Assembly (NCBI GenBank): GCA_040755995.1
Contig: JBFMAF010000035.1
Coordinates: 64,001-128,000 of the forward strand
DNA: 64,000 nucleotides
Direction of reading: 5' to 3'
From: Acidobacteriota bacterium
GTDB lineage: Bacteria > Acidobacteriota > CAIWXX01
Below, in pieces: positions 1 through 64,000 of this stretch; the stretch's first letter is position 1; the number at the start of each line of letters is the position of its first letter. The notes below the pieces were generated by a model. It worked only from the letters and a program-made list of their open reading frames with translations. It was not told the origin of the DNA and did not search any database. The position numbers were made by a program, and so were the translations under genes.

Positions 1-839
1 ACGTTCGCTTCTACAAGCAGGAGGAGGAGAACGACGCCACGTTCGCGGCATCGCTGGCCGAGGGCGTCGATGTGTACGTCAACGATGCTTTCGGGTCGGC
101 CCACCGCGCTCACGCTTCGACCGAGGGGATTGCCCGGCTGGTGAAGGTGGCCGTCTCGGGGCTGCTGATGGAGAAGGAGCTGGAGTATCTGGGTGGAGCT
201 CTCGAGAGGCCGGTGAGGCCGTTCGCCGCGGTGCTCGGCGGTGCCAAGGTGTCCGACAAGATCGCCGTGATCGACAACCTGCTCGACAAGGTCGATCTGC
301 TGCTGATCGGGGGCGCGATGGCATACACCTTCTTCAAGGCGAAGGGCTATGCCACGGGCAAGTCGCTCGTAGAGACCGACAAGGTGGACGTGGCCACGCG
401 CGTGCTGAAGGAAGCAAGCGAGAAGAAGGTGCCGTTGTTGCTGCCCGTCGACCACGTCACGGCGCCGGAGAAGAAGGCGGGAGCGCCGACCAGGAGGAGT
501 GAGGTTACAGAGATCGACGCGGACTGGATGGGGCTGGACATCGGCGAGCGGACCGTTGCTCAGTTTGCGGAGAAGCTGCACGCCGCCAAGACGATCGTGT
601 GGAACGGCCCGATGGGCGTGTTCGAGATTGACGAGTTCGCAGCGGGGACGATCGGAGTGGCGAAGGCCGTGGCCGAATCCGGGGGCACGTCGATCGTGGG
701 CGGCGGCGACTCGGTGGCCGCAGTCGAGAAGGCCGGTGTTGCCGGCAAGATCACGCACATCTCGACTGGCGGCGGCGCGAGCCTGGAGTTTCTCGCCGGC
801 GAGAGGCTGCCGGGTGTGGAGGCTTTGAACGACAGATGA
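1..839 (+). CDS. pgk: phosphoglycerate kinase (5' truncated by window edge)
   Basis: Motifs NDAFGSAHRAHAS, GGAKVSDKI, WNGPMGVFE, GGGDS, STGGGASLEFL; frame stays open to the window start (VRFYKQEEEND). Confidence 0.98.
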   Translation, partial: VRFYKQEEENDATFAASLAEGVDVYVNDAFGSAHRAHASTEGIARLVKVAVSGLLMEKELEYLGGALERPVRPFAAVLGGAKVSDKIAVIDNLLDKVDLLLIGGAMAYTFFKAKGYATGKSLVETDKVDVATRVLKEASEKKVPLLLPVDHVTAPEKKAGAPTRRSEVTEIDADWMGLDIGERTVAQFAEKLHAAKTIVWNGPMGVFEIDEFAAGTIGVAKAVAESGGTSIVGGGDSVAAVEKAGVAGKITHISTGGGASLEFLAGERLPGVEALNDR

Positions 840-1588
840 GAACGCCGTTTGTAGCCGGGAACTGGAAGATGAACTGTACGCGCCGGGAGGCGGAGAGGCT
901 CGCCGGTGAGCTCGTGAAGCAGATCGGGTCACTGGACGCAATCGATGTGGCGTTGTGCCCTCCGTATACGGCGATCGAAACCGTGAGGCGCGTGATCTCC
1001 GGCTCCCGGCTTCATCTCGGCGCCCAGGACCTGCATTGGGAGCGGAAGGGTGCATTCACGGGGGAGGTCTCTGCCGAGATGCTGCGGGACGCTGAATGCG
1101 AGCTCGTCATCATCGGGCATTCCGAGCGCCGGCAGTTTTTCGGCGAAACAGACGAGAGCGTCAATCGCAAGCTCAAGGCGGCCGCAGCAGCGGGGCTCGG
1201 CGCCATCATGTGCATCGGCGAGACACTGGCAGAGCGCGAGTCCGGGCGCACGCTGGAAGTGGTCGAGCGGCAGTTGAGGGACGGGCTCGACGGCGCGGGG
1301 CACGAGAGGTTGACAATCGCCTACGAGCCCGTGTGGGCGATCGGCACGGGAAAGGTGGCCACACCGGAGCAGGCTCAGGAGGTGCACGCGTTCATCCGCC
1401 GATGGCTGCGCGACAGATACGGCGAGGCTGCCGATCGGATGAGGATCCAGTACGGAGGCAGCGTCAAGCCGGATAACGTGGATGGGCTGATGGCCCAGCC
1501 GGACATCGATGGATCGCTGGTGGGTGGAGCGAGCTTGCAGCCGGAGAGCTTTTGCGGTATCGTACGAGGTTCTGTGAGGATGAAGTAG
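836..1588 (+). CDS. tpiA: triosephosphate isomerase
   Basis: AGNWKMN, IGHSERR, AYEPVWAIGTG, YGGSVK, LVGGASL; ATGA overlap with pgk. Confidence 0.98.
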   Translation: MRTPFVAGNWKMNCTRREAERLAGELVKQIGSLDAIDVALCPPYTAIETVRRVISGSRLHLGAQDLHWERKGAFTGEVSAEMLRDAECELVIIGHSERRQFFGETDESVNRKLKAAAAAGLGAIMCIGETLAERESGRTLEVVERQLRDGLDGAGHERLTIAYEPVWAIGTGKVATPEQAQEVHAFIRRWLRDRYGEAADRMRIQYGGSVKPDNVDGLMAQPDIDGSLVGGASLQPESFCGIVRGSVRMK

Positions 1589-1876
1589 ATGTTCATTACA
1601 CTCGTCTCGATCGTGCACGTCATCGTCTGTCTGATACTGATTCTGGTGGTATTGCTGCAGTCGGGCAAGGGCGCGGACCTAGCGAGCGCCTTCGGAGGCG
1701 GCAGCAGCCAGACGACGTTCGGACCGAGAGGCGCCGCCACCTTCCTGAGCAAGGCGACCACGATAGCAGCCATCGTGTTCATGATCACGTCCTTGACCAT
1801 GTACCTGTATCAGACCAAGCCGAGATCATCGGTCGTCCAGGACGTGCCCACCAGCCAGACACCAGCCAAGAAGTAG
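1589..1876 (+). CDS. secG: preprotein translocase subunit SecG
   Basis: Two TM helices, LLQSGKGADLASAFGGG motif, canonical position after tpiA. Confidence 0.96.
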   Translation: MFITLVSIVHVIVCLILILVVLLQSGKGADLASAFGGGSSQTTFGPRGAATFLSKATTIAAIVFMITSLTMYLYQTKPRSSVVQDVPTSQTPAKK

Positions 1877-1914
1877 GTTCAAGGTTCCCGGTTCAAGGTT
1901 CCCGGTTCGGTTCG
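1876..1914 (+). repeat. tandem heptamer array GGTTCNN (left arm)
   Basis: GGTTCAA GGTTCCC GGTTCAA GGTTCCC GGTTC read directly. Confidence 0.9.
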
Positions 1915-2307
1915 ATGGCCACCGTGAGGCGGTTCCAGGACCTTGAGGCGTGGCAGGTCGCCCGGCAACTGACCCGGGCCGTCTACTCGCACACGGGCGC
2001 AGGAGGCTTTGCCAGGGACTTTGGCATGCGGGATCAGGTTCAGCGGGCAGCTGTTTCTGTGATGTCGAACATAGCGGAAGGATTCGAGCGTGGAGGCAAC
2101 ATTGAGTTTGTCCAGTTCCTGTCGACCGCCAAAGGTTCTGCCGCGGAGGTCGAGTCACTGCTTTACGCAGCACTAGACCAAGGGTATCTTTCTGAAGGTG
2201 ATTTCGAGGCGCTTCACGCTCTCACCGTCTCCATCAGAAAACTGCTTCAGGGCTTGATCAACTACCTCAAGAAATCCCCTTACAGGGGCCCGAAGTACAA
2301 GCAGTAG
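1915..2307 (+). CDS. four helix bundle protein (23S rRNA IVS / bAvd-like family)
   Basis: MATVRRFQDLEAWQ, DQVQRAAVSVMSNIAEGFER, FLSTAKGSAAEV; real start taken as ATG 1915, not 1552. Confidence 0.93.
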   Translation: MATVRRFQDLEAWQVARQLTRAVYSHTGAGGFARDFGMRDQVQRAAVSVMSNIAEGFERGGNIEFVQFLSTAKGSAAEVESLLYAALDQGYLSEGDFEALHALTVSIRKLLQGLINYLKKSPYRGPKYKQ

Positions 2308-2333
2308 GCCCTCAGGAAACAACTCAACCTCCG

Positions 2334-2368
2334 ACAAACCGCGAACCGGAAACCTGGAACCGAGAACC
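2334..2368 (+). repeat. tandem heptamer array NN(G/A)AACC (right arm, inverted relative to 1876-1914)
   Basis: ACAAACC GCGAACC GGAAACC TGGAACC GAGAACC. Confidence 0.85.
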
Positions 2369-2373
2369 GGCGT

Positions 2374-3276
2374 TTAGCGGATGTCCGGCGCGCTGTCCTC
2401 CGCCTCGTTGTGAGTGAAGCGGAGGGATTCGGCGAAAGGGGTCGACGGCATCAGATACAGCTCGTAGTGGTTCTGGTTCTTCTTGCTGTCGGAAGACGCG
2501 AACACGATCCAGTTCTGGCTCGGGCAGAAGCGCGGGAAGTACGGGAATTCCTTGACGTTCGTCATCCGCTGGTCCTTGCCTGTGACCCGATCGTACATGT
2601 AAATGTCCGTGCGACTCTTGTTCTCGCGGAAGTGGACATAGAGGAGCTTCGTGCCGTCCTTCGAGAACGAAGGCTGGCAACCGCGGCCAACAATCGTCAT
2701 CTCTCCGGTGGTCATGTCCATCAGAGTGACGTGCCAGCCCTCGGGGAGCTCACCCCCCGGCTTCGCGTACTGCGTGAAAGCCAGCGTGACGTTATCCACC
2801 GCGAGCTGTCCCCATTCACAGCGGACGCCGGCCGGGCCCACAGGGCCCGTGATCTCCCGGGTCGCCCGATCGAAGATGAACACACTGCTCCTGCTCTTCT
2901 TGACCGGGCCCGTGAACACGATCCTCTTGCCATCGCCCGAGTAGTGCGGGTAAGTGACCGGGCCGTCCGGGCTCGATATGAGCTGCTCCTGCAGCGTCCC
3001 GTCCGAGTTCATGATCCAGATGCACTCCTCCCCGCCACGATCCGATGTGAACACAAGGCGCTTGCCGTCAAGCGAGAAGGACGGGTACATGTCGTCAGCA
3101 GGATTGTTGCTGATGTTCGTCAGGACCTTGTTCTCATCGCGCAGGTAGATCTCGAAATTGCCCGTCCGGTTGCTCTGAAAAACAACGGGCCCCTTGTACC
3201 ACTCGGGCGCCTCCTCGGCGGCGAGGAGCCCCGCCATGAGAATCGCGCAAATCGGAACAAGCCAACGATGCATCAT
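2374..3276 (-). CDS. secreted TolB-like (PD40 repeat) beta-propeller protein
   Basis: Signal peptide; repeats FQSNRTGNFEIY, PSFSLDGKRLVFTSDR, PSFSKDGTKLLY. Confidence 0.88.
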   Translation of the reverse strand: MMHRWLVPICAILMAGLLAAEEAPEWYKGPVVFQSNRTGNFEIYLRDENKVLTNISNNPADDMYPSFSLDGKRLVFTSDRGGEECIWIMNSDGTLQEQLISSPDGPVTYPHYSGDGKRIVFTGPVKKSRSSVFIFDRATREITGPVGPAGVRCEWGQLAVDNVTLAFTQYAKPGGELPEGWHVTLMDMTTGEMTIVGRGCQPSFSKDGTKLLYVHFRENKSRTDIYMYDRVTGKDQRMTNVKEFPYFPRFCPSQNWIVFASSDSKKNQNHYELYLMPSTPFAESLRFTHNEAEDSAPDIR

Positions 3277-3350
3277 CAGCCCAAGCGGGGATTATACTCA
3301 CAGGGTGGGCGCAAGGCCAGCAAGCGGGGGAGTCGGAGGTGGACGCCGGC

Positions 3351-4367
3351 TCAGGACCCGTCGGCCAGCGCGCTCACCACACCGCACAGTCCGGAGCTGA
3401 CGCGCGCTAGCGCTGCGTAGTCGACCTTGTCCGGCGTATCCGTGGGCATGTGGTAGTGAGGATAGCGATAGGGTGCTGTGTCTGTGGCCATGAACGCCGG
3501 ATAACCCTCGTGCCAGAAAGCCCCATGGTCGCTCCAGTCGATCCCCGGAATCCCCGACCACGTCGCGCAGCACTGGACGGGGAAGTCGGAGTGACCTCGG
3601 AACGCTGCCACCGCGCCATGCATGATGCTGCGAGAGCCGAAGTTGGAGACAAAACCGATGAAATTGCCGCGATCGGGATAGAACCAGTTCAGCGGAGCGG
3701 GATATTGCTGGCTTCCGGGATTGTCCGTGTAGTATCCGATGGTCTCGAGAGAGATCATCACCCGTATCTTGTCGCCTCTCGCCCGCGCCATCTTCGCATA
3801 CACGCGGCTCCCCATCTGACCCGTCCGGAAAAACGGCGGTTCCTCGTCGACGAAGGCGACGAACCTGACGGCGGCCACAGGTGCGTTTTTCGCGAAGTAG
3901 CGCGATATCTCGAGCATCGCAGCCACGCCGCTGGCGTTGTCGTTTGCCCCCGGAGTGGCTTCGGCAGATTCGTAGTGAGCCCCCACGAGTACCATTGGCA
4001 TTGAGGCCTGCCGGCCGCCCCGCGTCACCTCGACGTTCGTGCACTCGACGCCCCGCACTTTGTAGGTCTGTCTTGCAACCCGGTAGCCCTGCGCCACCCA
4101 GTTCTGCTCGATATACTCCCGTGCACGCTCCATCGCATCCGAGTGCGTAACGTTCCGCTCTCCGATCTCTCCGGCCAGCACCTGAACGTGCGCCCTGACG
4201 GACTCAGGCGAAATCGCCGGCGCCTTCACCAGAGGCCGGAATGGGCAGAAACATCGAGTCATGTACAGAGCGACAGCCGTTGCGACGACGAAGACCAGCA
4301 AGAGCCCTGTTGCGATCCAGATCAGCGGACGAACACCCGCTCGCTCCACGACTGAATCATAGCACAT
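3351..4367 (-). CDS. M28 family peptidase (start uncertain)
   Basis: VGAHYES, PGANDNASGVA, FVDEEPPFF, WSDH, YPHYH..TDT; N-terminal TM helix. Confidence 0.9.
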   Translation of the reverse strand: MCYDSVVERAGVRPLIWIATGLLLVFVVATAVALYMTRCFCPFRPLVKAPAISPESVRAHVQVLAGEIGERNVTHSDAMERAREYIEQNWVAQGYRVARQTYKVRGVECTNVEVTRGGRQASMPMVLVGAHYESAEATPGANDNASGVAAMLEISRYFAKNAPVAAVRFVAFVDEEPPFFRTGQMGSRVYAKMARARGDKIRVMISLETIGYYTDNPGSQQYPAPLNWFYPDRGNFIGFVSNFGSRSIMHGAVAAFRGHSDFPVQCCATWSGIPGIDWSDHGAFWHEGYPAFMATDTAPYRYPHYHMPTDTPDKVDYAALARVSSGLCGVVSALADGS

Positions 4368-4420
4368 GTGCCTTGTCCGTCATCATGATCCACGCTCAGG
4401 GATGCGCCCTGGATGCCGCC

Positions 4421-4461
4421 GGGTTCGGGAACCATGAACCGGGAACCGGGAACCATGGACC
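4421..4461 (+). repeat. intergenic heptamer array NNGAACC x5
   Basis: GGGTTC then GGGAACC ATGAACC GGGAACC GGGAACC ATGGACC. Confidence 0.85.
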
Positions 4462-4469
4462 GCGACGCC

Positions 4470-4498
4470 TTGACTTGCCCGGCAGCGTCGCTGATAAT
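4470..4498 (+). promoter_or_regulatory. sigma-70-like promoter
   Basis: TTGACT-17 bp-GATAAT, ending 5-8 nt before GTG 4504/ATG 4507. Confidence 0.55.
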
Positions 4499-4506
4499 AC
4501 CGCGTG

Positions 4507-4893
4507 ATGAAGGAGACTGAGCAGGCGAAGTCGTTTCCGCTGGTGCCGTGTGCGCTGGCCTATCTCGTGCCGGGCTGCGGGCACCTGTACCTTGGGAAGA
4601 GGTATCGCGGGCTGATCTTTCTCGTGGCGATCCCGCTGATGTTCGTGATCGGGCTCTACATGGGCGGCAAGCTGTACGAAGCGGACCCGGTGCATCCGCT
4701 CACCTATCTGGCTGTTTTCGCCAACCTCGGCAACGGGCTGCTCTACTTCACCACGAAGCTGCTCGGTATTGGCGCGGGTCGCATTCTGGACGTGACTTTC
4801 GAGCACGGGTGCACGTTCATCCTGGTATCGGGTCTGCTGAACTTTCTGGTCATTCTGGACGCCTACGACATCGCTATCGGGAAGAAGTCGTGA
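4507..4893 (+). CDS. membrane protein, DUF6677-like
   Basis: LVPGCGHLYLGK motif, several TM segments, GLLNFLVILDAYD C-terminus. Confidence 0.75.
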   Translation: MKETEQAKSFPLVPCALAYLVPGCGHLYLGKRYRGLIFLVAIPLMFVIGLYMGGKLYEADPVHPLTYLAVFANLGNGLLYFTTKLLGIGAGRILDVTFEHGCTFILVSGLLNFLVILDAYDIAIGKKS

Positions 4894-5063
4894 ACAGCTA
4901 CCTTCTGATCCTCTTCGTCTTCTCGGTTCTGGTGACCGCAGTCCTGACACCGCTCCAGAAGGAAGGCAAGCGCGAACAGATCGTGTACGCCATCAAGCTG
5001 TTCTGCGGCCTGTTCTTCGGAGCTATTCTGGCCGGCTGGCTCATGTATCCGTTTCCGTTCTGA
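4890..5063 (+). CDS. small two-TM membrane protein (57 aa)
   Basis: GTGA overlap with upstream stop; hydrophobic, ends GWLMYPFPF (3' part of ORF 4548..5063). Confidence 0.7.
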   Translation: MNSYLLILFVFSVLVTAVLTPLQKEGKREQIVYAIKLFCGLFFGAILAGWLMYPFPF

Positions 5064-5165
5064 GCCCTGTACGGCTCGGATGCGGTGAAACGTCTGGCGA
5101 GAGTCGTGTGATCCGGCCGAGCGGGGAGCCGCGGATCGAACCTTCAAGCTGGGGTCGCATTCGGT

Positions 5166-6476
5166 GTGCTTATGCTTGATCAGGGCGGGTCCATGGGCGT
5201 TTCCAGACTGTCCAGGGCGCGGGTCCTCATCAGTCGCTGGGGACCCGCGGCGACGTGGATGATTGTGATCTTCGCTCTCTCGGCCCAGCCGGGGAGCAGC
5301 CTGGAGCCGCCATTCCCCGACTATGCCCTCCATTTCTCTGCCTACGCCGTGCTTGGGGCGCTTGTCTACTGGGCCTGCCAGGACTCACGACGGGCTCTGG
5401 TCATAGCTGCCGTGGTGGGATCGCTTTACGGCGCGACCGACGAGATCCATCAGGCGCTGGTGCCCGGTCGCGATCCCTCCACCGTAGACTGGGCGGCGGA
5501 CACCTTGGGCGCGATCAGCGCGCCCGTTCTGCTCGCGCGGCTCCGCGACCGCATGGACCGCCGCCGCGTGATCCTGGCAGTGCTTGCCGGGCTGATCTTC
5601 TTCTCAGTCCCCGCGATCGCGCTTCTCCGAGACCGCTTCCCAGCGGGGACAAGTTTGTTCATACGCATCCTCATGGCTGCCTGCCCGATTCTGCTTGTAT
5701 TCCACTTGCGGCATCGCCGTCTGGGCTACCGGCGGATCGGCATCGTACTCGGACTGATTGCTGCGACCCTTCTCGTGATGTACGGCTATGGCTTGACATT
5801 CCAGGAGATGCTCCATCTCTACGAGTACGGGGCGCTGGCGTATCTCTATCTGGCACTTGCGCCAGCCGGCCAGTCACCCACCATCTGCGCCGCCCTCGCC
5901 TTCTCAGCCGGCGTTGCGCTCTGCGACGAGTCCCTCCAGTGGCTCTGGCCGGATCGCATCGGCGAGATCAAGGATGTGGTCGGGGACGTGCTATTCGCAG
6001 CGGCCGGGGCGATGCTGCTTGCCCGCGGCGTCGCATCCTCCCCGCGACCGCACTGGTGGTCCTTGCGCGCGGCGCTCATGATCATCGCGATGGCCGTTGC
6101 GTCGGTGCCGTTCGTCTGGCAGGTCCACTCCGGCTACCTCGTGTCGGTTGGCGGTGTGAGTTTCTTGAGCGCGGGCAAGGGGGGCTTGTGGCCGCCCGCC
6201 AGCGTCGTTCGCAAGGAGGCCCTTGCACATGTCCAGCTCCGTAATGAGCTGTACAGCGCAGGGAGGCTCGCCGAAGCGTCGGCGGAAAATCTCATCTTGA
6301 GCCGCTGCTACTCGACGTACATGGCTGGGCATAGGTACTCCAAGGCGCAGCTCGCCACTCTGCCGGCTCCTCTCAGCCCATACAGCAGCCGCGTGCCTCG
6401 AATCCTCTGGCTCACTCGCGGGACGGCGTCTCCTGCCTCTTCGCCTGCTCCCAGAGCATCTCCATCTTCTCGTTGA
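5166..6476 (+). CDS. VanZ family membrane protein with two VanZ-like domains (start uncertain)
   Basis: HFSAYAVLG..TDEIHQALVPGR..DWAADTLG and HLYEYGAL..CDESLQWLWPDR..DVVGD. Confidence 0.75.
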   Translation: MLMLDQGGSMGVSRLSRARVLISRWGPAATWMIVIFALSAQPGSSLEPPFPDYALHFSAYAVLGALVYWACQDSRRALVIAAVVGSLYGATDEIHQALVPGRDPSTVDWAADTLGAISAPVLLARLRDRMDRRRVILAVLAGLIFFSVPAIALLRDRFPAGTSLFIRILMAACPILLVFHLRHRRLGYRRIGIVLGLIAATLLVMYGYGLTFQEMLHLYEYGALAYLYLALAPAGQSPTICAALAFSAGVALCDESLQWLWPDRIGEIKDVVGDVLFAAAGAMLLARGVASSPRPHWWSLRAALMIIAMAVASVPFVWQVHSGYLVSVGGVSFLSAGKGGLWPPASVVRKEALAHVQLRNELYSAGRLAEASAENLILSRCYSTYMAGHRYSKAQLATLPAPLSPYSSRVPRILWLTRGTASPASSPAPRASPSSR

Positions 6477-7215
6477 TCGCCCGGCTCGGCTTCTCTCCCT
6501 CTTCCCTCAGTTTCCCCTCGATCCACTGGAACCGCCGCACGAACTTCAGGTTGGCCTGGCGTAAGGCGTCCTCGGGATCGACACCGGCGAGCCGTGCCAG
6601 GTTGGCTGAGGCGAACAGCAGGTCGCCTATCTCCTCCTGCACGCGCCCCCGGGGCTCAGCCAGCTCCCGCTCCAGCTCCCCAAGCTCCTCCCGCACCTTC
6701 TGGACCACAGCCGCAGCCGTTGGCCAGTCGAATCCGACTCGACTGGCCTTGCTCGATATCAGGTTGCTGTGCAGCAGCGCCGGCAGGCTCCGCTGCACAT
6801 CGTTGAAAATCGACTCAGACTGCTTCTCACGGGCCTTTATCGATTCCCACTGCACCAGAACCTCCTCGCTCGTGCGCGCGTTCGACTCCCCGAAGATGTG
6901 CGGGTGCCGGCGCTTCATCTTGGTGGTGATCTCGTCGAGCACATCGTCGATCGTGAAGTGCCCGTCTTCCTTCATTATTCGGGTGATGAAGATCACCTGG
7001 AAGAGCAGATCCCCCATCTCCTCGCGCAGCTTCGAGGCGTCGCGCGAATCGATCGTCTCCATCACCTCGTAAACCTCTTCGAGGATGTAGGTCTTGAGGT
7101 TTTCCAGCTTCTGTTCTCTGTCCCAGGGGCAGCCGCCTTCGCCGCGAAGCCTGTCCATGATCCCGACGAGATCGCTGAACCGTTCGCCCGTCGTCCGCTT
7201 CCGTTCATCGCTCAT
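6412..7215 (-). CDS. mazG: nucleoside triphosphate pyrophosphohydrolase MazG
   Basis: GCPWDREQ, EEVYEV, EEMGDLLFQV, RRHPHIF, GFDW, EEIGDLLF, NLKFVRRF. Confidence 0.96.
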   Translation of the reverse strand: MSDERKRTTGERFSDLVGIMDRLRGEGGCPWDREQKLENLKTYILEEVYEVMETIDSRDASKLREEMGDLLFQVIFITRIMKEDGHFTIDDVLDEITTKMKRRHPHIFGESNARTSEEVLVQWESIKAREKQSESIFNDVQRSLPALLHSNLISSKASRVGFDWPTAAAVVQKVREELGELERELAEPRGRVQEEIGDLLFASANLARLAGVDPEDALRQANLKFVRRFQWIEGKLREEGEKPSRAINEKMEMLWEQAKRQETPSRE

Positions 7216-7231
7216 TCCATCACGCTCCGCC

Positions 7232-7285
7232 TTACTTATACCACACACTTGCGCGCCCGAGCGGCGCTCGCGCCTCTGCTATAAT
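7232..7285. promoter_or_regulatory. divergent extended -10 elements for mazG and SDR
   Basis: TGCTATAAT on + (7277-7285); TGGTATAAG on - (7235-7243). Confidence 0.5.
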
Positions 7286-7306
7286 CGACATCTTGGAGGG
7301 CGCGCG

Positions 7307-8017
7307 ATGAGGGAGGAGAACAGGGTCGCTGTCGTGACGGGCGCGTCGCGGGGCATCGGACGGGCGATCGCCACGACGTTTTCCCGCGGCGGATTGAAGG
7401 TCGTTCTCGCGGCTCGAGATGAAGCGGCGATCACTTCTCTGGCCGAGCAGTTCTGGCGCCATGGACGCGTGGCCCTCAGTGTTCCGACGGACGTGAGGAA
7501 GCGAAGCGACTGCGAGCGGCTGATTACTACGACTGTAGAAAGGATGGGGCGGCTCGACGTTCTGGTGAACAACGCAGGGATCGGCGCGTTCGCGCCGGTG
7601 GCCGCGCTGGAGGAGGACCAGCTCCGGAACGTCATCGAAACTAATCTCTACTCGCTGTTCTTTCTGTGCAGGGCCGCCGTGCTCCAGATGCGATCCCAGC
7701 CCGAAGGCGGCCATATCGTCAACATCGGCTCGCTCGCATCGAAGAACACGTTCGCAGGCGGAGCCGCATACTGCGCGAGCAAGTTCGGACTGCTCGCGAT
7801 GAGCGAGTGTCTGATGCTGGAGGAGCGCTACAACAACGTGCGGGTCACGGCGGTCTTGCCCGGGTCAGTCAACACATCGTTCGCCGGCGAGGCGGATGCG
7901 TCCTGGAAGGTGCCGGCCGACGACGTGGCACAGGCAGTCTGGGACGTAGTGAGCTCCAATCATGCGAGCCTGACGAGCCTGGTGGAGATCCGGCCGCTCA
8001 GGCCGCCGCGCAAGTAG
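7307..8017 (+). CDS. short-chain dehydrogenase/reductase
   Basis: TGASRGIG, VNNAG, YCASK; GGAGG RBS before ATG 7307. Confidence 0.95.
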   Translation: MREENRVAVVTGASRGIGRAIATTFSRGGLKVVLAARDEAAITSLAEQFWRHGRVALSVPTDVRKRSDCERLITTTVERMGRLDVLVNNAGIGAFAPVAALEEDQLRNVIETNLYSLFFLCRAAVLQMRSQPEGGHIVNIGSLASKNTFAGGAAYCASKFGLLAMSECLMLEERYNNVRVTAVLPGSVNTSFAGEADASWKVPADDVAQAVWDVVSSNHASLTSLVEIRPLRPPRK

Positions 8018-8154
8018 CCGGTCCTCGTACCCGTACGAGCTCGCGTACGCGACGCGGCGCGCGGGGCACGGAGAAGCGGCCGCCCGGGATTCTTCATTGC
8101 CTCTCCGCGCCTCCGCGTCCGGTGCCAAAGGGACGGCTGTGCCCGGCTTGCCGC

Positions 8155-8709
8155 TCAGAGGCTGCCCTGAGGCGCTTCTGGCGGAGCAGGCGGCTCAGGC
8201 AGCTCCGGCGGCGCCTCCTGGCGCATGAAGCCTGGTCCGCGCGGGCGTTCGGCTCCGCCCCACCCGCCCGGACCCTGTCCGAATCCGGGCCCTCCTGATC
8301 TCATCGTCTCGCGCCGCGCCTGCAGCTTCTTCCACTGCTCCGGAGTCAAGACCTTGCGCGCGTCGACGATCGTGCCTACGAGAGCCTTGATCAGGCGCGT
8401 GCGCGCGGCGCCGAGCTGGTCGGTTTGAGCGGCGATCTTGGCCTCGTCGAGGCTGTCCGACCGCAAGGCCGCTTCGAGATCAAGGCGTTTCTTCTCGAGG
8501 TCGGCCTTGAGGTCGATCGTCGACTTTCTCGATTCGAGGAAGATTTTCTCCAGCTGCGCGATCTGCTGATCTTGCAGTCCGATCTCCTTGCCCACCCTCT
8601 CGACCTGCCACCACTGGCCCGGCGGGAACCCGCCGAACGGCATCCCGTCCTCCGCGGAGCCCATGGACACCGCTCCCAGCAACAATGCCATCACAACTGC
8701 TGCGATCAT
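8155..8709 (-). CDS. periplasmic Spy/CpxP/ZraP-like helical protein
   Basis: Signal peptide, GL.DQQ..QL, VLTPEQW (LTxxQ) motif, Pro-rich tail; GGAGG RBS. Confidence 0.85.
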   Translation of the reverse strand: MIAAVVMALLLGAVSMGSAEDGMPFGGFPPGQWWQVERVGKEIGLQDQQIAQLEKIFLESRKSTIDLKADLEKKRLDLEAALRSDSLDEAKIAAQTDQLGAARTRLIKALVGTIVDARKVLTPEQWKKLQARRETMRSGGPGFGQGPGGWGGAERPRGPGFMRQEAPPELPEPPAPPEAPQGSL

Positions 8710-8818
8710 GCTGTCCTCCCTTCTCACATCCATTTGTGAGTCGCAATCGGCGCGGATGGTTTAACGTCACGCCGGCGAGGCGGCAGGAGGTGCGGTTCGC
8801 TGCGGTGCTACATCTGCC

Positions 8819-9931
8819 TCACCCGATGTTGGCGATATCGCTGATGACGCCTGCGGCGACCTCCTCGATGTGTGCGACTGCTTCCGCCACGGCGGGCGTT
8901 CCCTTGAGCGCGTTGCCGACCAGTTCAAGCCGCGGCACGTTCGCGAAGAGCAGCTTGTGAATCGGCACCGCAGTATTGCGCCAGCCCCACCTGACCTCCG
9001 TACGCAAGAATCTGCCGAAAGCCTTGCACAACTTCACGTAGAGCCTCTGCGCTTCGCGCGGCAGCGCGTTCAGCGCGCTCCCGTCGAGTCGAGGGAGTCG
9101 TTGGAGGAACATCGCGATCGCCGGCTGCGGGTAGACCTCATCGAAGAAGCGCTCGATGGTTTGCGTGACGATACCGCGGAGCTCGCAGAGCTCGCCGTTG
9201 AGGCACAGGTAGAGCAGTTCGATTGCGTGCCGGCACCTCACGAGCTCCAGATGAGCCGCTGCCAGAAAGGCGAGCTGCTGGTCTTCGTGCCAGGCCGCCT
9301 GCAACACGTGGCGTCCGACATCGCAGAGGATCTGATCCACGCGATCCGCCAGCCCCTCTTTGTCACTCCGGGTCAACAGAGCAACGCGGTCGCGCAGCTG
9401 CGAGAGCCGCAGGTGGAAGGTCTCGTGACCGTGACGCATCAGCTTGACGAACCGCTCGTCATGCATCGGATACCCGGGGCTCAGGTAGAGATCCTCGACG
9501 ATCAGGCTGTACTCGAACCAGTAGTCGTGGAGCGTACGACAGATGTAGTACACAGGCATCTGTGTGTCGAGGCTGCGGACCTGGAAATGAACCTCATAGT
9601 ATCCCACCTCGCTGAGCATGGCTCGAAGGGCCAGAGGGTTGGCCAGACTCACATTGTAGGTTCCCCAGCGGACTTTGATTTGCGTCTCTTCCGTCAGATG
9701 AGCTGTGAGGCGCGCGATGTCGCCGAGTCGCCCGCCTTGGACCTCCAGCTTCCGTCTCAGAGCATCGTACAAGCGGAGACGGCAAAGAAGCGGCCGTAGG
9801 GCTTCGCAGATATCATCGGTCGGGAGCCTCCACCAGCTCCCGCCGTCGCCGCCCCTGCCGTGTTGCGTGGTGTGGGTCGCGGTGGCAGTCCCAGAGCTGT
9901 TGACGGTGTGATCCGGGCCCTGTGAGAACAT
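8819..9931 (-). CDS. hypothetical protein (370 aa), last gene of Clp-MoxR-vWA operon
   Basis: Long ORF 16 nt downstream of vWA gene, AAGGA RBS, no family recognised. Confidence 0.8.
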   Translation of the reverse strand: MFSQGPDHTVNSSGTATATHTTQHGRGGDGGSWWRLPTDDICEALRPLLCRLRLYDALRRKLEVQGGRLGDIARLTAHLTEETQIKVRWGTYNVSLANPLALRAMLSEVGYYEVHFQVRSLDTQMPVYYICRTLHDYWFEYSLIVEDLYLSPGYPMHDERFVKLMRHGHETFHLRLSQLRDRVALLTRSDKEGLADRVDQILCDVGRHVLQAAWHEDQQLAFLAAAHLELVRCRHAIELLYLCLNGELCELRGIVTQTIERFFDEVYPQPAIAMFLQRLPRLDGSALNALPREAQRLYVKLCKAFGRFLRTEVRWGWRNTAVPIHKLLFANVPRLELVGNALKGTPAVAEAVAHIEEVAAGVISDIANIG

Positions 9932-9947
9932 GTGAAACCGTCCTTGC

Positions 9948-12149
9948 CTAGCGTTTCGAGAGAAGCCTGCGGCGTTCGGTCATGCAGGAGGCCACGTACA
10001 CGCCGACCTGCCTCGCCACCTCAGTGTACTCGGTGAGATTCTTTTCCGGCACCGTCATTACCTTGTTCACGAGGTTCTCAAATTCAGTCTCCACCTCGAC
10101 ACCCAACGCAACGAGCGTGACATGGAGCCTGTTGGTCCAGCGCCGATATGACTCTTCCAGAACGTCTCGCACCTCTTCGGCGCCGCTCTTTCCCGAATTG
10201 AAACTGCGATTCCACTCGCAATCCGAGATCAGGATCAGGTAGACCATCTTGCAGCGGGCTACTCGCCGCGCCTCCTCCAGCATGAACGCCAGAGAGAGTG
10301 CGTCTGACTGGACACCTGTCCCGGTGTAAGGCAGCGAGGCGACGGCGCGCACCGCCTCGGTCCGGCTTATCGCCGGCGTCTTTCGAGGATGGTGAATCCA
10401 CTGGATCAGTGGCCCGGACACGCCCTCGCGGATCTGGTCGCTGTGGTAGAGCCCCGCCAGGACCTGCACTTCGGTCCTGGCGGTCGACCTGAGCCAGGCC
10501 GCCGCGAGGATCTTCACCATTCTCATCTGCCGGGTGTCCAGAGATCCCGAGCCGTCGCACGCCAGCAGCAGCACAGGCCGCCCTCGCCGATCGACCTTCT
10601 CGTGTATTCGATATCGCTTGAACACAACGTTGGAGGCATCCACCATCGCGAGCCTGGCCGGGTCGAGCAGTCCGCTCGAGCAGAAGCGCTCGGTCTCCGG
10701 CGTCTGCTCGATGTTCGGATACAGCGCCCTCTGCATCGCGTCGGTGATGACCTGCGACTCCGCGATGAGCGTCTCCACCTCCTCAGCATCCTCTGACAGC
10801 TCCACAGGCCGGTCGAATATCTCGCCTCCAGCCGGCAGCCCTCCGCACATGAGGTTCACCTCGTGGCCCTCCGACGGGTTGCCCTCGATCGGTCCCGTGC
10901 TGAACGCCGTCTCTCGCAGCACATGCTCGACCAGATCCGATCGCATGTCTTCCCACTTGCTGCTCTGCCCGCCCGCCTGCTGCAGTGCTTTCATGAAGTC
11001 GCTCCAGGTCTTCCCAATCGGACTCTCCAGCTCGTCCTCATCGGGCAGGCCCAAGTACCGCTGGGCCTCCTGAATCTTGCCGAGCAGCGCCTGCACGAGA
11101 TGCAGGCCGGACTGTGCTGACTCAAACAGAGCCGGCGGCTGCGGCCCGTCCAGCGGAGGTATCGCGTCGCTGACCGGGGCCGCATCATAATCCGGCGAAA
11201 ACCGGAACTCACTGTCCGCAGGCCGCTGCCACCGCTGCCGACCGTACCTGGCCCCAAGTCGCCGCATCAGCGCCGAAAGGACTGCCTGATCCGGCGCGGG
11301 CCTCTCGCCCTCCCTCGCTGGCTTCTCCTCGGTGCGAGATTTCGGCAGCGGGAGGTGGCGCGACAGCGCGAGACACACCGCCCTGACCCAGTCCTTCCCC
11401 AGGTCCAGCAATCGGTGCGGACGCGTGCCCGCGAGCTGCTCAAAGAACGGACGGCACACCCGAACCACCGTCCCGGCCAGGGTGGCTGTGATGGGATGGA
11501 GGCTCTGGCGTTCCAGGTCGGGAAGCACATCACCATAGAGGATCACCGCGTTTATGATCTCGCGCACCGAACGAAACTTCATGTTCTGCTGCGAGGCGCT
11601 GAAGAGCCTGTACAGCTCGACCGAGGCCATGCTGGAGGACCGTGAGAGATCCTCGAGCAGGAGGCGTGTCTGCACCGCAGCGGCCACGATCTCGGCCATC
11701 TGCTTGTATATCTCAGGTTCCACGCGCACCCGATCGTGAACAGCGGGGTCTTTCAGGTAGTCCTGCATGTGGGTCAGCAGAATCTTCTCGGCTACGCGCT
11801 CCTGGAAGTCCAGGAACCCCGTCAGACCGACGGCTGCGTATGCGGCCAGCGATGGCGGATAGCTCGTGTAGCAGGGGCTCAGCTGTGGCTTCACCGCCGG
11901 CTGAAAATCGTCATCTGTTGCGACCCCCGCCAGCTGCGCCGCGGCGACTTGAACTCTCTTCACGGCTTGGTAGAACAGCCTCTGGGCCGCCATGCGGATG
12001 TAGTAGTCCACCTCCGGCTTGAAGGCATCGCCGATGGAAATCCCAGCCCAGTCTGTCTTGTGCTTCTTTCGCCGGTAAATGTAGGAGCAGCTCCCAGAGT
12101 AGTGGCCGCTGGACACCGTCTCCGGGTTCATCGGCTTTGCTGGGTTCAT
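9948..12149 (-). CDS. vWA-domain protein, NorD/CbbO/CobT-like C-terminus
   Basis: SGLLDPARL..VFKR preceding LLACDGSGSL (MIDAS DxSxS) and LILISD. Confidence 0.88.
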   Translation of the reverse strand: MNPAKPMNPETVSSGHYSGSCSYIYRRKKHKTDWAGISIGDAFKPEVDYYIRMAAQRLFYQAVKRVQVAAAQLAGVATDDDFQPAVKPQLSPCYTSYPPSLAAYAAVGLTGFLDFQERVAEKILLTHMQDYLKDPAVHDRVRVEPEIYKQMAEIVAAAVQTRLLLEDLSRSSSMASVELYRLFSASQQNMKFRSVREIINAVILYGDVLPDLERQSLHPITATLAGTVVRVCRPFFEQLAGTRPHRLLDLGKDWVRAVCLALSRHLPLPKSRTEEKPAREGERPAPDQAVLSALMRRLGARYGRQRWQRPADSEFRFSPDYDAAPVSDAIPPLDGPQPPALFESAQSGLHLVQALLGKIQEAQRYLGLPDEDELESPIGKTWSDFMKALQQAGGQSSKWEDMRSDLVEHVLRETAFSTGPIEGNPSEGHEVNLMCGGLPAGGEIFDRPVELSEDAEEVETLIAESQVITDAMQRALYPNIEQTPETERFCSSGLLDPARLAMVDASNVVFKRYRIHEKVDRRGRPVLLLACDGSGSLDTRQMRMVKILAAAWLRSTARTEVQVLAGLYHSDQIREGVSGPLIQWIHHPRKTPAISRTEAVRAVASLPYTGTGVQSDALSLAFMLEEARRVARCKMVYLILISDCEWNRSFNSGKSGAEEVRDVLEESYRRWTNRLHVTLVALGVEVETEFENLVNKVMTVPEKNLTEYTEVARQVGVYVASCMTERRRLLSKR

Positions 12150-12189
12150 GCCGTCTCTCCTGGCGGCTCAGACCAGCACCCTCCACACG

Positions 12190-12210
12190 GTAGAGAGTAG
12201 AGAGTGGCAG
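12190..12210 (+). repeat. short heptamer array GTAGAGA
   Basis: GTAGAGA GTAGAGA GTGGCAG; reverse complement of the TCTCTAC unit at 60850. Confidence 0.5.
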
Positions 12211-12266
12211 TGAGGCATTGCTCTAAGACTTGACTCAATCGCAGCATCTTCTTCTCCTCAAGCCCG

Positions 12267-13283
12267 CTAGAAGAGGCTTGCTTCCAGTGAGATCTCGGAG
12301 TCCTCGGCCACGGGGATCCCGAAGGTTTCGTTGAGCACGCCGGGGATAAGCTTGTGGTCCTCGACGCCTGCGTTTCCGAGCAGCGTGGCCATGGCAACCT
12401 GCTGCGGCGACATGTGAGGCATCCACAACGCCATGCGCATGAACGCCAGGTACCCGTAAATGGTCGGCGGGCAGAGCGACTGGAGGTTCCCTTCGGAGCG
12501 CTGCCGCCGCACGACCTGGCCGAGTTTGACGACCTTCATGATGAGGTCGTTCTCAGCCTGCCCGAGCGGTTCCCCGTCGAAGAGGAGGTGCCGGAGGACC
12601 TGCACCTCCTGATCAGCCGTGAGGTATTCCAGTGTCAGGTTGACAGAGAAACGCCGTTTGAGAGCATCGTCGAACGTGACCAGCGTGTGCGTGGAATCCT
12701 GCTCGGCCTGATAGTTGCTGTCAGCCACCCAGGCAATTCCCTGACCCGAGATGCGCCGGCCGTCAGGCAGGATAATGTCGTTCTTGGTCATGAGATTCAG
12801 CAAACCCCCTTGCACGCTCGAGGAATGCACCCGGCCCATCTCGCGCAGCCAGATCAACGGGTAGCACTCGCGCCTGCGGCCCGCAGCATCATCGATCGCC
12901 AGTACCAGCTTGCTGAGCTCGTCATAGGTCGTGCCCCCCTTGAGCGCACGGCGCTGGTAGAGTTCCCCCGGCGCTTCGTAGGTCGCCATCTCGATCGGGT
13001 AGAGCTTCAGGGGGAGCCCTGGCAGGCCGAGCGCCGCGCAAACGGACTGGAAGTTCTCGGGGACGAGATAGAGCGCCTCCAGCAGCGAGCTTTTCGCGCT
13101 TCCTGTGGGCCCGCTCAGGTGGATGAACTCGTGGCGAGCGATCGCGTACACGAGCGTCTCGACCAGCCACTTGATCAGGAACAGGCGATGACCTCCCGGG
13201 ACCGGCTGTAGTTCGATCAGATCCATCGGACCCGCTTTCCGACACTCCGCCTGATTCGTGACTCGAAAGATCTGGTTCGCCAT
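12267..13283 (-). CDS. MoxR-class (CbbQ/NorQ/CobS-like) AAA+ protein, non-canonical Walker B
   Basis: Walker A GPTGSAKS, LIWLRE at Walker B position, sensor I VADSN, Arg finger DDALKRRF; adjacent vWA gene. Confidence 0.85.
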   Translation of the reverse strand: MANQIFRVTNQAECRKAGPMDLIELQPVPGGHRLFLIKWLVETLVYAIARHEFIHLSGPTGSAKSSLLEALYLVPENFQSVCAALGLPGLPLKLYPIEMATYEAPGELYQRRALKGGTTYDELSKLVLAIDDAAGRRRECYPLIWLREMGRVHSSSVQGGLLNLMTKNDIILPDGRRISGQGIAWVADSNYQAEQDSTHTLVTFDDALKRRFSVNLTLEYLTADQEVQVLRHLLFDGEPLGQAENDLIMKVVKLGQVVRRQRSEGNLQSLCPPTIYGYLAFMRMALWMPHMSPQQVAMATLLGNAGVEDHKLIPGVLNETFGIPVAEDSEISLEASLF

Positions 13284-13287
13284 GCCG

Positions 13288-15585
13288 TCACCCTCCTCCG
13301 TTGTGGTCCGTCAGGCCGCGGGCCTCACTGGCTGCGTCTCCTGATGGCGCACGTACTGTATCGATCGCCAGGACGCCGTCCCCGCAGCTGCGGGCGAATA
13401 GCGTCGCCCCCGAGATCGCGGCGCCGGATTGATGAAGCCGGAGCAGCGACTCGGCAGCGAGCGAGCGACCCCGCTCCAGGAGCGCCCTTGCACCAAACGA
13501 GGTCATGTTACTGTGGAGAGACTTCAGGAGGGCCGCGCCCAGGCCCTGCTCGAGAATCACGCGGCACCGGGCCAGATGGAGGCGTTCGGTGGCCGAGAGC
13601 AGCGCCGCCCGTATCGCACGCTCCAGAATCGCCGCCAGGGCGTCCCCGCTCAAAGGCTCGAACAGAATCGGCGTCCCCACGCGACTCAGGAAAGCGCTGG
13701 AGAGCATCCGCTTGATCTCGTTGTTGACTCTCCCCGCGACCGCCTCGGCGGGCACTACGTTCTCGAACCCGATCCCTTTGCGCACCGCCTCGTCCATTCC
13801 GTCCGGAAGGTTCATCGTGAAGGCGAAGATCAGGTTGGCACAGGAGAACATGGCACCGGCGGTGCTCTGCGCTTCGCCTGTCTCCAGCACCTGGAGGAAC
13901 AGATCAGCCAACCCGGCCCGTACGCGCTCGTTGGCGTGATCCAGGTCGCTCACTTCGATGAGCGCTCCGGTGTGGTGCTTCGCCGCTTGTTCGAGGCGAC
14001 CGCTCTGGTATGAGCCGACGATGCCCCGGCCGGAGCCCAGAAGCTGTGCGGCGGCGGAGTAGTAGTCCGGGATGCTCGCCGCGTCGACGTTGACATAGGG
14101 GATGCCGAGTCTCTGGGCGATCAGAACGGCGCTTTCCGACTTGCCCGTGCCTGGCGTGCCCTGCGCACAGTAGCGGATAGGCTGATGGAGCGGCCGCGTG
14201 AGGCACTCCATACGAAGCCGCGCGACAAGCTGCTCGATCGCGGCGTCCTGCGCCAGCAGATGTTCCTGGAGATGGGCGAGCAGACCTGGATCCGCCAGCG
14301 CCCGCACGAAGCACGCCTGTGTGGAGGGAGCGCGTTCCGAGCGCGGCCGACAACTCAATCCGGCGAACGTTTCCGAAAGACCGGCTACCGCGGAGGCGAA
14401 GGTCAAGGTGGGCACCATCAGGGCCGTCTTCTGGTGTGCTGCATTGACGCTTCGCGTGGCCACGATTGGCAGGAGCCTCTTCTGTTCAGGTGGAGCCATG
14501 CCCTCGATGCCTGCCAGCACCTCGCGAGCGACCTGGTCCTCCTGGCTCTTCGAGAGCCCGCCGGCGAGGCGCGCTGCGCTCTGCACCGCGAAGGGCGTCA
14601 GGACGTCCATCGTGGCGTCGGGGACTCGGCGCAGAATCGGGTTCAGGGGGTCGCTGGTTCCCCCTTGCCCGCCGTGGAAGACCGCCTGCAGCTGGTCGAA
14701 GCTGCCGCTGAAGATGGCGCAGGCGCCGAGCGAGGACAGTGTTGCCATCAGCGCCTTGATCTCGCTTCCCAGCTCGTATGGGTTCGACCCTAGGCTGAGG
14801 CAGCTGGCGGGAATGACCAGTTTGCCAGGAACCTTCTTCGAGACCTCCACAACGGCTCGACTGTTGATCGATGTCGAGATGACACGGCCGAGGGAGCTGC
14901 CGGAGTCGCGGGCGGCGCGAGCCAACACCGCCAGCCCGAAGCTCTCGACCACGGGGAACGACGCAGAGATCGCCAGCGACGCGCTGCCGGACAGCAAGTC
15001 CATCGTCTCTCGGGCCCATTCCACGAGATCGGAGCCGAGCGACCCCGCGTCGCCATGCCACGGATAGATGGGCTCCACGGCCTCCGAGAAATCCTTGTAC
15101 AGCTGCACGAGATCGGAATCGGTCCGGACAAGCGGCATCTCCGCCTGCAGCGTTCTGGCCAGCTTGTCCAGCGTTTTCAGCTCGGACATGAAAGCAGTCC
15201 CACGGGACAGGGACATCATGGCCGGCTGGATCTTGAGCTCCAGGCCGAGCGATGCGCGCTCAGTCTTGCGATCCCATGCAGGCGGAATCGGACGCGTCCT
15301 CTCGCCCAGGCCCGAGAGGCAGGCGAAAAACGGCATCACCGGCACCCGGATCTCATGCGGCAATCGGACCAGCTCGACCTTCAACGCAATCAGCAGCTCA
15401 TCTGTGAGCCGACCCGATACGCTGACGATACCGGGACCCTCATCGGCTCTCGTGCCCTGGAAGGCGCGTCCGTCTGCAGCGATGCTGATCTCCACACCGG
15501 TTCCATGACGCACGAAGTCGGCCACCTGGCGCAGCGCAGCCTCGGAGCCGGCCGGATCGAGTGACCTCGCCTCTCTAATTGTCAT
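13288..15585 (-). CDS. divergent ClpA/ClpB-like AAA+ protein
   Basis: C-terminal half follows ClpA D2: AQDAAIEQL, GTPGTGKSE, QLLGSGRGIVG, FLQVLETG, FTMN, RKGIGF, FLSRV..ILFEPLS. Confidence 0.85.
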   Translation of the reverse strand: MTIREARSLDPAGSEAALRQVADFVRHGTGVEISIAADGRAFQGTRADEGPGIVSVSGRLTDELLIALKVELVRLPHEIRVPVMPFFACLSGLGERTRPIPPAWDRKTERASLGLELKIQPAMMSLSRGTAFMSELKTLDKLARTLQAEMPLVRTDSDLVQLYKDFSEAVEPIYPWHGDAGSLGSDLVEWARETMDLLSGSASLAISASFPVVESFGLAVLARAARDSGSSLGRVISTSINSRAVVEVSKKVPGKLVIPASCLSLGSNPYELGSEIKALMATLSSLGACAIFSGSFDQLQAVFHGGQGGTSDPLNPILRRVPDATMDVLTPFAVQSAARLAGGLSKSQEDQVAREVLAGIEGMAPPEQKRLLPIVATRSVNAAHQKTALMVPTLTFASAVAGLSETFAGLSCRPRSERAPSTQACFVRALADPGLLAHLQEHLLAQDAAIEQLVARLRMECLTRPLHQPIRYCAQGTPGTGKSESAVLIAQRLGIPYVNVDAASIPDYYSAAAQLLGSGRGIVGSYQSGRLEQAAKHHTGALIEVSDLDHANERVRAGLADLFLQVLETGEAQSTAGAMFSCANLIFAFTMNLPDGMDEAVRKGIGFENVVPAEAVAGRVNNEIKRMLSSAFLSRVGTPILFEPLSGDALAAILERAIRAALLSATERLHLARCRVILEQGLGAALLKSLHSNMTSFGARALLERGRSLAAESLLRLHQSGAAISGATLFARSCGDGVLAIDTVRAPSGDAASEARGLTDHNGGG

Positions 15586-15624
15586 CTCTCGTTCTCCCGT
15601 GTCGCACGTCCCGCTGGAAACCAA

Positions 15625-15640
15625 TGCAGCTTGGGTGCCA
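15625..15640 (-). promoter_or_regulatory. sigma-54 (-24/-12) promoter of Clp-MoxR-vWA operon
   Basis: Minus strand TGGCACCCAAGCTGCA = GG-N10-GC, 40 nt upstream of ATG 15585; EBP gene lies divergently. Confidence 0.7.
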
Positions 15641-15669
15641 GCCGTATGTTAGAGGAAATGCCCGATCTG

Positions 15670-15747
15670 GTTGAGTACTGCGTTGAGTTTCCCAAAGAGG
15701 GTTTGTTGAGATTATCTGAGTCTGGTACAACGGGGAAGAACTCAACG
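15670..15747. promoter_or_regulatory. GTTGAG/CTCAAC motif cluster, candidate upstream activator sites
   Basis: GTTGAG at 15670, 15682, 15705; perfect inverted pair CGTTGAGTT (15681) and AACTCAACG (15739). Confidence 0.5.
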
Positions 15748-15857
15748 AACGAGGGGTGCCCAGGAGTACTCGCGCACTGAAGTTCACCATCACGGCGGAC
15801 ACCGTTGGAGTTTCTCGGGCCTAGCTGGAAACGGACTCGGTTCAGGCGTTCGCCAGG

Positions 15858-16279
15858 GTGAAGAGGCAGGAAGGCCCCGTGGCTTACATCGTCCGGAACG
15901 AGGATCTGGCGGTGTTGTCTTCTTTCAAGGACCTGGTCGTCGATCGCGGCAGGAAGCACGAAGCCAGCTCTCTCAAAGCTGCTGCTCGGGTGCTCGAAGA
16001 TCCCACTGGCCACAGGCGGCTTCTCTGCACCGGGGCAGCTGAAGCGCAGCATTCGAACCGTGCTGCGCAATGCGATCAAGACAAACGATCGCAACGCGTA
16101 CTTCGTCGGGGTGGAGCAGGTGATCTTCGAGGAGCTGTGGAGAGAGGCCAGACCCGAGCCGGCCGGAAGAACCGCCGTGGCCCCGCAGGGCTGGCGAGAA
16201 CCCCGGCGGCCGAGGCGGCCTCGACGCCAGAGGACATCACGTTGGCCCGCACTCTCCTGGAACTTCACCATACACCGAC
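15858..16279 (+). pseudogene. probable frameshifted N-terminal part of the sigma-54 activator
   Basis: Protein-like text alternates between frames of ORFs 15858 and 16060 and runs into the AAA ORF frame near 16270. Confidence 0.5.
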
Positions 16280-17446
16280 GTGCCCCCAGAACTGGAGAAG
16301 CGATTCGTCGGCCGGTCGATCGAGGCCCAGCTGGTTCGGCAGCTCATTGTGCGAGCGGCACGGTCGGATGATCCGGTGCTCATCGTCGGGGATACCGGCA
16401 CGGGCAAGGAGGTCGTGGCGCGCGGCATTCATGAGTTTAGCAACCGCCCCGGGTTCACACCTGTCAACTGCGGCGCGATTCCCAGCGAGCTGCTTGAGCC
16501 GCTACTCTTCGGGCACCAGAAGGTGTTTACCGGGGCCGATCGAGAGCGGTTGGGTCTGTGGAAGGATGCGGGTGAAGGGACGCTGTTTCTGGACGAGGTC
16601 GCCGACCTGCGTTTGGAGCATCAGATCAAGATCCTGCGGGCGATCGAGGAGAAGAAGGTCAGACAGTTGGGGAAGAGCCAGGAGGTCGACGTCCCGGCGC
16701 GGGTGATTGTCGCCAGCAACCGTGATCTTTTCTCCCTGGTGCAGGCCGGATCGTTCCGCGAAGATCTCTACTATCGCCTCCGCACCTTCATGATCCGTAC
16801 GCCGTCGCTGCGCGACTGCCCCGAGGACATCCCGCTGATCGCGGATTCGCTTTGGAAGCGAATTGCGGGAGACGATCAGGTGTCACTCCCCGATCCGATT
16901 CTTGCGGAGCTGAGCTCCTATGGCTGGCCCGGGAACGTGAGGGAGCTCAAGGCGCTGCTTTCCAATCTGCGTGCCCTGTTCGGGAATCATCATCTGCGAA
17001 TCGAGCATGTGAGAGCCATGATGGGGCTGGAGGGCACCGGTCGGGCACAGGTGGGCACGGCGCCCGAGGACCAGATCGGCCTCCACCGCGTCCAGCGCCT
17101 CCGTCACCTGAAGCGGGTGGACGAGGTGGTACGCGCGAGCAAGGTGGCGCTGCGGCCTCTGGTCGAGCAGAAGCGACAGGATCCTGAGAGCATTGCATCG
17201 GTTCGAACCGCCTTGCATCGCCGCCTGGACGAGCTCGAGGTCCCTTGCCTGCATCCACTGCTCTTCAGCAGCGAGGTCGCATTTTCGATCGTGCATCGTC
17301 TCAAAGGCAAGCTGACCTACTACCACAGCCTTCTCCAGACAGGCGCCGTGAACGCCCTTCGCTACTGGAGGCGGGAGGTGTCCGAGGAGTACAAGCTGGC
17401 AATATCCACAGTCTTCCAGGAAGTCAACCGCCTGACCAAGGGGTGA
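16280..17446 (+). CDS. sigma-54 enhancer-binding protein AAA+ domain (atypical)
   Basis: GDTGTGKE, VNCGAIP, LFGHQKVFTGA, LFLDEV, FREDLYYRL, WPGNVREL; no Fis-type HTH recognised. Confidence 0.9.
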   Translation: MPPELEKRFVGRSIEAQLVRQLIVRAARSDDPVLIVGDTGTGKEVVARGIHEFSNRPGFTPVNCGAIPSELLEPLLFGHQKVFTGADRERLGLWKDAGEGTLFLDEVADLRLEHQIKILRAIEEKKVRQLGKSQEVDVPARVIVASNRDLFSLVQAGSFREDLYYRLRTFMIRTPSLRDCPEDIPLIADSLWKRIAGDDQVSLPDPILAELSSYGWPGNVRELKALLSNLRALFGNHHLRIEHVRAMMGLEGTGRAQVGTAPEDQIGLHRVQRLRHLKRVDEVVRASKVALRPLVEQKRQDPESIASVRTALHRRLDELEVPCLHPLLFSSEVAFSIVHRLKGKLTYYHSLLQTGAVNALRYWRREVSEEYKLAISTVFQEVNRLTKG

Positions 17447-17450
17447 TCCC

Positions 17451-17663
17451 GGATGCCCGCGAGCTGGTGCGGCGCTTGAGCGAGGATCTGCAGGGGCGCG
17501 GGCACGCCGTATGCATCGATGAGAGACAGGCGCGGCCGAGGATTCCTGGGAGCAGCAGATTGAACACGCCGTCCTGGAAAGCCCGGCGTTCGTTGCCTTG
17601 CTGATCGCGCACTCGGTGTGCCGGCCAGACCGCCTTTGCCTCGACTCTACCGGTGTTTGTTGA
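17451..17663 (+). pseudogene. frameshifted TIR-domain remnant
   Basis: DARELVRRLSEDLQGRGHAVCID then, after a frame change near 17540, DSWEQQIEHAV..FVALLIAHSVCRPDRLCLD; parallels the intact TIR at about 34.6-34.9 kb. Confidence 0.75.
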
Positions 17664-18189
17664 GCTGCTCCTGCAATAGTGCCAGGTCCTGGGGATTCGC
17701 TCCGTTCTGGAGCAGGAATTGAACCACATCGTTCTTCGCCGTCACGGCCGCGGCCATGACTGCGGTCAGCTGCTGGGGGGTGTGCGCGGTGACATCGGCG
17801 CCCTTCGAAAGGAGCGATCTCACAATCTCGAGATTCCCCGCCTGCGCCCAGAACATCAGGACGGTCCAGCCATCGCGTTTCCGAGCATTGACGTCCGCAT
17901 TTGCTGCGAGAAGCAGTCTCGCCACGTTCGAGTTGTTCTTGCGTGCCGCAATCATCAGAGCGCTGACGCCGTCCTTGTCCTGCTCATTCACATCGGCCCT
18001 TCTGCCGATCAACTCCGCAACCAGTTGTTCGGCATCAAGGGCCACGGCGGCCATCAATGCGGTGCCATGATCGCGATCGCGGTGATTGACATCCCCGCCG
18101 GCGTTGATGAACTGGCGGATGTCCCTCTCATTCATTCGTGCCCAGTCGCGCGGTTCGAGATCCTTGCCTTTGGAACTGAACAACCCCAT
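17647..18189 (-). CDS. ankyrin repeat protein (180 aa)
   Basis: Repeats TALMAAV..LIGRRADVN, SALMIAA..ADVNA; GGAGGGAG RBS before MGLFSSK. Confidence 0.92.
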   Translation of the reverse strand: MGLFSSKGKDLEPRDWARMNERDIRQFINAGGDVNHRDRDHGTALMAAVALDAEQLVAELIGRRADVNEQDKDGVSALMIAARKNNSNVARLLLAANADVNARKRDGWTVLMFWAQAGNLEIVRSLLSKGADVTAHTPQQLTAVMAAAVTAKNDVVQFLLQNGANPQDLALLQEQLNKHR

Positions 18190-18346
18190 ACACTCCCTCC
18201 TTTGAGAAGAAGAATCCTGTGTGCCGGATCGGCGTAGGAGAATAACCAAGTCCGCCAGTGGAAAGCAGGCGAAGCCCACACCGTCTGTCATTTGAGGGGC
18301 CACGCGGAAGCGCTCGCAATTCCCCAGATGTCGTCATTGGGCCGCC

Positions 18347-20014
18347 CTATGCTGCGCGATCCGTCTTGGCTCCGGAGCGCCGAGTGAAGACTCGCACCAA
18401 CTGACCCGACAGGCTCAGAAGAAATATGCCAAGGACGATCACGGCGCCCCAACGGACCATCGAGGCCAGCTGGGACCACGGGATCTGCGCTGACCAATGG
18501 AACCATGTCTGATAGCAGAGAAATGCCAGGATGGCGGTGAAACCCGAGAAGAACCCGAGACATCCCCATTCCACATGACCACAATTCCTGCAGACGGCGC
18601 CAGGGTCTGTCATGATGCTCTGGCAACGTGGGCAGGCACGGTCTTTCGACTCTGATCGGGGTTCCGGACCGTGGCGCTTCTCCAGCGCACGGCTTGCAGC
18701 GTCTGCACGGCGCGCGTCGGTTGTGGACACGCCCATTGAGCCGGCGGCCTTCTTCATCAGGGAGTCCATGACGCGCAACTGCTCGTCCGCGCGCGGATGA
18801 CCAAGATCCTTGGCGCGTTGGAAACACCTTCGAGCCTCGTCATGGCGCTCGAAGCTGTCCATCATCAGGTTGAGCACCACCCCTTTGTTGTACAGGCTCT
18901 TGCTGTCCGCCGGTTGAATCTGGAGCGCCTTGTCGTAACACTGCAGAGCTTCCGCAAGTCGGCCGGTCACGCGCAGCTCCTCGCCTTTGTTGTTCCAGGT
19001 TTGCCACAATGAACCATCGAGCCTGAGTGCCCGGTCGTAGGCTTCGATTGCCCCCTCGGTCCGATGTAGCGCGGACCTGGCGAGTCCGATGTTGTGCCAC
19101 AACTTCGCGTCACTGGAATCGAGCTTGGCCGCGGTTTCGAAGCAGGTGAGGGCCTGCTCCAACTCGCCGTTCGCGCTGTGTTCCATGCCCTTGGAGAGCA
19201 GCGCGGCCCTTCCCATGTCGGCCGTTCGACTGCCGGTTTCGGCGGAGAGCATCTCTGCCACCCCCGTATGGCCGCGTGCCCGGGCGTACATGAGTGGGGT
19301 CGAACCGTCCCGGTTGCTCACTCCGGGATCGGCGCCTCGCGCCACCAACTGCGCGGCCACATCCAGGCAACCGTTCTGAGCTGCGAAGTGAAGAGCCGTC
19401 ATTCCATTGACAGGGTTGGCCTCGTTCACGTCGGCCCCCGCGTTGAGGAGGAGTTCCACGATCTGGGAGAAGCCTCGGTCCGCGGCCAGGCCTAGTGGTG
19501 TCGAACCCCACCTGTTGGGCGTGGCAAGGTCGGCGTTCTCTGCGAGAAGAAGCCGTACAGATTCCGTATGGCCCTCCTCCACAGCATACAGAATGGCCGA
19601 CGAGCCGTCGATGTTCCGGGCGTCGATGTCCACGCCCTGGCCCAGCAGCGCACGAACGATACCGGTTTGGTTCTTCCGCGCGGCCATCATGAGCGCCGTC
19701 CACCCGTTGGAATCCCCGACGTCCGCAAGGGCTCCCGCGCTGAGAAGCATCTTGACAACGTCCTCGTGGCCAGTGTCCGCTGCCAACATGAGCGCCGTGG
19801 TGCCTGTGAGCGAACGCGCGCCGGCCTGGGCGCCTGCACTCAGCAAGAGAGCCACGGTCTCCTTCTTCCCGTGCCAGGCCGCGATCATGAGCGGCGTAAA
19901 GCCCTTCGGGTCTCGACCATTGATGTCGGCGCCTTGGGCCAGCAGGCGATTGACCGCCTCAGGTCCCTGGCTCAGGATCGCCAGTACGACGTCAGCATTC
20001 GACGGGGAATTCAT
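18347..20014 (-). CDS. ankyrin-TPR-zinc ribbon-two-TM protein
   Basis: About 7 ankyrin repeats, about 4 TPRs (WHNIG, WNNKG, YNKG), CPRC..CRNC, two C-terminal hydrophobic helices; GAGGAGG RBS. Confidence 0.9.
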   Translation of the reverse strand: MNSPSNADVVLAILSQGPEAVNRLLAQGADINGRDPKGFTPLMIAAWHGKKETVALLLSAGAQAGARSLTGTTALMLAADTGHEDVVKMLLSAGALADVGDSNGWTALMMAARKNQTGIVRALLGQGVDIDARNIDGSSAILYAVEEGHTESVRLLLAENADLATPNRWGSTPLGLAADRGFSQIVELLLNAGADVNEANPVNGMTALHFAAQNGCLDVAAQLVARGADPGVSNRDGSTPLMYARARGHTGVAEMLSAETGSRTADMGRAALLSKGMEHSANGELEQALTCFETAAKLDSSDAKLWHNIGLARSALHRTEGAIEAYDRALRLDGSLWQTWNNKGEELRVTGRLAEALQCYDKALQIQPADSKSLYNKGVVLNLMMDSFERHDEARRCFQRAKDLGHPRADEQLRVMDSLMKKAAGSMGVSTTDARRADAASRALEKRHGPEPRSESKDRACPRCQSIMTDPGAVCRNCGHVEWGCLGFFSGFTAILAFLCYQTWFHWSAQIPWSQLASMVRWGAVIVLGIFLLSLSGQLVRVFTRRSGAKTDRAA

Positions 20015-20015
20015 C

Positions 20016-23000
20016 TCAGGTCCTCCTCGCTCCGAGCTCAATCAAAATATCAGCGACCTGACGGCGATCGGGATGCTTTTCCAGTGCCATGGCCAACGCA
20101 GTGTCACCGTCATCGTCGCACGCGTTGACGTCTGCGCCTCTCTTGACGAGGTCCATCATCAGCTTGAAATACCCGTGCCAGACCGCTCCCATCAGGGGAG
20201 TGCGCCCGAACCTGTCCCGCAGGTTGACCTCGTTCACGGCGTAGAGGATGTCACGTAATTCACGCTCGTTGCACTGGGTCCAATCCAGTTCGTTCGGGCG
20301 AGCCAGATCCAATCCCGGTCCTGGTCTCGAAGGGTGATACGCAATGCCCTGGACAACGCCGGCTGCGTGATCAAGCAGCGGCTTCAGCCCGTAGTCCTCT
20401 CCAATACCAATGGCTTGATTGGCTAGCTGGAGCGCCTGGTTGGTCTGGTTGGCCCTCACGGCGAGCGTGGCCTCACAGAGTAGCGCGTGAACCTTCTCCC
20501 CCGGCTCGTTCAGGGCGCCGGCAAGCCGCGCATGCTCCTCAAAGCGTCGATGCGCTTCGTGAAGGTAGCCCAGCGCCGCAAGAAGCACCGCCTGGTTGCG
20601 CAAGCATCCGAGAAGATCCCGGTCCAGACCCCGGCCGCGGCAGAGGGGCTCCTCCTCGCGCAGCAACCCCAAGGCCTCCTGATTGCGGTTCAGCGAGGCC
20701 AGAGTCGCGGCTCGCCCTCCCAGCGCCGCGACCAACCCAATAGCGTTGCCTGTCTGTCTCGAATGGCCCTCCGCTCGCTCGTAGGATGCCAGTGCCCCTT
20801 CGTAGTCGCCTCTCGCCGCTTGTGCCTGTGCGACTCCGCAGAGCGCCACAGCCTGCATCAACTCCGAGCCTGGCCTGTTGTGCCACCGCTCGACGTTGTG
20901 CTCCCATAGCTGAAACGCCGCTTCCGCGTCACCGCGAGCCCGGAAAAAGCAGGCGAGGTTCCAGACGAGCTCGTCCTCGTGGTCTCCGGGCCGCGCCACG
21001 ACGGGAGAATACGCGGCCACACAGGTCCCGGCGCCGGTTGCCTCGATCTGAGTCCAGTATCTCCACACGTCGGACTTCCGCGTCTGGAATGCAGCAGCGA
21101 AGAACCCGAGGTCGGACAGCAGGGCGAACAGGGCGGGCCACTGGCATGATTCTGCCAGGAGCCATGGCAGCTCAGAACACTTCCGATAGTTGGGCCTCTT
21201 GGCAGCCGTCCCATCGACCACATGATGCGGCTGCGATCGGAAGTACTCGACGAGGTGTGCATGCCGGCCGGCAAGCTCGCCCTGCCGTTCCAGGCGATCA
21301 ACGATCCCCTTGCGAATGGCCGCGTGATAGAAATTCAGTACGCTCGTGGCATCCGCCCGACGCTCGGCGAGGTGGGGCTCTACGTCGGCATGCAATCGCG
21401 ACCATACCACTACAGGAAGCCGAGTTACGAGGGGCGAGCGGGGGGAGCGGCGGCGAAAATCTCCCAGCACCTCAGGATCCGCTGAGAGGACATCCAGCAG
21501 TTCTTCTTCCGTCAATCCGTGGCGGCTCGCCGCCAGCAGACCCAGTGCCCGAAGTGTCAACACCCGCCCATGTTGTCGCTCGTCCTCGAGTCGGGTCAGC
21601 AGTTGTTCCACCAGTCCAGGCACGTCCGAACCGAGCGCGCCAAGGGGATCGTAGGACTTCCAGCGCCGGGCTTCCCCGAAGGCGAGACGCAGATACAGCG
21701 GGAGGCCGGCGACGGCCGATTTCCCCAGTACCTCGCTGCGTTGATCGGGCCGCAGGCTTCGGCCGGCCGCCAGGAGCCACTCGTCGAGCAGCGCCTCTCT
21801 CTCGACCACGTCAAGAGCGTCGACTCTGGCCAGGTTATCGGCGCCTGCAATGCGACTCGCCGTCCGGTAGCATTCGCCTTCAGGGCCGTCGGACTCGATT
21901 CCGGACACGATCAGCTTCACGTTGGGTGGCAGCTCGTGTGGCAACCATGTGAGGTCGCGTGCCCCGTCCGTGGGACTGAGTTGATCGAGTGCATCGAGCA
22001 GCAGGATGAGGGGTCGTTCGGCTGTCGCTAATCTCAAGCGGCTGGAGAACTCCTGGGCCAATTCACGAAAACCGCTGGGCACCGGCCATTCGTTTCCGTA
22101 CTTCTCTCCCAATTCGCTGCATAGCGACTCCAGCAGGGAGGCGCCGTCCGAGGATGCGGGTGTCGCACCGATGAAACGCGCAATAATCGTCGCGGTTGCT
22201 GCCTGATGCGCGACCGTCTCCAGCACCCTCCCCATGAGCGCCGTCTTGCCCGAACCGGAGACTCCGTGGATCAAGAAGGGACAGTTCCGGTCGCCTCCGA
22301 TGTAAGTGTCGATCTTCTCAAGCTGTGCCATCCGGCCCTTGAAGTGCTCGGCGCGCTGCAAACCGAGGTCCCAGTGAGCTCGTATCTCGCGGTCCAGCTC
22401 CCTGCCCCTCTCGAACTCATCTATCTCCCGCTCTATGATCGAGATGAGATCACGCTCCACGCGCGCACAGAGAGTCGAGATCTCTTCATTTGAGATCACA
22501 GGCCAGTTGGTCGTGTACTCATACACATGATCATGTGCGAGCAGACCTGGTTGGCTATCATCCCCCTTCAGGGAGTGCTTGAGAGCACGGAGGCACTCCT
22601 CTGCCTCGAGATCGCGTGCCCCGTTGATCAGGTCGCGGTAGTCCCTGGCGGAGTGGTCTGTGGGCAGACCTGTGATCGTCCGGAAGTAACCAAACACCTG
22701 CCGCTGAGCCCCTGGCTCCTCGAGAGCGCTGCGAATCTCTTGATGACTTGCCGAGTCCTGGTATTTGTCGAGACGTCGATCGCCAGTGTCGAATAGCTGC
22801 TTCGCCGCCGCCAGTAACAGCGAGTGCAGACTTGGTTCCACCGCCTTCCACTGGTCTTCGGCATCATTGTTCGCCTCTCTCGGCAAGAGGTCGTATCTGG
22901 CCGGGACCGCGTTGTCGTCGCGTCTGTACCAGCTGTGGACGACTACACCGGCCGGAACCGCGCTGTCGTCGCGTACATCGCGCCCGGTCGTCTTTTCGCG

Positions 23001-23381
23001 ATGTCTATACCAGCTGGGCAGGAGATTATGGTGTGGGATGCGCCGCAAGAGCGCCTCGAATTCGATCGCCTCGATCTGCGCCGGCAGCGGCCTCCAACCA
23101 TATCGTTCACCAAGCAGCACAATGAAATTCGGACGAGGGGAAAGTCTCTGACAACGCCTCAGCTCCTGGAGGCAGATATTCATCGTCTGCTGGTCGAGCG
23201 CGGCCTCCTCGCTCACGCCCCAGCGAAGGTCGACCGCGTGGAACCGAGCGCCGCGGTCACGGCAATAGGTGCGTAGGTGGGTGAATGTGTTCTCCTGCAG
23301 TGCATTTCGTTCTGCGACCATGTCGCTGAACGTGGAGCTCACAAAGACCCGAAAAATCAGATCCCGTCGCGTCATTGTCAT
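20016..23381 (-). CDS. NLR-like STAND NTPase: DUF4062-NACHT/AAA-TPR-ankyrin
   Basis: RVFVSSTFSDM..ER, VDLRWG, LLGERYGW; GVSGSGKT; LLLDALDQL; TPR helices; C-terminal ankyrin repeats. Confidence 0.9.
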   Translation of the reverse strand: MTMTRRDLIFRVFVSSTFSDMVAERNALQENTFTHLRTYCRDRGARFHAVDLRWGVSEEAALDQQTMNICLQELRRCQRLSPRPNFIVLLGERYGWRPLPAQIEAIEFEALLRRIPHHNLLPSWYRHREKTTGRDVRDDSAVPAGVVVHSWYRRDDNAVPARYDLLPREANNDAEDQWKAVEPSLHSLLLAAAKQLFDTGDRRLDKYQDSASHQEIRSALEEPGAQRQVFGYFRTITGLPTDHSARDYRDLINGARDLEAEECLRALKHSLKGDDSQPGLLAHDHVYEYTTNWPVISNEEISTLCARVERDLISIIEREIDEFERGRELDREIRAHWDLGLQRAEHFKGRMAQLEKIDTYIGGDRNCPFLIHGVSGSGKTALMGRVLETVAHQAATATIIARFIGATPASSDGASLLESLCSELGEKYGNEWPVPSGFRELAQEFSSRLRLATAERPLILLLDALDQLSPTDGARDLTWLPHELPPNVKLIVSGIESDGPEGECYRTASRIAGADNLARVDALDVVEREALLDEWLLAAGRSLRPDQRSEVLGKSAVAGLPLYLRLAFGEARRWKSYDPLGALGSDVPGLVEQLLTRLEDERQHGRVLTLRALGLLAASRHGLTEEELLDVLSADPEVLGDFRRRSPRSPLVTRLPVVVWSRLHADVEPHLAERRADATSVLNFYHAAIRKGIVDRLERQGELAGRHAHLVEYFRSQPHHVVDGTAAKRPNYRKCSELPWLLAESCQWPALFALLSDLGFFAAAFQTRKSDVWRYWTQIEATGAGTCVAAYSPVVARPGDHEDELVWNLACFFRARGDAEAAFQLWEHNVERWHNRPGSELMQAVALCGVAQAQAARGDYEGALASYERAEGHSRQTGNAIGLVAALGGRAATLASLNRNQEALGLLREEEPLCRGRGLDRDLLGCLRNQAVLLAALGYLHEAHRRFEEHARLAGALNEPGEKVHALLCEATLAVRANQTNQALQLANQAIGIGEDYGLKPLLDHAAGVVQGIAYHPSRPGPGLDLARPNELDWTQCNERELRDILYAVNEVNLRDRFGRTPLMGAVWHGYFKLMMDLVKRGADVNACDDDGDTALAMALEKHPDRRQVADILIELGARRT

Positions 23382-23543
23382 GGATCGTGTCCTGGCGCAG
23401 CGGGGCGAATAGGTTGTTGCTCCCAACCTGAGATCACAGGGAGCGCCCGATCACCACTTGGCCGGTCTGGAAGGCAACGATATGGCGTGCATCCGGAGCG
23501 CTCCGGTTCGCGGCCGGAGGCGATGCCCACTTGCATTGCAGCC

Positions 23544-23572
23544 ATAATGATCGTCGAGTCATGTTGTGTCAA
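23544..23572 (-). promoter_or_regulatory. sigma-70-like promoter for NLR/ankyrin operon
   Basis: Minus strand TTGACA-17 bp-CATTAT. Confidence 0.6.
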
Positions 23573-23711
23573 GTCAGGTAAGACCGCGACCGGGCGCTTC
23601 GGGTCTGTCATGTATCCCTCGCCGTGCGTCGTGCGTCGAACGCGGGATCGCCTTGATCGGATGCGTGGCGCCCCGGCCGGGTTCCGGCGGAGCGCCACGC
23701 TCGCTCACCTC

Positions 23712-26081
23712 CTACTTCACGACGAACGGTACAGTGTTGCTCTTCGTTCCGTCGACCACCGCATACACGCTGACCGTTCCTTTCTTGAGCTTCTTCGGGA
23801 TGCTCACCTTCAGCCGGCTCGGGGACGCCGAGTTCACGGTCCCCTTCGACTTGCCGAAGTACACGATGTTCTTGGTCTTGTCCGGACTGAAGCCGCTGCC
23901 GTAGATCGTGGCGGCACTCCCCGGCTTACTGGTTCTGGACTTGATCCGCGTGATGACCGGCCCACCAGATGCGCCGACCGTGATGGTCGCCGTCGTGCTG
24001 TTTGCCGCCCCGCATGGGTTGGCCACCTGCACCCAGAAGCTGCTGGTTGAAGTCAAGGGCGGGGTGACAAAGACATTGGAATTCGTCCCGACAGCATCGC
24101 TGGTGTCGCCCGTGGTGCCTTGATACCACTGGTAGAACAACGGTGCCGTGCCATTGGCCACCACGCTGAGGGTCACGCTTTGTCCGCTGGTCACGGTGGT
24201 GCTCTGTGGCTGCAGTGCGATCGAGGGCGGGACGCAGCCGGAGCTCACGGTGACGGTCGCCGTGAAACTGTTCACGGAGCCGCACGCGTTGCTCACGCGC
24301 ACCCAGTAGCTCGCGTTGGCGGAAAGCGGCGGTGTAGTGTGCGTGCTCGAGTTCGCCCCGACCGGGAAGCTCGTATCACCGCTCGCACCCTGGTACCACT
24401 GGTAGTTCAACGGGGTAGTCCCCGTGGCCGCCACGGCGAGAGCCGCCGATTGTCCTATGCCAACAGTGGTGTTCTGCGGTTGAACCGTTATCGAGGGTGG
24501 CACGCACCCAGAGGTCACCGTGATGGTGGCCGTGTTGCTGTTGGCAGACCCGCACGCATTGCTCACACGCACCCAGTAATTGGTGGTTGCGGTCAGTGGC
24601 GGCGTGACATACGTGCTGGAATTCGTGCCTACGGGTGTGCTCGTGTCGCCGGTGAGCCCACGGTACCACTGGTAGTTGAGCGGTGCCGTGCCGTCGGCCG
24701 ACACGCTCAGCGTGGCGGACTGGCCGTTGGAGATGGTCTGGCTGGATGGATGCGATGTGATCGACGCCGGATTGCACGCCGGCGCCTTCTTCAGGATCGT
24801 GCCGCCGGTGCCCGATGCATAGCCGAGATCCGGGGTGATCATGCAGATTCCCCAAAGGTTGGTGGTAACGCCGCTCGCCTCAGGCGTCCACGTGGCCCCA
24901 CCGTCAGTCGTCGACAGGATGAGCCCGCCGTCTCCGACCGCCCAGCCCTGGTACGCGTTGAGGAAATGCACGTTGTTGAGATCGGTCGATGTTCCGCTGG
25001 TCTGAGGCACCCAGGTGGCTCCGCCATCGACCGTATGGAGTATGGTTCCGCCGTCGCCCACGATCCAGCCCGTCATGAGGTCGAGCATCCTGATCGATTT
25101 CAGCCACTGCGTCGTCCCGCTGGACTGAGCGATGATCGTCGGCCAGCTGGGATACTGCGCTGAGCCGTTCGAAATGCGATGGATCGTGCCGCTGGAGCCG
25201 ACGGTCCACCCGTTGTCCTGATCGACGAAGTAGATGTCATAGGGTGTGGGTCCTGGGCAAGTCCTCATCGCCAAGGTGGACAGCCCGCCGCCAAGAGGCA
25301 TCGTATATCGGCCGAGGTTGCGGCAACCTGTGCCGCTCTCATACCTGGCTCCCCATGCCACTGTGGAGGAGACGGGGAAGAGGCGGTATGACGCGGGCGG
25401 GGATGAACCTCCGTCGGTTGTGACCGTCCAGCTGGCCCCGCGGTTGGTCGTGCGGATCCACGAGTACGGTGCGCCTGCCCATCCCGTGTTCTGGTCGAGG
25501 AAGCGCACGGAGTAGTAGCCCTGCGAGGACGAGACCCCGGGCACGACGACCGGCGGCCAGCTCGCGCCTCCGTTGCTGGTGTGCAACAGGACCGCAGAAC
25601 TCCCCGCTGCCCACCCTTCGTCAGGGCTCGTGAAGTGGACATCCCACACGGTCTGCGACGTACCGCTGTTGAGAGGCTGCCACACTGAAGCCTGAGACTC
25701 CGATGTGATCAGGACTGGACCGGAGCTCACACAGGTCGTGGCCCCCGCGCGGACCGTCAGCGACCAGGTGTACAGCCCGTCGGCAGGATATGCGTGAACC
25801 GGGTTTCGGTCCGTCGACATAGTGCCGTCGCCGAAATCCCAGAAGTACTCGATCCCGTCCTTGTCGTAGCTTTCGTCTACCGCGACCTTGAATACCACGG
25901 CTCGCTCGCGTCGAGCATCAGTCTGAACCTTGGCCGACTGTGCGGTGAGCAGACCGCACTCGCTGTTCCTGGCCGCAAGCTCGTCTTTGGCCACGGCGGC
26001 CGGCGCCCCCGCCGACCCCAACGAACCGAATGAGCACATGAAGAGTACCAAGAGAACTGGGAACCATTTGTGGTTGTTCAT
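23712..26081 (-). CDS. secreted PKD / YCF48-like beta-propeller / 3x Ig-like / IPT-TIG protein
   Basis: Signal peptide; WDFGDG; GWxVG..G.IL.T.DGG.TW repeats; three 90-aa Ig repeats; C-terminal IYGSGFS..SNTVPF. Confidence 0.9.
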   Translation of the reverse strand: MNNHKWFPVLLVLFMCSFGSLGSAGAPAAVAKDELAARNSECGLLTAQSAKVQTDARRERAVVFKVAVDESYDKDGIEYFWDFGDGTMSTDRNPVHAYPADGLYTWSLTVRAGATTCVSSGPVLITSESQASVWQPLNSGTSQTVWDVHFTSPDEGWAAGSSAVLLHTSNGGASWPPVVVPGVSSSQGYYSVRFLDQNTGWAGAPYSWIRTTNRGASWTVTTDGGSSPPASYRLFPVSSTVAWGARYESGTGCRNLGRYTMPLGGGLSTLAMRTCPGPTPYDIYFVDQDNGWTVGSSGTIHRISNGSAQYPSWPTIIAQSSGTTQWLKSIRMLDLMTGWIVGDGGTILHTVDGGATWVPQTSGTSTDLNNVHFLNAYQGWAVGDGGLILSTTDGGATWTPEASGVTTNLWGICMITPDLGYASGTGGTILKKAPACNPASITSHPSSQTISNGQSATLSVSADGTAPLNYQWYRGLTGDTSTPVGTNSSTYVTPPLTATTNYWVRVSNACGSANSNTATITVTSGCVPPSITVQPQNTTVGIGQSAALAVAATGTTPLNYQWYQGASGDTSFPVGANSSTHTTPPLSANASYWVRVSNACGSVNSFTATVTVSSGCVPPSIALQPQSTTVTSGQSVTLSVVANGTAPLFYQWYQGTTGDTSDAVGTNSNVFVTPPLTSTSSFWVQVANPCGAANSTTATITVGASGGPVITRIKSRTSKPGSAATIYGSGFSPDKTKNIVYFGKSKGTVNSASPSRLKVSIPKKLKKGTVSVYAVVDGTKSNTVPFVVK
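23967..24776 (-). repeat. three tandem 270-bp Ig-like coding repeats
   Basis: Units start at Cys codons 24776, 24506, 24236; each has YQWY.G..GDTS and (Y/F)WV.V.N.CG. Confidence 0.9.
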
Positions 26082-26111
26082 TTCGTTACTCCTTTCGCTA
26101 CGGCCGGAGCG

Positions 26112-26127
26112 TGCAAGCGCCGTGCCA
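26112..26127 (-). promoter_or_regulatory. sigma-54 (-24/-12) promoter
   Basis: Minus strand TGGCACGGCGCTTGCA, full consensus match, 31 nt upstream of ATG 26081 (RBS AAAGGAG). Confidence 0.85.
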
Positions 26128-26205
26128 ATAGAGCGTGGCCTCTCGGGCCAGCCGAACCGCTTGATTTCGCTCTTCTGCGATGACGTGGGCGGGTCGAGTC
26201 AGAGC

Positions 26206-26247
26206 TAACTCAACCTCGTCGTGACTTGAGATGGACTATAACTCAAC
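26206..26247. promoter_or_regulatory. direct repeat TAACTCAAC x2, candidate activator sites
   Basis: TAACTCAAC at 26206 and 26239 (33 bp apart) with TTGAG between. Confidence 0.5.
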
Positions 26248-26492
26248 TACTCTCATCGCAACGCGGGATGACTTCCGGTCCGCAGAAGACCGAGGCCGGA
26301 GCGTGCTCTAGTAGGGGCGAACTCGACCTGACGTCCATCCTGAGAGTCATGAGCGCATCCCGTTTCGATGGCGATCATCATTGATGCGCGTACCGAACGC
26401 TTGTATCATCTCGCAAATAATGAGGGCGATTCAGGGCGGCACTCGAGTCTGGCCTACCGAACCAACTGGTGGAAGCGAAGGGGATTGGGGGA

Positions 26493-29400
26493 ATGATGAG
26501 CCTTTGGAAACGATTCTTCGGGAAGAAGGAACCAAGCGCCCGTAGGCTGGAATCGAACAGGTCCACGGCCATTCAGTCGGGTGTGCCTGTCACGGCGTCT
26601 GGCGACGGTGCGAATCCATCCCGGCCCGGCACTGCAGCTGTTCCCCCGCAGTCCCAGGTCTCGGGACTTGCGGGAACTCCGCTCACGGGTCCCGGTTCGG
26701 CGCCCGTCGCTGGCAACCGGCGCATCCGCGTCTTCGTCTCCTCCACATTCCGCGACATGGTCGAGGATCGCAACCAGCTGATGACCCACGCATGGCCGGC
26801 GCTTCGCCGGCTTTGCCGGGAACGTCAGGTAGAATTCGTCGAGGTGGACTTGCGCTGGGGCATCACCGAAGCCCAGAGCACTCGCAGGGAAACTCTCAAG
26901 CTCTGTCTCGATGAGATTCGTGCCTGCCGCCCCTTTTTCATCTGTATGCTGGGCGAGCGATACGGCTGGGTCCCCGGAGACGATGCCTTCACGGAGGACT
27001 TGAAGGAGGAACAGCCCTGGCTTGCCGGCCTACGAGGGAAGAGCGTGACCGAGATGGAAATCCTCCACGGCGTGCTCAACAATCCCGAGATGGTTCAGCG
27101 CACCTTCTTCTACTTCCGCGATCCGGCCTACGCCAAGACACGGGGCTCCGACTACCTCTCCGATACTGAGGCGGATGCCGAAAAGCACGAGGCTCTCAAG
27201 GCGCTGATCCGCGACGTTTGCAGGACAAGGCACATTCCGCTCCGCGAGAACTACGCGGACCCAGGGCAGCTGGCTGCCATGGTGCTGGCGGATCTCTCGG
27301 CTGCGGTCGAGGCTCAGTTTCCCAAGGAAAGCATCCCAGACCCACTGAGCAAAGCAGCTCAGGAGCATGAGGCTTTCGCGGAAACCCGCCGCCGCACGTA
27401 CGTTGGGCGGGCGGAGTACTTCGAGGCGCTCGATCGACATGCCGTCAGCGGGGGGGGCCCGCTGGTCCTTCTCGGTGACTCGGGCAGCGGCAAATCCGCC
27501 CTTCTGGCCAACTGGTTGGCGCACTGGCGCCAAGGGCATCCGGAGGACTTCGTGGTGCAGCAATACGTCGGCGGCACTGCAGACAGCGCCAACCACTGGT
27601 GGTTGATGGGAAGGGTCATCGCAGAAATCAAGCGGTGGAGCGAGGACCCCGAGGCTCAGCCCAGCACGTGCGACGATATCCGCAGGGACTTCCCCCTCTG
27701 GCTGGCCAAGGCCAGGGCCAGGGCGGCGCACAAAGGCGTGCGCCTCATACTGGTGCTCGATGCGCTCAACCAGCTCGACGACCAGGACCACGCGCGGCTG
27801 CTCGGCTGGCTCCCGGAGCACCCATTCAGCGGCCCGTTGCGGCTGGTCGTCTCCACCTTGCCGGGCAAGTCCGGAGAGGACGATCCACTGTCGGCGATTC
27901 GCAAGCGTGGCTGGCAGGAGCTGCACATCGAGCCGCTGACGGTGGAAGAGCGCCGGCGGCTGATCGTCGACTACCTCGCCCGCTTCGGCAAGACCCTGGA
28001 TGAGCATCGCCTGGTCCGTTTGGCCTCGGCTGCCTCTGCCGACAACCCCCTGTATCTCAAGATTCTCCTGGATGATCTCCGTGTCACGGGGACCCATGAG
28101 CGCCTCCATCAGCGCCTCACTGACTACCTCGCCGCCACCGACATCCCGTCCCTGTTGCAGCAGGTGCTCGATCGCTATCAGCGCGACTACGAGCGCGACC
28201 GCCCGGGCCTTGTAGCGGATGTTCTGGGCCTCATCTTCGCGTCCCGGCGAGGGCTCTCGGAAACAGAGCTTCTGCAACTACTGCGACCCGCCGATCAGGC
28301 GCAACTGCCGCCGGCCATCTGGACGCTGCTGCGGGCTGCACTGGAGGACTCCCTGGTGGATCGCGGTGGGATACTCAACTTCGCCCATGAATTCCTTCGT
28401 AGAGCCGTGGGCAGAACCTTCGCGATAGATGAGAAGCGCTCCGCCACCCTGCGCCTGCAACTGGCCGACTACTTCGAGGCGCAGCCCATCACGGAGCGCT
28501 CTTGCGACGAACTACCCTGGCTCCTGAAGGAGACAGCCTCGCTCGACCGCCTCCGGAGCTGCCTGCTTCACATCGACCGTTTCCTCCTGATCAAGGAGCG
28601 CGACGAGCAGGAACTGCGCCGCTACTGGATCGAGGAACTGCGGGAGCGGCAGACGATGGGGAAGGCCTACCTCTCGAGCTTCGAAAGCTGGTCTGCGGAA
28701 TCGGGCCCCAGCGAACAGCGTATAGCGTTCGCGGCCAACGAGCTTGGTCTCTTCCTGCTTGATGCATCCCTTCACGCCGAGGCCGAGCCGCTCATGCGCC
28801 GCGCCCTAGAGACCGACGAGCGCGTATTCGGGGAAGACGAAGCTCCTGTCGGCAGGGATCTCAATGGCCTCGCCCTGTTGCTTAAGGCCACCAACCGGCT
28901 CGATGAGGCAGAGCGGTACATGCGCCGTGCAATTGACGTCTGTGAGTGGAGCTGTGGCGAGGGCCACCTAATGGCCGCCACAAGCCTCAACAACCTGGCG
29001 GGGTTGCTCGTGGATCGCGGTCGGCCAGAGGAGGCCAAACCGCTCATGCGCCGCGCCCTGGAGATAGATGAACTGAGCCTCGGAAAGGACCACCCAGTTG
29101 TCGCGAATGATCTAAACAACTTGGCAGGATTGCTGCATGAAACCGGCCACATCGCCGAGGCCGAACCGCTCATGCGCCGCGCCCTCGACATTCTTGAACG
29201 TGGTTTGGGGGAACACCACCCGGATGTCGGCAGAGTTTCGAACAATCTGGCACAGTTGCTACAGGATCGCGGACGGGGTCGCGAGGCCGAATCACTCATG
29301 CGGCGAGCCATCGAAATCGATGAACTGAGCTTCGGTGAAGATCATCCCTCCGTGGCCAGAGACATCAACAACTTGGTGGGTTTGCTCATCGATACCGGTC

Positions 29401-29984
29401 AGATCGAGGAAGCAGACCAGCTGATGCGCCGACCCCTCGAAATCGCCGAACGCTGTTTCGACGAACACCATCCGGTGGTCGCAAGATGCATCAACAACTT
29501 GGTACAGGCACTTCTGGCTACCAGCCAACTCGATGAGGCGCTACGCTACATGCGCCGCGCACTCGAAATCGCTGAGCACAACCTGGGAAAGTCCCACCCC
29601 GATATCGCCATGCATCTCGACCAAATGGCTTCTGTGCTTTCCAAGACTGGCCAGATCACTGAGGCGGAACATGTCATCCGCCGCGCAGTCGAAATCGCTG
29701 AATACAACCTCGGAGAGGACCACCCTGATGTCGCCACGAGGCTCTACAGACTGGCCGTATTGGTGTCCCTCCACAGCCCAGACAGAGCCGAGCCGCTCTT
29801 GTGCCGCGTGATGGAAATCCACATGAAGCATTCGCAGGCCACAGGGAATACGCGCCCACAACTGAATCAGAGCCTCCAAAACTATCGATTCCTGCTCGAG
29901 CAGCTAGGCTTTTCAGCTGAGCAGATTGCCCTCAAGATCGGCAGCACGGGGCGCAAGTATGGAATAAGGACGCCAGGGTGGTAA
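26493..29984 (+). CDS. NLR-like STAND NTPase: DUF4062-NACHT/AAA-TPR (NPHP3-like architecture)
   Basis: RVFVSSTFRDM, VDLRWG, LGERYGW; GDSGSGKS; LVLDALNQL; 42-aa TPRs (DHP.VA..LNNLA.LL). Confidence 0.92.
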   Translation: MMSLWKRFFGKKEPSARRLESNRSTAIQSGVPVTASGDGANPSRPGTAAVPPQSQVSGLAGTPLTGPGSAPVAGNRRIRVFVSSTFRDMVEDRNQLMTHAWPALRRLCRERQVEFVEVDLRWGITEAQSTRRETLKLCLDEIRACRPFFICMLGERYGWVPGDDAFTEDLKEEQPWLAGLRGKSVTEMEILHGVLNNPEMVQRTFFYFRDPAYAKTRGSDYLSDTEADAEKHEALKALIRDVCRTRHIPLRENYADPGQLAAMVLADLSAAVEAQFPKESIPDPLSKAAQEHEAFAETRRRTYVGRAEYFEALDRHAVSGGGPLVLLGDSGSGKSALLANWLAHWRQGHPEDFVVQQYVGGTADSANHWWLMGRVIAEIKRWSEDPEAQPSTCDDIRRDFPLWLAKARARAAHKGVRLILVLDALNQLDDQDHARLLGWLPEHPFSGPLRLVVSTLPGKSGEDDPLSAIRKRGWQELHIEPLTVEERRRLIVDYLARFGKTLDEHRLVRLASAASADNPLYLKILLDDLRVTGTHERLHQRLTDYLAATDIPSLLQQVLDRYQRDYERDRPGLVADVLGLIFASRRGLSETELLQLLRPADQAQLPPAIWTLLRAALEDSLVDRGGILNFAHEFLRRAVGRTFAIDEKRSATLRLQLADYFEAQPITERSCDELPWLLKETASLDRLRSCLLHIDRFLLIKERDEQELRRYWIEELRERQTMGKAYLSSFESWSAESGPSEQRIAFAANELGLFLLDASLHAEAEPLMRRALETDERVFGEDEAPVGRDLNGLALLLKATNRLDEAERYMRRAIDVCEWSCGEGHLMAATSLNNLAGLLVDRGRPEEAKPLMRRALEIDELSLGKDHPVVANDLNNLAGLLHETGHIAEAEPLMRRALDILERGLGEHHPDVGRVSNNLAQLLQDRGRGREAESLMRRAIEIDELSFGEDHPSVARDINNLVGLLIDTGQIEEADQLMRRPLEIAERCFDEHHPVVARCINNLVQALLATSQLDEALRYMRRALEIAEHNLGKSHPDIAMHLDQMASVLSKTGQITEAEHVIRRAVEIAEYNLGEDHPDVATRLYRLAVLVSLHSPDRAEPLLCRVMEIHMKHSQATGNTRPQLNQSLQNYRFLLEQLGFSAEQIALKIGSTGRKYGIRTPGW

Positions 29985-29990
29985 GAATCA

Positions 29991-30374
29991 ATGAGCCCTA
30001 AACCAAGGATTGCGGACGTGCAAGCGCATTTGATGAAGAAAAGAGGTGAAGGGGACTTCGCCGCCCAGCTGGCCGCCTACGGTGACCTTGGGCGGCTGTG
30101 GAGGCAGCAGGGCGCAGCTGCCAGGGCTGCCGAGAATTTCGAGAAAGCAATCCAAGTGGCCGTTCATCTCGAGAGATCAGACGAAATGTATTCGCTCTAC
30201 GAATCACTGATTTCCGCTCACCAGGATGCCGGCGACATGGATGGCGTCCTCGACGATTACACCATGCTGTTCGCCGCCCGGTCCAGCTGGTTCGCAGGTG
30301 CGAGAAGCCCCCAAGAGCCCGGCGCGGGGGGAAAAGGCACAGGTACTCCAGTGGGTGGTACGCGACCTCGGTGA
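29991..30374 (+). CDS. short TPR-like protein, probably 3' truncated
   Basis: YGDLGRLWRQQG..AENFEKAI TPR-like helices; starts 6 nt after NLR stop; tail runs into the DUF433 remnant. Confidence 0.5.
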   Translation: MSPKPRIADVQAHLMKKRGEGDFAAQLAAYGDLGRLWRQQGAAARAAENFEKAIQVAVHLERSDEMYSLYESLISAHQDAGDMDGVLDDYTMLFAARSSWFAGARSPQEPGAGGKGTGTPVGGTRPR

Positions 30375-30609
30375 CGCCTTCCCAGGTATAGACAGCGTTG
30401 CGGGTGTCTGCGGGGGCGAGCCATGCGTGGTCCGTACCAGGATCCCCGTCTGGCTGCTGGTCCAGGCAAGACAGCTGGGGATGAGCGAAGCGGAAATGCT
30501 GCGCGCCTACCCTACTCTGAGAGCGGAGGATCTGGCGAATGCCTGGGCCTGATATCGCGCTCATCGCGACGAAATCGAGCGGCAGATCCATGAGAACGAA
30601 GAGGCGTGA
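30330..30609 (+). pseudogene. DUF433 antitoxin pseudogene
   Basis: GVCGGEPCVVRTRIPVW..YPTLRAEDLANAWA, in-frame TGA at 30550, then YRAHRDEIERQIHENEEA; 5' end missing. Confidence 0.85.
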
Positions 30610-30669
30610 GTGGCGCGCCTCTACTCCAACGAGAACTTCCCGCTGCCTGCTGTTGAGGAGCTGCGGCGC
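30610..30669 (+). pseudogene. DUF5615 (PIN-like toxin) N-terminal remnant
   Basis: GTG directly after DUF433 stop encodes MARLYSNENFPLPAVEELRR, then similarity ends. Confidence 0.7.
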
Positions 30670-33600
30670 GTGTCGACGATGAAGGGGTTCAAGCGCAACG
30701 GGCGGCTGCAGTGCGGGCAGGAGGTTGCGAGGATGGGGTCTTGCCAGAGGGCGAGCGGTAGATCGAGAGAGGGACAGTGAGGCCCCGCAGTCGCAGGCAC
30801 GACGCCGCGAATGGCTGTGGCGATGTCCGATGGCAACTCGAATCGGCTCAGACACCATGCACAACGCACGGTGACAGCGTCGTCCCATCTGCCGCTCGAG
30901 AAATCAAACGCGATCGATGCCGTGACGGTCGGCAGGCTCAGCTGCAGACCGCGGGGCTCGAAGAAGACGACACGGCCGTCGCGGTCCCCAACTGCCAACA
31001 CCTGGCCGCGCCAAGCCAGCGCAGCGACACTCGCCGGGTGCGCGCAGAGCGCCTCACAGTGGCCGGTGCCCAGATCGAAAACGCGGAGAGTTCTGTCGAG
31101 ATTCCCACAAGCCAGGTAGCGTGCGTCGGCACTCAGCGCGAGGGCAATTGCCGCGTCACCGCCTGCCTGGAGTGTATGCCTGCACTGGCCAGTCCGGACG
31201 TCCCATACGCGAACGCTGCGATCACGACCTCCGGAGGCCAACTGCCGGCCATCCGCTGAGACAACCACGCTCTCGACCCAGCCTGTGTGCCCTTCGAGCA
31301 TCGCGATGGGGTGGCCATCTTCCAGCCGCCAGGAATAGACATTGCCGTTGTCAGTGCCGCAGAAAGCCACACACCCATCCGGCGAGAGCGCCAGGCTGTA
31401 AATCATCCCGTCGGGGCACTCGACAACTGCCCGCGACTGGCCCGTCACGATGTCCCACCACCGCAGCGTACGGTCCCAGCTGCCGCTGACAAGCGACCGG
31501 CCGTCCGGCGTCACGGCGATGCAGCTCACTTCTCCCCTGTGCCCCACGAACTCGCCTTCGCAGTCGCCCGTCGTCGCGTCCCACAGGCGCAGCATGGCGT
31601 CCTTGCTCGCCGAAATCACCTTGGAAGCATCCTGAGTGAATGCGACGGCGAACACCGTACCCGCGTGTCCGGGCAGCATCGCGTTGAGATTGGCGCTCTC
31701 TGTGTCCCAGATTCCGACGAGCATGTCTCTGCCGCCTGATGCGGCCCGCCGCGCGTCAGGTGACAGGGCCACGGTCTCCACCCAGTGTGAGTGTCGAGGC
31801 GAGAAGATCGTCGAGGAGCCATCGTGGATGTCCCATAGTCTTAGCGTGCCGTCCCTTCCCGCGGAAACGCCGAGGCGCCCATCGGCAGAGAGCGAAACGG
31901 CGAGGATCGTCTCGATATGTCCATACAGCACCTTGAGACATCTCCCTCGATCGACATCCCACACACGGACAGTTCTCTCGCTGCCGCCCGTGATGGCCAG
32001 TCGACCGTCGGGAGTCAACGCAGCGCCGTAGACGCGCTGCCTGCCGTGATCCGTCAGCGTATGCCGGCAGCTGCCGTTGAGAAGATCCCAGACTCTCACC
32101 GTTCCGTCGGCACCGGCTGAAACCGCCATCGATCCGTCGTGACTCACGGCAACTCCGAGCACCTCTGCCGTGTGGCCGGAGAGATCGCATACGAAGCGCC
32201 GACTGGCTCGGTCCCACACACGAATCGTGTGACCGAAGCTCCCCGAGAGGACGCGGGCGCCATCAGGTGTGACGGCGACGGCACTCACCCGGTCGCCATG
32301 CTGATAGAGCGGCAGGACACGGCCGCCTTCCAGTTCCAGGAGGTTGACGCTGCCGTCTGTGCAGCCCGCAACGGCCAACCCACCGTCGGCCGTCACCGCC
32401 AATGAGTGTATGACACTGCCACTCCAATGGATCAGGTGGCGAGGCTCCCCCGTGGAAAGGTCCCATACTCTCACGTGCTTGTCGGTGCTGGCCGCGGTGA
32501 CCGCGTACCGGCCGTCAGGTGTCGCAGCCATGACGGCCACAGACCCGGCGAATCCGCCCCGCGACATGAGACACGAACCGTTGAGCGTGTTCCACACCCG
32601 CATCGTTCGATCCGATCCTCCGGACACCACGCGCGTGCCGTCCAGTGTCACGCCCAATGAGCACACCCAGTCGGAGTGACCGGTGAGCGTGCGCAGTAAC
32701 GCGGGCTGCGGCTGGTGCTCGGGTCGTGAACTCTCAAGCCGCAAGATGGCGGGGTTGCTTGTCTCATCGCCCGCCAGAAGCGCCGCGGCCGCGTCAGCCA
32801 CTGGTCCGCTGCGCGCTGAGCTGTAAGCCTGCTGCACGCCGAATCCGCGCATCGAGCTGAATCGCACGAGCGTGTGGCTCTCGGCGTTGACGAACTGCGC
32901 GAAGCTCCGGATGCGCCCGAGTCGTGTCGGCGCCTTCTCCACCCGTTGGACCACCCCCGTGGTCGTCCTGTCGGCATCCGGCAGGAGTGCTTCGGGAGGT
33001 TGCGGCGCGCTATCCGGAGCGGCTGTGACGCTGTCCGTGCCGCACTCGATCGATTGACGGCATACCGACGCGAGGCTGATCAGCTTCTCGGTGTAGTCTC
33101 TGATGGAGACAGTGCGAGCCGCCTCCGCCTTGCACGATGCCTCAGCCTCGGGCAGCGCATCCAGAACGTGCCGGTAGTCATCGATCAGGTCGTAGGTGCC
33201 GCCGGCCGCGCAGCGCGCCTGAATGTAGCGCAAGTCGGTCAGCAGAGCTTCCAGTTCGTCCCATCGCCTTGCCTCGCGCAGATGGGCAGGGAGATGCGCC
33301 AATGCATACTCGGAGAGGCTGTGCGTGCCGGACCGATATTCTTGCCACCCGCGGTCGGCCAGCCGTCTGTGACCATCAATCAGGCCCGCGTAGTAAGGTC
33401 CGGCACGGTCAGGCGCGTTCAGCCACTCGAGGAGCGACCGGTGAAACGGCCGCACGCGACCGTCCTCCACACAGAACAGAGACCCCACAGCGCGCAGGAA
33501 TCTCATCTGCGCGCGCTCGTTCCAACCGACCAGAGCCGATAAGTACTCGATCGACAGCGGCTCTCGCGACGCCGAGATCGCGTCCAGGGCGGGCAGCAGA

Positions 33601-35060
33601 TCGCTTTCATACTCGCGAATGTCGGGAAACTGGCGCGTGAAGAATTGCGCGTAGATGCCGCCCAGGCCCTGGGGGAAATCGTCGAGGCGATCCAGAGACA
33701 GCCGCCCCATCGCGAGCTCGCGGCAGATCCACTCGACGTACAGAAAGATCCCTTCGCTGCCGCTGATGATTCGGCGGACCACCGCCGGATCCGGCTTCCT
33801 TCCCACCGCTCGCTCGATCTCCCGCTCCAGATACGCCCTGATATCCGCCTCGTTTTCGGGAACAGCGGCGTCGAGCACGTACGGCGTGAGGCCCTGGAGA
33901 TGAAATGCCACGGCCGGATCCGGGCGGCTCGTGACTATAAGGCGCAGCCAGGCGGGCGTCTTTTGAAACTCGGTGGCCAGAAAGGCCGCGAGCTCGTTTC
34001 GGCCTCCGGCCGTGGCCTCGTCCAGAGCGTCGATCAGGACGACCGCCATGTGATCCGGCTCGGGGAAACCCCGCGCCAGAGGCTGGACGATCAGTTCATC
34101 GAAGAGCGTCTGCGCGTTTGACTCAGGGATGAGCTGTTCCAGGTTGACGGCCTGAAGACGGTCGAAGTAGTCGGGGAGCTGTGAGCCGAGCTGGTAGGCG
34201 ATCGACAACACGGCTCTACGCGGGTCCGCCTTCTGCACGTGGCCGTATCGGCAGAGATGAAACGCCGCGACCTCCCTCCGATGACTGCAAAGCCGGGCCG
34301 CCAGAGCCGTCTTGCCCACGCCGGGCTTGCCCAGGATCCAGAAGACGCGCGATGCCGTTTGGTCGACGAGCCAGGCATCGATTCTGTCGAACACCCACTG
34401 CCTGCCGGTGAAGCGACGGACGTGCGGCAGCAGGTCGGCCTCGAACGGAAGCGGCTGCAGCAAGTTGGCCAGTCGGCCATGGGCACCTTCGAAGGCCGGG
34501 GCTTCGCGATCGAGGACCTCCGTGAGCACCGCGAACTTGCCCTCGTAACGCGTCGAGCCGTCGAGCAGAGGCACGCAGTCCTGCATATCGAGCCACTGGA
34601 TCCGGCAGATGGAGAGCGGCGGCTCGCACCAGACGACCATGACCGGCACGATGGCCAGCCGCCTCTGCAAGGCGCGCGCCATTTCGTTGAGGCAGTACCC
34701 ATCGGGCCTGCGCACGGAGTGTGGAGTCATCAGGAGGACTACCCTGCCTGCCCCTGGTATCTCAGAGGCCCAGTCGAGGCCTTCCTCGATATGCTTCTCC
34801 CAGTCTGCTCCGGGTTTGAGCTTCTCCAGGTCGAACCAGACTGAATGTCCCTGCGCGACAAGGTCTTCTTTCAATCGTTGAGCGACCGATGCGTGTTCGT
34901 CATGCCCGTAGCTCAGGAATATGCGCCGGGAGGGGCGCGGCTTCCCTGCCGAGAACTCATGGCAGCAGTCGACACAGACCTGGACCTGCCGCTTCGGGCT
35001 GAAGTGGAGATTCGGCGAGGCGCACGCGGGGCAGACTGTATCGCCGGGTAGAGCCGCCAT
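30621..35060 (-). CDS. NLR-like STAND NTPase: Zn ribbon-TIR-NACHT/AAA-WD40-Zn ribbon
   Basis: CPAC..CVDC; IFLSYGH, VWFD, YCLNE; GKPGVGKT; VLIDALDE; about 14 GH..WD repeats; CAWC..CPHC. Confidence 0.93.
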   Translation of the reverse strand: MAALPGDTVCPACASPNLHFSPKRQVQVCVDCCHEFSAGKPRPSRRIFLSYGHDEHASVAQRLKEDLVAQGHSVWFDLEKLKPGADWEKHIEEGLDWASEIPGAGRVVLLMTPHSVRRPDGYCLNEMARALQRRLAIVPVMVVWCEPPLSICRIQWLDMQDCVPLLDGSTRYEGKFAVLTEVLDREAPAFEGAHGRLANLLQPLPFEADLLPHVRRFTGRQWVFDRIDAWLVDQTASRVFWILGKPGVGKTALAARLCSHRREVAAFHLCRYGHVQKADPRRAVLSIAYQLGSQLPDYFDRLQAVNLEQLIPESNAQTLFDELIVQPLARGFPEPDHMAVVLIDALDEATAGGRNELAAFLATEFQKTPAWLRLIVTSRPDPAVAFHLQGLTPYVLDAAVPENEADIRAYLEREIERAVGRKPDPAVVRRIISGSEGIFLYVEWICRELAMGRLSLDRLDDFPQGLGGIYAQFFTRQFPDIREYESDLLPALDAISASREPLSIEYLSALVGWNERAQMRFLRAVGSLFCVEDGRVRPFHRSLLEWLNAPDRAGPYYAGLIDGHRRLADRGWQEYRSGTHSLSEYALAHLPAHLREARRWDELEALLTDLRYIQARCAAGGTYDLIDDYRHVLDALPEAEASCKAEAARTVSIRDYTEKLISLASVCRQSIECGTDSVTAAPDSAPQPPEALLPDADRTTTGVVQRVEKAPTRLGRIRSFAQFVNAESHTLVRFSSMRGFGVQQAYSSARSGPVADAAAALLAGDETSNPAILRLESSRPEHQPQPALLRTLTGHSDWVCSLGVTLDGTRVVSGGSDRTMRVWNTLNGSCLMSRGGFAGSVAVMAATPDGRYAVTAASTDKHVRVWDLSTGEPRHLIHWSGSVIHSLAVTADGGLAVAGCTDGSVNLLELEGGRVLPLYQHGDRVSAVAVTPDGARVLSGSFGHTIRVWDRASRRFVCDLSGHTAEVLGVAVSHDGSMAVSAGADGTVRVWDLLNGSCRHTLTDHGRQRVYGAALTPDGRLAITGGSERTVRVWDVDRGRCLKVLYGHIETILAVSLSADGRLGVSAGRDGTLRLWDIHDGSSTIFSPRHSHWVETVALSPDARRAASGGRDMLVGIWDTESANLNAMLPGHAGTVFAVAFTQDASKVISASKDAMLRLWDATTGDCEGEFVGHRGEVSCIAVTPDGRSLVSGSWDRTLRWWDIVTGQSRAVVECPDGMIYSLALSPDGCVAFCGTDNGNVYSWRLEDGHPIAMLEGHTGWVESVVVSADGRQLASGGRDRSVRVWDVRTGQCRHTLQAGGDAAIALALSADARYLACGNLDRTLRVFDLGTGHCEALCAHPASVAALAWRGQVLAVGDRDGRVVFFEPRGLQLSLPTVTASIAFDFSSGRWDDAVTVRCAWCLSRFELPSDIATAIRGVVPATAGPHCPSLDLPLALWQDPILATSCPHCSRPLRLNPFIVDTRRSSSTAGSGKFSLE

Positions 35061-35311
35061 GATGCGAGGATTCTAGGGAAGGTCGCGTGGAGCTGTCAAT
35101 TCGACGGGGCCGCCCCTAACCGGAGGCGCAGAAGACGCTTGACTGCCCGCCTTCTCGTGCCTATGTTGGGGTATCATGTCGCTGGTACAGAGGGGCGCAC
35201 TCGGCCTCATCTCGTGTGGCGCACGCCTGGGTACCTGCATTCTGAGAGAGACATTCCGAGTGCCCGGGCTCGGTTCCTGATCGGACTCTTGCTGGAGCAC
35301 AAGATAGACGT

Positions 35312-35518
35312 GTGGTCGTCCCGAAAACGGAGGTGGCTCGAATGGACAAACCACTGGGGGTCGCGTTCATTTGCGACCATGTCGCCGGCGATGTCGCACT
35401 GAGCTCGGAGCACAACACCTACGCCTGGATCGATCCATCGGAACACGCGGACTACCCTCTGAGCACCTCGATGAAGGAGCAGATAGAGGCCTATCTGGGG
35501 AGCCAGCGGCGCTCGTAG
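35312..35518 (+). pseudogene. NUDIX hydrolase C-terminal fragment
   Basis: VAFIC..GDVALSSEHNTYAWI resembles the NUDIX C-terminus; no NUDIX box seen. Confidence 0.5.
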
Positions 35519-35534
35519 CGCAGCCGCGAATGCC

Positions 35535-35858
35535 ATGATAGAGATGGTGGACACGGCGCCGCGCAAGGTAGCGGTGCATCCGCAGTCCGACTGGGCGCAG
35601 CGGCCACTCGAGCTCACGCCCGAGGAAGTGGAGCTTCTGGCCAGGATGGAGCATACGCGCTGGTGCGACGAGCGTCGTGCAGCCGGCTGGCGCTACGCAC
35701 CGCCGCCGAAGAACGTCGAGAAGAAGCCCAGCCCGTATCTGGTGGCGTGGGAAAAGGCTGGCGAGAAGACAAAGGACATCGATCGGGATGCTGTGCGCTC
35801 CATCCCCGCAACACTGGCGCAAGCGGGGTTTCAGGTGTATCGACGTAGAAGTAGATAG
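35535..35858 (+). CDS. stand-alone RyR-domain protein or fragment
   Basis: LARMEHTRW..R..GWRY, PYLVAW, KDIDR. Confidence 0.8.
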   Translation: MIEMVDTAPRKVAVHPQSDWAQRPLELTPEEVELLARMEHTRWCDERRAAGWRYAPPPKNVEKKPSPYLVAWEKAGEKTKDIDRDAVRSIPATLAQAGFQVYRRRSR

Positions 35859-36203
35859 GGATCAGTCCGCTTTGAGAAGGAGTGTTGCGGTTCTCGAGTG
35901 CAGCAGACGCGGAGACACAGCACCAGTTCACAAGATGACGACCACAACCTGTTGGGGTCACCCACACTGAACGCGGATACACGTGTGAAATAAGTAGGAG
36001 GCCGTCATGGAAGCGCGGAACACCGACTCCAAGTCAGCCGGCCAGGAATGGGCGCAGAAACCGATCGCCACGTACCGATCGCGGCTGGGGGATTGCGAGG
36101 GGTTTGCCGGGGTGCTGAAGGCGGTGCTGGAGCCGGTCGCTGAAAAGCTGGCTCCACAGGCCTACCCATCGGCTGCGGCTCCGGATCGTAGCGCCCCTCG
36201 CCC

Positions 36204-36232
36204 TTGCCGCTCTGCGGCGGCTTTGGTATAAG
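36204..36232 (+). promoter_or_regulatory. sigma-70-like promoter
   Basis: TTGCCG-17 bp-TATAAG with TG extension. Confidence 0.55.
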
Positions 36233-36271
36233 CTGCGGAGGAGATCGACTCTTACCGGATAGGAGGAATTC

Positions 36272-36955
36272 ATGGCAACTGAAATAGCCTGGCACGGTCA
36301 CTCTACGTTCGAGGTTCATTCGGGCGGGAGGGTCATCCTCGTAGATCCGTTCTTCAACGGTAATCCGCTTGCGAAGGCGACGCCGGATTCCGTCAAGGCT
36401 GACTTCATTCTGGTGACGCACGGCCACGGGGATCACATCGGCGACACAGTCGAGATCGCCGGACGCACGGGAGCGACGGTAATCTCCAATTTCGAGATCT
36501 GCAACTGGGTCGGCTCGAAGGGCGATCTCAAGGTTCATCCGCAGCATATCGGCGGCGGATTCCAGCACCCGTTCGGCTACACGAAGCTGACGATCGCGCA
36601 TCACGGGTCCGCATTGCCCGACGGTTCGTACGGCGGCAACCCGTGCGGCTTTCTTATCAGCCTGGAAGGCAAGAAGGTCTACTTCGCGGGCGACACCGGG
36701 CTTTTTCTCGAAATGCAGCTCTACGGTGAAGAAGGCATCGACCTGGCGTTTCTGCCCGTCGGAGACAACTTCACGATGGGACCCGACGACGCGCTCCGCG
36801 CCGTGAAGCTCCTGCGGCCCAGGACCGTCGTCCCGATCCACTACGGCACCTGGCCGGTGATCGAGCAGAGCGCCGAGGCCTGGAAGCAGCGAGTGGAAAA
36901 GGAGACATCGACGCGCTGCGTCATCCTCACCCCCGGTGGTCGCATCTCCCCGTAG
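36272..36955 (+). CDS. metal-dependent hydrolase, MBL fold (UPF0173-like)
   Basis: WHGHS, THGHGDH, YFAGDT, PIHYGTW; AGGAGG RBS. Confidence 0.93.
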   Translation: MATEIAWHGHSTFEVHSGGRVILVDPFFNGNPLAKATPDSVKADFILVTHGHGDHIGDTVEIAGRTGATVISNFEICNWVGSKGDLKVHPQHIGGGFQHPFGYTKLTIAHHGSALPDGSYGGNPCGFLISLEGKKVYFAGDTGLFLEMQLYGEEGIDLAFLPVGDNFTMGPDDALRAVKLLRPRTVVPIHYGTWPVIEQSAEAWKQRVEKETSTRCVILTPGGRISP

Positions 36956-37017
36956 AAACGACGCTTCGGCGCAGATTGATTCTCTGAGGAACTAGAACCT
37001 ACGGGAGAAGTGCTGCT

Positions 37018-37644
37018 ATGGCGTTCAACCTGTTTCCAAGAGTGGTGAGATTCTACGACATGCTCCAGGCGCAGAGCCGGTTCCTGACGGAGGCGGCCCG
37101 GGCCCTGGAGTGCATCTGCGAGGATCCTGCTGGACGCAACGCTCTGTGTAAGCGTATCGGCCAGCTGGCTCAAGAGGGCGACGCGTTGGAGCGCGAGATC
37201 TCCACCAAGCTGGCTCAAACGTTCATCACACCGCTGGACCGTGAGGATATTCACGATCTGAACCTCGCACAAGAGGATCTGCTCAATCTCATCCATGCCG
37301 TCTCCACGCGCCTGGGCATCTATCCATTCTCGACGATGCGGCCAGGGGTTCGAACACTGGCCGGTGAGCTTCGCAGGATGGTTGATGAGATAGCTGCCAT
37401 GGTCGGCAATCTCGGCAAGAAGAAGCTGGATACCCACTCCACGGCAGCTCGGGAGATCAAGTCCGATGCGTCGGCTCTCATTTTGGTTGCCTTGGGTGAA
37501 CTGTACGAACAGCCCGTCGGGTCCGCGGGCGAGGTCATGGAGATCATGCTGTGGGCTCAGATCTATGACCGTATGGAGCAGGCCGTCAGGCAGGCCCAGG
37601 CCCTCGCCAGCCTCCTCGAGAGGATAGGTGTCAAGAATGCCTGA
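37018..37644 (+). CDS. DUF47 family phosphate transport regulator
   Basis: TFITPLDREDI motif; upstream of Pit. Confidence 0.92.
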   Translation: MAFNLFPRVVRFYDMLQAQSRFLTEAARALECICEDPAGRNALCKRIGQLAQEGDALEREISTKLAQTFITPLDREDIHDLNLAQEDLLNLIHAVSTRLGIYPFSTMRPGVRTLAGELRRMVDEIAAMVGNLGKKKLDTHSTAAREIKSDASALILVALGELYEQPVGSAGEVMEIMLWAQIYDRMEQAVRQAQALASLLERIGVKNA

Positions 37645-38641
37645 GATTTCCTGGCTGCTCGTCGTCATTATCTTCGCCGCCTTGGCCTTTGACTACACCA
37701 ACGGCGCGCATGATGCAGCGAACGCCATCGCCACGGTGGTCTCCACCAAGGTCTTGTCGCCCAGAGCTGCTGTGGTCATGTCAGCGACACTCAATTTCGG
37801 CGGAGCGATGTTGGGCACCCGCGTGGCGGAGACGATCGGCAAAGGGATCGTTGACCCGAAGATGATCCTGGACTCCCATTGCCTGTTGCTCGCGTCCGTT
37901 CTTGCGGCCATTGCCTGGAACTCATTCACGTGGTGGCTCGGCCTGCCTTCATCCTCCTCGCACGCGCTCATCGGGGGGCTGATAGGCGCCGCGGTGGTGG
38001 AATGCGGATGGAGCGTCCTGCAGTACCGATCCATCCTGGAGAAGGTCGTGGTGCCGCTTTTCGTCTCGCCGCTCGCCGGTCTCATCGCAGGCTACTTCCT
38101 GATGGTGTTGATCGCGTGGTTGACCCATGGCCTCCGGTATCGGACCGCCAGTGCCGCATTCAAGAGGCTCCAGATCCTGACGGCCGGGTTCATGTCCGTG
38201 AGCCATGGTTCCAACGACGCCCAGAAAACCATGGGCCTGATCACGCTGAGCCTGCTGAGTTATGGGCTCATTCCGAGCCTGACGGTCCCGCTGTGGGTGA
38301 AGCTGGCATGCGCCGGCGCCATCAGTCTAGGGACGATGACGGGCGGCTGGAAGATCATTCGGACGATGGGGCACAAGATATTCAGGATGCGCCCTGTGCA
38401 CGGATTCGCTGCCGAGATTGCCGCCTCGACGGTCATCTTCTCAGCTTCGCTCTTCGGGGCACCCATCAGCACGACCCACGTGATCTCCTCGTCTGTGCTC
38501 GGCGTCGGCTCAGCCCAAAGATGGACGGCTGTGAAATGGAGGGTCGCAGGCGAAATGGTCAGCGCGTGGGTCTTCACCATCCCGTGCGCGGCCGTGGCCG
38601 GGGCGCTGTGGATGATGCTCCTGGGCGCTATCGGCCTTTGA
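37637..38641 (+). CDS. pit: Pit family inorganic phosphate transporter
   Basis: NGAHDAANAIAT, GLPSSSSHALIGG, HGSNDAQKTMG, PISTTH. Confidence 0.95.
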   Translation: MPEISWLLVVIIFAALAFDYTNGAHDAANAIATVVSTKVLSPRAAVVMSATLNFGGAMLGTRVAETIGKGIVDPKMILDSHCLLLASVLAAIAWNSFTWWLGLPSSSSHALIGGLIGAAVVECGWSVLQYRSILEKVVVPLFVSPLAGLIAGYFLMVLIAWLTHGLRYRTASAAFKRLQILTAGFMSVSHGSNDAQKTMGLITLSLLSYGLIPSLTVPLWVKLACAGAISLGTMTGGWKIIRTMGHKIFRMRPVHGFAAEIAASTVIFSASLFGAPISTTHVISSSVLGVGSAQRWTAVKWRVAGEMVSAWVFTIPCAAVAGALWMMLLGAIGL

Positions 38642-39959
38642 GCGTCCGCTCTGCAGGCCGAACTTCATAGATCCGGAACGAGTTCTTCCCAGGATCCACG
38701 GCGGTGAACGATAGGTGGCTCGCACGGTCCCGCACGAAACCGAACCTGTCGGGGAAGGCCATCACGTAGAGGGCGCCGCCGGGTCGGAGGCGGGCGTCCA
38801 GCGACGAGAGCACTGAGAGCATGATACGCCCTTCATGATCGACACCCCTGTGGTCGCTCCAACTCAGCGCTGTCTCGTACGTTACGGGCGCGTTGAACAG
38901 GATGGTGTCGTATGCATCCGGCACATTCTGGAACGCATCGCTTCGCCAGACGCGGATTCGCCGCGCAAGATCGTGGTACGCCACGCTCGCTCTCGCGTTG
39001 GCGACCTCGAGATCCCCGATGTCTACCGCATCAACGGCCACGTCGCGATTCAGCGCCACCAGGACCGCCTCAGGGCCGGCTCCGCATCCAAGGACGAGCA
39101 CTCGCTGGCCCGCCTGGATCTTCGGGAGCGCGCAGGCCAGCAGCACGCGCACGAAGTCTGTGTTGGGCGTGAAGACATCCAGGAACAGCGGAATACTGAC
39201 GTTGCCGCAGGGGCCTCCTCTGGCCACCGACCACCACAACCGAAAATCGCCGGTGGGGCCGTCGATGCCTATTGGTGCGCTGCTCTCGGCGAGGTCAGCC
39301 CCCAGAGCCGTATTGACGAACTTCCCGAAGTACTCCGTCTTGAACTCGCTCCAGCGTTCACGTGCGCTCGCATCCGGCGCCGCCCCGAACGACGTCAGCT
39401 CCGAGAACTCGAGAAAGGCGAAGTCGCCGGAGGGACCTTCGGGGACCGCATGTGGAGCCCGGATCAGCAGACCAAGCGGCACACGATCATGAATGAGCAG
39501 CCATCCGGCGAGCGGCCCGGCCCGCTGCCCGTGCTCCTTCCAGCCTGGCAGACATCCCGCGGCGCGACGCAGAACGGACGAGTCGCCGACTGCGATCAGA
39601 TGAAACGGGCCGAGCCGCGCACCGGGCTCCGAGTCCAGTGCTACCCCGAGTGCGTCCAGGAAGAACCGGATCGAATCGGACGCGCACGGATAGGGCACTG
39701 TGGCTACCTCGTCCCAAGCGGCCTCAGCAGCATGTTGTGGTAGAGGGCGCCGTAGACACCGAACGCTCGCGGCATGTAGCGCAGCCTGGCCAGTTCGAAG
39801 CCCCTTCGCGCCTTGATCAGGAACTCGCTCTAGGGAAGAGGATCGTCGGAACCGTTCGCGGCGAGGCTGTCCTTTGGCGGCAGTTCGAACCGCGTCACGG
39901 TTCCATCGGTCGAAGGCATGGAGCTCAAGACGATCACGAATGCAGCCGCGCGCCGACAA
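38628..39959 (-). CDS. class I SAM-dependent methyltransferase domain protein (start uncertain)
   Basis: VLVLGCGAG, AVDI, SDAF, YDTILFNAP, LRPGG in C-terminal part. Confidence 0.7.
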   Translation of the reverse strand: MSARGCIRDRLELHAFDRWNRDAVRTAAKGQPRRERFRRSSSLERVPDQGAKGLRTGQAALHAASVRCLRRPLPQHAAEAAWDEVATVPYPCASDSIRFFLDALGVALDSEPGARLGPFHLIAVGDSSVLRRAAGCLPGWKEHGQRAGPLAGWLLIHDRVPLGLLIRAPHAVPEGPSGDFAFLEFSELTSFGAAPDASARERWSEFKTEYFGKFVNTALGADLAESSAPIGIDGPTGDFRLWWSVARGGPCGNVSIPLFLDVFTPNTDFVRVLLACALPKIQAGQRVLVLGCGAGPEAVLVALNRDVAVDAVDIGDLEVANARASVAYHDLARRIRVWRSDAFQNVPDAYDTILFNAPVTYETALSWSDHRGVDHEGRIMLSVLSSLDARLRPGGALYVMAFPDRFGFVRDRASHLSFTAVDPGKNSFRIYEVRPAERTLKGR

Positions 39960-41382
39960 GCTGCGAAATGAGGTAGGTCACGTCAACTGCGTACAGCGCA
40001 ATGAGGATCATGAACCAGAGGTAGAAACAGAACATCACTCTCGGCGATCCCGCGATCCTGAGAACCGCCCACTGGCAGCCCTCGGCGAAACACCACAAGA
40101 AGGCCGGCATGGCTGGGAAGACGTAGATCGCCTTCATTGCGGAGTAGTCGCGGTTGCCATACGTGAATTTCAGCATGCCGATTGCGAACAGCATCAGGAA
40201 TAGCGGCATCACCCAGGAGAAGTCCTGCGAGAGGTGCGCGAGGCCGCGATCGAGAACTCCCTTGCCCGCGCGGACGGCACCATCGGCAAATCCGACGAGC
40301 ATTAGGAAGAGGTGCAGCAAAGCCAGACCGAGGATGGCACTTCCCAGTCCCATGACGAAACGGCTCCTGTCGGCCCAACTCAGAGGAAACTGGTCGAAAT
40401 GGACGAAATGGGTGCGGCCGTAAAGCTGGGACCAGAGTGATGACCTGTGTCTGGGCTCAATTGGGACACCGAGCGTATTGTAGGGATGCCGTATCAGGTC
40501 GATGATCCGAAAGGTGCACCAGGAATCGAGGAGTGTCGTTACGCCGAGTGAGCTCCTCCAGGTCGGGTCCGGAACGAATTCGAAGAACTTCGGAGCGATG
40601 CTCGTGGGCACCTGGGAGTGGATTGGATTGCCGTGCGTCTTCCAGCCATAGTAGTACTGCCCGAAATAGGGCACTATGGCGGCCCAGAGAAGGATGAGTG
40701 TCAGCAGAGTCCTCAGATAGATCCTACGCGCAAGGAGGTCCGATCGGCCGGCGAAGAGAACCACCACGAGCACGAGGACGCTTCCGCCGAAAATGACGAG
40801 CCCCGACGCCTTCGAGAGGCAGGCCAGAATCACCGCCGCTACGAGCAGGGCGCCGTAGAGGCCCGCCTTGGTGTGCAGAAGTCGCCATAGCGAGTAGATT
40901 GCGAGCGTCCCAAACAGGATCACGAAAGAGTCGTTGGTCACCTGGGTGTTGATGCCGACCGACTTGGGGTTCAGCGCCGCGCCCGCGAAGACGATCAGTC
41001 GAACATCGTCCCGAATAGGAAGCATCTGGACGAGCCTGAGCAGAATGTAGACCGTCAGAACGCCGGCGAGTGCACTCAATATCTGAAAGGCGACGATTGC
41101 CGCATTGATCGACTGGAGATCGAATAATCTACCCATCGCCGCGCAGGTGGCGTGGTAGAGCTTGGGGTGGTACCCCTCCCATTCGTCCTCCGCGTGTACG
41201 AACGTCCCCTCGAACTGTATATACCCGATCACGTTCAGATGAATGTCGTTGGCCTCTCTATTCACGACCGCGAGAAGAATGCGCAGGAGAATGGAGACCA
41301 AGAAGACAGCCATCAACGCCCTGGGGAACAGGAGACTCCGCTCGCTACTGTTCCCACCACCATTCAACGAGGATATCCACAT
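39934..41382 (-). CDS. ArnT/PMT-like (GT-C fold) membrane glycosyltransferase
   Basis: Many TM helices; H..VI.YI, EGYHPKLYH, VTND, LSKASG. Confidence 0.75.
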   Translation of the reverse strand: MWISSLNGGGNSSERSLLFPRALMAVFLVSILLRILLAVVNREANDIHLNVIGYIQFEGTFVHAEDEWEGYHPKLYHATCAAMGRLFDLQSINAAIVAFQILSALAGVLTVYILLRLVQMLPIRDDVRLIVFAGAALNPKSVGINTQVTNDSFVILFGTLAIYSLWRLLHTKAGLYGALLVAAVILACLSKASGLVIFGGSVLVLVVVLFAGRSDLLARRIYLRTLLTLILLWAAIVPYFGQYYYGWKTHGNPIHSQVPTSIAPKFFEFVPDPTWRSSLGVTTLLDSWCTFRIIDLIRHPYNTLGVPIEPRHRSSLWSQLYGRTHFVHFDQFPLSWADRSRFVMGLGSAILGLALLHLFLMLVGFADGAVRAGKGVLDRGLAHLSQDFSWVMPLFLMLFAIGMLKFTYGNRDYSAMKAIYVFPAMPAFLWCFAEGCQWAVLRIAGSPRVMFCFYLWFMILIALYAVDVTYLISQLVGARLHS

Positions 41383-42000
41383 CTGCAGCAGAAGTCTCGC
41401 CCTCCAGGCGTGGCGCCTTGTGCGCGAACCTCCTGAGTCTATCCCACACTCCGCGCCCTAGCAACCTTCGCAGTGGGGGCTCAGCTGTTTCGCAATTGTT
41501 TGGTTCCCCGGTTGCAGGGAGAGGCACTTGGAGCGACTTTGCGCTGCGTGGAGGCGGAGGAGCGAAGGCGGGGGCTATCTTGCGGGTGATCACTGACTTG
41601 TTTTTCTGGCTTCGAGAAGGCCTGGGCCGGGCGGCGGGATGATCGAATCAATCAGGTGCCGAACTGGACGCGGGGCAGGCTATGTGGTATGGAATGCACG
41701 GACATGCCCAGCTGCACGAACGAGATAAGCCAGGCTCTGGCTTTTCTGAAGTCTGGATCCAGGAGCATGATAGGATCGATCCCAGATGGTAGCGCACGGG
41801 AAGTGCTTGTGCCTTGGTGCTTGATTACTATTCGACGGTGCGGTAAGTCAGGCGTGAGAGACCCGAGCTCAGACCTTGCCCTGCCCGGTGCCGGCCCTGC
41901 GAGGTCTCCTTCATCACGTGCCCACGCAACAGGGGGCCGAAGGATCTGGGCGCCGCATGCCTCCTCTTCGGGCATGGAGTAGGGGTGGAGGAGGCACGCC

Positions 42001-43485
42001 ATGGGCGAGCGCACGCACGGCCAGGAGCCGAAGGGCGAGCTCCGCTTCGCTGTTTTCGTCGTGGCTTACAACGCGGTATCTACCCTGCGGAGGGTCCTGG
42101 ATCGGATTCCGGCGGAGGCGTGGGAACAGCTCGAAGAGGTCTTCGTTTTTGACGACTGCAGCCAGGACGACACGGCCCTGCTGGGAGAGGGATACAAAGC
42201 CTCGCGCGGCATCGAGAAACTGAAGATCTACCGGAACAAGTGCAACTTGGGTTACGGGGGCAACCAGAAGCGGGGCTATGCCTATGCCCATGAGAAGGGG
42301 TTTGACTACGTCATCCTACTGCATGGGGACGGCCAGTATGCGCCGGAGATGATCCCTGAGTTCATGCGCGTGGCCCGAGAAGAGCGTCCCGCGGCCGTGT
42401 TTGGCTCCCGCATGCTCGCGAAGGGGAGCGCCCGCCGGGGCGGCATGCCGCTCTACAAGTACACCGGGAACAAGATCCTTAGCACATTTGAAAACCTCCT
42501 CCTGGGCGTGAAGCTTTCTGAGTTTCACTCTGGCTACCGCATGTATTCGGTACGGGATCTACGACAGCTCCATCTCCAGGCGTACACCGATGACTTCCAT
42601 TTTGACACGCAGATCATCGTGGAGCTCGTGCACCTGGCGAAGGCTATCGTCGAGATCCCGATCCCTACCTACTACGGGCGGGAGATCTGCTACGTGAACG
42701 GGATGAAATACGCGTGGAACGTGGTCTTGTCGGTCTTACAGTACAAGCTCAGCGGCTTGGGGCTGGTCAGCTGCCACTGGTGCGGCGCGGAGGGGGAGCG
42801 AATGGGTCGGTACCGTGCAAAGGGCAGTCCATTGAGCAGCCACCGGAGAGTGGCGAACCTTGTGCCGCCCAACGCCAGTGTCTTGGATCTGGGCGCGGAG
42901 GGATTCTACGTGACCGAGTTGAAGGCCAGAGGGTGCCTGGTCGTCGGCCTGAACAGCAAGGAGCCGGGGGGCGAGGTCAGGGCCCAGTATGACCGGTTCG
43001 TCTTGCGGGATGCCGATGCCGAGGGGCTGCCGGCACCCAAGGACATCGGCTATTTCGACTGCGTGATCATGGCCGATGTGATCGAGCACCTGAGGACTGC
43101 CCCTGCGGTGCTCTCCCACGCCAAGGATCTGCTTGGGGGAAAGGGTGTCCTCGTCGTCTCAACTGGAAACGTGGCCCACTGGTTTGTCCGCTTGAACCTT
43201 CTGTTGGGGCGCTTCAATTACGCTGAGCGCGGGATACTGGACCAGAGCCACGTGCACCTCTACACGAAGAATACCTTCAAGAGGCTCCTGCTCGGGCAGG
43301 GCTACCAGATCCTCAAGTTCAAGGTCACCCCAATTCCGTTCGAGCTCCTGGCAGGTCGCGGGGCACTTTCCCGGCGGTTCTGGAAGGCCGTTGAGTATGG
43401 CTACTACGTCCTTGCCAGGGTGTGGCCAGGCTTGTTCGCCTACCAGTTCGTCTTGGTGGCCACCCCTTGCAGGAGAGGGCCGTGA
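42001..43485 (+). CDS. GT2 (DPM1-like) glycosyltransferase fused to class I methyltransferase
   Basis: AYNA, DDCSQD, NLGYGGNQK, HGDGQY, EFHSGYR; then VLDLGA, DVIEHL, GILDQSH. Confidence 0.92.
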   Translation: MGERTHGQEPKGELRFAVFVVAYNAVSTLRRVLDRIPAEAWEQLEEVFVFDDCSQDDTALLGEGYKASRGIEKLKIYRNKCNLGYGGNQKRGYAYAHEKGFDYVILLHGDGQYAPEMIPEFMRVAREERPAAVFGSRMLAKGSARRGGMPLYKYTGNKILSTFENLLLGVKLSEFHSGYRMYSVRDLRQLHLQAYTDDFHFDTQIIVELVHLAKAIVEIPIPTYYGREICYVNGMKYAWNVVLSVLQYKLSGLGLVSCHWCGAEGERMGRYRAKGSPLSSHRRVANLVPPNASVLDLGAEGFYVTELKARGCLVVGLNSKEPGGEVRAQYDRFVLRDADAEGLPAPKDIGYFDCVIMADVIEHLRTAPAVLSHAKDLLGGKGVLVVSTGNVAHWFVRLNLLLGRFNYAERGILDQSHVHLYTKNTFKRLLLGQGYQILKFKVTPIPFELLAGRGALSRRFWKAVEYGYYVLARVWPGLFAYQFVLVATPCRRGP

Positions 43486-43758
43486 AGCGGCTCGGCCCGC
43501 CCGCAGCTGGCCTCCGGTGTCCCCGGGACTGCTTCGAGAGGGGGCAGTGATCGGCTGGTCCGCCCGGGCGCTCAAGGGCATGCCGATCTGGCTTTCGGAG
43601 CATTCGCGACCGGGTTCGGGTACGAGTACATCACGACCGAGACCAAACGCGGCGGCGTAACGGACACCACGAACGGCTGGGCCGTCTCGACTCAGCCTAC
43701 AGTCGGCGTCCAGATCCGCTACTACTTGAATTAGCGAGACGCGGTCGGCCGGGTCTCT

Positions 43759-43796
43759 GCGTGCCCGTACCCGTTCGACGTCGGGTACGGGTGCGC
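43759..43796. repeat. inverted repeat (hairpin) between convergent genes
   Basis: CCCGTACCCG-8 nt-CGGGTACGGG; no U-tract. Confidence 0.6.
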
Positions 43797-43821
43797 GCAC
43801 CGTACCGAGGATTCGGCCCAG

Positions 43822-45750
43822 TCATCCGACGCGCTGGCGCAAGTAGAGCTCCTCGATGCTCGTCGTACTGTCGGTCTCGTGGGCGTGCTTGTCGGCGCGG
43901 ATGACGACAAGCTTGGGATCGCGAAGCGAGAGGCGCCCTGTCGCATGGTCGCGCGTCACGCCTTCAAACCGCACCGTGACGACGATGTGCGGAAGCAGCT
44001 CCATGCCGGGCCGCACGCCGGAAGCGCTCGGCCGCTCGATCCGCCGCCCCGTCAGCAGCCCTTCCCTCAGGATCTCCGCCTGTATCTCCGCGTCGCGCAC
44101 CCGATCGACTCCAGCCACGTCCCCAACGTCCTCGAACGAGCCGTCCGGCCGGCGAGCGCCGATCAGGTACGACCCGAACACCCCGGCGTGCTCCTTGGTG
44201 GTCACGGCAAGCACCGCGCCGAGGAGGACCAGGTCGAGCGTCACCTCCGGCTTCCGCTTCCTCCATGCCGGATCGCGCTCGGAAAGCAGGTAGCGCCCGT
44301 TCAGGTCCTTGGCGATGATCCCCTCGTAGCCCTGCGCGCGGAAGTGGTGGAAGAGCCTGTTGACATCATCGCGGCTGCTCGCGAGCTGCCCCTCGGCGAC
44401 GAGGAGAGGCACGGGGAGTGAGAAAGCGGCGAGCGGCGCGAGCAGAGCCTGGAGCCGCGCACGGCGCTCGGCGAGCGCCATCGACGTGAGATCGTGGCCG
44501 TTCAAGTACAGCAGATCGAAGGCCGCGAACTTGAGATGCACGGGCTGCGCCCGTTCGCCCTGCAGCGCCGCGTACACTTCGTAGACTGTGGCGGGGCGCG
44601 CGCCATCGAGGCTCAGCACTGTGCCGTACAGCTCGCCGTCTACTATCGCATCGCGCGCCGGAATCATCTTGATCGTAGCGTCGAGCCCGGGTACGAGCTC
44701 GAGCCAGTCTCCCCGGTTGCGCGTGTAGGCGCCGCAGAGCACCGTGGACAGTGCATCGGTCGACTTGTGCAGCATCAGCCGTATGCCGTCGTACTTGCGC
44801 TCGACCCACACTGGGAACTTGTCGATCTCGTCGGCCGTCCCGCCCGCGAGCGCCGGCCGGACCGGCGCGAGCGGTTTGAGGCGGATGCTGTGAAGCCCTT
44901 GCGGGCCGTGTGCCTGGAGAGCCTCGGCGACGTGGAAGACGTCGGTGAGCGCTATGGCGTGCGCCACGGCCTCCTCCGAGGCGCCGAAGCTGGTCGCGAG
45001 GACTCGAGCGATCAGCGATCCCTGGTATTCGATGCCGGCCTTGCACAACAGAAGCCTGGCGAGGAAGTACGCTTCGAGTTTCCCGCAACGCAACAGCATT
45101 GAGCGAAGGACGTCGAAGGCGAGAGTCCTTCGTGTGCCTGGAAGGAACCGCAGCGTCTCGAGGACCTCGGCGGAAGTCAGTGCCGGCTCCTCTCGCAATG
45201 AAGGCCGCGTTTCGGCCATGAGCACCGCCACGTCTCCAACCATGGTGAGCCGATCCAGCATCTCACGGTAACGCGCAAGCCGCACCGAGGAGGTCAGGCG
45301 GACCAGGCTGTCTCGCCGGAAGGTGCTCTTCTTGCCTCGGAAGGGTTGGCCCAGGATGCAGCCGAGCTTCTGGAGCAGACCGAGCCCGGTCTCGCGGTCG
45401 AGAAACCGCCGTATAAGGTTCTCGCGCGCTTGCGAATCCAGTGGCGGCGGAACGATTATCCCAAACAGCTGGGCTACCTTCTCAGGAGCCATACCCGAGA
45501 GTGGCAGGAACAGGCCGGTGCAGAGACTGTAGAACGGAATCGAGTCCAGTGCGCCCTCCGCCACCGGAGCGCCTCGCTCGGCCGCGAGCCTCTCGATGAC
45601 GAACGCGAGGTGAAGCGGGACGCCCAGGTTGCCTTCGAGATACTCGGTTGTGGCCGGTTGAGGTCCGAGCGTATGCAGAACAGGCGCGAGCGACCCTGCG
45701 CTCTCGACCCAGGCCCGGACGTCGTCGGACTGAACAACTTTCATCGCCAA
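43822..45750 (-). CDS. ATP-dependent DNA ligase
   Basis: Motifs I ERKYDGIR, III IVDGEL, IIIa FAAFDLL, IV EGIIAK, V WRKRKP, VI LRDP..IRADK. Confidence 0.93.
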   Translation of the reverse strand: MAMKVVQSDDVRAWVESAGSLAPVLHTLGPQPATTEYLEGNLGVPLHLAFVIERLAAERGAPVAEGALDSIPFYSLCTGLFLPLSGMAPEKVAQLFGIIVPPPLDSQARENLIRRFLDRETGLGLLQKLGCILGQPFRGKKSTFRRDSLVRLTSSVRLARYREMLDRLTMVGDVAVLMAETRPSLREEPALTSAEVLETLRFLPGTRRTLAFDVLRSMLLRCGKLEAYFLARLLLCKAGIEYQGSLIARVLATSFGASEEAVAHAIALTDVFHVAEALQAHGPQGLHSIRLKPLAPVRPALAGGTADEIDKFPVWVERKYDGIRLMLHKSTDALSTVLCGAYTRNRGDWLELVPGLDATIKMIPARDAIVDGELYGTVLSLDGARPATVYEVYAALQGERAQPVHLKFAAFDLLYLNGHDLTSMALAERRARLQALLAPLAAFSLPVPLLVAEGQLASSRDDVNRLFHHFRAQGYEGIIAKDLNGRYLLSERDPAWRKRKPEVTLDLVLLGAVLAVTTKEHAGVFGSYLIGARRPDGSFEDVGDVAGVDRVRDAEIQAEILREGLLTGRRIERPSASGVRPGMELLPHIVVTVRFEGVTRDHATGRLSLRDPKLVVIRADKHAHETDSTTSIEELYLRQRVG

Positions 45751-45823
45751 CTCCCTCTCCTACTCGCCCCACTACACGCCGTCTGCCTCAGGGGGAGCAC
45801 CGAAGCTGGCATGATCGGCTCTC

Positions 45824-46156
45824 TCACCGCCGCTTAGCTGATGACCGGACATGGCGTGCGCTGCGCCAGTACACATCTGGCAGGCCCCAGGCTCGGCCGA
45901 TCTCGTATCGCATCAGCAGACGCGCGGCCCGGCTGAGCATCGCGAGGTCGCGCATAACCCAGAGGTCACCGAGCAGATTCCGCGTCGTGTATTCATCGAC
46001 CGGGCTTCCGGCGGGCAACCTCCGCAATCGCCGCATGATCTCGGCACACTCCGCCGCCGAGAATCTCGATCGCATGGCACGACAGGATGCCGTCAATTCG
46101 GCCCACTCGCGAAATCCGTGGCGGCGTTGATGGATCAGCGGATCGAAGGCGCTCAT
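45824..46156 (-). CDS. hypothetical protein (110 aa)
   Basis: ATGA overlap with upstream nucleotidyltransferase; no family recognised. Confidence 0.5.
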   Translation of the reverse strand: MSAFDPLIHQRRHGFREWAELTASCRAMRSRFSAAECAEIMRRLRRLPAGSPVDEYTTRNLLGDLWVMRDLAMLSRAARLLMRYEIGRAWGLPDVYWRSARHVRSSAKRR

Positions 46157-46755
46157 GGTTTCAGTCGCTGGATGGAACGCAAGATCTCGGCGTCTTCCAA
46201 GTCGCGCGGCCGTTCGGAGAGTGACTTCAAGTCAGCAAACGCCCCCAGTCCCAGCACCCTGAACCGTTCACCGGAAGACACCTCTTTGATCACTGTGTTC
46301 TGCAGGGCTCGCTCGCACACCGATCCGGGGTCGGCAATGAGGAAGTCCAGGACCTCTGGGTCGGCATCAGGCACGAGCCGAACGAACCGCCGTATCCTGA
46401 TCCGGCCACGGGCAACTCTGATCTCCCCTGGCTCGTGTGCATATCCCAGCTCGCGGAGACGAGGTCGAAGGGCGTCCACCGCTTCAGGCTCGATGATCAA
46501 GTCCACGTCCGCTGATGCGCGAGGCGCACCGTAGATAGCCATTCCGACGGCACCGCACCAGGCATGCTTGTATCCCCCGGCTGCGAGAAGACCCGCCACC
46601 TCCCGCGCCATCTGCAGCAGCTGCCGAGCGCCCTCCTTCACATGGACGTTCTCACGATCCGGACTGACACCGCTGCGGACGCCCGTGGCCGGTTTGGAGG
46701 AGCGCCCTGGCTTCCCGAGCACTCGCTTGCTGGGTCTCGTGATTCTCGGCATCAC
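46153..46755 (-). CDS. Pol-beta-type nucleotidyltransferase (AbiEii/DUF6036-like; start likely near 46641)
   Basis: GAVGMAIYGAPRASADVDLII, LDFL, LK..RPRDLED. Confidence 0.8.
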   Translation of the reverse strand: MMPRITRPSKRVLGKPGRSSKPATGVRSGVSPDRENVHVKEGARQLLQMAREVAGLLAAGGYKHAWCGAVGMAIYGAPRASADVDLIIEPEAVDALRPRLRELGYAHEPGEIRVARGRIRIRRFVRLVPDADPEVLDFLIADPGSVCERALQNTVIKEVSSGERFRVLGLGAFADLKSLSERPRDLEDAEILRSIQRLKP

Positions 46756-46786
46756 GCGTCACTCGGTCAAGGCGTGTTGTTCCTCT

Positions 46787-47905
46787 TCAGGCCCGTGGCA
46801 CCGGCGGCTTGTACTCAGCCGGCTGCGAGGCGTGGACCACGAGGACACCCGTGTGCGGCTCGCGATCCACACGGATCGGGTACGGGAAGATCGGAGTCGT
46901 CACGCTCTTCACCGCCGTGACGATGTCGATCTTGTCTCTGTACTTGCCGCCCCACATCTCGGCGACCTCTTTGGAGCCCAGTGAGAACTCCTCGATGAGG
47001 AACACCGCGTCCGCGGTATGCTGGAGCGCCTCGCCTCCAACAGGCATCCCTGTGTCCCGGATCTGGCCCACGCAGATGCAGGTGACCCCGTTCGCGTGGT
47101 TGTATGTCTTGAGCGCTGAGAGGTGGTCGGCGGTCCGGTTCTTGGTGGGGTCGAGCATGTTCAGCGAATCGATGACCACGAAACGAATCGATTCCTTTTC
47201 GACCAGGTACCGGTACTTCGCGATGAAGCTGTCCCAGTCCATACCCTTGTGGTACTGGCTCTCGAGTACGAACATGTTGCCGAGGGCCTTCTCGGCGAAG
47301 GCCTGCTCGTCGAGGGCGGTCACGGCCATGCCGATCTTGGTCAGTCGAGAGCACAGATCGTCCCGGCCGGACCCCTCCTGATCGTGGAAGCCTTCTTCAG
47401 CCACCACGAAGGCGACCTTCTCTCCGGCCAGCGCCACGCGGGCCATGCCTGCCATGACAGTACGCGTCTTGCCCTTGCCGGGAGGCCCTGCGAATGCCAT
47501 GGTGCATCCCTTGGGCACGCCTCCGAGCGCGCTCTTCCCATCCTCGGTGAGGCAGAGCAGATCGAGGACCGATCCGAGCTGGACGGCCTCCTGCGTCTTC
47601 AGCCGCCCTGTGATGAGAGCCGGACGGATGATGGCGGCATCAAGGCCGGGGTCGGTATCGGGTGTGGCTGCCGGTTGTGCGAACGGCATGGCCGCCGGAT
47701 CCATGGCAGGCGCGCCCATGGCGCCGCCCATCATCATCTGCATCATCTGCATCATCGCGTACATCGGGTTCTGGCCCATCATCATTGGAGCGCCCGGCAT
47801 GCCGGCCATCGGCATCATAGGCATGGCAGCAGGAGCCGGCGCGGCGGCGGGCGGCATCGCTGCCTGCTGGGGAGGGCTTTGTGGGGGCGTTGGCTTCTTC
47901 GTCAT
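46787..47905 (-). CDS. KaiC/RAD55-like RecA-superfamily ATPase with Pro/Ala/Met-rich N-terminus
   Basis: GGVPKG, AGPPGKGKT, FVVAEE, FVVIDSL, VGQ, HTADAVF. Confidence 0.88.
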   Translation of the reverse strand: MTKKPTPPQSPPQQAAMPPAAAPAPAAMPMMPMAGMPGAPMMMGQNPMYAMMQMMQMMMGGAMGAPAMDPAAMPFAQPAATPDTDPGLDAAIIRPALITGRLKTQEAVQLGSVLDLLCLTEDGKSALGGVPKGCTMAFAGPPGKGKTRTVMAGMARVALAGEKVAFVVAEEGFHDQEGSGRDDLCSRLTKIGMAVTALDEQAFAEKALGNMFVLESQYHKGMDWDSFIAKYRYLVEKESIRFVVIDSLNMLDPTKNRTADHLSALKTYNHANGVTCICVGQIRDTGMPVGGEALQHTADAVFLIEEFSLGSKEVAEMWGGKYRDKIDIVTAVKSVTTPIFPYPIRVDREPHTGVLVVHASQPAEYKPPVPRA

Positions 47906-48165
47906 TCTTTGCTCCACTTCCTCGTTGCACAAGGTGCCACGGCCTCGTGGGCACCTGCTCTACTAGTATCTCACAACTCCCGCGGGCATGCGCAAGCTCG
48001 ATAGTCCGGGGCTGATGGTGCGCACTGCGGGTCGCTGCGTAGACCCGCAGCCCGATGGGCCGGCTGCGACCGCGCAACTTTGTCCTGGATCTCGTCGTAT
48101 GTATTAGGCTGAGCATGACTCATATCGGCCGAAATCACCGATCAACTGAAGAGATGGAGGGTTTC

Positions 48166-50214
48166 ATGAGAAGGACCTGCACAGGGACCGCGCTGCCTGC
48201 GCTGATGACAGCGCTGTTGATCTCCGGGCCGGCGCTGACGGCAGAGGATACCAGCCCGGCGCTGGACCGGAAGAACATGGATCTTGCGATCCGGCCTGGT
48301 GATGATTTCTATCGCTACGCGAACGGGCAATGGATAAAGAACCTGGTGCTGCCCGACGACAAGAGCCAGTACGAGTCGTTCACCCAGGTAAGCGAGCAGA
48401 ATCGGGAAAGGCTGCGGGAGCTTTTCGAGGGGCTGGCGATGAAGTCCAAGGACGCCCCAAAGGGGAGCGCCGCACAGAAGATCGGCGATTTCTATGGTGT
48501 GGCCATGGACGCCGCGAGGATTGATGCTCTGGGCTGGAAGCCGATCGAGCCGGATCTGGAGAGGATCGCGAAGGCCGCGACGTTGGAGGAGATGCAGGAG
48601 GTGGTGGCCGGCTTCCACCGAAAAGGGTTCCCGGTGATTTTCGTTGCTACCGTGGACGTCGACCTCATGAATGCGAAGGAGTACTCGTTCTACCTTGCGC
48701 AGGGTGGCTTGGGTCTGCCCGACAGGGACTACTACACCAACGAAGACTCTGACTCCCAGAAGATACGCGATGAGTACCTGCGCCACGTGTCAAAGATGCT
48801 GCAGCTGCTGGGAGACGCGCCTGATCAGGCCGATGCCGGCGCGAAGACCGTGATGTCCATCGAGACCCTCCTGGCACGCAGCTCGAAGACGCGAGTGGAA
48901 CTGCGAGACGTCCAGAAGCTGTACAACAAGATGACGCTGCAGCAGCTCCAGGAGCTCTCCCCCGGGATCGACTGGGCCCGGTACGTGAGAAACATCGCCG
49001 GGAAGGAAATCTCGGTATTCGTCGTCGTCTCGCCGGATTTCTACAAGGAGCTTGGCCGCGTGGTGAAGGAGATTCCGCTGGCCGATTGGAAGACCTACTT
49101 GCGCTGGCATCTGGTGAGCTCCTACGCGCCCTACCTGAGCTCGGCGTTCGTCGACGAGAACTTCGGCTTCTTCGGCCGGCACATGGAGGGGATCAAGACG
49201 CTGCCCGAGCGCTGGAAGCGGATGACCAGCCTGGCGAGCGAATCGCTGGGGGAGCTGGTCGGGCAGATGTATGTCGAGAAGTACTTCCCGCCGGTGTCGA
49301 AGAGGCGTATGGATGAGCTGGGAGCCAACCTCAAGAAGGCGATGGAAAGCCGCCTCCGCAATCTGACCTGGATGAGCGAGGCCACCAAGAAAGCGGCCCT
49401 TACGAAGCTGGCCGCCATGAGGGTGGAGGTCGGGTATCCGGTCAAGTGGGAGGACTACACGAAGCTCGAGGTCGGCCGCGAGTCCTTCCTCGACAACGTC
49501 ATGAGGGCAGGCAAGTTCAACTTCGACAAGAACCTCGATCAGCTCGGGAAGCCGGTCGACACGACCAAGTGGGACATGACTCCACAGACGGTCAACGCCG
49601 GCTACAACCCGTTGTTCAACAAGATGATCTTCCCCGCCGGCATACTCCAGCCTCCGTTCTTCTTCGCCGGCGCGGACGATGCCGTGAACTACGGGGCCAT
49701 CGGCATGGGCATCGGACACGAGATGAGCCACGGCTTCGACGACCAGGGGCGCTACTTCGACAAAGATGGCAACATGCGAGACTGGTGGACCCCGGATGAC
49801 GCGGAGAAGTTCAAGCAGCAGACACAACTCCTGGTGAAGCAGTACAGCGCGTTCGCGACCGCCGACGGCGTCCATGTCAATGGCGAGCTCTGCCTCGGCG
49901 AGAACATCGCCGACTACGCCGGCCTTGCCGTCGCCTACGATGCCTACCAGCTGTCGCTCCAGGGCAAGGAGAGACCGGAGAAGATCGACGGCTTCACCGG
50001 CGGCCAGCGATTCTTCCTCGCCTTCGCCCAGCTCTGGCGCGGCAAGATCCGCGACGAGGCACTGAAGCGGAGGATCCAGGAGGACGTCCATCCGTGGGGC
50101 GAGTTCCGCGTCAACGGGGCTCCGTTCAACGTTCCGGTCTTCTACGAGCTGTTCGACATCAAGCCGGCCGACAAGCTGTACAGAAAGCCGGATGAACGGC
50201 CGGCGATCTGGTAG
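48166..50214 (+). CDS. M13 family metalloendopeptidase (PepO/neprilysin-like), secreted
   Basis: DDFYRYANG, LGLPDRDYY, VNAGY, GHEMSHGFDDQG, GENIAD; signal peptide; GGAGG RBS. Confidence 0.96.
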   Translation: MRRTCTGTALPALMTALLISGPALTAEDTSPALDRKNMDLAIRPGDDFYRYANGQWIKNLVLPDDKSQYESFTQVSEQNRERLRELFEGLAMKSKDAPKGSAAQKIGDFYGVAMDAARIDALGWKPIEPDLERIAKAATLEEMQEVVAGFHRKGFPVIFVATVDVDLMNAKEYSFYLAQGGLGLPDRDYYTNEDSDSQKIRDEYLRHVSKMLQLLGDAPDQADAGAKTVMSIETLLARSSKTRVELRDVQKLYNKMTLQQLQELSPGIDWARYVRNIAGKEISVFVVVSPDFYKELGRVVKEIPLADWKTYLRWHLVSSYAPYLSSAFVDENFGFFGRHMEGIKTLPERWKRMTSLASESLGELVGQMYVEKYFPPVSKRRMDELGANLKKAMESRLRNLTWMSEATKKAALTKLAAMRVEVGYPVKWEDYTKLEVGRESFLDNVMRAGKFNFDKNLDQLGKPVDTTKWDMTPQTVNAGYNPLFNKMIFPAGILQPPFFFAGADDAVNYGAIGMGIGHEMSHGFDDQGRYFDKDGNMRDWWTPDDAEKFKQQTQLLVKQYSAFATADGVHVNGELCLGENIADYAGLAVAYDAYQLSLQGKERPEKIDGFTGGQRFFLAFAQLWRGKIRDEALKRRIQEDVHPWGEFRVNGAPFNVPVFYELFDIKPADKLYRKPDERPAIW

Positions 50215-50280
50215 CGGAGGGCCGGATCGAGGCGCGGCCGGCGCAGCCTCGCATGTACATCGGCCGCGGGCCGCGGCTCG

Positions 50281-50838
50281 CTAACTGAACGTGGCGGTGA
50301 ATTCGCAGACTGCATGGCCCCTGTGGACGCAGGCAGTGTGCCGCACGCGCATGTCTTTCGCGCCGAAGATCTGGCCGATCTTCTCGAACCATCCCTCCAT
50401 CAAAGCGCAATGCGTCGGATCAATCTCGGGGAAGTTCCGGATCACCAGACGGGCGCTCCGATCCGTGATGTCCAGCACCTCCAGTTTGCCGCTACTGAAG
50501 TACCGGGGCCAGAAGAGAGTAGCCTTCGGCAGCAATCTCTGGAAGCTGGTAATGGCTGCAATGATCCTGAAAACACCTTGCACATCGCGCTCCGCACTGA
50601 CTCCGCCGACGCGTCTTGCGAGGGACTTGTCGCCCTTCCCGATGGTCTTGTCGACGGCGCAGAGAAGGTGAGCGAAGACGTGGTAGGCGTACCAGAGCGA
50701 AGCGTTGATAGGAGTGGCAAAAACCGCTCGGTCCTCCGCGGGCAGCTTCGAGATGATCGCAGGAATCCCGCCGGGATAGTTCGAATCCTTGATGAACTTG
50801 AGCAAACCCCGGATCGCAAAGCCCTTGATGTCAGCCAC
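50281..50838 (-). CDS. V4R/DUF2378-like hypothetical protein
   Basis: IKG at N-terminus, W..YFSSG, C..MEGW, C..RG..CEF C-terminus. Confidence 0.65.
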   Translation of the reverse strand: MADIKGFAIRGLLKFIKDSNYPGGIPAIISKLPAEDRAVFATPINASLWYAYHVFAHLLCAVDKTIGKGDKSLARRVGGVSAERDVQGVFRIIAAITSFQRLLPKATLFWPRYFSSGKLEVLDITDRSARLVIRNFPEIDPTHCALMEGWFEKIGQIFGAKDMRVRHTACVHRGHAVCEFTATFS

Positions 50839-50925
50839 GGCCACCCCCCTAGAAGACCCTTGGGCCATTATACCAGGCTCGCCGCCGGACCGGCCACTCT
50901 CTTACCACTCGATCTCACTCTCCCC

Positions 50926-50954
50926 TTGACACGGCCTCGCAACCCCCGTATTCT
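50926..50954 (+). promoter_or_regulatory. sigma-70-like promoter
   Basis: TTGACA-17 bp-TATTCT upstream of cNMP-binding gene. Confidence 0.6.
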
Positions 50955-51045
50955 GCCCTCGCAGGTCGCGAGGCAGGTGCCCCGATGACCGATCATATTC
51001 GTTAAATCCATTACGATTTTCCGCGTTCATGAAGGAGGAATCCCA

Positions 51046-51513
51046 ATGGCAGGCGAACAGTTGGGGGCGCAGGATGTATTTCGTTTCTTGAGACCCGAGC
51101 AGGTCGATGCCATCAGCAAGGTTGCCGTGATGGCCAACTTCGGCGCCGGCGAGGCCGTTTACAACGAAGGGGCGAAGGCCAGGTACGTTCACATCATACT
51201 GGAGGGACAGGTGGCGCTTCACCTGCCCGCGAAGGATGGCATCAGCATTCTTGTCGACCAGCTTGGACCCGGCGCGATACTCGGCGCGAGCTCCTTCTTC
51301 GACCTGGACAGCTACATGCTCACCGCGCGTTGTCTGACCGAATGCAAGATCCTGAGAATCGAGATGGCCGTCCTGCGTCGCATGATGGAGGAGGATCCCA
51401 GGATGGGGTACGCCATCCAACTTCGGATCTCTGAGATCTTCTTCAAGAGATACGTAGACGCCCTCCATAAGCTCCAGGCGATCCTGACGAAGATCCCCGT
51501 CGAAGCTCGATAG
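51046..51513 (+). CDS. stand-alone cyclic nucleotide-binding domain protein
   Basis: GEAVYNEG, IILEGQV, LGPGAILG, TARCLT; GGAGG RBS. Confidence 0.88.
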   Translation: MAGEQLGAQDVFRFLRPEQVDAISKVAVMANFGAGEAVYNEGAKARYVHIILEGQVALHLPAKDGISILVDQLGPGAILGASSFFDLDSYMLTARCLTECKILRIEMAVLRRMMEEDPRMGYAIQLRISEIFFKRYVDALHKLQAILTKIPVEAR

Positions 51514-51534
51514 AGAGGGGTAGCGGAACTCAGC

Positions 51535-53610
51535 GTGAAACGTCCCGGATGTGAGCCGCCTCTCGTCTCCTTGCTCGCGCTGATTCTCGCGCCGGCCTGG
51601 TCGGGCACGGCGGCCGGCTCAGCGAGGCTGCCTGCCAGCGCCGCCGTCTATTCGTTCCGGATCGAACAGAGCTGGCTCGCCATGCCCGACGGCGTTCGTC
51701 TCTCCGTCACCTGCTTCATGCCGGCCGCGCGCACGCCTGGCGAACGATTCCCGGTGCTGCTCGAGCTTCTCCCCTATCGCAAGGACGACATGTTCTACCG
51801 GCGCGACTATCCTCTGTACAGCTACTTCGCCCGGCGCGGCTATGCCATGGCCAAGGTCGACGTCCGCGGCACCGGTTCCTCGGAGGGCGTCCTCCCCGAT
51901 CGCGAGTACTCGGAGCAGGAGCTGGATGACGCCGTCGAGATAATCCGGCAGCTGGCGCGCCAGCCCTGGTCCAGCGGCAGGATCGGGATGTGGGGGATTT
52001 CCTGGGGAGGTTTCAACGCGATCCAGGCGGCCATGCGACGGCCGCCGGAGCTTCGTGCGATACTCGCCGTAGACGCGTCCGACGATCTCTTTCACGACGA
52101 TGTGCATTACATCGACGGCGCATATCATGCCGACGAATATGAGCTGTCGATAGACAACGACAACGGCCTCCCGGACTCGATCGAGTACCGCGTCGATGAT
52201 GCATATTTCCGCGACCGGTTCGACCGGTATCCCTGGTTCCTGACATATCTCAAACAGCAACAGGACGGCGACTTCTGGCGCGATAACTCGCTGCGTTTCC
52301 GCTACGACGCGATCCAGGTGCCGGTCTACCTGATCGGCGGACTGCTCGACGGCTACCGCGACAGCGTTCCTCGGATGCTCGAGAACATGAACGTACCGAT
52401 GAAGGCCGAGATCGGGCCGTGGAACCACGCGTGGCCTGACAATGGCGAGCCGGGCCCGAACTACGAGTGGCGCCAAGAGCTCGTGCGCTGGTGGGACTAC
52501 TGGCTCAAGGGGAAAGACACCGGGATCATGGACGAGCCTCGCTTCGCCGTCTTCGTGAGAGCCGGACACGCGCCTGATGCTTTCCTCAAGGAGACTCCAG
52601 GCCACTGGCGATACGAGGACTGGCCGATTCGCCGCACGACCTGGTCAAGGCTCTATCCGTCGGCGGCCAGAAGTCTGGGCAAGGCAGCCCCCGAGAAGAC
52701 GGTGGAGAAGCTGAAATACGTGCCGAGCTCGGGAGTCCAGGCGGGGTTCTGGTGGGGAGAATCCACAGGCGACATGCGCCCAGACGACGCAGGCTGTCTC
52801 GTGTATGACAGCGAACCGGTTGCCGGCAGCATGGAGATCATCGGCTTTCCGCGGGTGAAGCTGCGCGCCGCCGCGTCGGCACAGCTCGCGCACTGGGTCG
52901 TCAGGCTGGAGGATGTTCAACCGGACGGCCGCGTTTCGCTGGTGACCGGCGCGGTGCTCAACGGCGCGCAGCGCGAGTCGAGGCTCGAACCGAAGCCGCT
53001 GGCGCCGGGCGAGTTCTACCCGCTCGATATCGAGCTTCACTTCACAACCTGGACTTTCCAGCCTGGTCACCGTATCAGGGTCGCCGTGGGCAATGCCCAG
53101 TTCCCGATGATCTGGCCCACGCCGCAGCCGATGGACACCTTGCTCGAGCTGGGACCGGCCACGTTCGTCGAGCTCCCCGTCATTCCATCCGAACCCCGTG
53201 CGCGGCCTGCGTTCCTGTCGCCGGAGCCTCGCGAGGAGCGCCCCGACGCGGAGGAGCTGCCGGGTGGAGCGTGGCCGCGCGAATATGAGTGCACGCGCGA
53301 CCTCGCGGGATCCACCACCACGGTTACGTGGGCCGGCGAGGATCTCTTCAAGATCCGGGATCGGCGTTACAGGCTTTTCGAACGCACGACCTACAAGACA
53401 AACGACACACGCCCGGCCGAATCGACATTCGTTGGAGAAGCGGGGCATTGGATCGAGCTTCCGGGGCGGAGTCTCGATCTGCGCACGCTCATCGAAGTGC
53501 ATTCCGACGAGGCCAACTTCCACGTAGTCTTCTCGCGCACGTTGTATCAGAACGGCGCGCGCGTCCGAGAGAAGACGTGGGACGAGACCATACCAAGACG
53601 CCTGCAATGA
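51535..53610 (+). CDS. CocE/NonD family (S15) hydrolase
   Basis: [34 protein letters not shown]. Confidence 0.93.
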
Positions 53611-53653
53611 GCTGTTGCCAGCTCGCAACTCCACGGGTATGCTGTCCCACCTT

Positions 53654-55954
<2,301 letters not shown>

Positions 55955-56130
55955 GAACCGTCGTCCCGAGGTTCGGGGAACAAGCTGGTGTTCGAAGAGG
56001 GCGCTCTGCACAGTTCGAGCAGCAACCTCCACTAGTGGACGTGAACCTGTGTGGGGAGCGTGAGCGAAGGCAACTTGCCGCGCTCGTTGGCCATTCCGAC
56101 CGGCATCCTCGCTCTGCTGCCACCCATTCG

Positions 56131-57111
56131 CTACTCCTCGCTCACCCCCGCTTCCTTCATCACGAACTCGGGTGTCCGCGGCTCATCGGGCACGATGAGT
56201 TCCTTCCTGCCGGAGGCGAGCACCCACCGGTGCAGCCAGCTGATGCCCGCGGGGCCATAGTAGCCGTCGGGCAGCTCGTAGGCAGGGTCCTGTAGCGCTG
56301 CAGCGAGCGTGATGAAATCGTAGCCGCGCGCGCGAATCATTCGAGCGAGCGAGTCGAAGGTGTCGGCGTTGAGCGAGTTTGCGTGGAGGAGAAGGATCTG
56401 CGGCGGCTCGCGCCCCAGCAGGACGACCGACTGCCTCTCGTAGTAGTCGAACTTCTGCTCCATGTACGGAATGAACGCGGCAACGATCCTCTCCTTCATC
56501 GCGCTGTCTCCACGTTCGGATCCGGAGGCATACGCACCGGCGAATATCCAGTCGGAGTTGTCGATCGTGACAGGCGCGATCGCATAACCGCGCTTGGAAA
56601 GGAACTCTGCGAGGGCGCGTCTTGTCTCTACGTCGCGGCCGGTGTGCAGCATCGGATGCCGGAAGTACCGCAGCTTCTGTCCGTGTTCCCCAGCGAGCCG
56701 ACCTAGAACGGTCTCCCCGCGCACGATGTCTTGCTCGTAGTCCGCCAGCTTGGTCGCGTGCAGGTCGGAGTGCGAATACGTGTGATTGCCGAGCTCAAGG
56801 CCCGCGTCCAGCCACATCTGGAGAAGTGCAATACGCGTCTCATCGAGCTTTCCCTGCGGGTAGAGCTTGCCCTCGTTTACAAACCCGACGGCTGGCAGCT
56901 TCTCGGATGTGACGGCCGCCAGCAACCGGCGCGTCATGTTCCGGCGCCCGTCCGCATCGTCAGGTCTCACGCTGACGGTAGGCAGGTCGTCGAACGTCAC
57001 TGCAACCCGCCGGTGCGCCGGAAGTAAGGCCTTCTGGGGCTCCGGTTGGGCAAAGCACAGCAGGCCGGCCACCAGAGAGCACACCATGAGAGCACCGGCC
57101 GGCGCGCGCAT
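56131..57111 (-). CDS. polysaccharide deacetylase (CE4) family protein
   Basis: VTFDDLP, GNHTYSH, YFRHP, ILLLHAN; signal peptide. Confidence 0.92.
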   Translation of the reverse strand: MRAPAGALMVCSLVAGLLCFAQPEPQKALLPAHRRVAVTFDDLPTVSVRPDDADGRRNMTRRLLAAVTSEKLPAVGFVNEGKLYPQGKLDETRIALLQMWLDAGLELGNHTYSHSDLHATKLADYEQDIVRGETVLGRLAGEHGQKLRYFRHPMLHTGRDVETRRALAEFLSKRGYAIAPVTIDNSDWIFAGAYASGSERGDSAMKERIVAAFIPYMEQKFDYYERQSVVLLGREPPQILLLHANSLNADTFDSLARMIRARGYDFITLAAALQDPAYELPDGYYGPAGISWLHRWVLASGRKELIVPDEPRTPEFVMKEAGVSEE

Positions 57112-57121
57112 CGTCGAATGC

Positions 57122-57712
57122 TCAGTGCTTGCCACTCTGACCTTCCGTCGAAGGAACCAGAAGATCGCGTGCAAGAGCTATGTACGATCGCCGGGAGCGC
57201 TCACCCTGGAGCCATGAGGGGTCTGCCGAGACCAGGCTCACGAAGCCCAGCCACGCCGTATAGGCCAGGGTCGCTCGATAGCTGGCCTGGGGGTCGCGAT
57301 ACCCCATCTGGCGATAGGCGCGCCCGGCGAACTCGATCCAGAGGCGGTGGTGCTGCCGCAGCCACTTCGCCACTCGAGGATCGGAGGCGGAGGTCGCCAG
57401 CGCCAGGTCGATCGATCCGATGAGAGCCGACGCCGGGGACGGCTTCATGAGCGTGCGGAGCCTCTCGCGCGGATCCCCGATCCCCTCCAGCCTGGCGATC
57501 GACTCGCGCGTCTCCTCCACGGCCCATCGCTCCAACGCCGCATCGATCAAAGCGTCCACGTCCTTGAAATGCCAGTAGAAGCTCCCCTTGGTCACGCCGA
57601 GCTGCTTCGCCAGGGGCTCCACCGCAATCCCCGCCAGACCACGCTCGCCCAGGGCGCTCAGCGCCGCCCGGATCCAGTCATACCGAGTCAGCCGTTTTCT
57701 CTTGGCCGCCAT
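57122..57712 (-). CDS. TetR/AcrR family regulator
   Basis: VEPLAKQLGVTKGSFYWHF HTH. Confidence 0.95.
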   Translation of the reverse strand: MAAKRKRLTRYDWIRAALSALGERGLAGIAVEPLAKQLGVTKGSFYWHFKDVDALIDAALERWAVEETRESIARLEGIGDPRERLRTLMKPSPASALIGSIDLALATSASDPRVAKWLRQHHRLWIEFAGRAYRQMGYRDPQASYRATLAYTAWLGFVSLVSADPSWLQGERSRRSYIALARDLLVPSTEGQSGKH

Positions 57713-57724
57713 TCGGGGCTCCTT

Positions 57725-57782
57725 CCATACGCATGCGTATTGACAACCGCTCGCGATCATCATACCATACTTATGCGTATGG
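57725..57782. promoter_or_regulatory. two TetR-type operators overlapping a sigma-70 promoter
   Basis: CCATACGCATGCGTATTG (57725) and CCATACTTATGCGTATGG (57765); TTGACA(57740)-17 bp-TACCAT(57763). Confidence 0.8.
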
Positions 57783-57832
57783 TCAAAGCGCAAAGGGGTT
57801 GCACGGAGTTCCGAGGGCATGAGTGAGCGGAG

Positions 57833-58369
57833 GTGATGGTCGGCATGACGTGGGGCAAGAGTCTCTTTCGAAGCCGGCGTTTCCGGTGGTTTGCAGGAGT
57901 GAGTGCCATGGTGATGATCGGGGTTGTGGTGGTAGCGGCGATTGGTCCCGGGGAAGTCGAGCGGGTGGCAGTTGACCCGCAGAGCGCCGTCGCACCGTTC
58001 CTGAACGGTTGCGACTACTGGGACAGCTACCGCATGCTGGTAGCCGGAGTGGACCCGGCGGACTCAGCCTTCCTGGACGCCATCGCGTTTCAGCGTGGCG
58101 ACCTCGTGGCGGAGAGACCGGGTGAACGCGTGTACCGGGGGCCTGCGCCGGGCCTCGTCTTCTACGTGTCGTATGCCTGCAGTGCCGCAGGCCAGGGCAT
58201 GGCGGCCGTCCAGATGTCCACCGTCGTCCGCACCAACAGCCGGAAGGGGCGCGTGTACTTCTTCTTTGTACGACCGGTGCACCGCCTGCTGATGCCGTGG
58301 GCGCTACGGCACTTCGTGCTGAAGGCGGTGCTCGCGCGAGGCGGTCGCTCTAGTGGAAGATCTCGTTGA
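57833..58369 (+). CDS. DUF2867-like protein
   Basis: DYWDSY, STVV..GRVYFFFVRPVHRLLM; divergent from TetR. Confidence 0.7.
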   Translation: MMVGMTWGKSLFRSRRFRWFAGVSAMVMIGVVVVAAIGPGEVERVAVDPQSAVAPFLNGCDYWDSYRMLVAGVDPADSAFLDAIAFQRGDLVAERPGERVYRGPAPGLVFYVSYACSAAGQGMAAVQMSTVVRTNSRKGRVYFFFVRPVHRLLMPWALRHFVLKAVLARGGRSSGRSR

Positions 58370-58469
58370 AAAAGGTCTTCATATATTCCCAGGAGCGTCG
58401 ATCGGCCTTCTCATTGTAAGCAGTACCCTTCGAAAGACCTCCCATCAGCCGAGGTCAGCAGCATGTATT

Positions 58470-58904
58470 TCATCCGGACCACCCCTTCTCAAGATCGGCC
58501 CGCAGCCGCGCCTCCTGCTCTCGGAGCTCGGGAGTGAAGTTCTCACCGAAATCCTCGGCTTCGAAGACCTGACGAATCTCGATCTCCGACTCCTCTCCCG
58601 GCATGGGATTCGGGCTGCGCTTCACCCATTCGATCGCCTCCTGCAGCGACTCGCACTTCCAGAGCCAGAAGCCCGCAACCAGCTGCCTGGTCTCCGCAAA
58701 TGGCCCGTGAACTACCGTCCGTTTCTCGCCGGAAAACCTGACCCGTGCGCCCTTCGAGCTGGGTTGAAGCCCCTCGCCCGCGAGCAGTACACCGGCCCTG
58801 GCCAGCTCTTCGTTGAATTTCATCATCTCGGCAAGCGATTCCTTGCTCGGGAGGACTCCCGCCTCGTCGGCCTTGCCGGCTTTGACGATCACCATGAATC
58901 TCAT
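58470..58904 (-). CDS. YciI family (DGPF-type) protein
   Basis: AGEGLQPSS, GPFAETRQLVAGFW, IEIRQVFE. Confidence 0.92.
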   Translation of the reverse strand: MRFMVIVKAGKADEAGVLPSKESLAEMMKFNEELARAGVLLAGEGLQPSSKGARVRFSGEKRTVVHGPFAETRQLVAGFWLWKCESLQEAIEWVKRSPNPMPGEESEIEIRQVFEAEDFGENFTPELREQEARLRADLEKGWSG

Positions 58905-59256
58905 TGTGGTGTCCCCTTAGTTGTTTGTATTGTTCTGTCGTTCATGAAATCGTGTGTGCGCAGTCGCCGCTCTGTGCAAATCGCAGAGCGTCGTACGGCA
59001 CCATGCTTGATGGCATGGTGTTCATGACCGAGTCCGGTTCGGTTGGTGTCTTGAGGACTCGTATTCTAAACCCTGGTTACTCAAGGCCTCATGCGCGACT
59101 GCCCTGCTAGAGCATCGCAGATGTGGGCAAGGTGTTCAAGGTGTGCGTGGGCGCCCGCAGGTGCCATAGGCACTTAGCGGTGTTTGACACAGTCGGGCCG
59201 CCGGGCGTATCGTTCCGGATAGAGTCATGCGAACTGGTCGGAAGGTGGCTTCTTGA

Positions 59257-59838
59257 TTGTTCGAGGAGGGGGCAACCGCCAAGCCTCTGACATGCCCGGA
59301 GGCGCGGAGACACCGGCCGCGCATTCACGGAGGTGTTGCGTGCGATTTCGGCGTCCCAGCCATGAGTCCATTTCATCCGGAGTTCTGTTGTCAATTCTTT
59401 GCATTGCGCTGGTTCTGCTCAAACCGGCGGAAGCGGGCGAGCGGCGATACATCGAGGCCGATCGCGGGCGCCACCTCGATGCAGTACACGACGACGCCGT
59501 CGAGCCGCGGCACCCATGACTACTGGGTCAGGGCGGCGAATATGTGCGGGGTTGCCGACAGCAACACCGCGACCATAACCGCCGGCCCGCTGATCACGTC
59601 CATTCATTCCAAGTCGGCAACACCCGGCTCTGTGGCATACATCTTCGGCCGCGGGTTCTCCACCAAAAGCCGGCGCAACACTGTCTTCGTCGGTGGCGTG
59701 GCGGTCACCGGCAGCGTTCGGGCTCTATCATCGAATCGACTCCAGTTCGTCATCCCCGACGTGCCCCCGGGAATGGTAAACGTGCACGTCGAGGTTAGGG
59801 GAGTCCGTTCCAACACGGTGAAATTCGAGGTGAGGTAG
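59257..59838 (+). pseudogene. C-terminal fragment (half Ig repeat plus IPT/TIG) of a secreted protein
   Basis: YWVRAANMCGVADSNTATIT and IFGRGFS..SNTVKF match the C-terminus of 23712..26081; similarity starts near 59460; no signal peptide. Confidence 0.7.
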
Positions 59839-59940
59839 ACTGCCCCTGGAGCGCCGTCTCGACGCAGGATTGAGGGCGGCCTCGGGGGCGATGTAGCGCA
59901 CTATGCCCGCTGTGCCCGCCCTCGCCGCTCGGCTGGGAGC

Positions 59941-60795
59941 TCACGCCGCGGGTGCCAGGGCATGAAACCCTGCGGCGACGGCCCGGCTTATGTTGGAGAT
60001 CAGGTCGCCCCTGGCGTTGACCGCGTACAGGTGAGCCGTGAGCGCCCACAACTCCCGCTCCACCCGCCGCGGCTCGATCTCAACACCTCCACCGCGCCGC
60101 TCGAGCTCCGCAACGAGCATCGGCAGGATCTTGTCCGTCAGACGCAGCGCCGTGTCCACCACGAACAGCGAGACGTGAGGACGCAGACGGCCGACACGGT
60201 CGAAGAAGGCGCAGATCTCCGGCGCGGTGATGTTTCTCGGGGGCGAAGACTTGAGCTCGATATACACGAGCTTCCCTTCGGCCGCGGCGACCACGTCAAG
60301 GTCGCCGCCAACGCCCTTTGCGTGGGTCTTGAGGCCGCTGGCGACGTCAAACTGCAGACGCCGTCGCAGCTCGCGAGCTACGTACCACTCGAGCGTACCC
60401 CCGAAGCTCCTCGCGCCCCGAATCAACCGGTACCGATCTGTGGACAGGCGGGATGCCAGACCTGCCTTGACGAGCCACTCGGCGTACGCGCGGGACTGGG
60501 GCGCCTGGAGGTAGCGCGTCGTCTCTCCAGGGCGAAATCCTTCCCATCTCTGGATCGCCCCGCGCAGGAAGAGCCTGAACGCGTAGCTGTCGAGCTGCCG
60601 CGCGAGCTGGTCTGCGGCAGCCTCGTCCAGGTCTGGCGAAAACGGGATGTCGGGCGGGGTGGGCCGGGGCCGCAGGCCTCGTCTGACCAGCATCGCGAGC
60701 GCTTCACCCGGAAGAGCAGCGGCGCGGGCAGGCCGCGGCGGAGCTGCCGCGGCAGCGGCGGCCTCAAGCTCGCGTGCTGTCCGGCCTCTACTCAT
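59941..60795 (-). CDS. PD-(D/E)XK nuclease-like domain protein
   Basis: GGTLEWYV..GDLDVV..GKLVYIELKS. Confidence 0.75.
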   Translation of the reverse strand: MSRGRTARELEAAAAAAAPPRPARAAALPGEALAMLVRRGLRPRPTPPDIPFSPDLDEAAADQLARQLDSYAFRLFLRGAIQRWEGFRPGETTRYLQAPQSRAYAEWLVKAGLASRLSTDRYRLIRGARSFGGTLEWYVARELRRRLQFDVASGLKTHAKGVGGDLDVVAAAEGKLVYIELKSSPPRNITAPEICAFFDRVGRLRPHVSLFVVDTALRLTDKILPMLVAELERRGGGVEIEPRRVERELWALTAHLYAVNARGDLISNISRAVAAGFHALAPAA

Positions 60796-60828
60796 CGACG
60801 GCCGGCGATGATCGCGCCGAGAAGGCGG

Positions 60829-60868
60829 TCTCCACTCTCCACTCTCCGCTCTCTACTTTCTACTCTCC
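60829..60868 (+). repeat. intergenic heptamer array TCTCYAC x5
   Basis: TCTCCAC TCTCCAC TCTCCGC TCTCTAC TTTCTAC TCTCC. Confidence 0.85.
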
Positions 60869-60929
60869 GGGCGGGGCGCGGCTGACGCAGCCTCGCATGG
60901 TTCATCGGCCTGAGGCCGTGCCACGCCAG

Positions 60930-61418
60930 CTACTGCCCGCCGGCCTCCCGGATGATCGTGGCTATGTCGGGCCGGTTGCACCGGTCCGCGGCGGCAATCG
61001 GAGTAAGACCCTCGTTGTCACGGGCGTTCACGTCTGCGCCTTTTGCGATCAGGAGCTTCACCATCTCCACGTTCTTCTCGTACCACACCCCGCTGGGATC
61101 GGAGCACGCTGCGGCGATCAGCGCAGTTCGCCCGTATCGATTCCGCGCGTTGACGTCCGTGCCAGCTGCGAGGTAAGCCCGCACGGCCTCCATGTCGCAC
61201 ATGAAAGCACAGTACACGAAGTTCGTGTCGCTGACCTCATCGATCCTTCCCGAATCCTTCAGCTTCTGTAACCTGGCGCGGGCTGCCTCTGGATCCTCTT
61301 TCACCTGGCAGGCCGGAATCAACGTCGCGATCGAGGCCAGACACAGGATAGCCAAACCAGTGCTCCTCACAGCATCCTCCCATCGTTTAATCCGTTGTCG
61401 ACTTGTGACGCGCTGCAT
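60930..61418 (-). CDS. ankyrin repeat protein, probable lipoprotein
   Basis: Hydrophobic stretch ending IPAC; DVNARN..GRTALIAA, LIAKGADVNA. Confidence 0.82.
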   Translation of the reverse strand: MQRVTSRQRIKRWEDAVRSTGLAILCLASIATLIPACQVKEDPEAARARLQKLKDSGRIDEVSDTNFVYCAFMCDMEAVRAYLAAGTDVNARNRYGRTALIAAACSDPSGVWYEKNVEMVKLLIAKGADVNARDNEGLTPIAAADRCNRPDIATIIREAGGQ

Positions 61419-61421
61419 AGC

Positions 61422-61814
61422 CTACTCGCCGAGAAAGTCGCGGATCTTCGAGAGCAGCGTCGCACTGTCGATCGGCTTGGTGACATAGTCGTCGCAGCCG
61501 CTCTGAAACCCCGTCTTCACATCCGCCGCCTGGCCGAGCGTCGTCACCATGATGATGGGAATGCTCTTGGTGGCCTTCAGCTTCCTGATCTCGCGACATG
61601 CTTCGAACCCCGTGATCTTGGGCATCACGACATCCATCAGGATGAGATCGGGCGACTCGGCCGCCGCCTTCCGTACTGCCTCCTCGCCATCGCTCGCGGT
61701 GATGACCTGGTAGTGACCCGACTTGAGGATCATGCACTCCATCAACAGGACTGTCTTCGAGTCGTCCACCACAAGGATCTTCTTGCGCCCCTTGTCGGTC
61801 TCAGTCCCAGTCAT
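61422..61814 (-). CDS. single-domain response regulator
   Basis: VVDDS, ILMDVVMP, MVTT, YVTKP. Confidence 0.95.
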   Translation of the reverse strand: MTGTETDKGRKKILVVDDSKTVLLMECMILKSGHYQVITASDGEEAVRKAAAESPDLILMDVVMPKITGFEACREIRKLKATKSIPIIMVTTLGQAADVKTGFQSGCDDYVTKPIDSATLLSKIRDFLGE

Positions 61815-61901
61815 CGTTCCACTCCTCTATCCCGTTGCCAGACCGCTCGCATCTACGGTCCCGCCCCCGCCCGCCCGTGAGCTTCTGATCAACATGTATG
61901 C

Positions 61902-61930
61902 AATCTAGAATCATTGCGGGTAGTTGTCAA
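61902..61930 (-). promoter_or_regulatory. sigma-70-like promoter for response regulator
   Basis: Minus strand TTGACA-17 bp-TAGATT. Confidence 0.55.
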
Positions 61931-61959
61931 CCGCGCAGAATGCAGAAAGCAGTTGACAG

Positions 61960-63069
61960 CTAAGGCAGGAACTGATCGGTCCTCTTGAGTTTCTTCGGCA
62001 GGTATTCGTCGATGACGTAGTTGAGCCCGTGCTTTGCCAAAGCCTGTTGCTCGGCGCGCACGCCCATCTTCATGAGCAGCTCGATTGCATGCTGCCAGCT
62101 CTTGTGGTGCCGGAAGAAAGGGTCGTTCTTCAGCGCATCCCGTGCGCGCTTGACGTCGACGTCCTTGAGTGGGTGCGTCGGCAGCTTGTAGTCGGTGATA
62201 TCCTGAGGGGTGACGCCAAGGAACCGGGCCTGCGGCACACAGAAGAACCGGTTCAGGTGGGCGTTGTTGCCCGATCCGACCTTGAGCGTGCGGTATATGT
62301 TGCCGATGCCGTAAGGATCGCAGTCTACGAAGACGTAGACGGGGATCTTCCGGGAGTCCGCGAGGCGGCGGATGAATCGCCGGACGGCGCGGGTAGGCAC
62401 GCCGTTCATGGAGACCAGGATGCATTTCGCCGTCTTCCAGAACTTGTGATAGTTCAGCCGCTCGAACATGCCGCTGGTCTCGATCGCGAGAACGAAGTCT
62501 GCCTTCGTCTTGAACTCGAGATGCTCGACAGCGGACGGGATGGCGTAGGACCCGGAGCCGAAGCGTGTGCAATCGATTTCGATCCTGCGAGTCGTTCCCG
62601 GCTCGTGGTCGACAACGATCAGCTCGCCCGCTACACTCCCCCCGTGCTCATCCGGCCTGAACCCGAGCTGCTCCTTGTTGAGCGCGAAGTAGGCTTCGAT
62701 GTCGTCCATGATGGTGTCGGACTCGTCCTGTTCGTCGCATCGCGCCTCTTCCCAGTTCTTCGTCTGGTAGTAAGCGTCTCGCTTGGTGGCGAAGGTGTCC
62801 ATCTCGATGAGGCTCTTGGAGAGGGCGATCATGCGCAGCGTCTGGGCGAAGTTCTTGACGGTGGAGACGCTCAGCGTCCGTTCCTTCTTGAGCCCCGCCA
62901 TCTCCAGGTACCCTTTCGACGGGTGGTACCGGACGTTGGCCAGCGATCTGACCGGGAATTGCATGGACGGCTTCTTGCGCGCCAGGATCTTCCGGTAAAT
63001 CCCGTCGCTCGACGCCTTGATGCGGCGAACGACTTCGCCGTTGTCGCCCGACTTGCGGCTGCTCATCAC
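61960..63069 (-). CDS. top6A: DNA topoisomerase VI subunit A (Spo11 family)
   Basis: TKRDAYY (catalytic Tyr region), QDESD..DDIE, LAIET.GMF.RL, GVPTRA, DCDPYG, AEQQAL. Confidence 0.95.
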   Translation of the reverse strand: MMSSRKSGDNGEVVRRIKASSDGIYRKILARKKPSMQFPVRSLANVRYHPSKGYLEMAGLKKERTLSVSTVKNFAQTLRMIALSKSLIEMDTFATKRDAYYQTKNWEEARCDEQDESDTIMDDIEAYFALNKEQLGFRPDEHGGSVAGELIVVDHEPGTTRRIEIDCTRFGSGSYAIPSAVEHLEFKTKADFVLAIETSGMFERLNYHKFWKTAKCILVSMNGVPTRAVRRFIRRLADSRKIPVYVFVDCDPYGIGNIYRTLKVGSGNNAHLNRFFCVPQARFLGVTPQDITDYKLPTHPLKDVDVKRARDALKNDPFFRHHKSWQHAIELLMKMGVRAEQQALAKHGLNYVIDEYLPKKLKRTDQFLP

Positions 63070-63160
63070 TCACCCCCGCGACAGGCCCCATGGGCCCTGC
63101 GCTCGTGAACGGGTCCGCCGCGACGCCTGCTGCGGGGGCTCTCAACCACGTCTCTGCCCT

Positions 63161-64000
<840 letters not shown>

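Follow-up and report, generated by a model that had tools for sequence, protein, structure and literature searches.

Operon structure and conservation

The window (the whole 64-kb stretch of DNA that was analysed) carries an operon of four minus-strand genes at 8819..15585, separated by gaps of 4, 117 and 16 nt, as an earlier sequence-only reading had it. From upstream to downstream, they encode a Clp/Hsp100-like protein of 765 aa (13288..15585, assigned by sequence and fold comparison), a CobS/MoxR-clade AAA+ ATPase of 338 aa (12267..13283, profile search), a CobT-like vWA protein of 733 aa (9948..12149, Atlas search and motif) and an orphan, ORF4, of 370 aa (8819..9931, weak fold match and motif). 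For the Clp-like gene, the most likely start is not the TTG at 15624 but the ATG at 15585, which follows a Shine-Dalgarno-like GGAG.

The four-gene operon is real, conserved and rare. A gene-neighbourhood check over 84 loci from many phyla, not de-duplicated, placed the Clp-like gene ahead of the MoxR gene in 60/63 cases, and the vWA gene and ORF4 downstream of the latter in 66/66 and 44/47, which bears out the proposed co-occurrence; a dedicated sigma-54 activator (EBP) was found at 27 of 35 loci of this same redundant set. In PADLOC, the core genes draw nothing more than generic AAA hits. A prophage or viral origin was considered and rejected, there being no relative in viral_contigs and only generic Clp matches in PHROGs; nor did Clp-N, EBP-N, EBP-C and ORF4 profiles reveal any (EAD-like) adaptor domain shared between the core proteins and their neighbours. 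The literature searched, with subscription papers mostly outside it, holds no account of the operon or of host RyR-EBP islands, and no description matching a ClpA-like third component of a MoxR-vWA system, in agreement with the sequence-only reading, to which none was known.

The two ATPases and the vWA protein

The Clp-like protein consists of an alpha/beta N-domain (residues ~10-150), a dead AAA+ ring, D1 (~160-400), and a ClpA-D2-like ring (~430-745). The top Foldseek match of its model is ClpA (E 6.9e-23, spanning both rings), and the best sequence matches of the second ring are also Clp D2. This ring keeps its Walker A motif, Arg finger and IGF loop, with xExSDLD as Walker B and GIVG as pore loop. 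Across 115 homologues, a D1 Walker A (GxxxxGK[ST], residues 150-400) is found in none, whereas the Walker A Lys and Arg finger of the live ring are kept in 114 and 115; an [ILMVF]GF loop, which aligns with the IGL loop of ClpA, is present in 110. The D2 Walker B reads DE in none and SD in 112, and an aromatic pore-loop residue occurs in just five. The IGF loop is a predicted ClpP-docking element, and ClpP is encoded in the genome, as is RpoN. The N-domain is novel, with no match in PDB or Pfam; its topology may, at a guess, be YbjN-like. With class I Clp/Hsp100 proteins (ClpA, ClpC) it shares the D1-D2 fold, the Walker A and Arg finger of D2 and, at the motif level, the D2 IGF/L loop, but there is no Clp_N domain hit, and the two active NBDs, hhhhDE Walker B and aromatic pore loops of that class are replaced by a nucleotide-binding-deficient D1, an SD-type Walker B and a pore loop without an aromatic residue.

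The MoxR-clade protein has the P-loop GPTG[ST]AK[ST] and the Walker B sequence WLRE. Among 72 homologues, the P-loop ends in AK[ST] in 71 (GPTGSAKS in 28, GPTGTAKS in 18), the Walker A Lys is kept in 71, and the Arg fingers and a Glu at the catalytic position are kept in all, while Walker B DE is found in none. The gene is divided into core and lid genes in 15/58 homologues, the lid being sometimes a separate gene and sometimes fused to the vWA gene; a quick tree needs seven changes for this split but is compatible with a single origin. A programmed frameshift was rejected as its cause, since the split copies are equipped with an SD-like sequence and a start codon of their own, the offset of which varies. 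The vWA protein comprises a helical N-terminal region and a C-terminal vWA domain, at which it ends, with a MIDAS formed by DxSxS (40/40 homologues) and D643. For neither protein is there a direct Pfam match, and the MoxR and vWA labels of the sequence-only reading stand through profile and Atlas searches.

At the level of sequence, both ATPase families conserve non-canonical Walker B motifs. Together with the rarity of the aromatic pore residue, this makes hydrolysis and threading uncertain; and given the dead first ring, the missing Clp_N and the altered Walker B of both ATPases, simple ClpA-like proteolysis is not assured.

ORF4 and its predicted complex with the vWA protein

The only whole-length structural matches of ORF4 are PolE (DUF6421) and DPP III (M49), and the model hints at a weak PolE/DPP-III-like two-lobe fold. 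The PolE match (Z 7.5, rmsd 6.8 over 250 aligned residues; Foldseek E 1.5e-3, probability 1.0) scores no higher than unrelated best hits can, and the two matches taken together are weak (Z 7.5 and 6.0, rmsd 6.7-7.4, identity 6-12%). ORF4 shows no sequence-level match to PolE or M49, ESM Atlas yielded nothing usable for it, and kinship with the M49 peptidase that adjoins locus L005 was rejected, as the ORF4 profile shows no similarity to that protein. Its conserved motif is H215-E-D-Q-[R/Q/H]-x18-E238, the spacing of which recalls the metal site of PolE and DPP III; the complete H(E/D)xxH...E motif is mostly lacking, and this spacing also provides the inferred register to PolE.

A predicted complex of the vWA protein with ORF4 scored 0.84, against 0.00 for the best of three controls; in a benchmark whose counts are rough, this mark was reached by 116/157 solved pairs and 2/215 mismatched pairs. 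Contact agreement is at least 82% and partner pLDDT at least 83, and at E<0.1 the PDB offers no sequence relative for either protein. In the model, ORF4 sits on the helical N-terminal part of the vWA protein, away from the MIDAS, which is left free. The sequence-only reading had taken the orphan for a client or effector; as modelled, the role of a subunit or adaptor suits it better than that of a client captured by the MIDAS or of a free effector.

Promoter, candidate regulon and activator

A sigma-54 -24/-12 promoter motif (TGGCAC-N6-TGC, 15640-15625, minus strand) precedes the operon, as had been proposed, in a window with just two strict sites per strand. In 17/41 homologous regions, the Clp gene is likewise preceded by such a site, compared with 0/45 on the reverse strand and 64/2200 random segments. 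Beyond it lie four ACTCAAC/GTTGAG boxes (15670, 15682, 15705 and 15740; 15670..15746), candidate upstream activator sites; ACTCAAC occurs in 23/37 upstream regions, where 1.3 would be expected. A second sigma-54 site (26127-26112, minus strand) with boxes at 26208 and 26241 (together 26112..26247) marks a second candidate member, a gene for a secreted-type PKD-BNR-Ig-TIG protein (23712..26081, minus strand). Genome-wide, boxes accompany just 4 of 1155 sigma-54-like sites, all in two island copies. Judged from sequence, the repeated ACTCAAC box with a -24/-12 site may be the mark of a candidate regulon that includes secreted proteins. The box pair alone (31-34 nt spacing) is not specific: it occurs in 29/301 genomes, namely just 3 of the 8 with a strong EBP match plus 26 others. 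The best-supported co-regulated genes are those of secreted surface proteins, not toxic effectors.

Next to the boxes lies a family-specific EBP gene (15765..17446, plus strand; domain search and paralogue comparison), which had been described as facing the operon; it is instead divergent, back to back with it, and a pseudogene here. Its N-domain (15765-16277) is disrupted, while the AAA+ and helical C-terminal domains (16280-17446) remain open, the 388-aa ORF being just the 3' portion of a disrupted gene with ~560 codons. In the assembled sequence the paralogue's start codon is missing, a TAG stands at 15822, and there are three small deletions. The protein matches Sigma54_activat (E 1.4e-51) and has the Walker B DE and a GAFTGA-type loop, here KVFTGA and one residue shorter than in its intact paralogue on contig C28; among 26 distinct loops in the family, most are canonical or close and several degenerate. 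No Fis-type HTH was matched in these EBPs; a family-specific helical domain or an RyR domain takes that position. The operon is deleted beside the C28 paralogue. By its sequence, the operon here could be driven only by the intact C28 EBP or by the truncated AAA+ remnant, and the reciprocal gene losses of the two island copies hint at continued selection for activator and operon to function in trans.

An immune-type neighbourhood with RyR genes

Beyond the activator are two ankyrin or ankyrin-TPR genes (17647..20041, minus strand), followed by genes for three NLR-like sensors: DUF4062-NACHT-TPR-ankyrin (20016..23426, minus), DUF4062-NACHT-TPR (26469..29984, plus) and TIR-NACHT-WD40 (30621..35060, minus), confirming the NLR/TIR cluster first noticed from the sequence. 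At 35487..36162 (plus strand) lie a TrkA_N-RyR remnant (3' end, one RyR domain) and a RelA/SpoT-RyR remnant (5' end), intact copies of which are found on C28. By sequence, TIR/NACHT and RyR genes are enriched around the module: TIR or NACHT domains lie within 5 kb at 13/40 loci and are absent at 27, and RyR is near the module at 10/40 and absent at 30. Within the phylum, all six genomes with ORF4 have RyR, compared with 21/301 overall, the six representing only three lineages; an RyR match is missing in 5 of 15 module-bearing genomes, which are incomplete.

Of 28 bacterial RyR domains examined, 23 retain the H..W ligand motif. Phage RyR domains (RyDEP, RyR Tad) bind cADPR (PMC13232231; 10.64898/2026.06.04.730250) and belong to the same Pfam family, PF02026, but those described here are encoded by the host and fused to RelA/SpoT, TrkA_N or AAA-type proteins, or to the EBP. 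Neither the RyR link nor the ACTCAAC regulon was part of the sequence-only reading. The 2015 NAR study of Burroughs et al. reportedly treats SLOG/SLATT systems and may mention RyR fusions.

Proposed function and alternatives

With an apparent activator of its own and a setting among immune-sensor and signal-binding genes, the operon may be an inducible arm of immunity. We propose, with a probability of about 0.5, that it encodes an inducible sigma-54-driven protein-remodelling machine that serves an immune-type signalling island as an optional output arm; from its context, it may have an anti-phage role. The EBP would bind the ACTCAAC boxes and fire the operon together with the secreted proteins; the vWA-ORF4 complex would pick a client via its MIDAS and the ORF4 cleft; the CobS-like ring would remodel the client; and the Clp-like ring would either pass it to ClpP via the IGF loop or disassemble it. 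The trigger would most likely be a signal of an invader or of stress that the adjacent NLR-like sensors pass on, and this signal is possibly a molecule of the cADPR type that RyR domains recognise. As a whole, the earlier interpretation is supported in part: its co-occurrence, Clp-type third component, sigma-54 control and immune-type neighbourhood are borne out, simple ClpA-like proteolysis is in doubt, and the orphan looks less like a MIDAS-captured client or a free effector.

A somewhat improbable alternative is that the sigma-54 regulon serves surface or community behaviour and not defence; under it, the machine would assemble or quality-control complexes tied to the co-induced secreted beta-rich proteins, and the islands would merely be shared with NLR genes. 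Verified box-plus-promoter sites outside the operon all precede secreted-type protein genes (genomes G000, G001 and G093); G001 has the EBP, a secreted gene and RyR genes with no MoxR or ORF4 match; and Ig-like, dockerin, autotransporter and GLUG genes lie beside other loci. Yet TIR_2 is found within 5 kb at 9/40 loci against a background of ~0.9 matches per Mb (51 in ~57 Mb of 11 module-bearing genomes), the EBP itself is fused to RyR at two loci (L018 and L048), and inspection by eye found no signal or membrane features in the four core proteins.

We consider it unlikely that the operon encodes a chaperone of the metal-insertion or activase type, akin to CobNST or NorQ/NorD, in which the CobS/CobT-like pair would load metal into a PolE-/DPP-III-like metalloenzyme, ORF4, which the Clp protein would turn over. 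CbbQ/O and NorQ/D are other MoxR-vWA chaperone pairs. The pair does place a CobS-like AAA+ (profile match to CobS, E 2.3e-7) beside a CobT-like vWA protein with a MIDAS, and the whole-length fold matches of ORF4 are PolE and DPP III; H215 is kept in 121/136 and E238 in 134/136 homologues, and the motif of PolE is H(E/D)xxH-x21-23-E (PMC12614342). However, the second His of that motif is found in just 6/136, the modelled interface covers ORF4 residues 216-220 and lies off the MIDAS, no recurring substrate or pathway genes appear at the loci scanned, and no CobN-like client is present among 165 flanking ORFs within 5 kb. The WLRE Walker B, the lid that is separate or vWA-fused in some, and the extra Clp and ORF4 genes also set the operon apart from CobS/CobT-type pairs.

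The operon would work like MoxR-vWA ternary systems and probably stands outside their FtsH type; that it is an unrecognised branch of the simple FtsH type, in which ORF4 takes the place of NEFF1 or of a comparable effector, is quite improbable. FtsH-type systems have a dead-plus-live tandem AAA+ third component, a helical N-domain on the vWA protein and a GxxxTAKS P-loop (Kaur et al. 2020, PMC7159879), all of which agree with the present operon, whose Clp-like model aligns to both ClpA rings; an extra standalone gene and a conflict-type context are likewise shared. The architecture is therefore less unprecedented than had been claimed. Against such a branch, the live ring is Clp-D2-like rather than FtsH-type (Z 21-23 for Clp/ClpB entries versus 11.8 for FtsH, at rank 45), with an IGF loop and an altered Walker B, and the MIDAS is intact; ORF4 is a constant partner; and there are a dedicated sigma-54 EBP with boxes and an RyR/NACHT neighbourhood, whereas the main text of PMC7159879 mentions neither sigma-54 nor RyR. 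Of the FtsH-type effectors, radical SAM lies near 2/40 loci, and no Ubl-conjugation genes were seen at these 40. The VMAP, iSTAND, iSTAND2, TERNS3 and beta-propeller ternary types, which have VMAP, an inactive STAND or TERNS3 as third component or a vWA protein fused to a propeller or effector, do not fit either, the third component here being Clp-like and the vWA protein unfused.

That both rings are pseudo-ATPases, nucleotide-sensing scaffolds in a complex that is a switch or sink and not a motor, would explain the loss of Walker B DE and of the pore-loop aromatic, but is very improbable given the retained Walker A Lys, Arg fingers, MoxR catalytic-position Glu and Clp IGF loop.

Within the preferred reading of an immune-linked remodelling machine, a fuller pathway is possible and can be put forward only tentatively: NLR-like TIR/DUF4062-NACHT sensors would produce a signal of the cADPR type; it would be read by RyR domains of the host, which sit on RelA/SpoT, TrkA_N and AAA proteins and in some cases on the activator; and the HTH-less sigma-54 activator would act via ACTCAAC boxes to induce secreted proteins together with a Clp-MoxR-vWA-ORF4 machine whose ATPase chemistry is rewired and which would dismantle sensors or invader proteins. 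If this were true, host RyR domains would be second-messenger receptors, in a sensor-signal-transcription factor-response axis like those of animals and plants. The MoxR-vWA repertoire gains a third component of the Clp type along with a constant fourth subunit, and the system offers testable handles in a named promoter with candidate boxes, an activator that apparently lacks the customary DNA-binding domain, and EBP-RyR fusions that occur naturally. These fusions would allow a direct test of host RyR domains as cADPR receptors, a question raised by the two 2026 preprints on phage RyR.

Conservation of the operon

The four minus-strand open reading frames, encoding a ClpA-like protein (Clp), an AAA+ protein of the CobS/MoxR clade (MoxR), a vWA protein and an orphan of 370 aa (ORF4), were found as the sequence-only reading had claimed, with gaps of 4, 117 and 16 nt; ATG 15585 is the likeliest start of the Clp gene, giving 765 aa. 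Of the four genes only that of Clp gained a Pfam match above cut-off, AAA_2 alone, and NCBIfam and PADLOC gave only sub-threshold or generic AAA matches to the operon genes. Searches recovered 370 homologues of MoxR, at least 186 of ORF4 and at least 229 of Clp (8000 candidates scored in each of the latter two), and ORF4 has 262 representatives at 50% identity. None of the fetched loci (21 genome and 63 metagenome) is viral, and named records carrying the module belong to Acidobacteriota, Thermodesulfobacteriota, Nitrospirota, Planctomycetota, Bacteroidota, Chloroflexota, Lentisphaerota and Pseudomonadota.

The gene-neighbourhood check revealed conserved co-occurrence: in loci with sufficient flanks, near-duplicates counted, Clp lies directly upstream of MoxR at 60/63, vWA and ORF4 lie downstream at 66/66 and 44/47, and the family's sigma-54 activator gene (EBP) is present at 27/35. 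The three loci breaking this order (L058-L060) are near-copies of one another, containing only EBP, the MoxR core and a lid-vWA fusion; this reduced form, without Clp and ORF4, spans L058:10001-12075. The module is rare, with ORF4 in 6 of 301 phylum genomes, four of them from one genus. The operon is a real, rare variant of the MoxR-vWA theme, for which no published description was found in the literature searched. The 117-nt MoxR-vWA gap (window 12150-12266), which is about 0-15 nt in most homologues, is predicted to fold into hairpins (-36.9 kcal/mol, computed for the native sequence only).

An immune-type neighbourhood

The likeliest reading of the operon, with a probability of roughly 0.5, is an inducible remodelling or proteolysis machine within an island of NLR-like and RyR (PF02026) genes. 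After de-duplication, 40 loci measured 7 kb or more; a scan of 165 ORFs (cut to 650 aa) lying within 5 kb of the module placed a TIR or NACHT-type gene at 13 of them, nine of these with TIR_2, whose background is 51 matches in about 57 Mb (11 module-bearing genomes). RyR domains occur at 10 of the 40, carried by TrkA_N, RelA/SpoT and AAA-type proteins, and at L018 and L048 RyR stands in place of the EBP C-domain (L018:14468-16039; L048:3383-4942, the latter adjoined by a solo RyR gene). In the phylum sample RyR is present in 6/6 ORF4 genomes and 8/8 strong-EBP genomes versus 21/301 overall (G025 included); it is found in 10 of 15 other module-bearing genomes, five having no RyR match. Phage RyR domains have been described as binding or cleaving 2'/3'cADPR (PMC13232231; 10.64898/2026.06.04.730250); an H..W motif is present in 23/28 bacterial RyR domains (near-duplicates counted), for which ligand binding is putative. 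The main text of a TIR-system survey (10.64898/2025.12.03.692087) contains no occurrence of RyR, MoxR or vWA. A family of 345-414 aa TIR proteins also recurs near the module (L005, L006, L012, L032, L078), in many cases with RelA/SpoT-RyR or phosphofructokinase-domain genes nearby.

The EBP reported to face the operon is present, but it is divergent and broken. Two other frames of window 15765-16185 match its homologues (555-600 aa), and compared with its paralogue on C28, another contig of the same genome, it lacks the start codon and has TAG 15822 plus three small deletions; because substitution and indels are mixed and the four operon genes are intact, the comparison favours real decay. The paralogue (C28:162304-164332 = L085:10305-12333) is intact, with 561 aa and 78.6% nucleotide identity to the window copy. 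It belongs to a second island copy, reaching about 177200 on C28, with TIR-NACHT-WD40, AAA-RyR-RyR, TrkA_N-RyR, RelA/SpoT-RyR and inositol monophosphatase-family genes. There the RyR genes are intact, a mere 206-nt 3' remnant of ORF4 adjoins the EBP, and the operon and the secreted PKD-BNR-Ig-TIG gene have been deleted; the window copy retains both, together with three NLR-like genes, its RyR genes being present as scraps only. All RyR matches of the genome fall within these two copies, whose reciprocal losses suggest that the full pathway would be present only in trans. Since genome G001 has EBP, NACHT-type, TIR, RyR and secreted genes with no MoxR or ORF4 match, the operon is an optional arm.

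Promoter and candidate regulon

TGGCAC-N6-TGC lies at 15640, and the window holds two such sites per strand. Strict sigma-54 sites precede Clp in 17/41 regions, compared with 0/45 for the opposite strand and 64/2200 random segments; a matrix, partly circular as derived from those same sites, gave 19/37 versus 1/37 (8 near-duplicates removed). The top-enriched 7-mers upstream of Clp are AACTCAA/ACTCAAC: ACTCAAC occurs in 23/37 regions (1.3 in base shuffles), and at least two copies in 17/37 versus 39/3600 random segments. The EBP, whose N- and C-domains are specific to its family and in which no Fis HTH was matched, may bind these boxes. RpoN and ClpP are both encoded in the genome.

Boxes accompany 4 of the genome's 1155 sigma-54-like sites: those of the operon, the secreted gene (window 26127) and two C28 remnants of these. 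The box-pair pattern occurs in 29/301 genomes, among them 3/8 strong-EBP genomes. Among 30 loci returned and three fetched regions, a good promoter adjoins the pair in the window's genome, G001 and G093, all with EBP, and a marginal one in G236; the gene behind it is BNR-Ig-TIG again in G001 and has, by eye, a signal-peptide-like N-terminus in G093. Such genes would fit a surface regulon of which the operon is part, a reading that we consider rather unlikely. An SPFH/Band 7 gene in G001 (L120:6097-7547), behind two boxes and a sigma-54-like site, is a candidate further member. At L064:3734-3849 a box pair and sigma-54-like site are directed at a HATPase_c_3 gene; by BLAST clustering, the family of its adjacent ORF is also found near L005 and L032.

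MoxR, vWA and ORF4

The MoxR profile best matches CobS (E 2.3e-7); its homologues have AK[ST] (71/72), RE replacing DE (71/72) and the catalytic-position Glu (72/72). The vWA protein is CobT-like (Atlas features 0.96, plus structure), with MIDAS DxSxS in 40/40 homologues. A metal-insertion chaperone, to which these resemblances point, is quite unlikely. In 15/58 MoxR homologues (4 truncated rows left out) the lid is encoded separately, behind an SD-like site and start codon of its own; these translationally coupled core/lid pairs (L011, L012, L014-L017, L020, L053, L054, L056, L057, L062-L064, L070) always split at the same linker, residue about 234-245, and may have one or several origins.

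The ORF4 model (pLDDT 91) has only two whole-length fold matches, PolE (Z 7.5, rmsd 6.8, 250 aligned; Foldseek E 1.5e-3) and DPP III (Z 6.0), a level reachable by unrelated folds. PolE is described as DPP-III-like, with the motif H(E/D)xxH-x21-23-E (PMC12614342); ORF4 homologues conserve H215 (121/136), Q218 (135/136) and E238 (134/136), and just 6/136 have the second His. A true M49 (DPP III) peptidase gene, without sequence similarity to ORF4, lies directly behind EBP at L005:3971-5614. Complex prediction for vWA 78-732 with ORF4 37-368 scored 0.84 (best control 0.00), a value reached by 116/157 solved and 2/215 mismatched pairs, a rough benchmark for this case. Contact agreement was at least 82% and partner pLDDT at least 83, and the predicted interface covers vWA 94-409, off the MIDAS, and includes ORF4 216-220; the modelling supports vWA-ORF4 binding as a prediction.

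The Clp-like protein

The Clp model (pLDDT 90) matches ClpA across both rings (ClpA range 163-750, E 6.9e-23), sequence similarity being restricted to D2. Walker A was found in D1 of 0/115 homologues; D2 retains GK[ST] (114), R635 (115), R700 (114) and a hydrophobic-GF loop (110), its Walker B is SD in 112/115 and DE in 0/115, and its pore position is aromatic in 5/115. FtsH-type ternary systems, as described in the text of Kaur 2020 (PMC7159879), likewise have a third component with a dead and a live AAA+, and their MoxR shares the P-loop variant; the operon's live ring is, however, Clp-type, and membership in that type, as judged from this text, fails on that feature and is improbable. Neither iSTAND2 nor TERNS3, later added to the ternary systems (Kaur 2021, PMC8195603), is described there as Clp-like, unlike the operon's third component. 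A pseudo-ATPase scaffold, suggested by the altered Walker B motifs, is very improbable beside the retained D2 and MoxR residues.

Elsewhere in the window, 43822-47932 holds, by eye, two ORFs: one like an ATP-dependent DNA ligase and one like KaiC/RecA, the latter with an N-terminus rich in Met and Pro. The ORF at 61960-63069 resembles topoisomerase VI subunit A (by a motif judged by eye), a protein unusual in bacteria.
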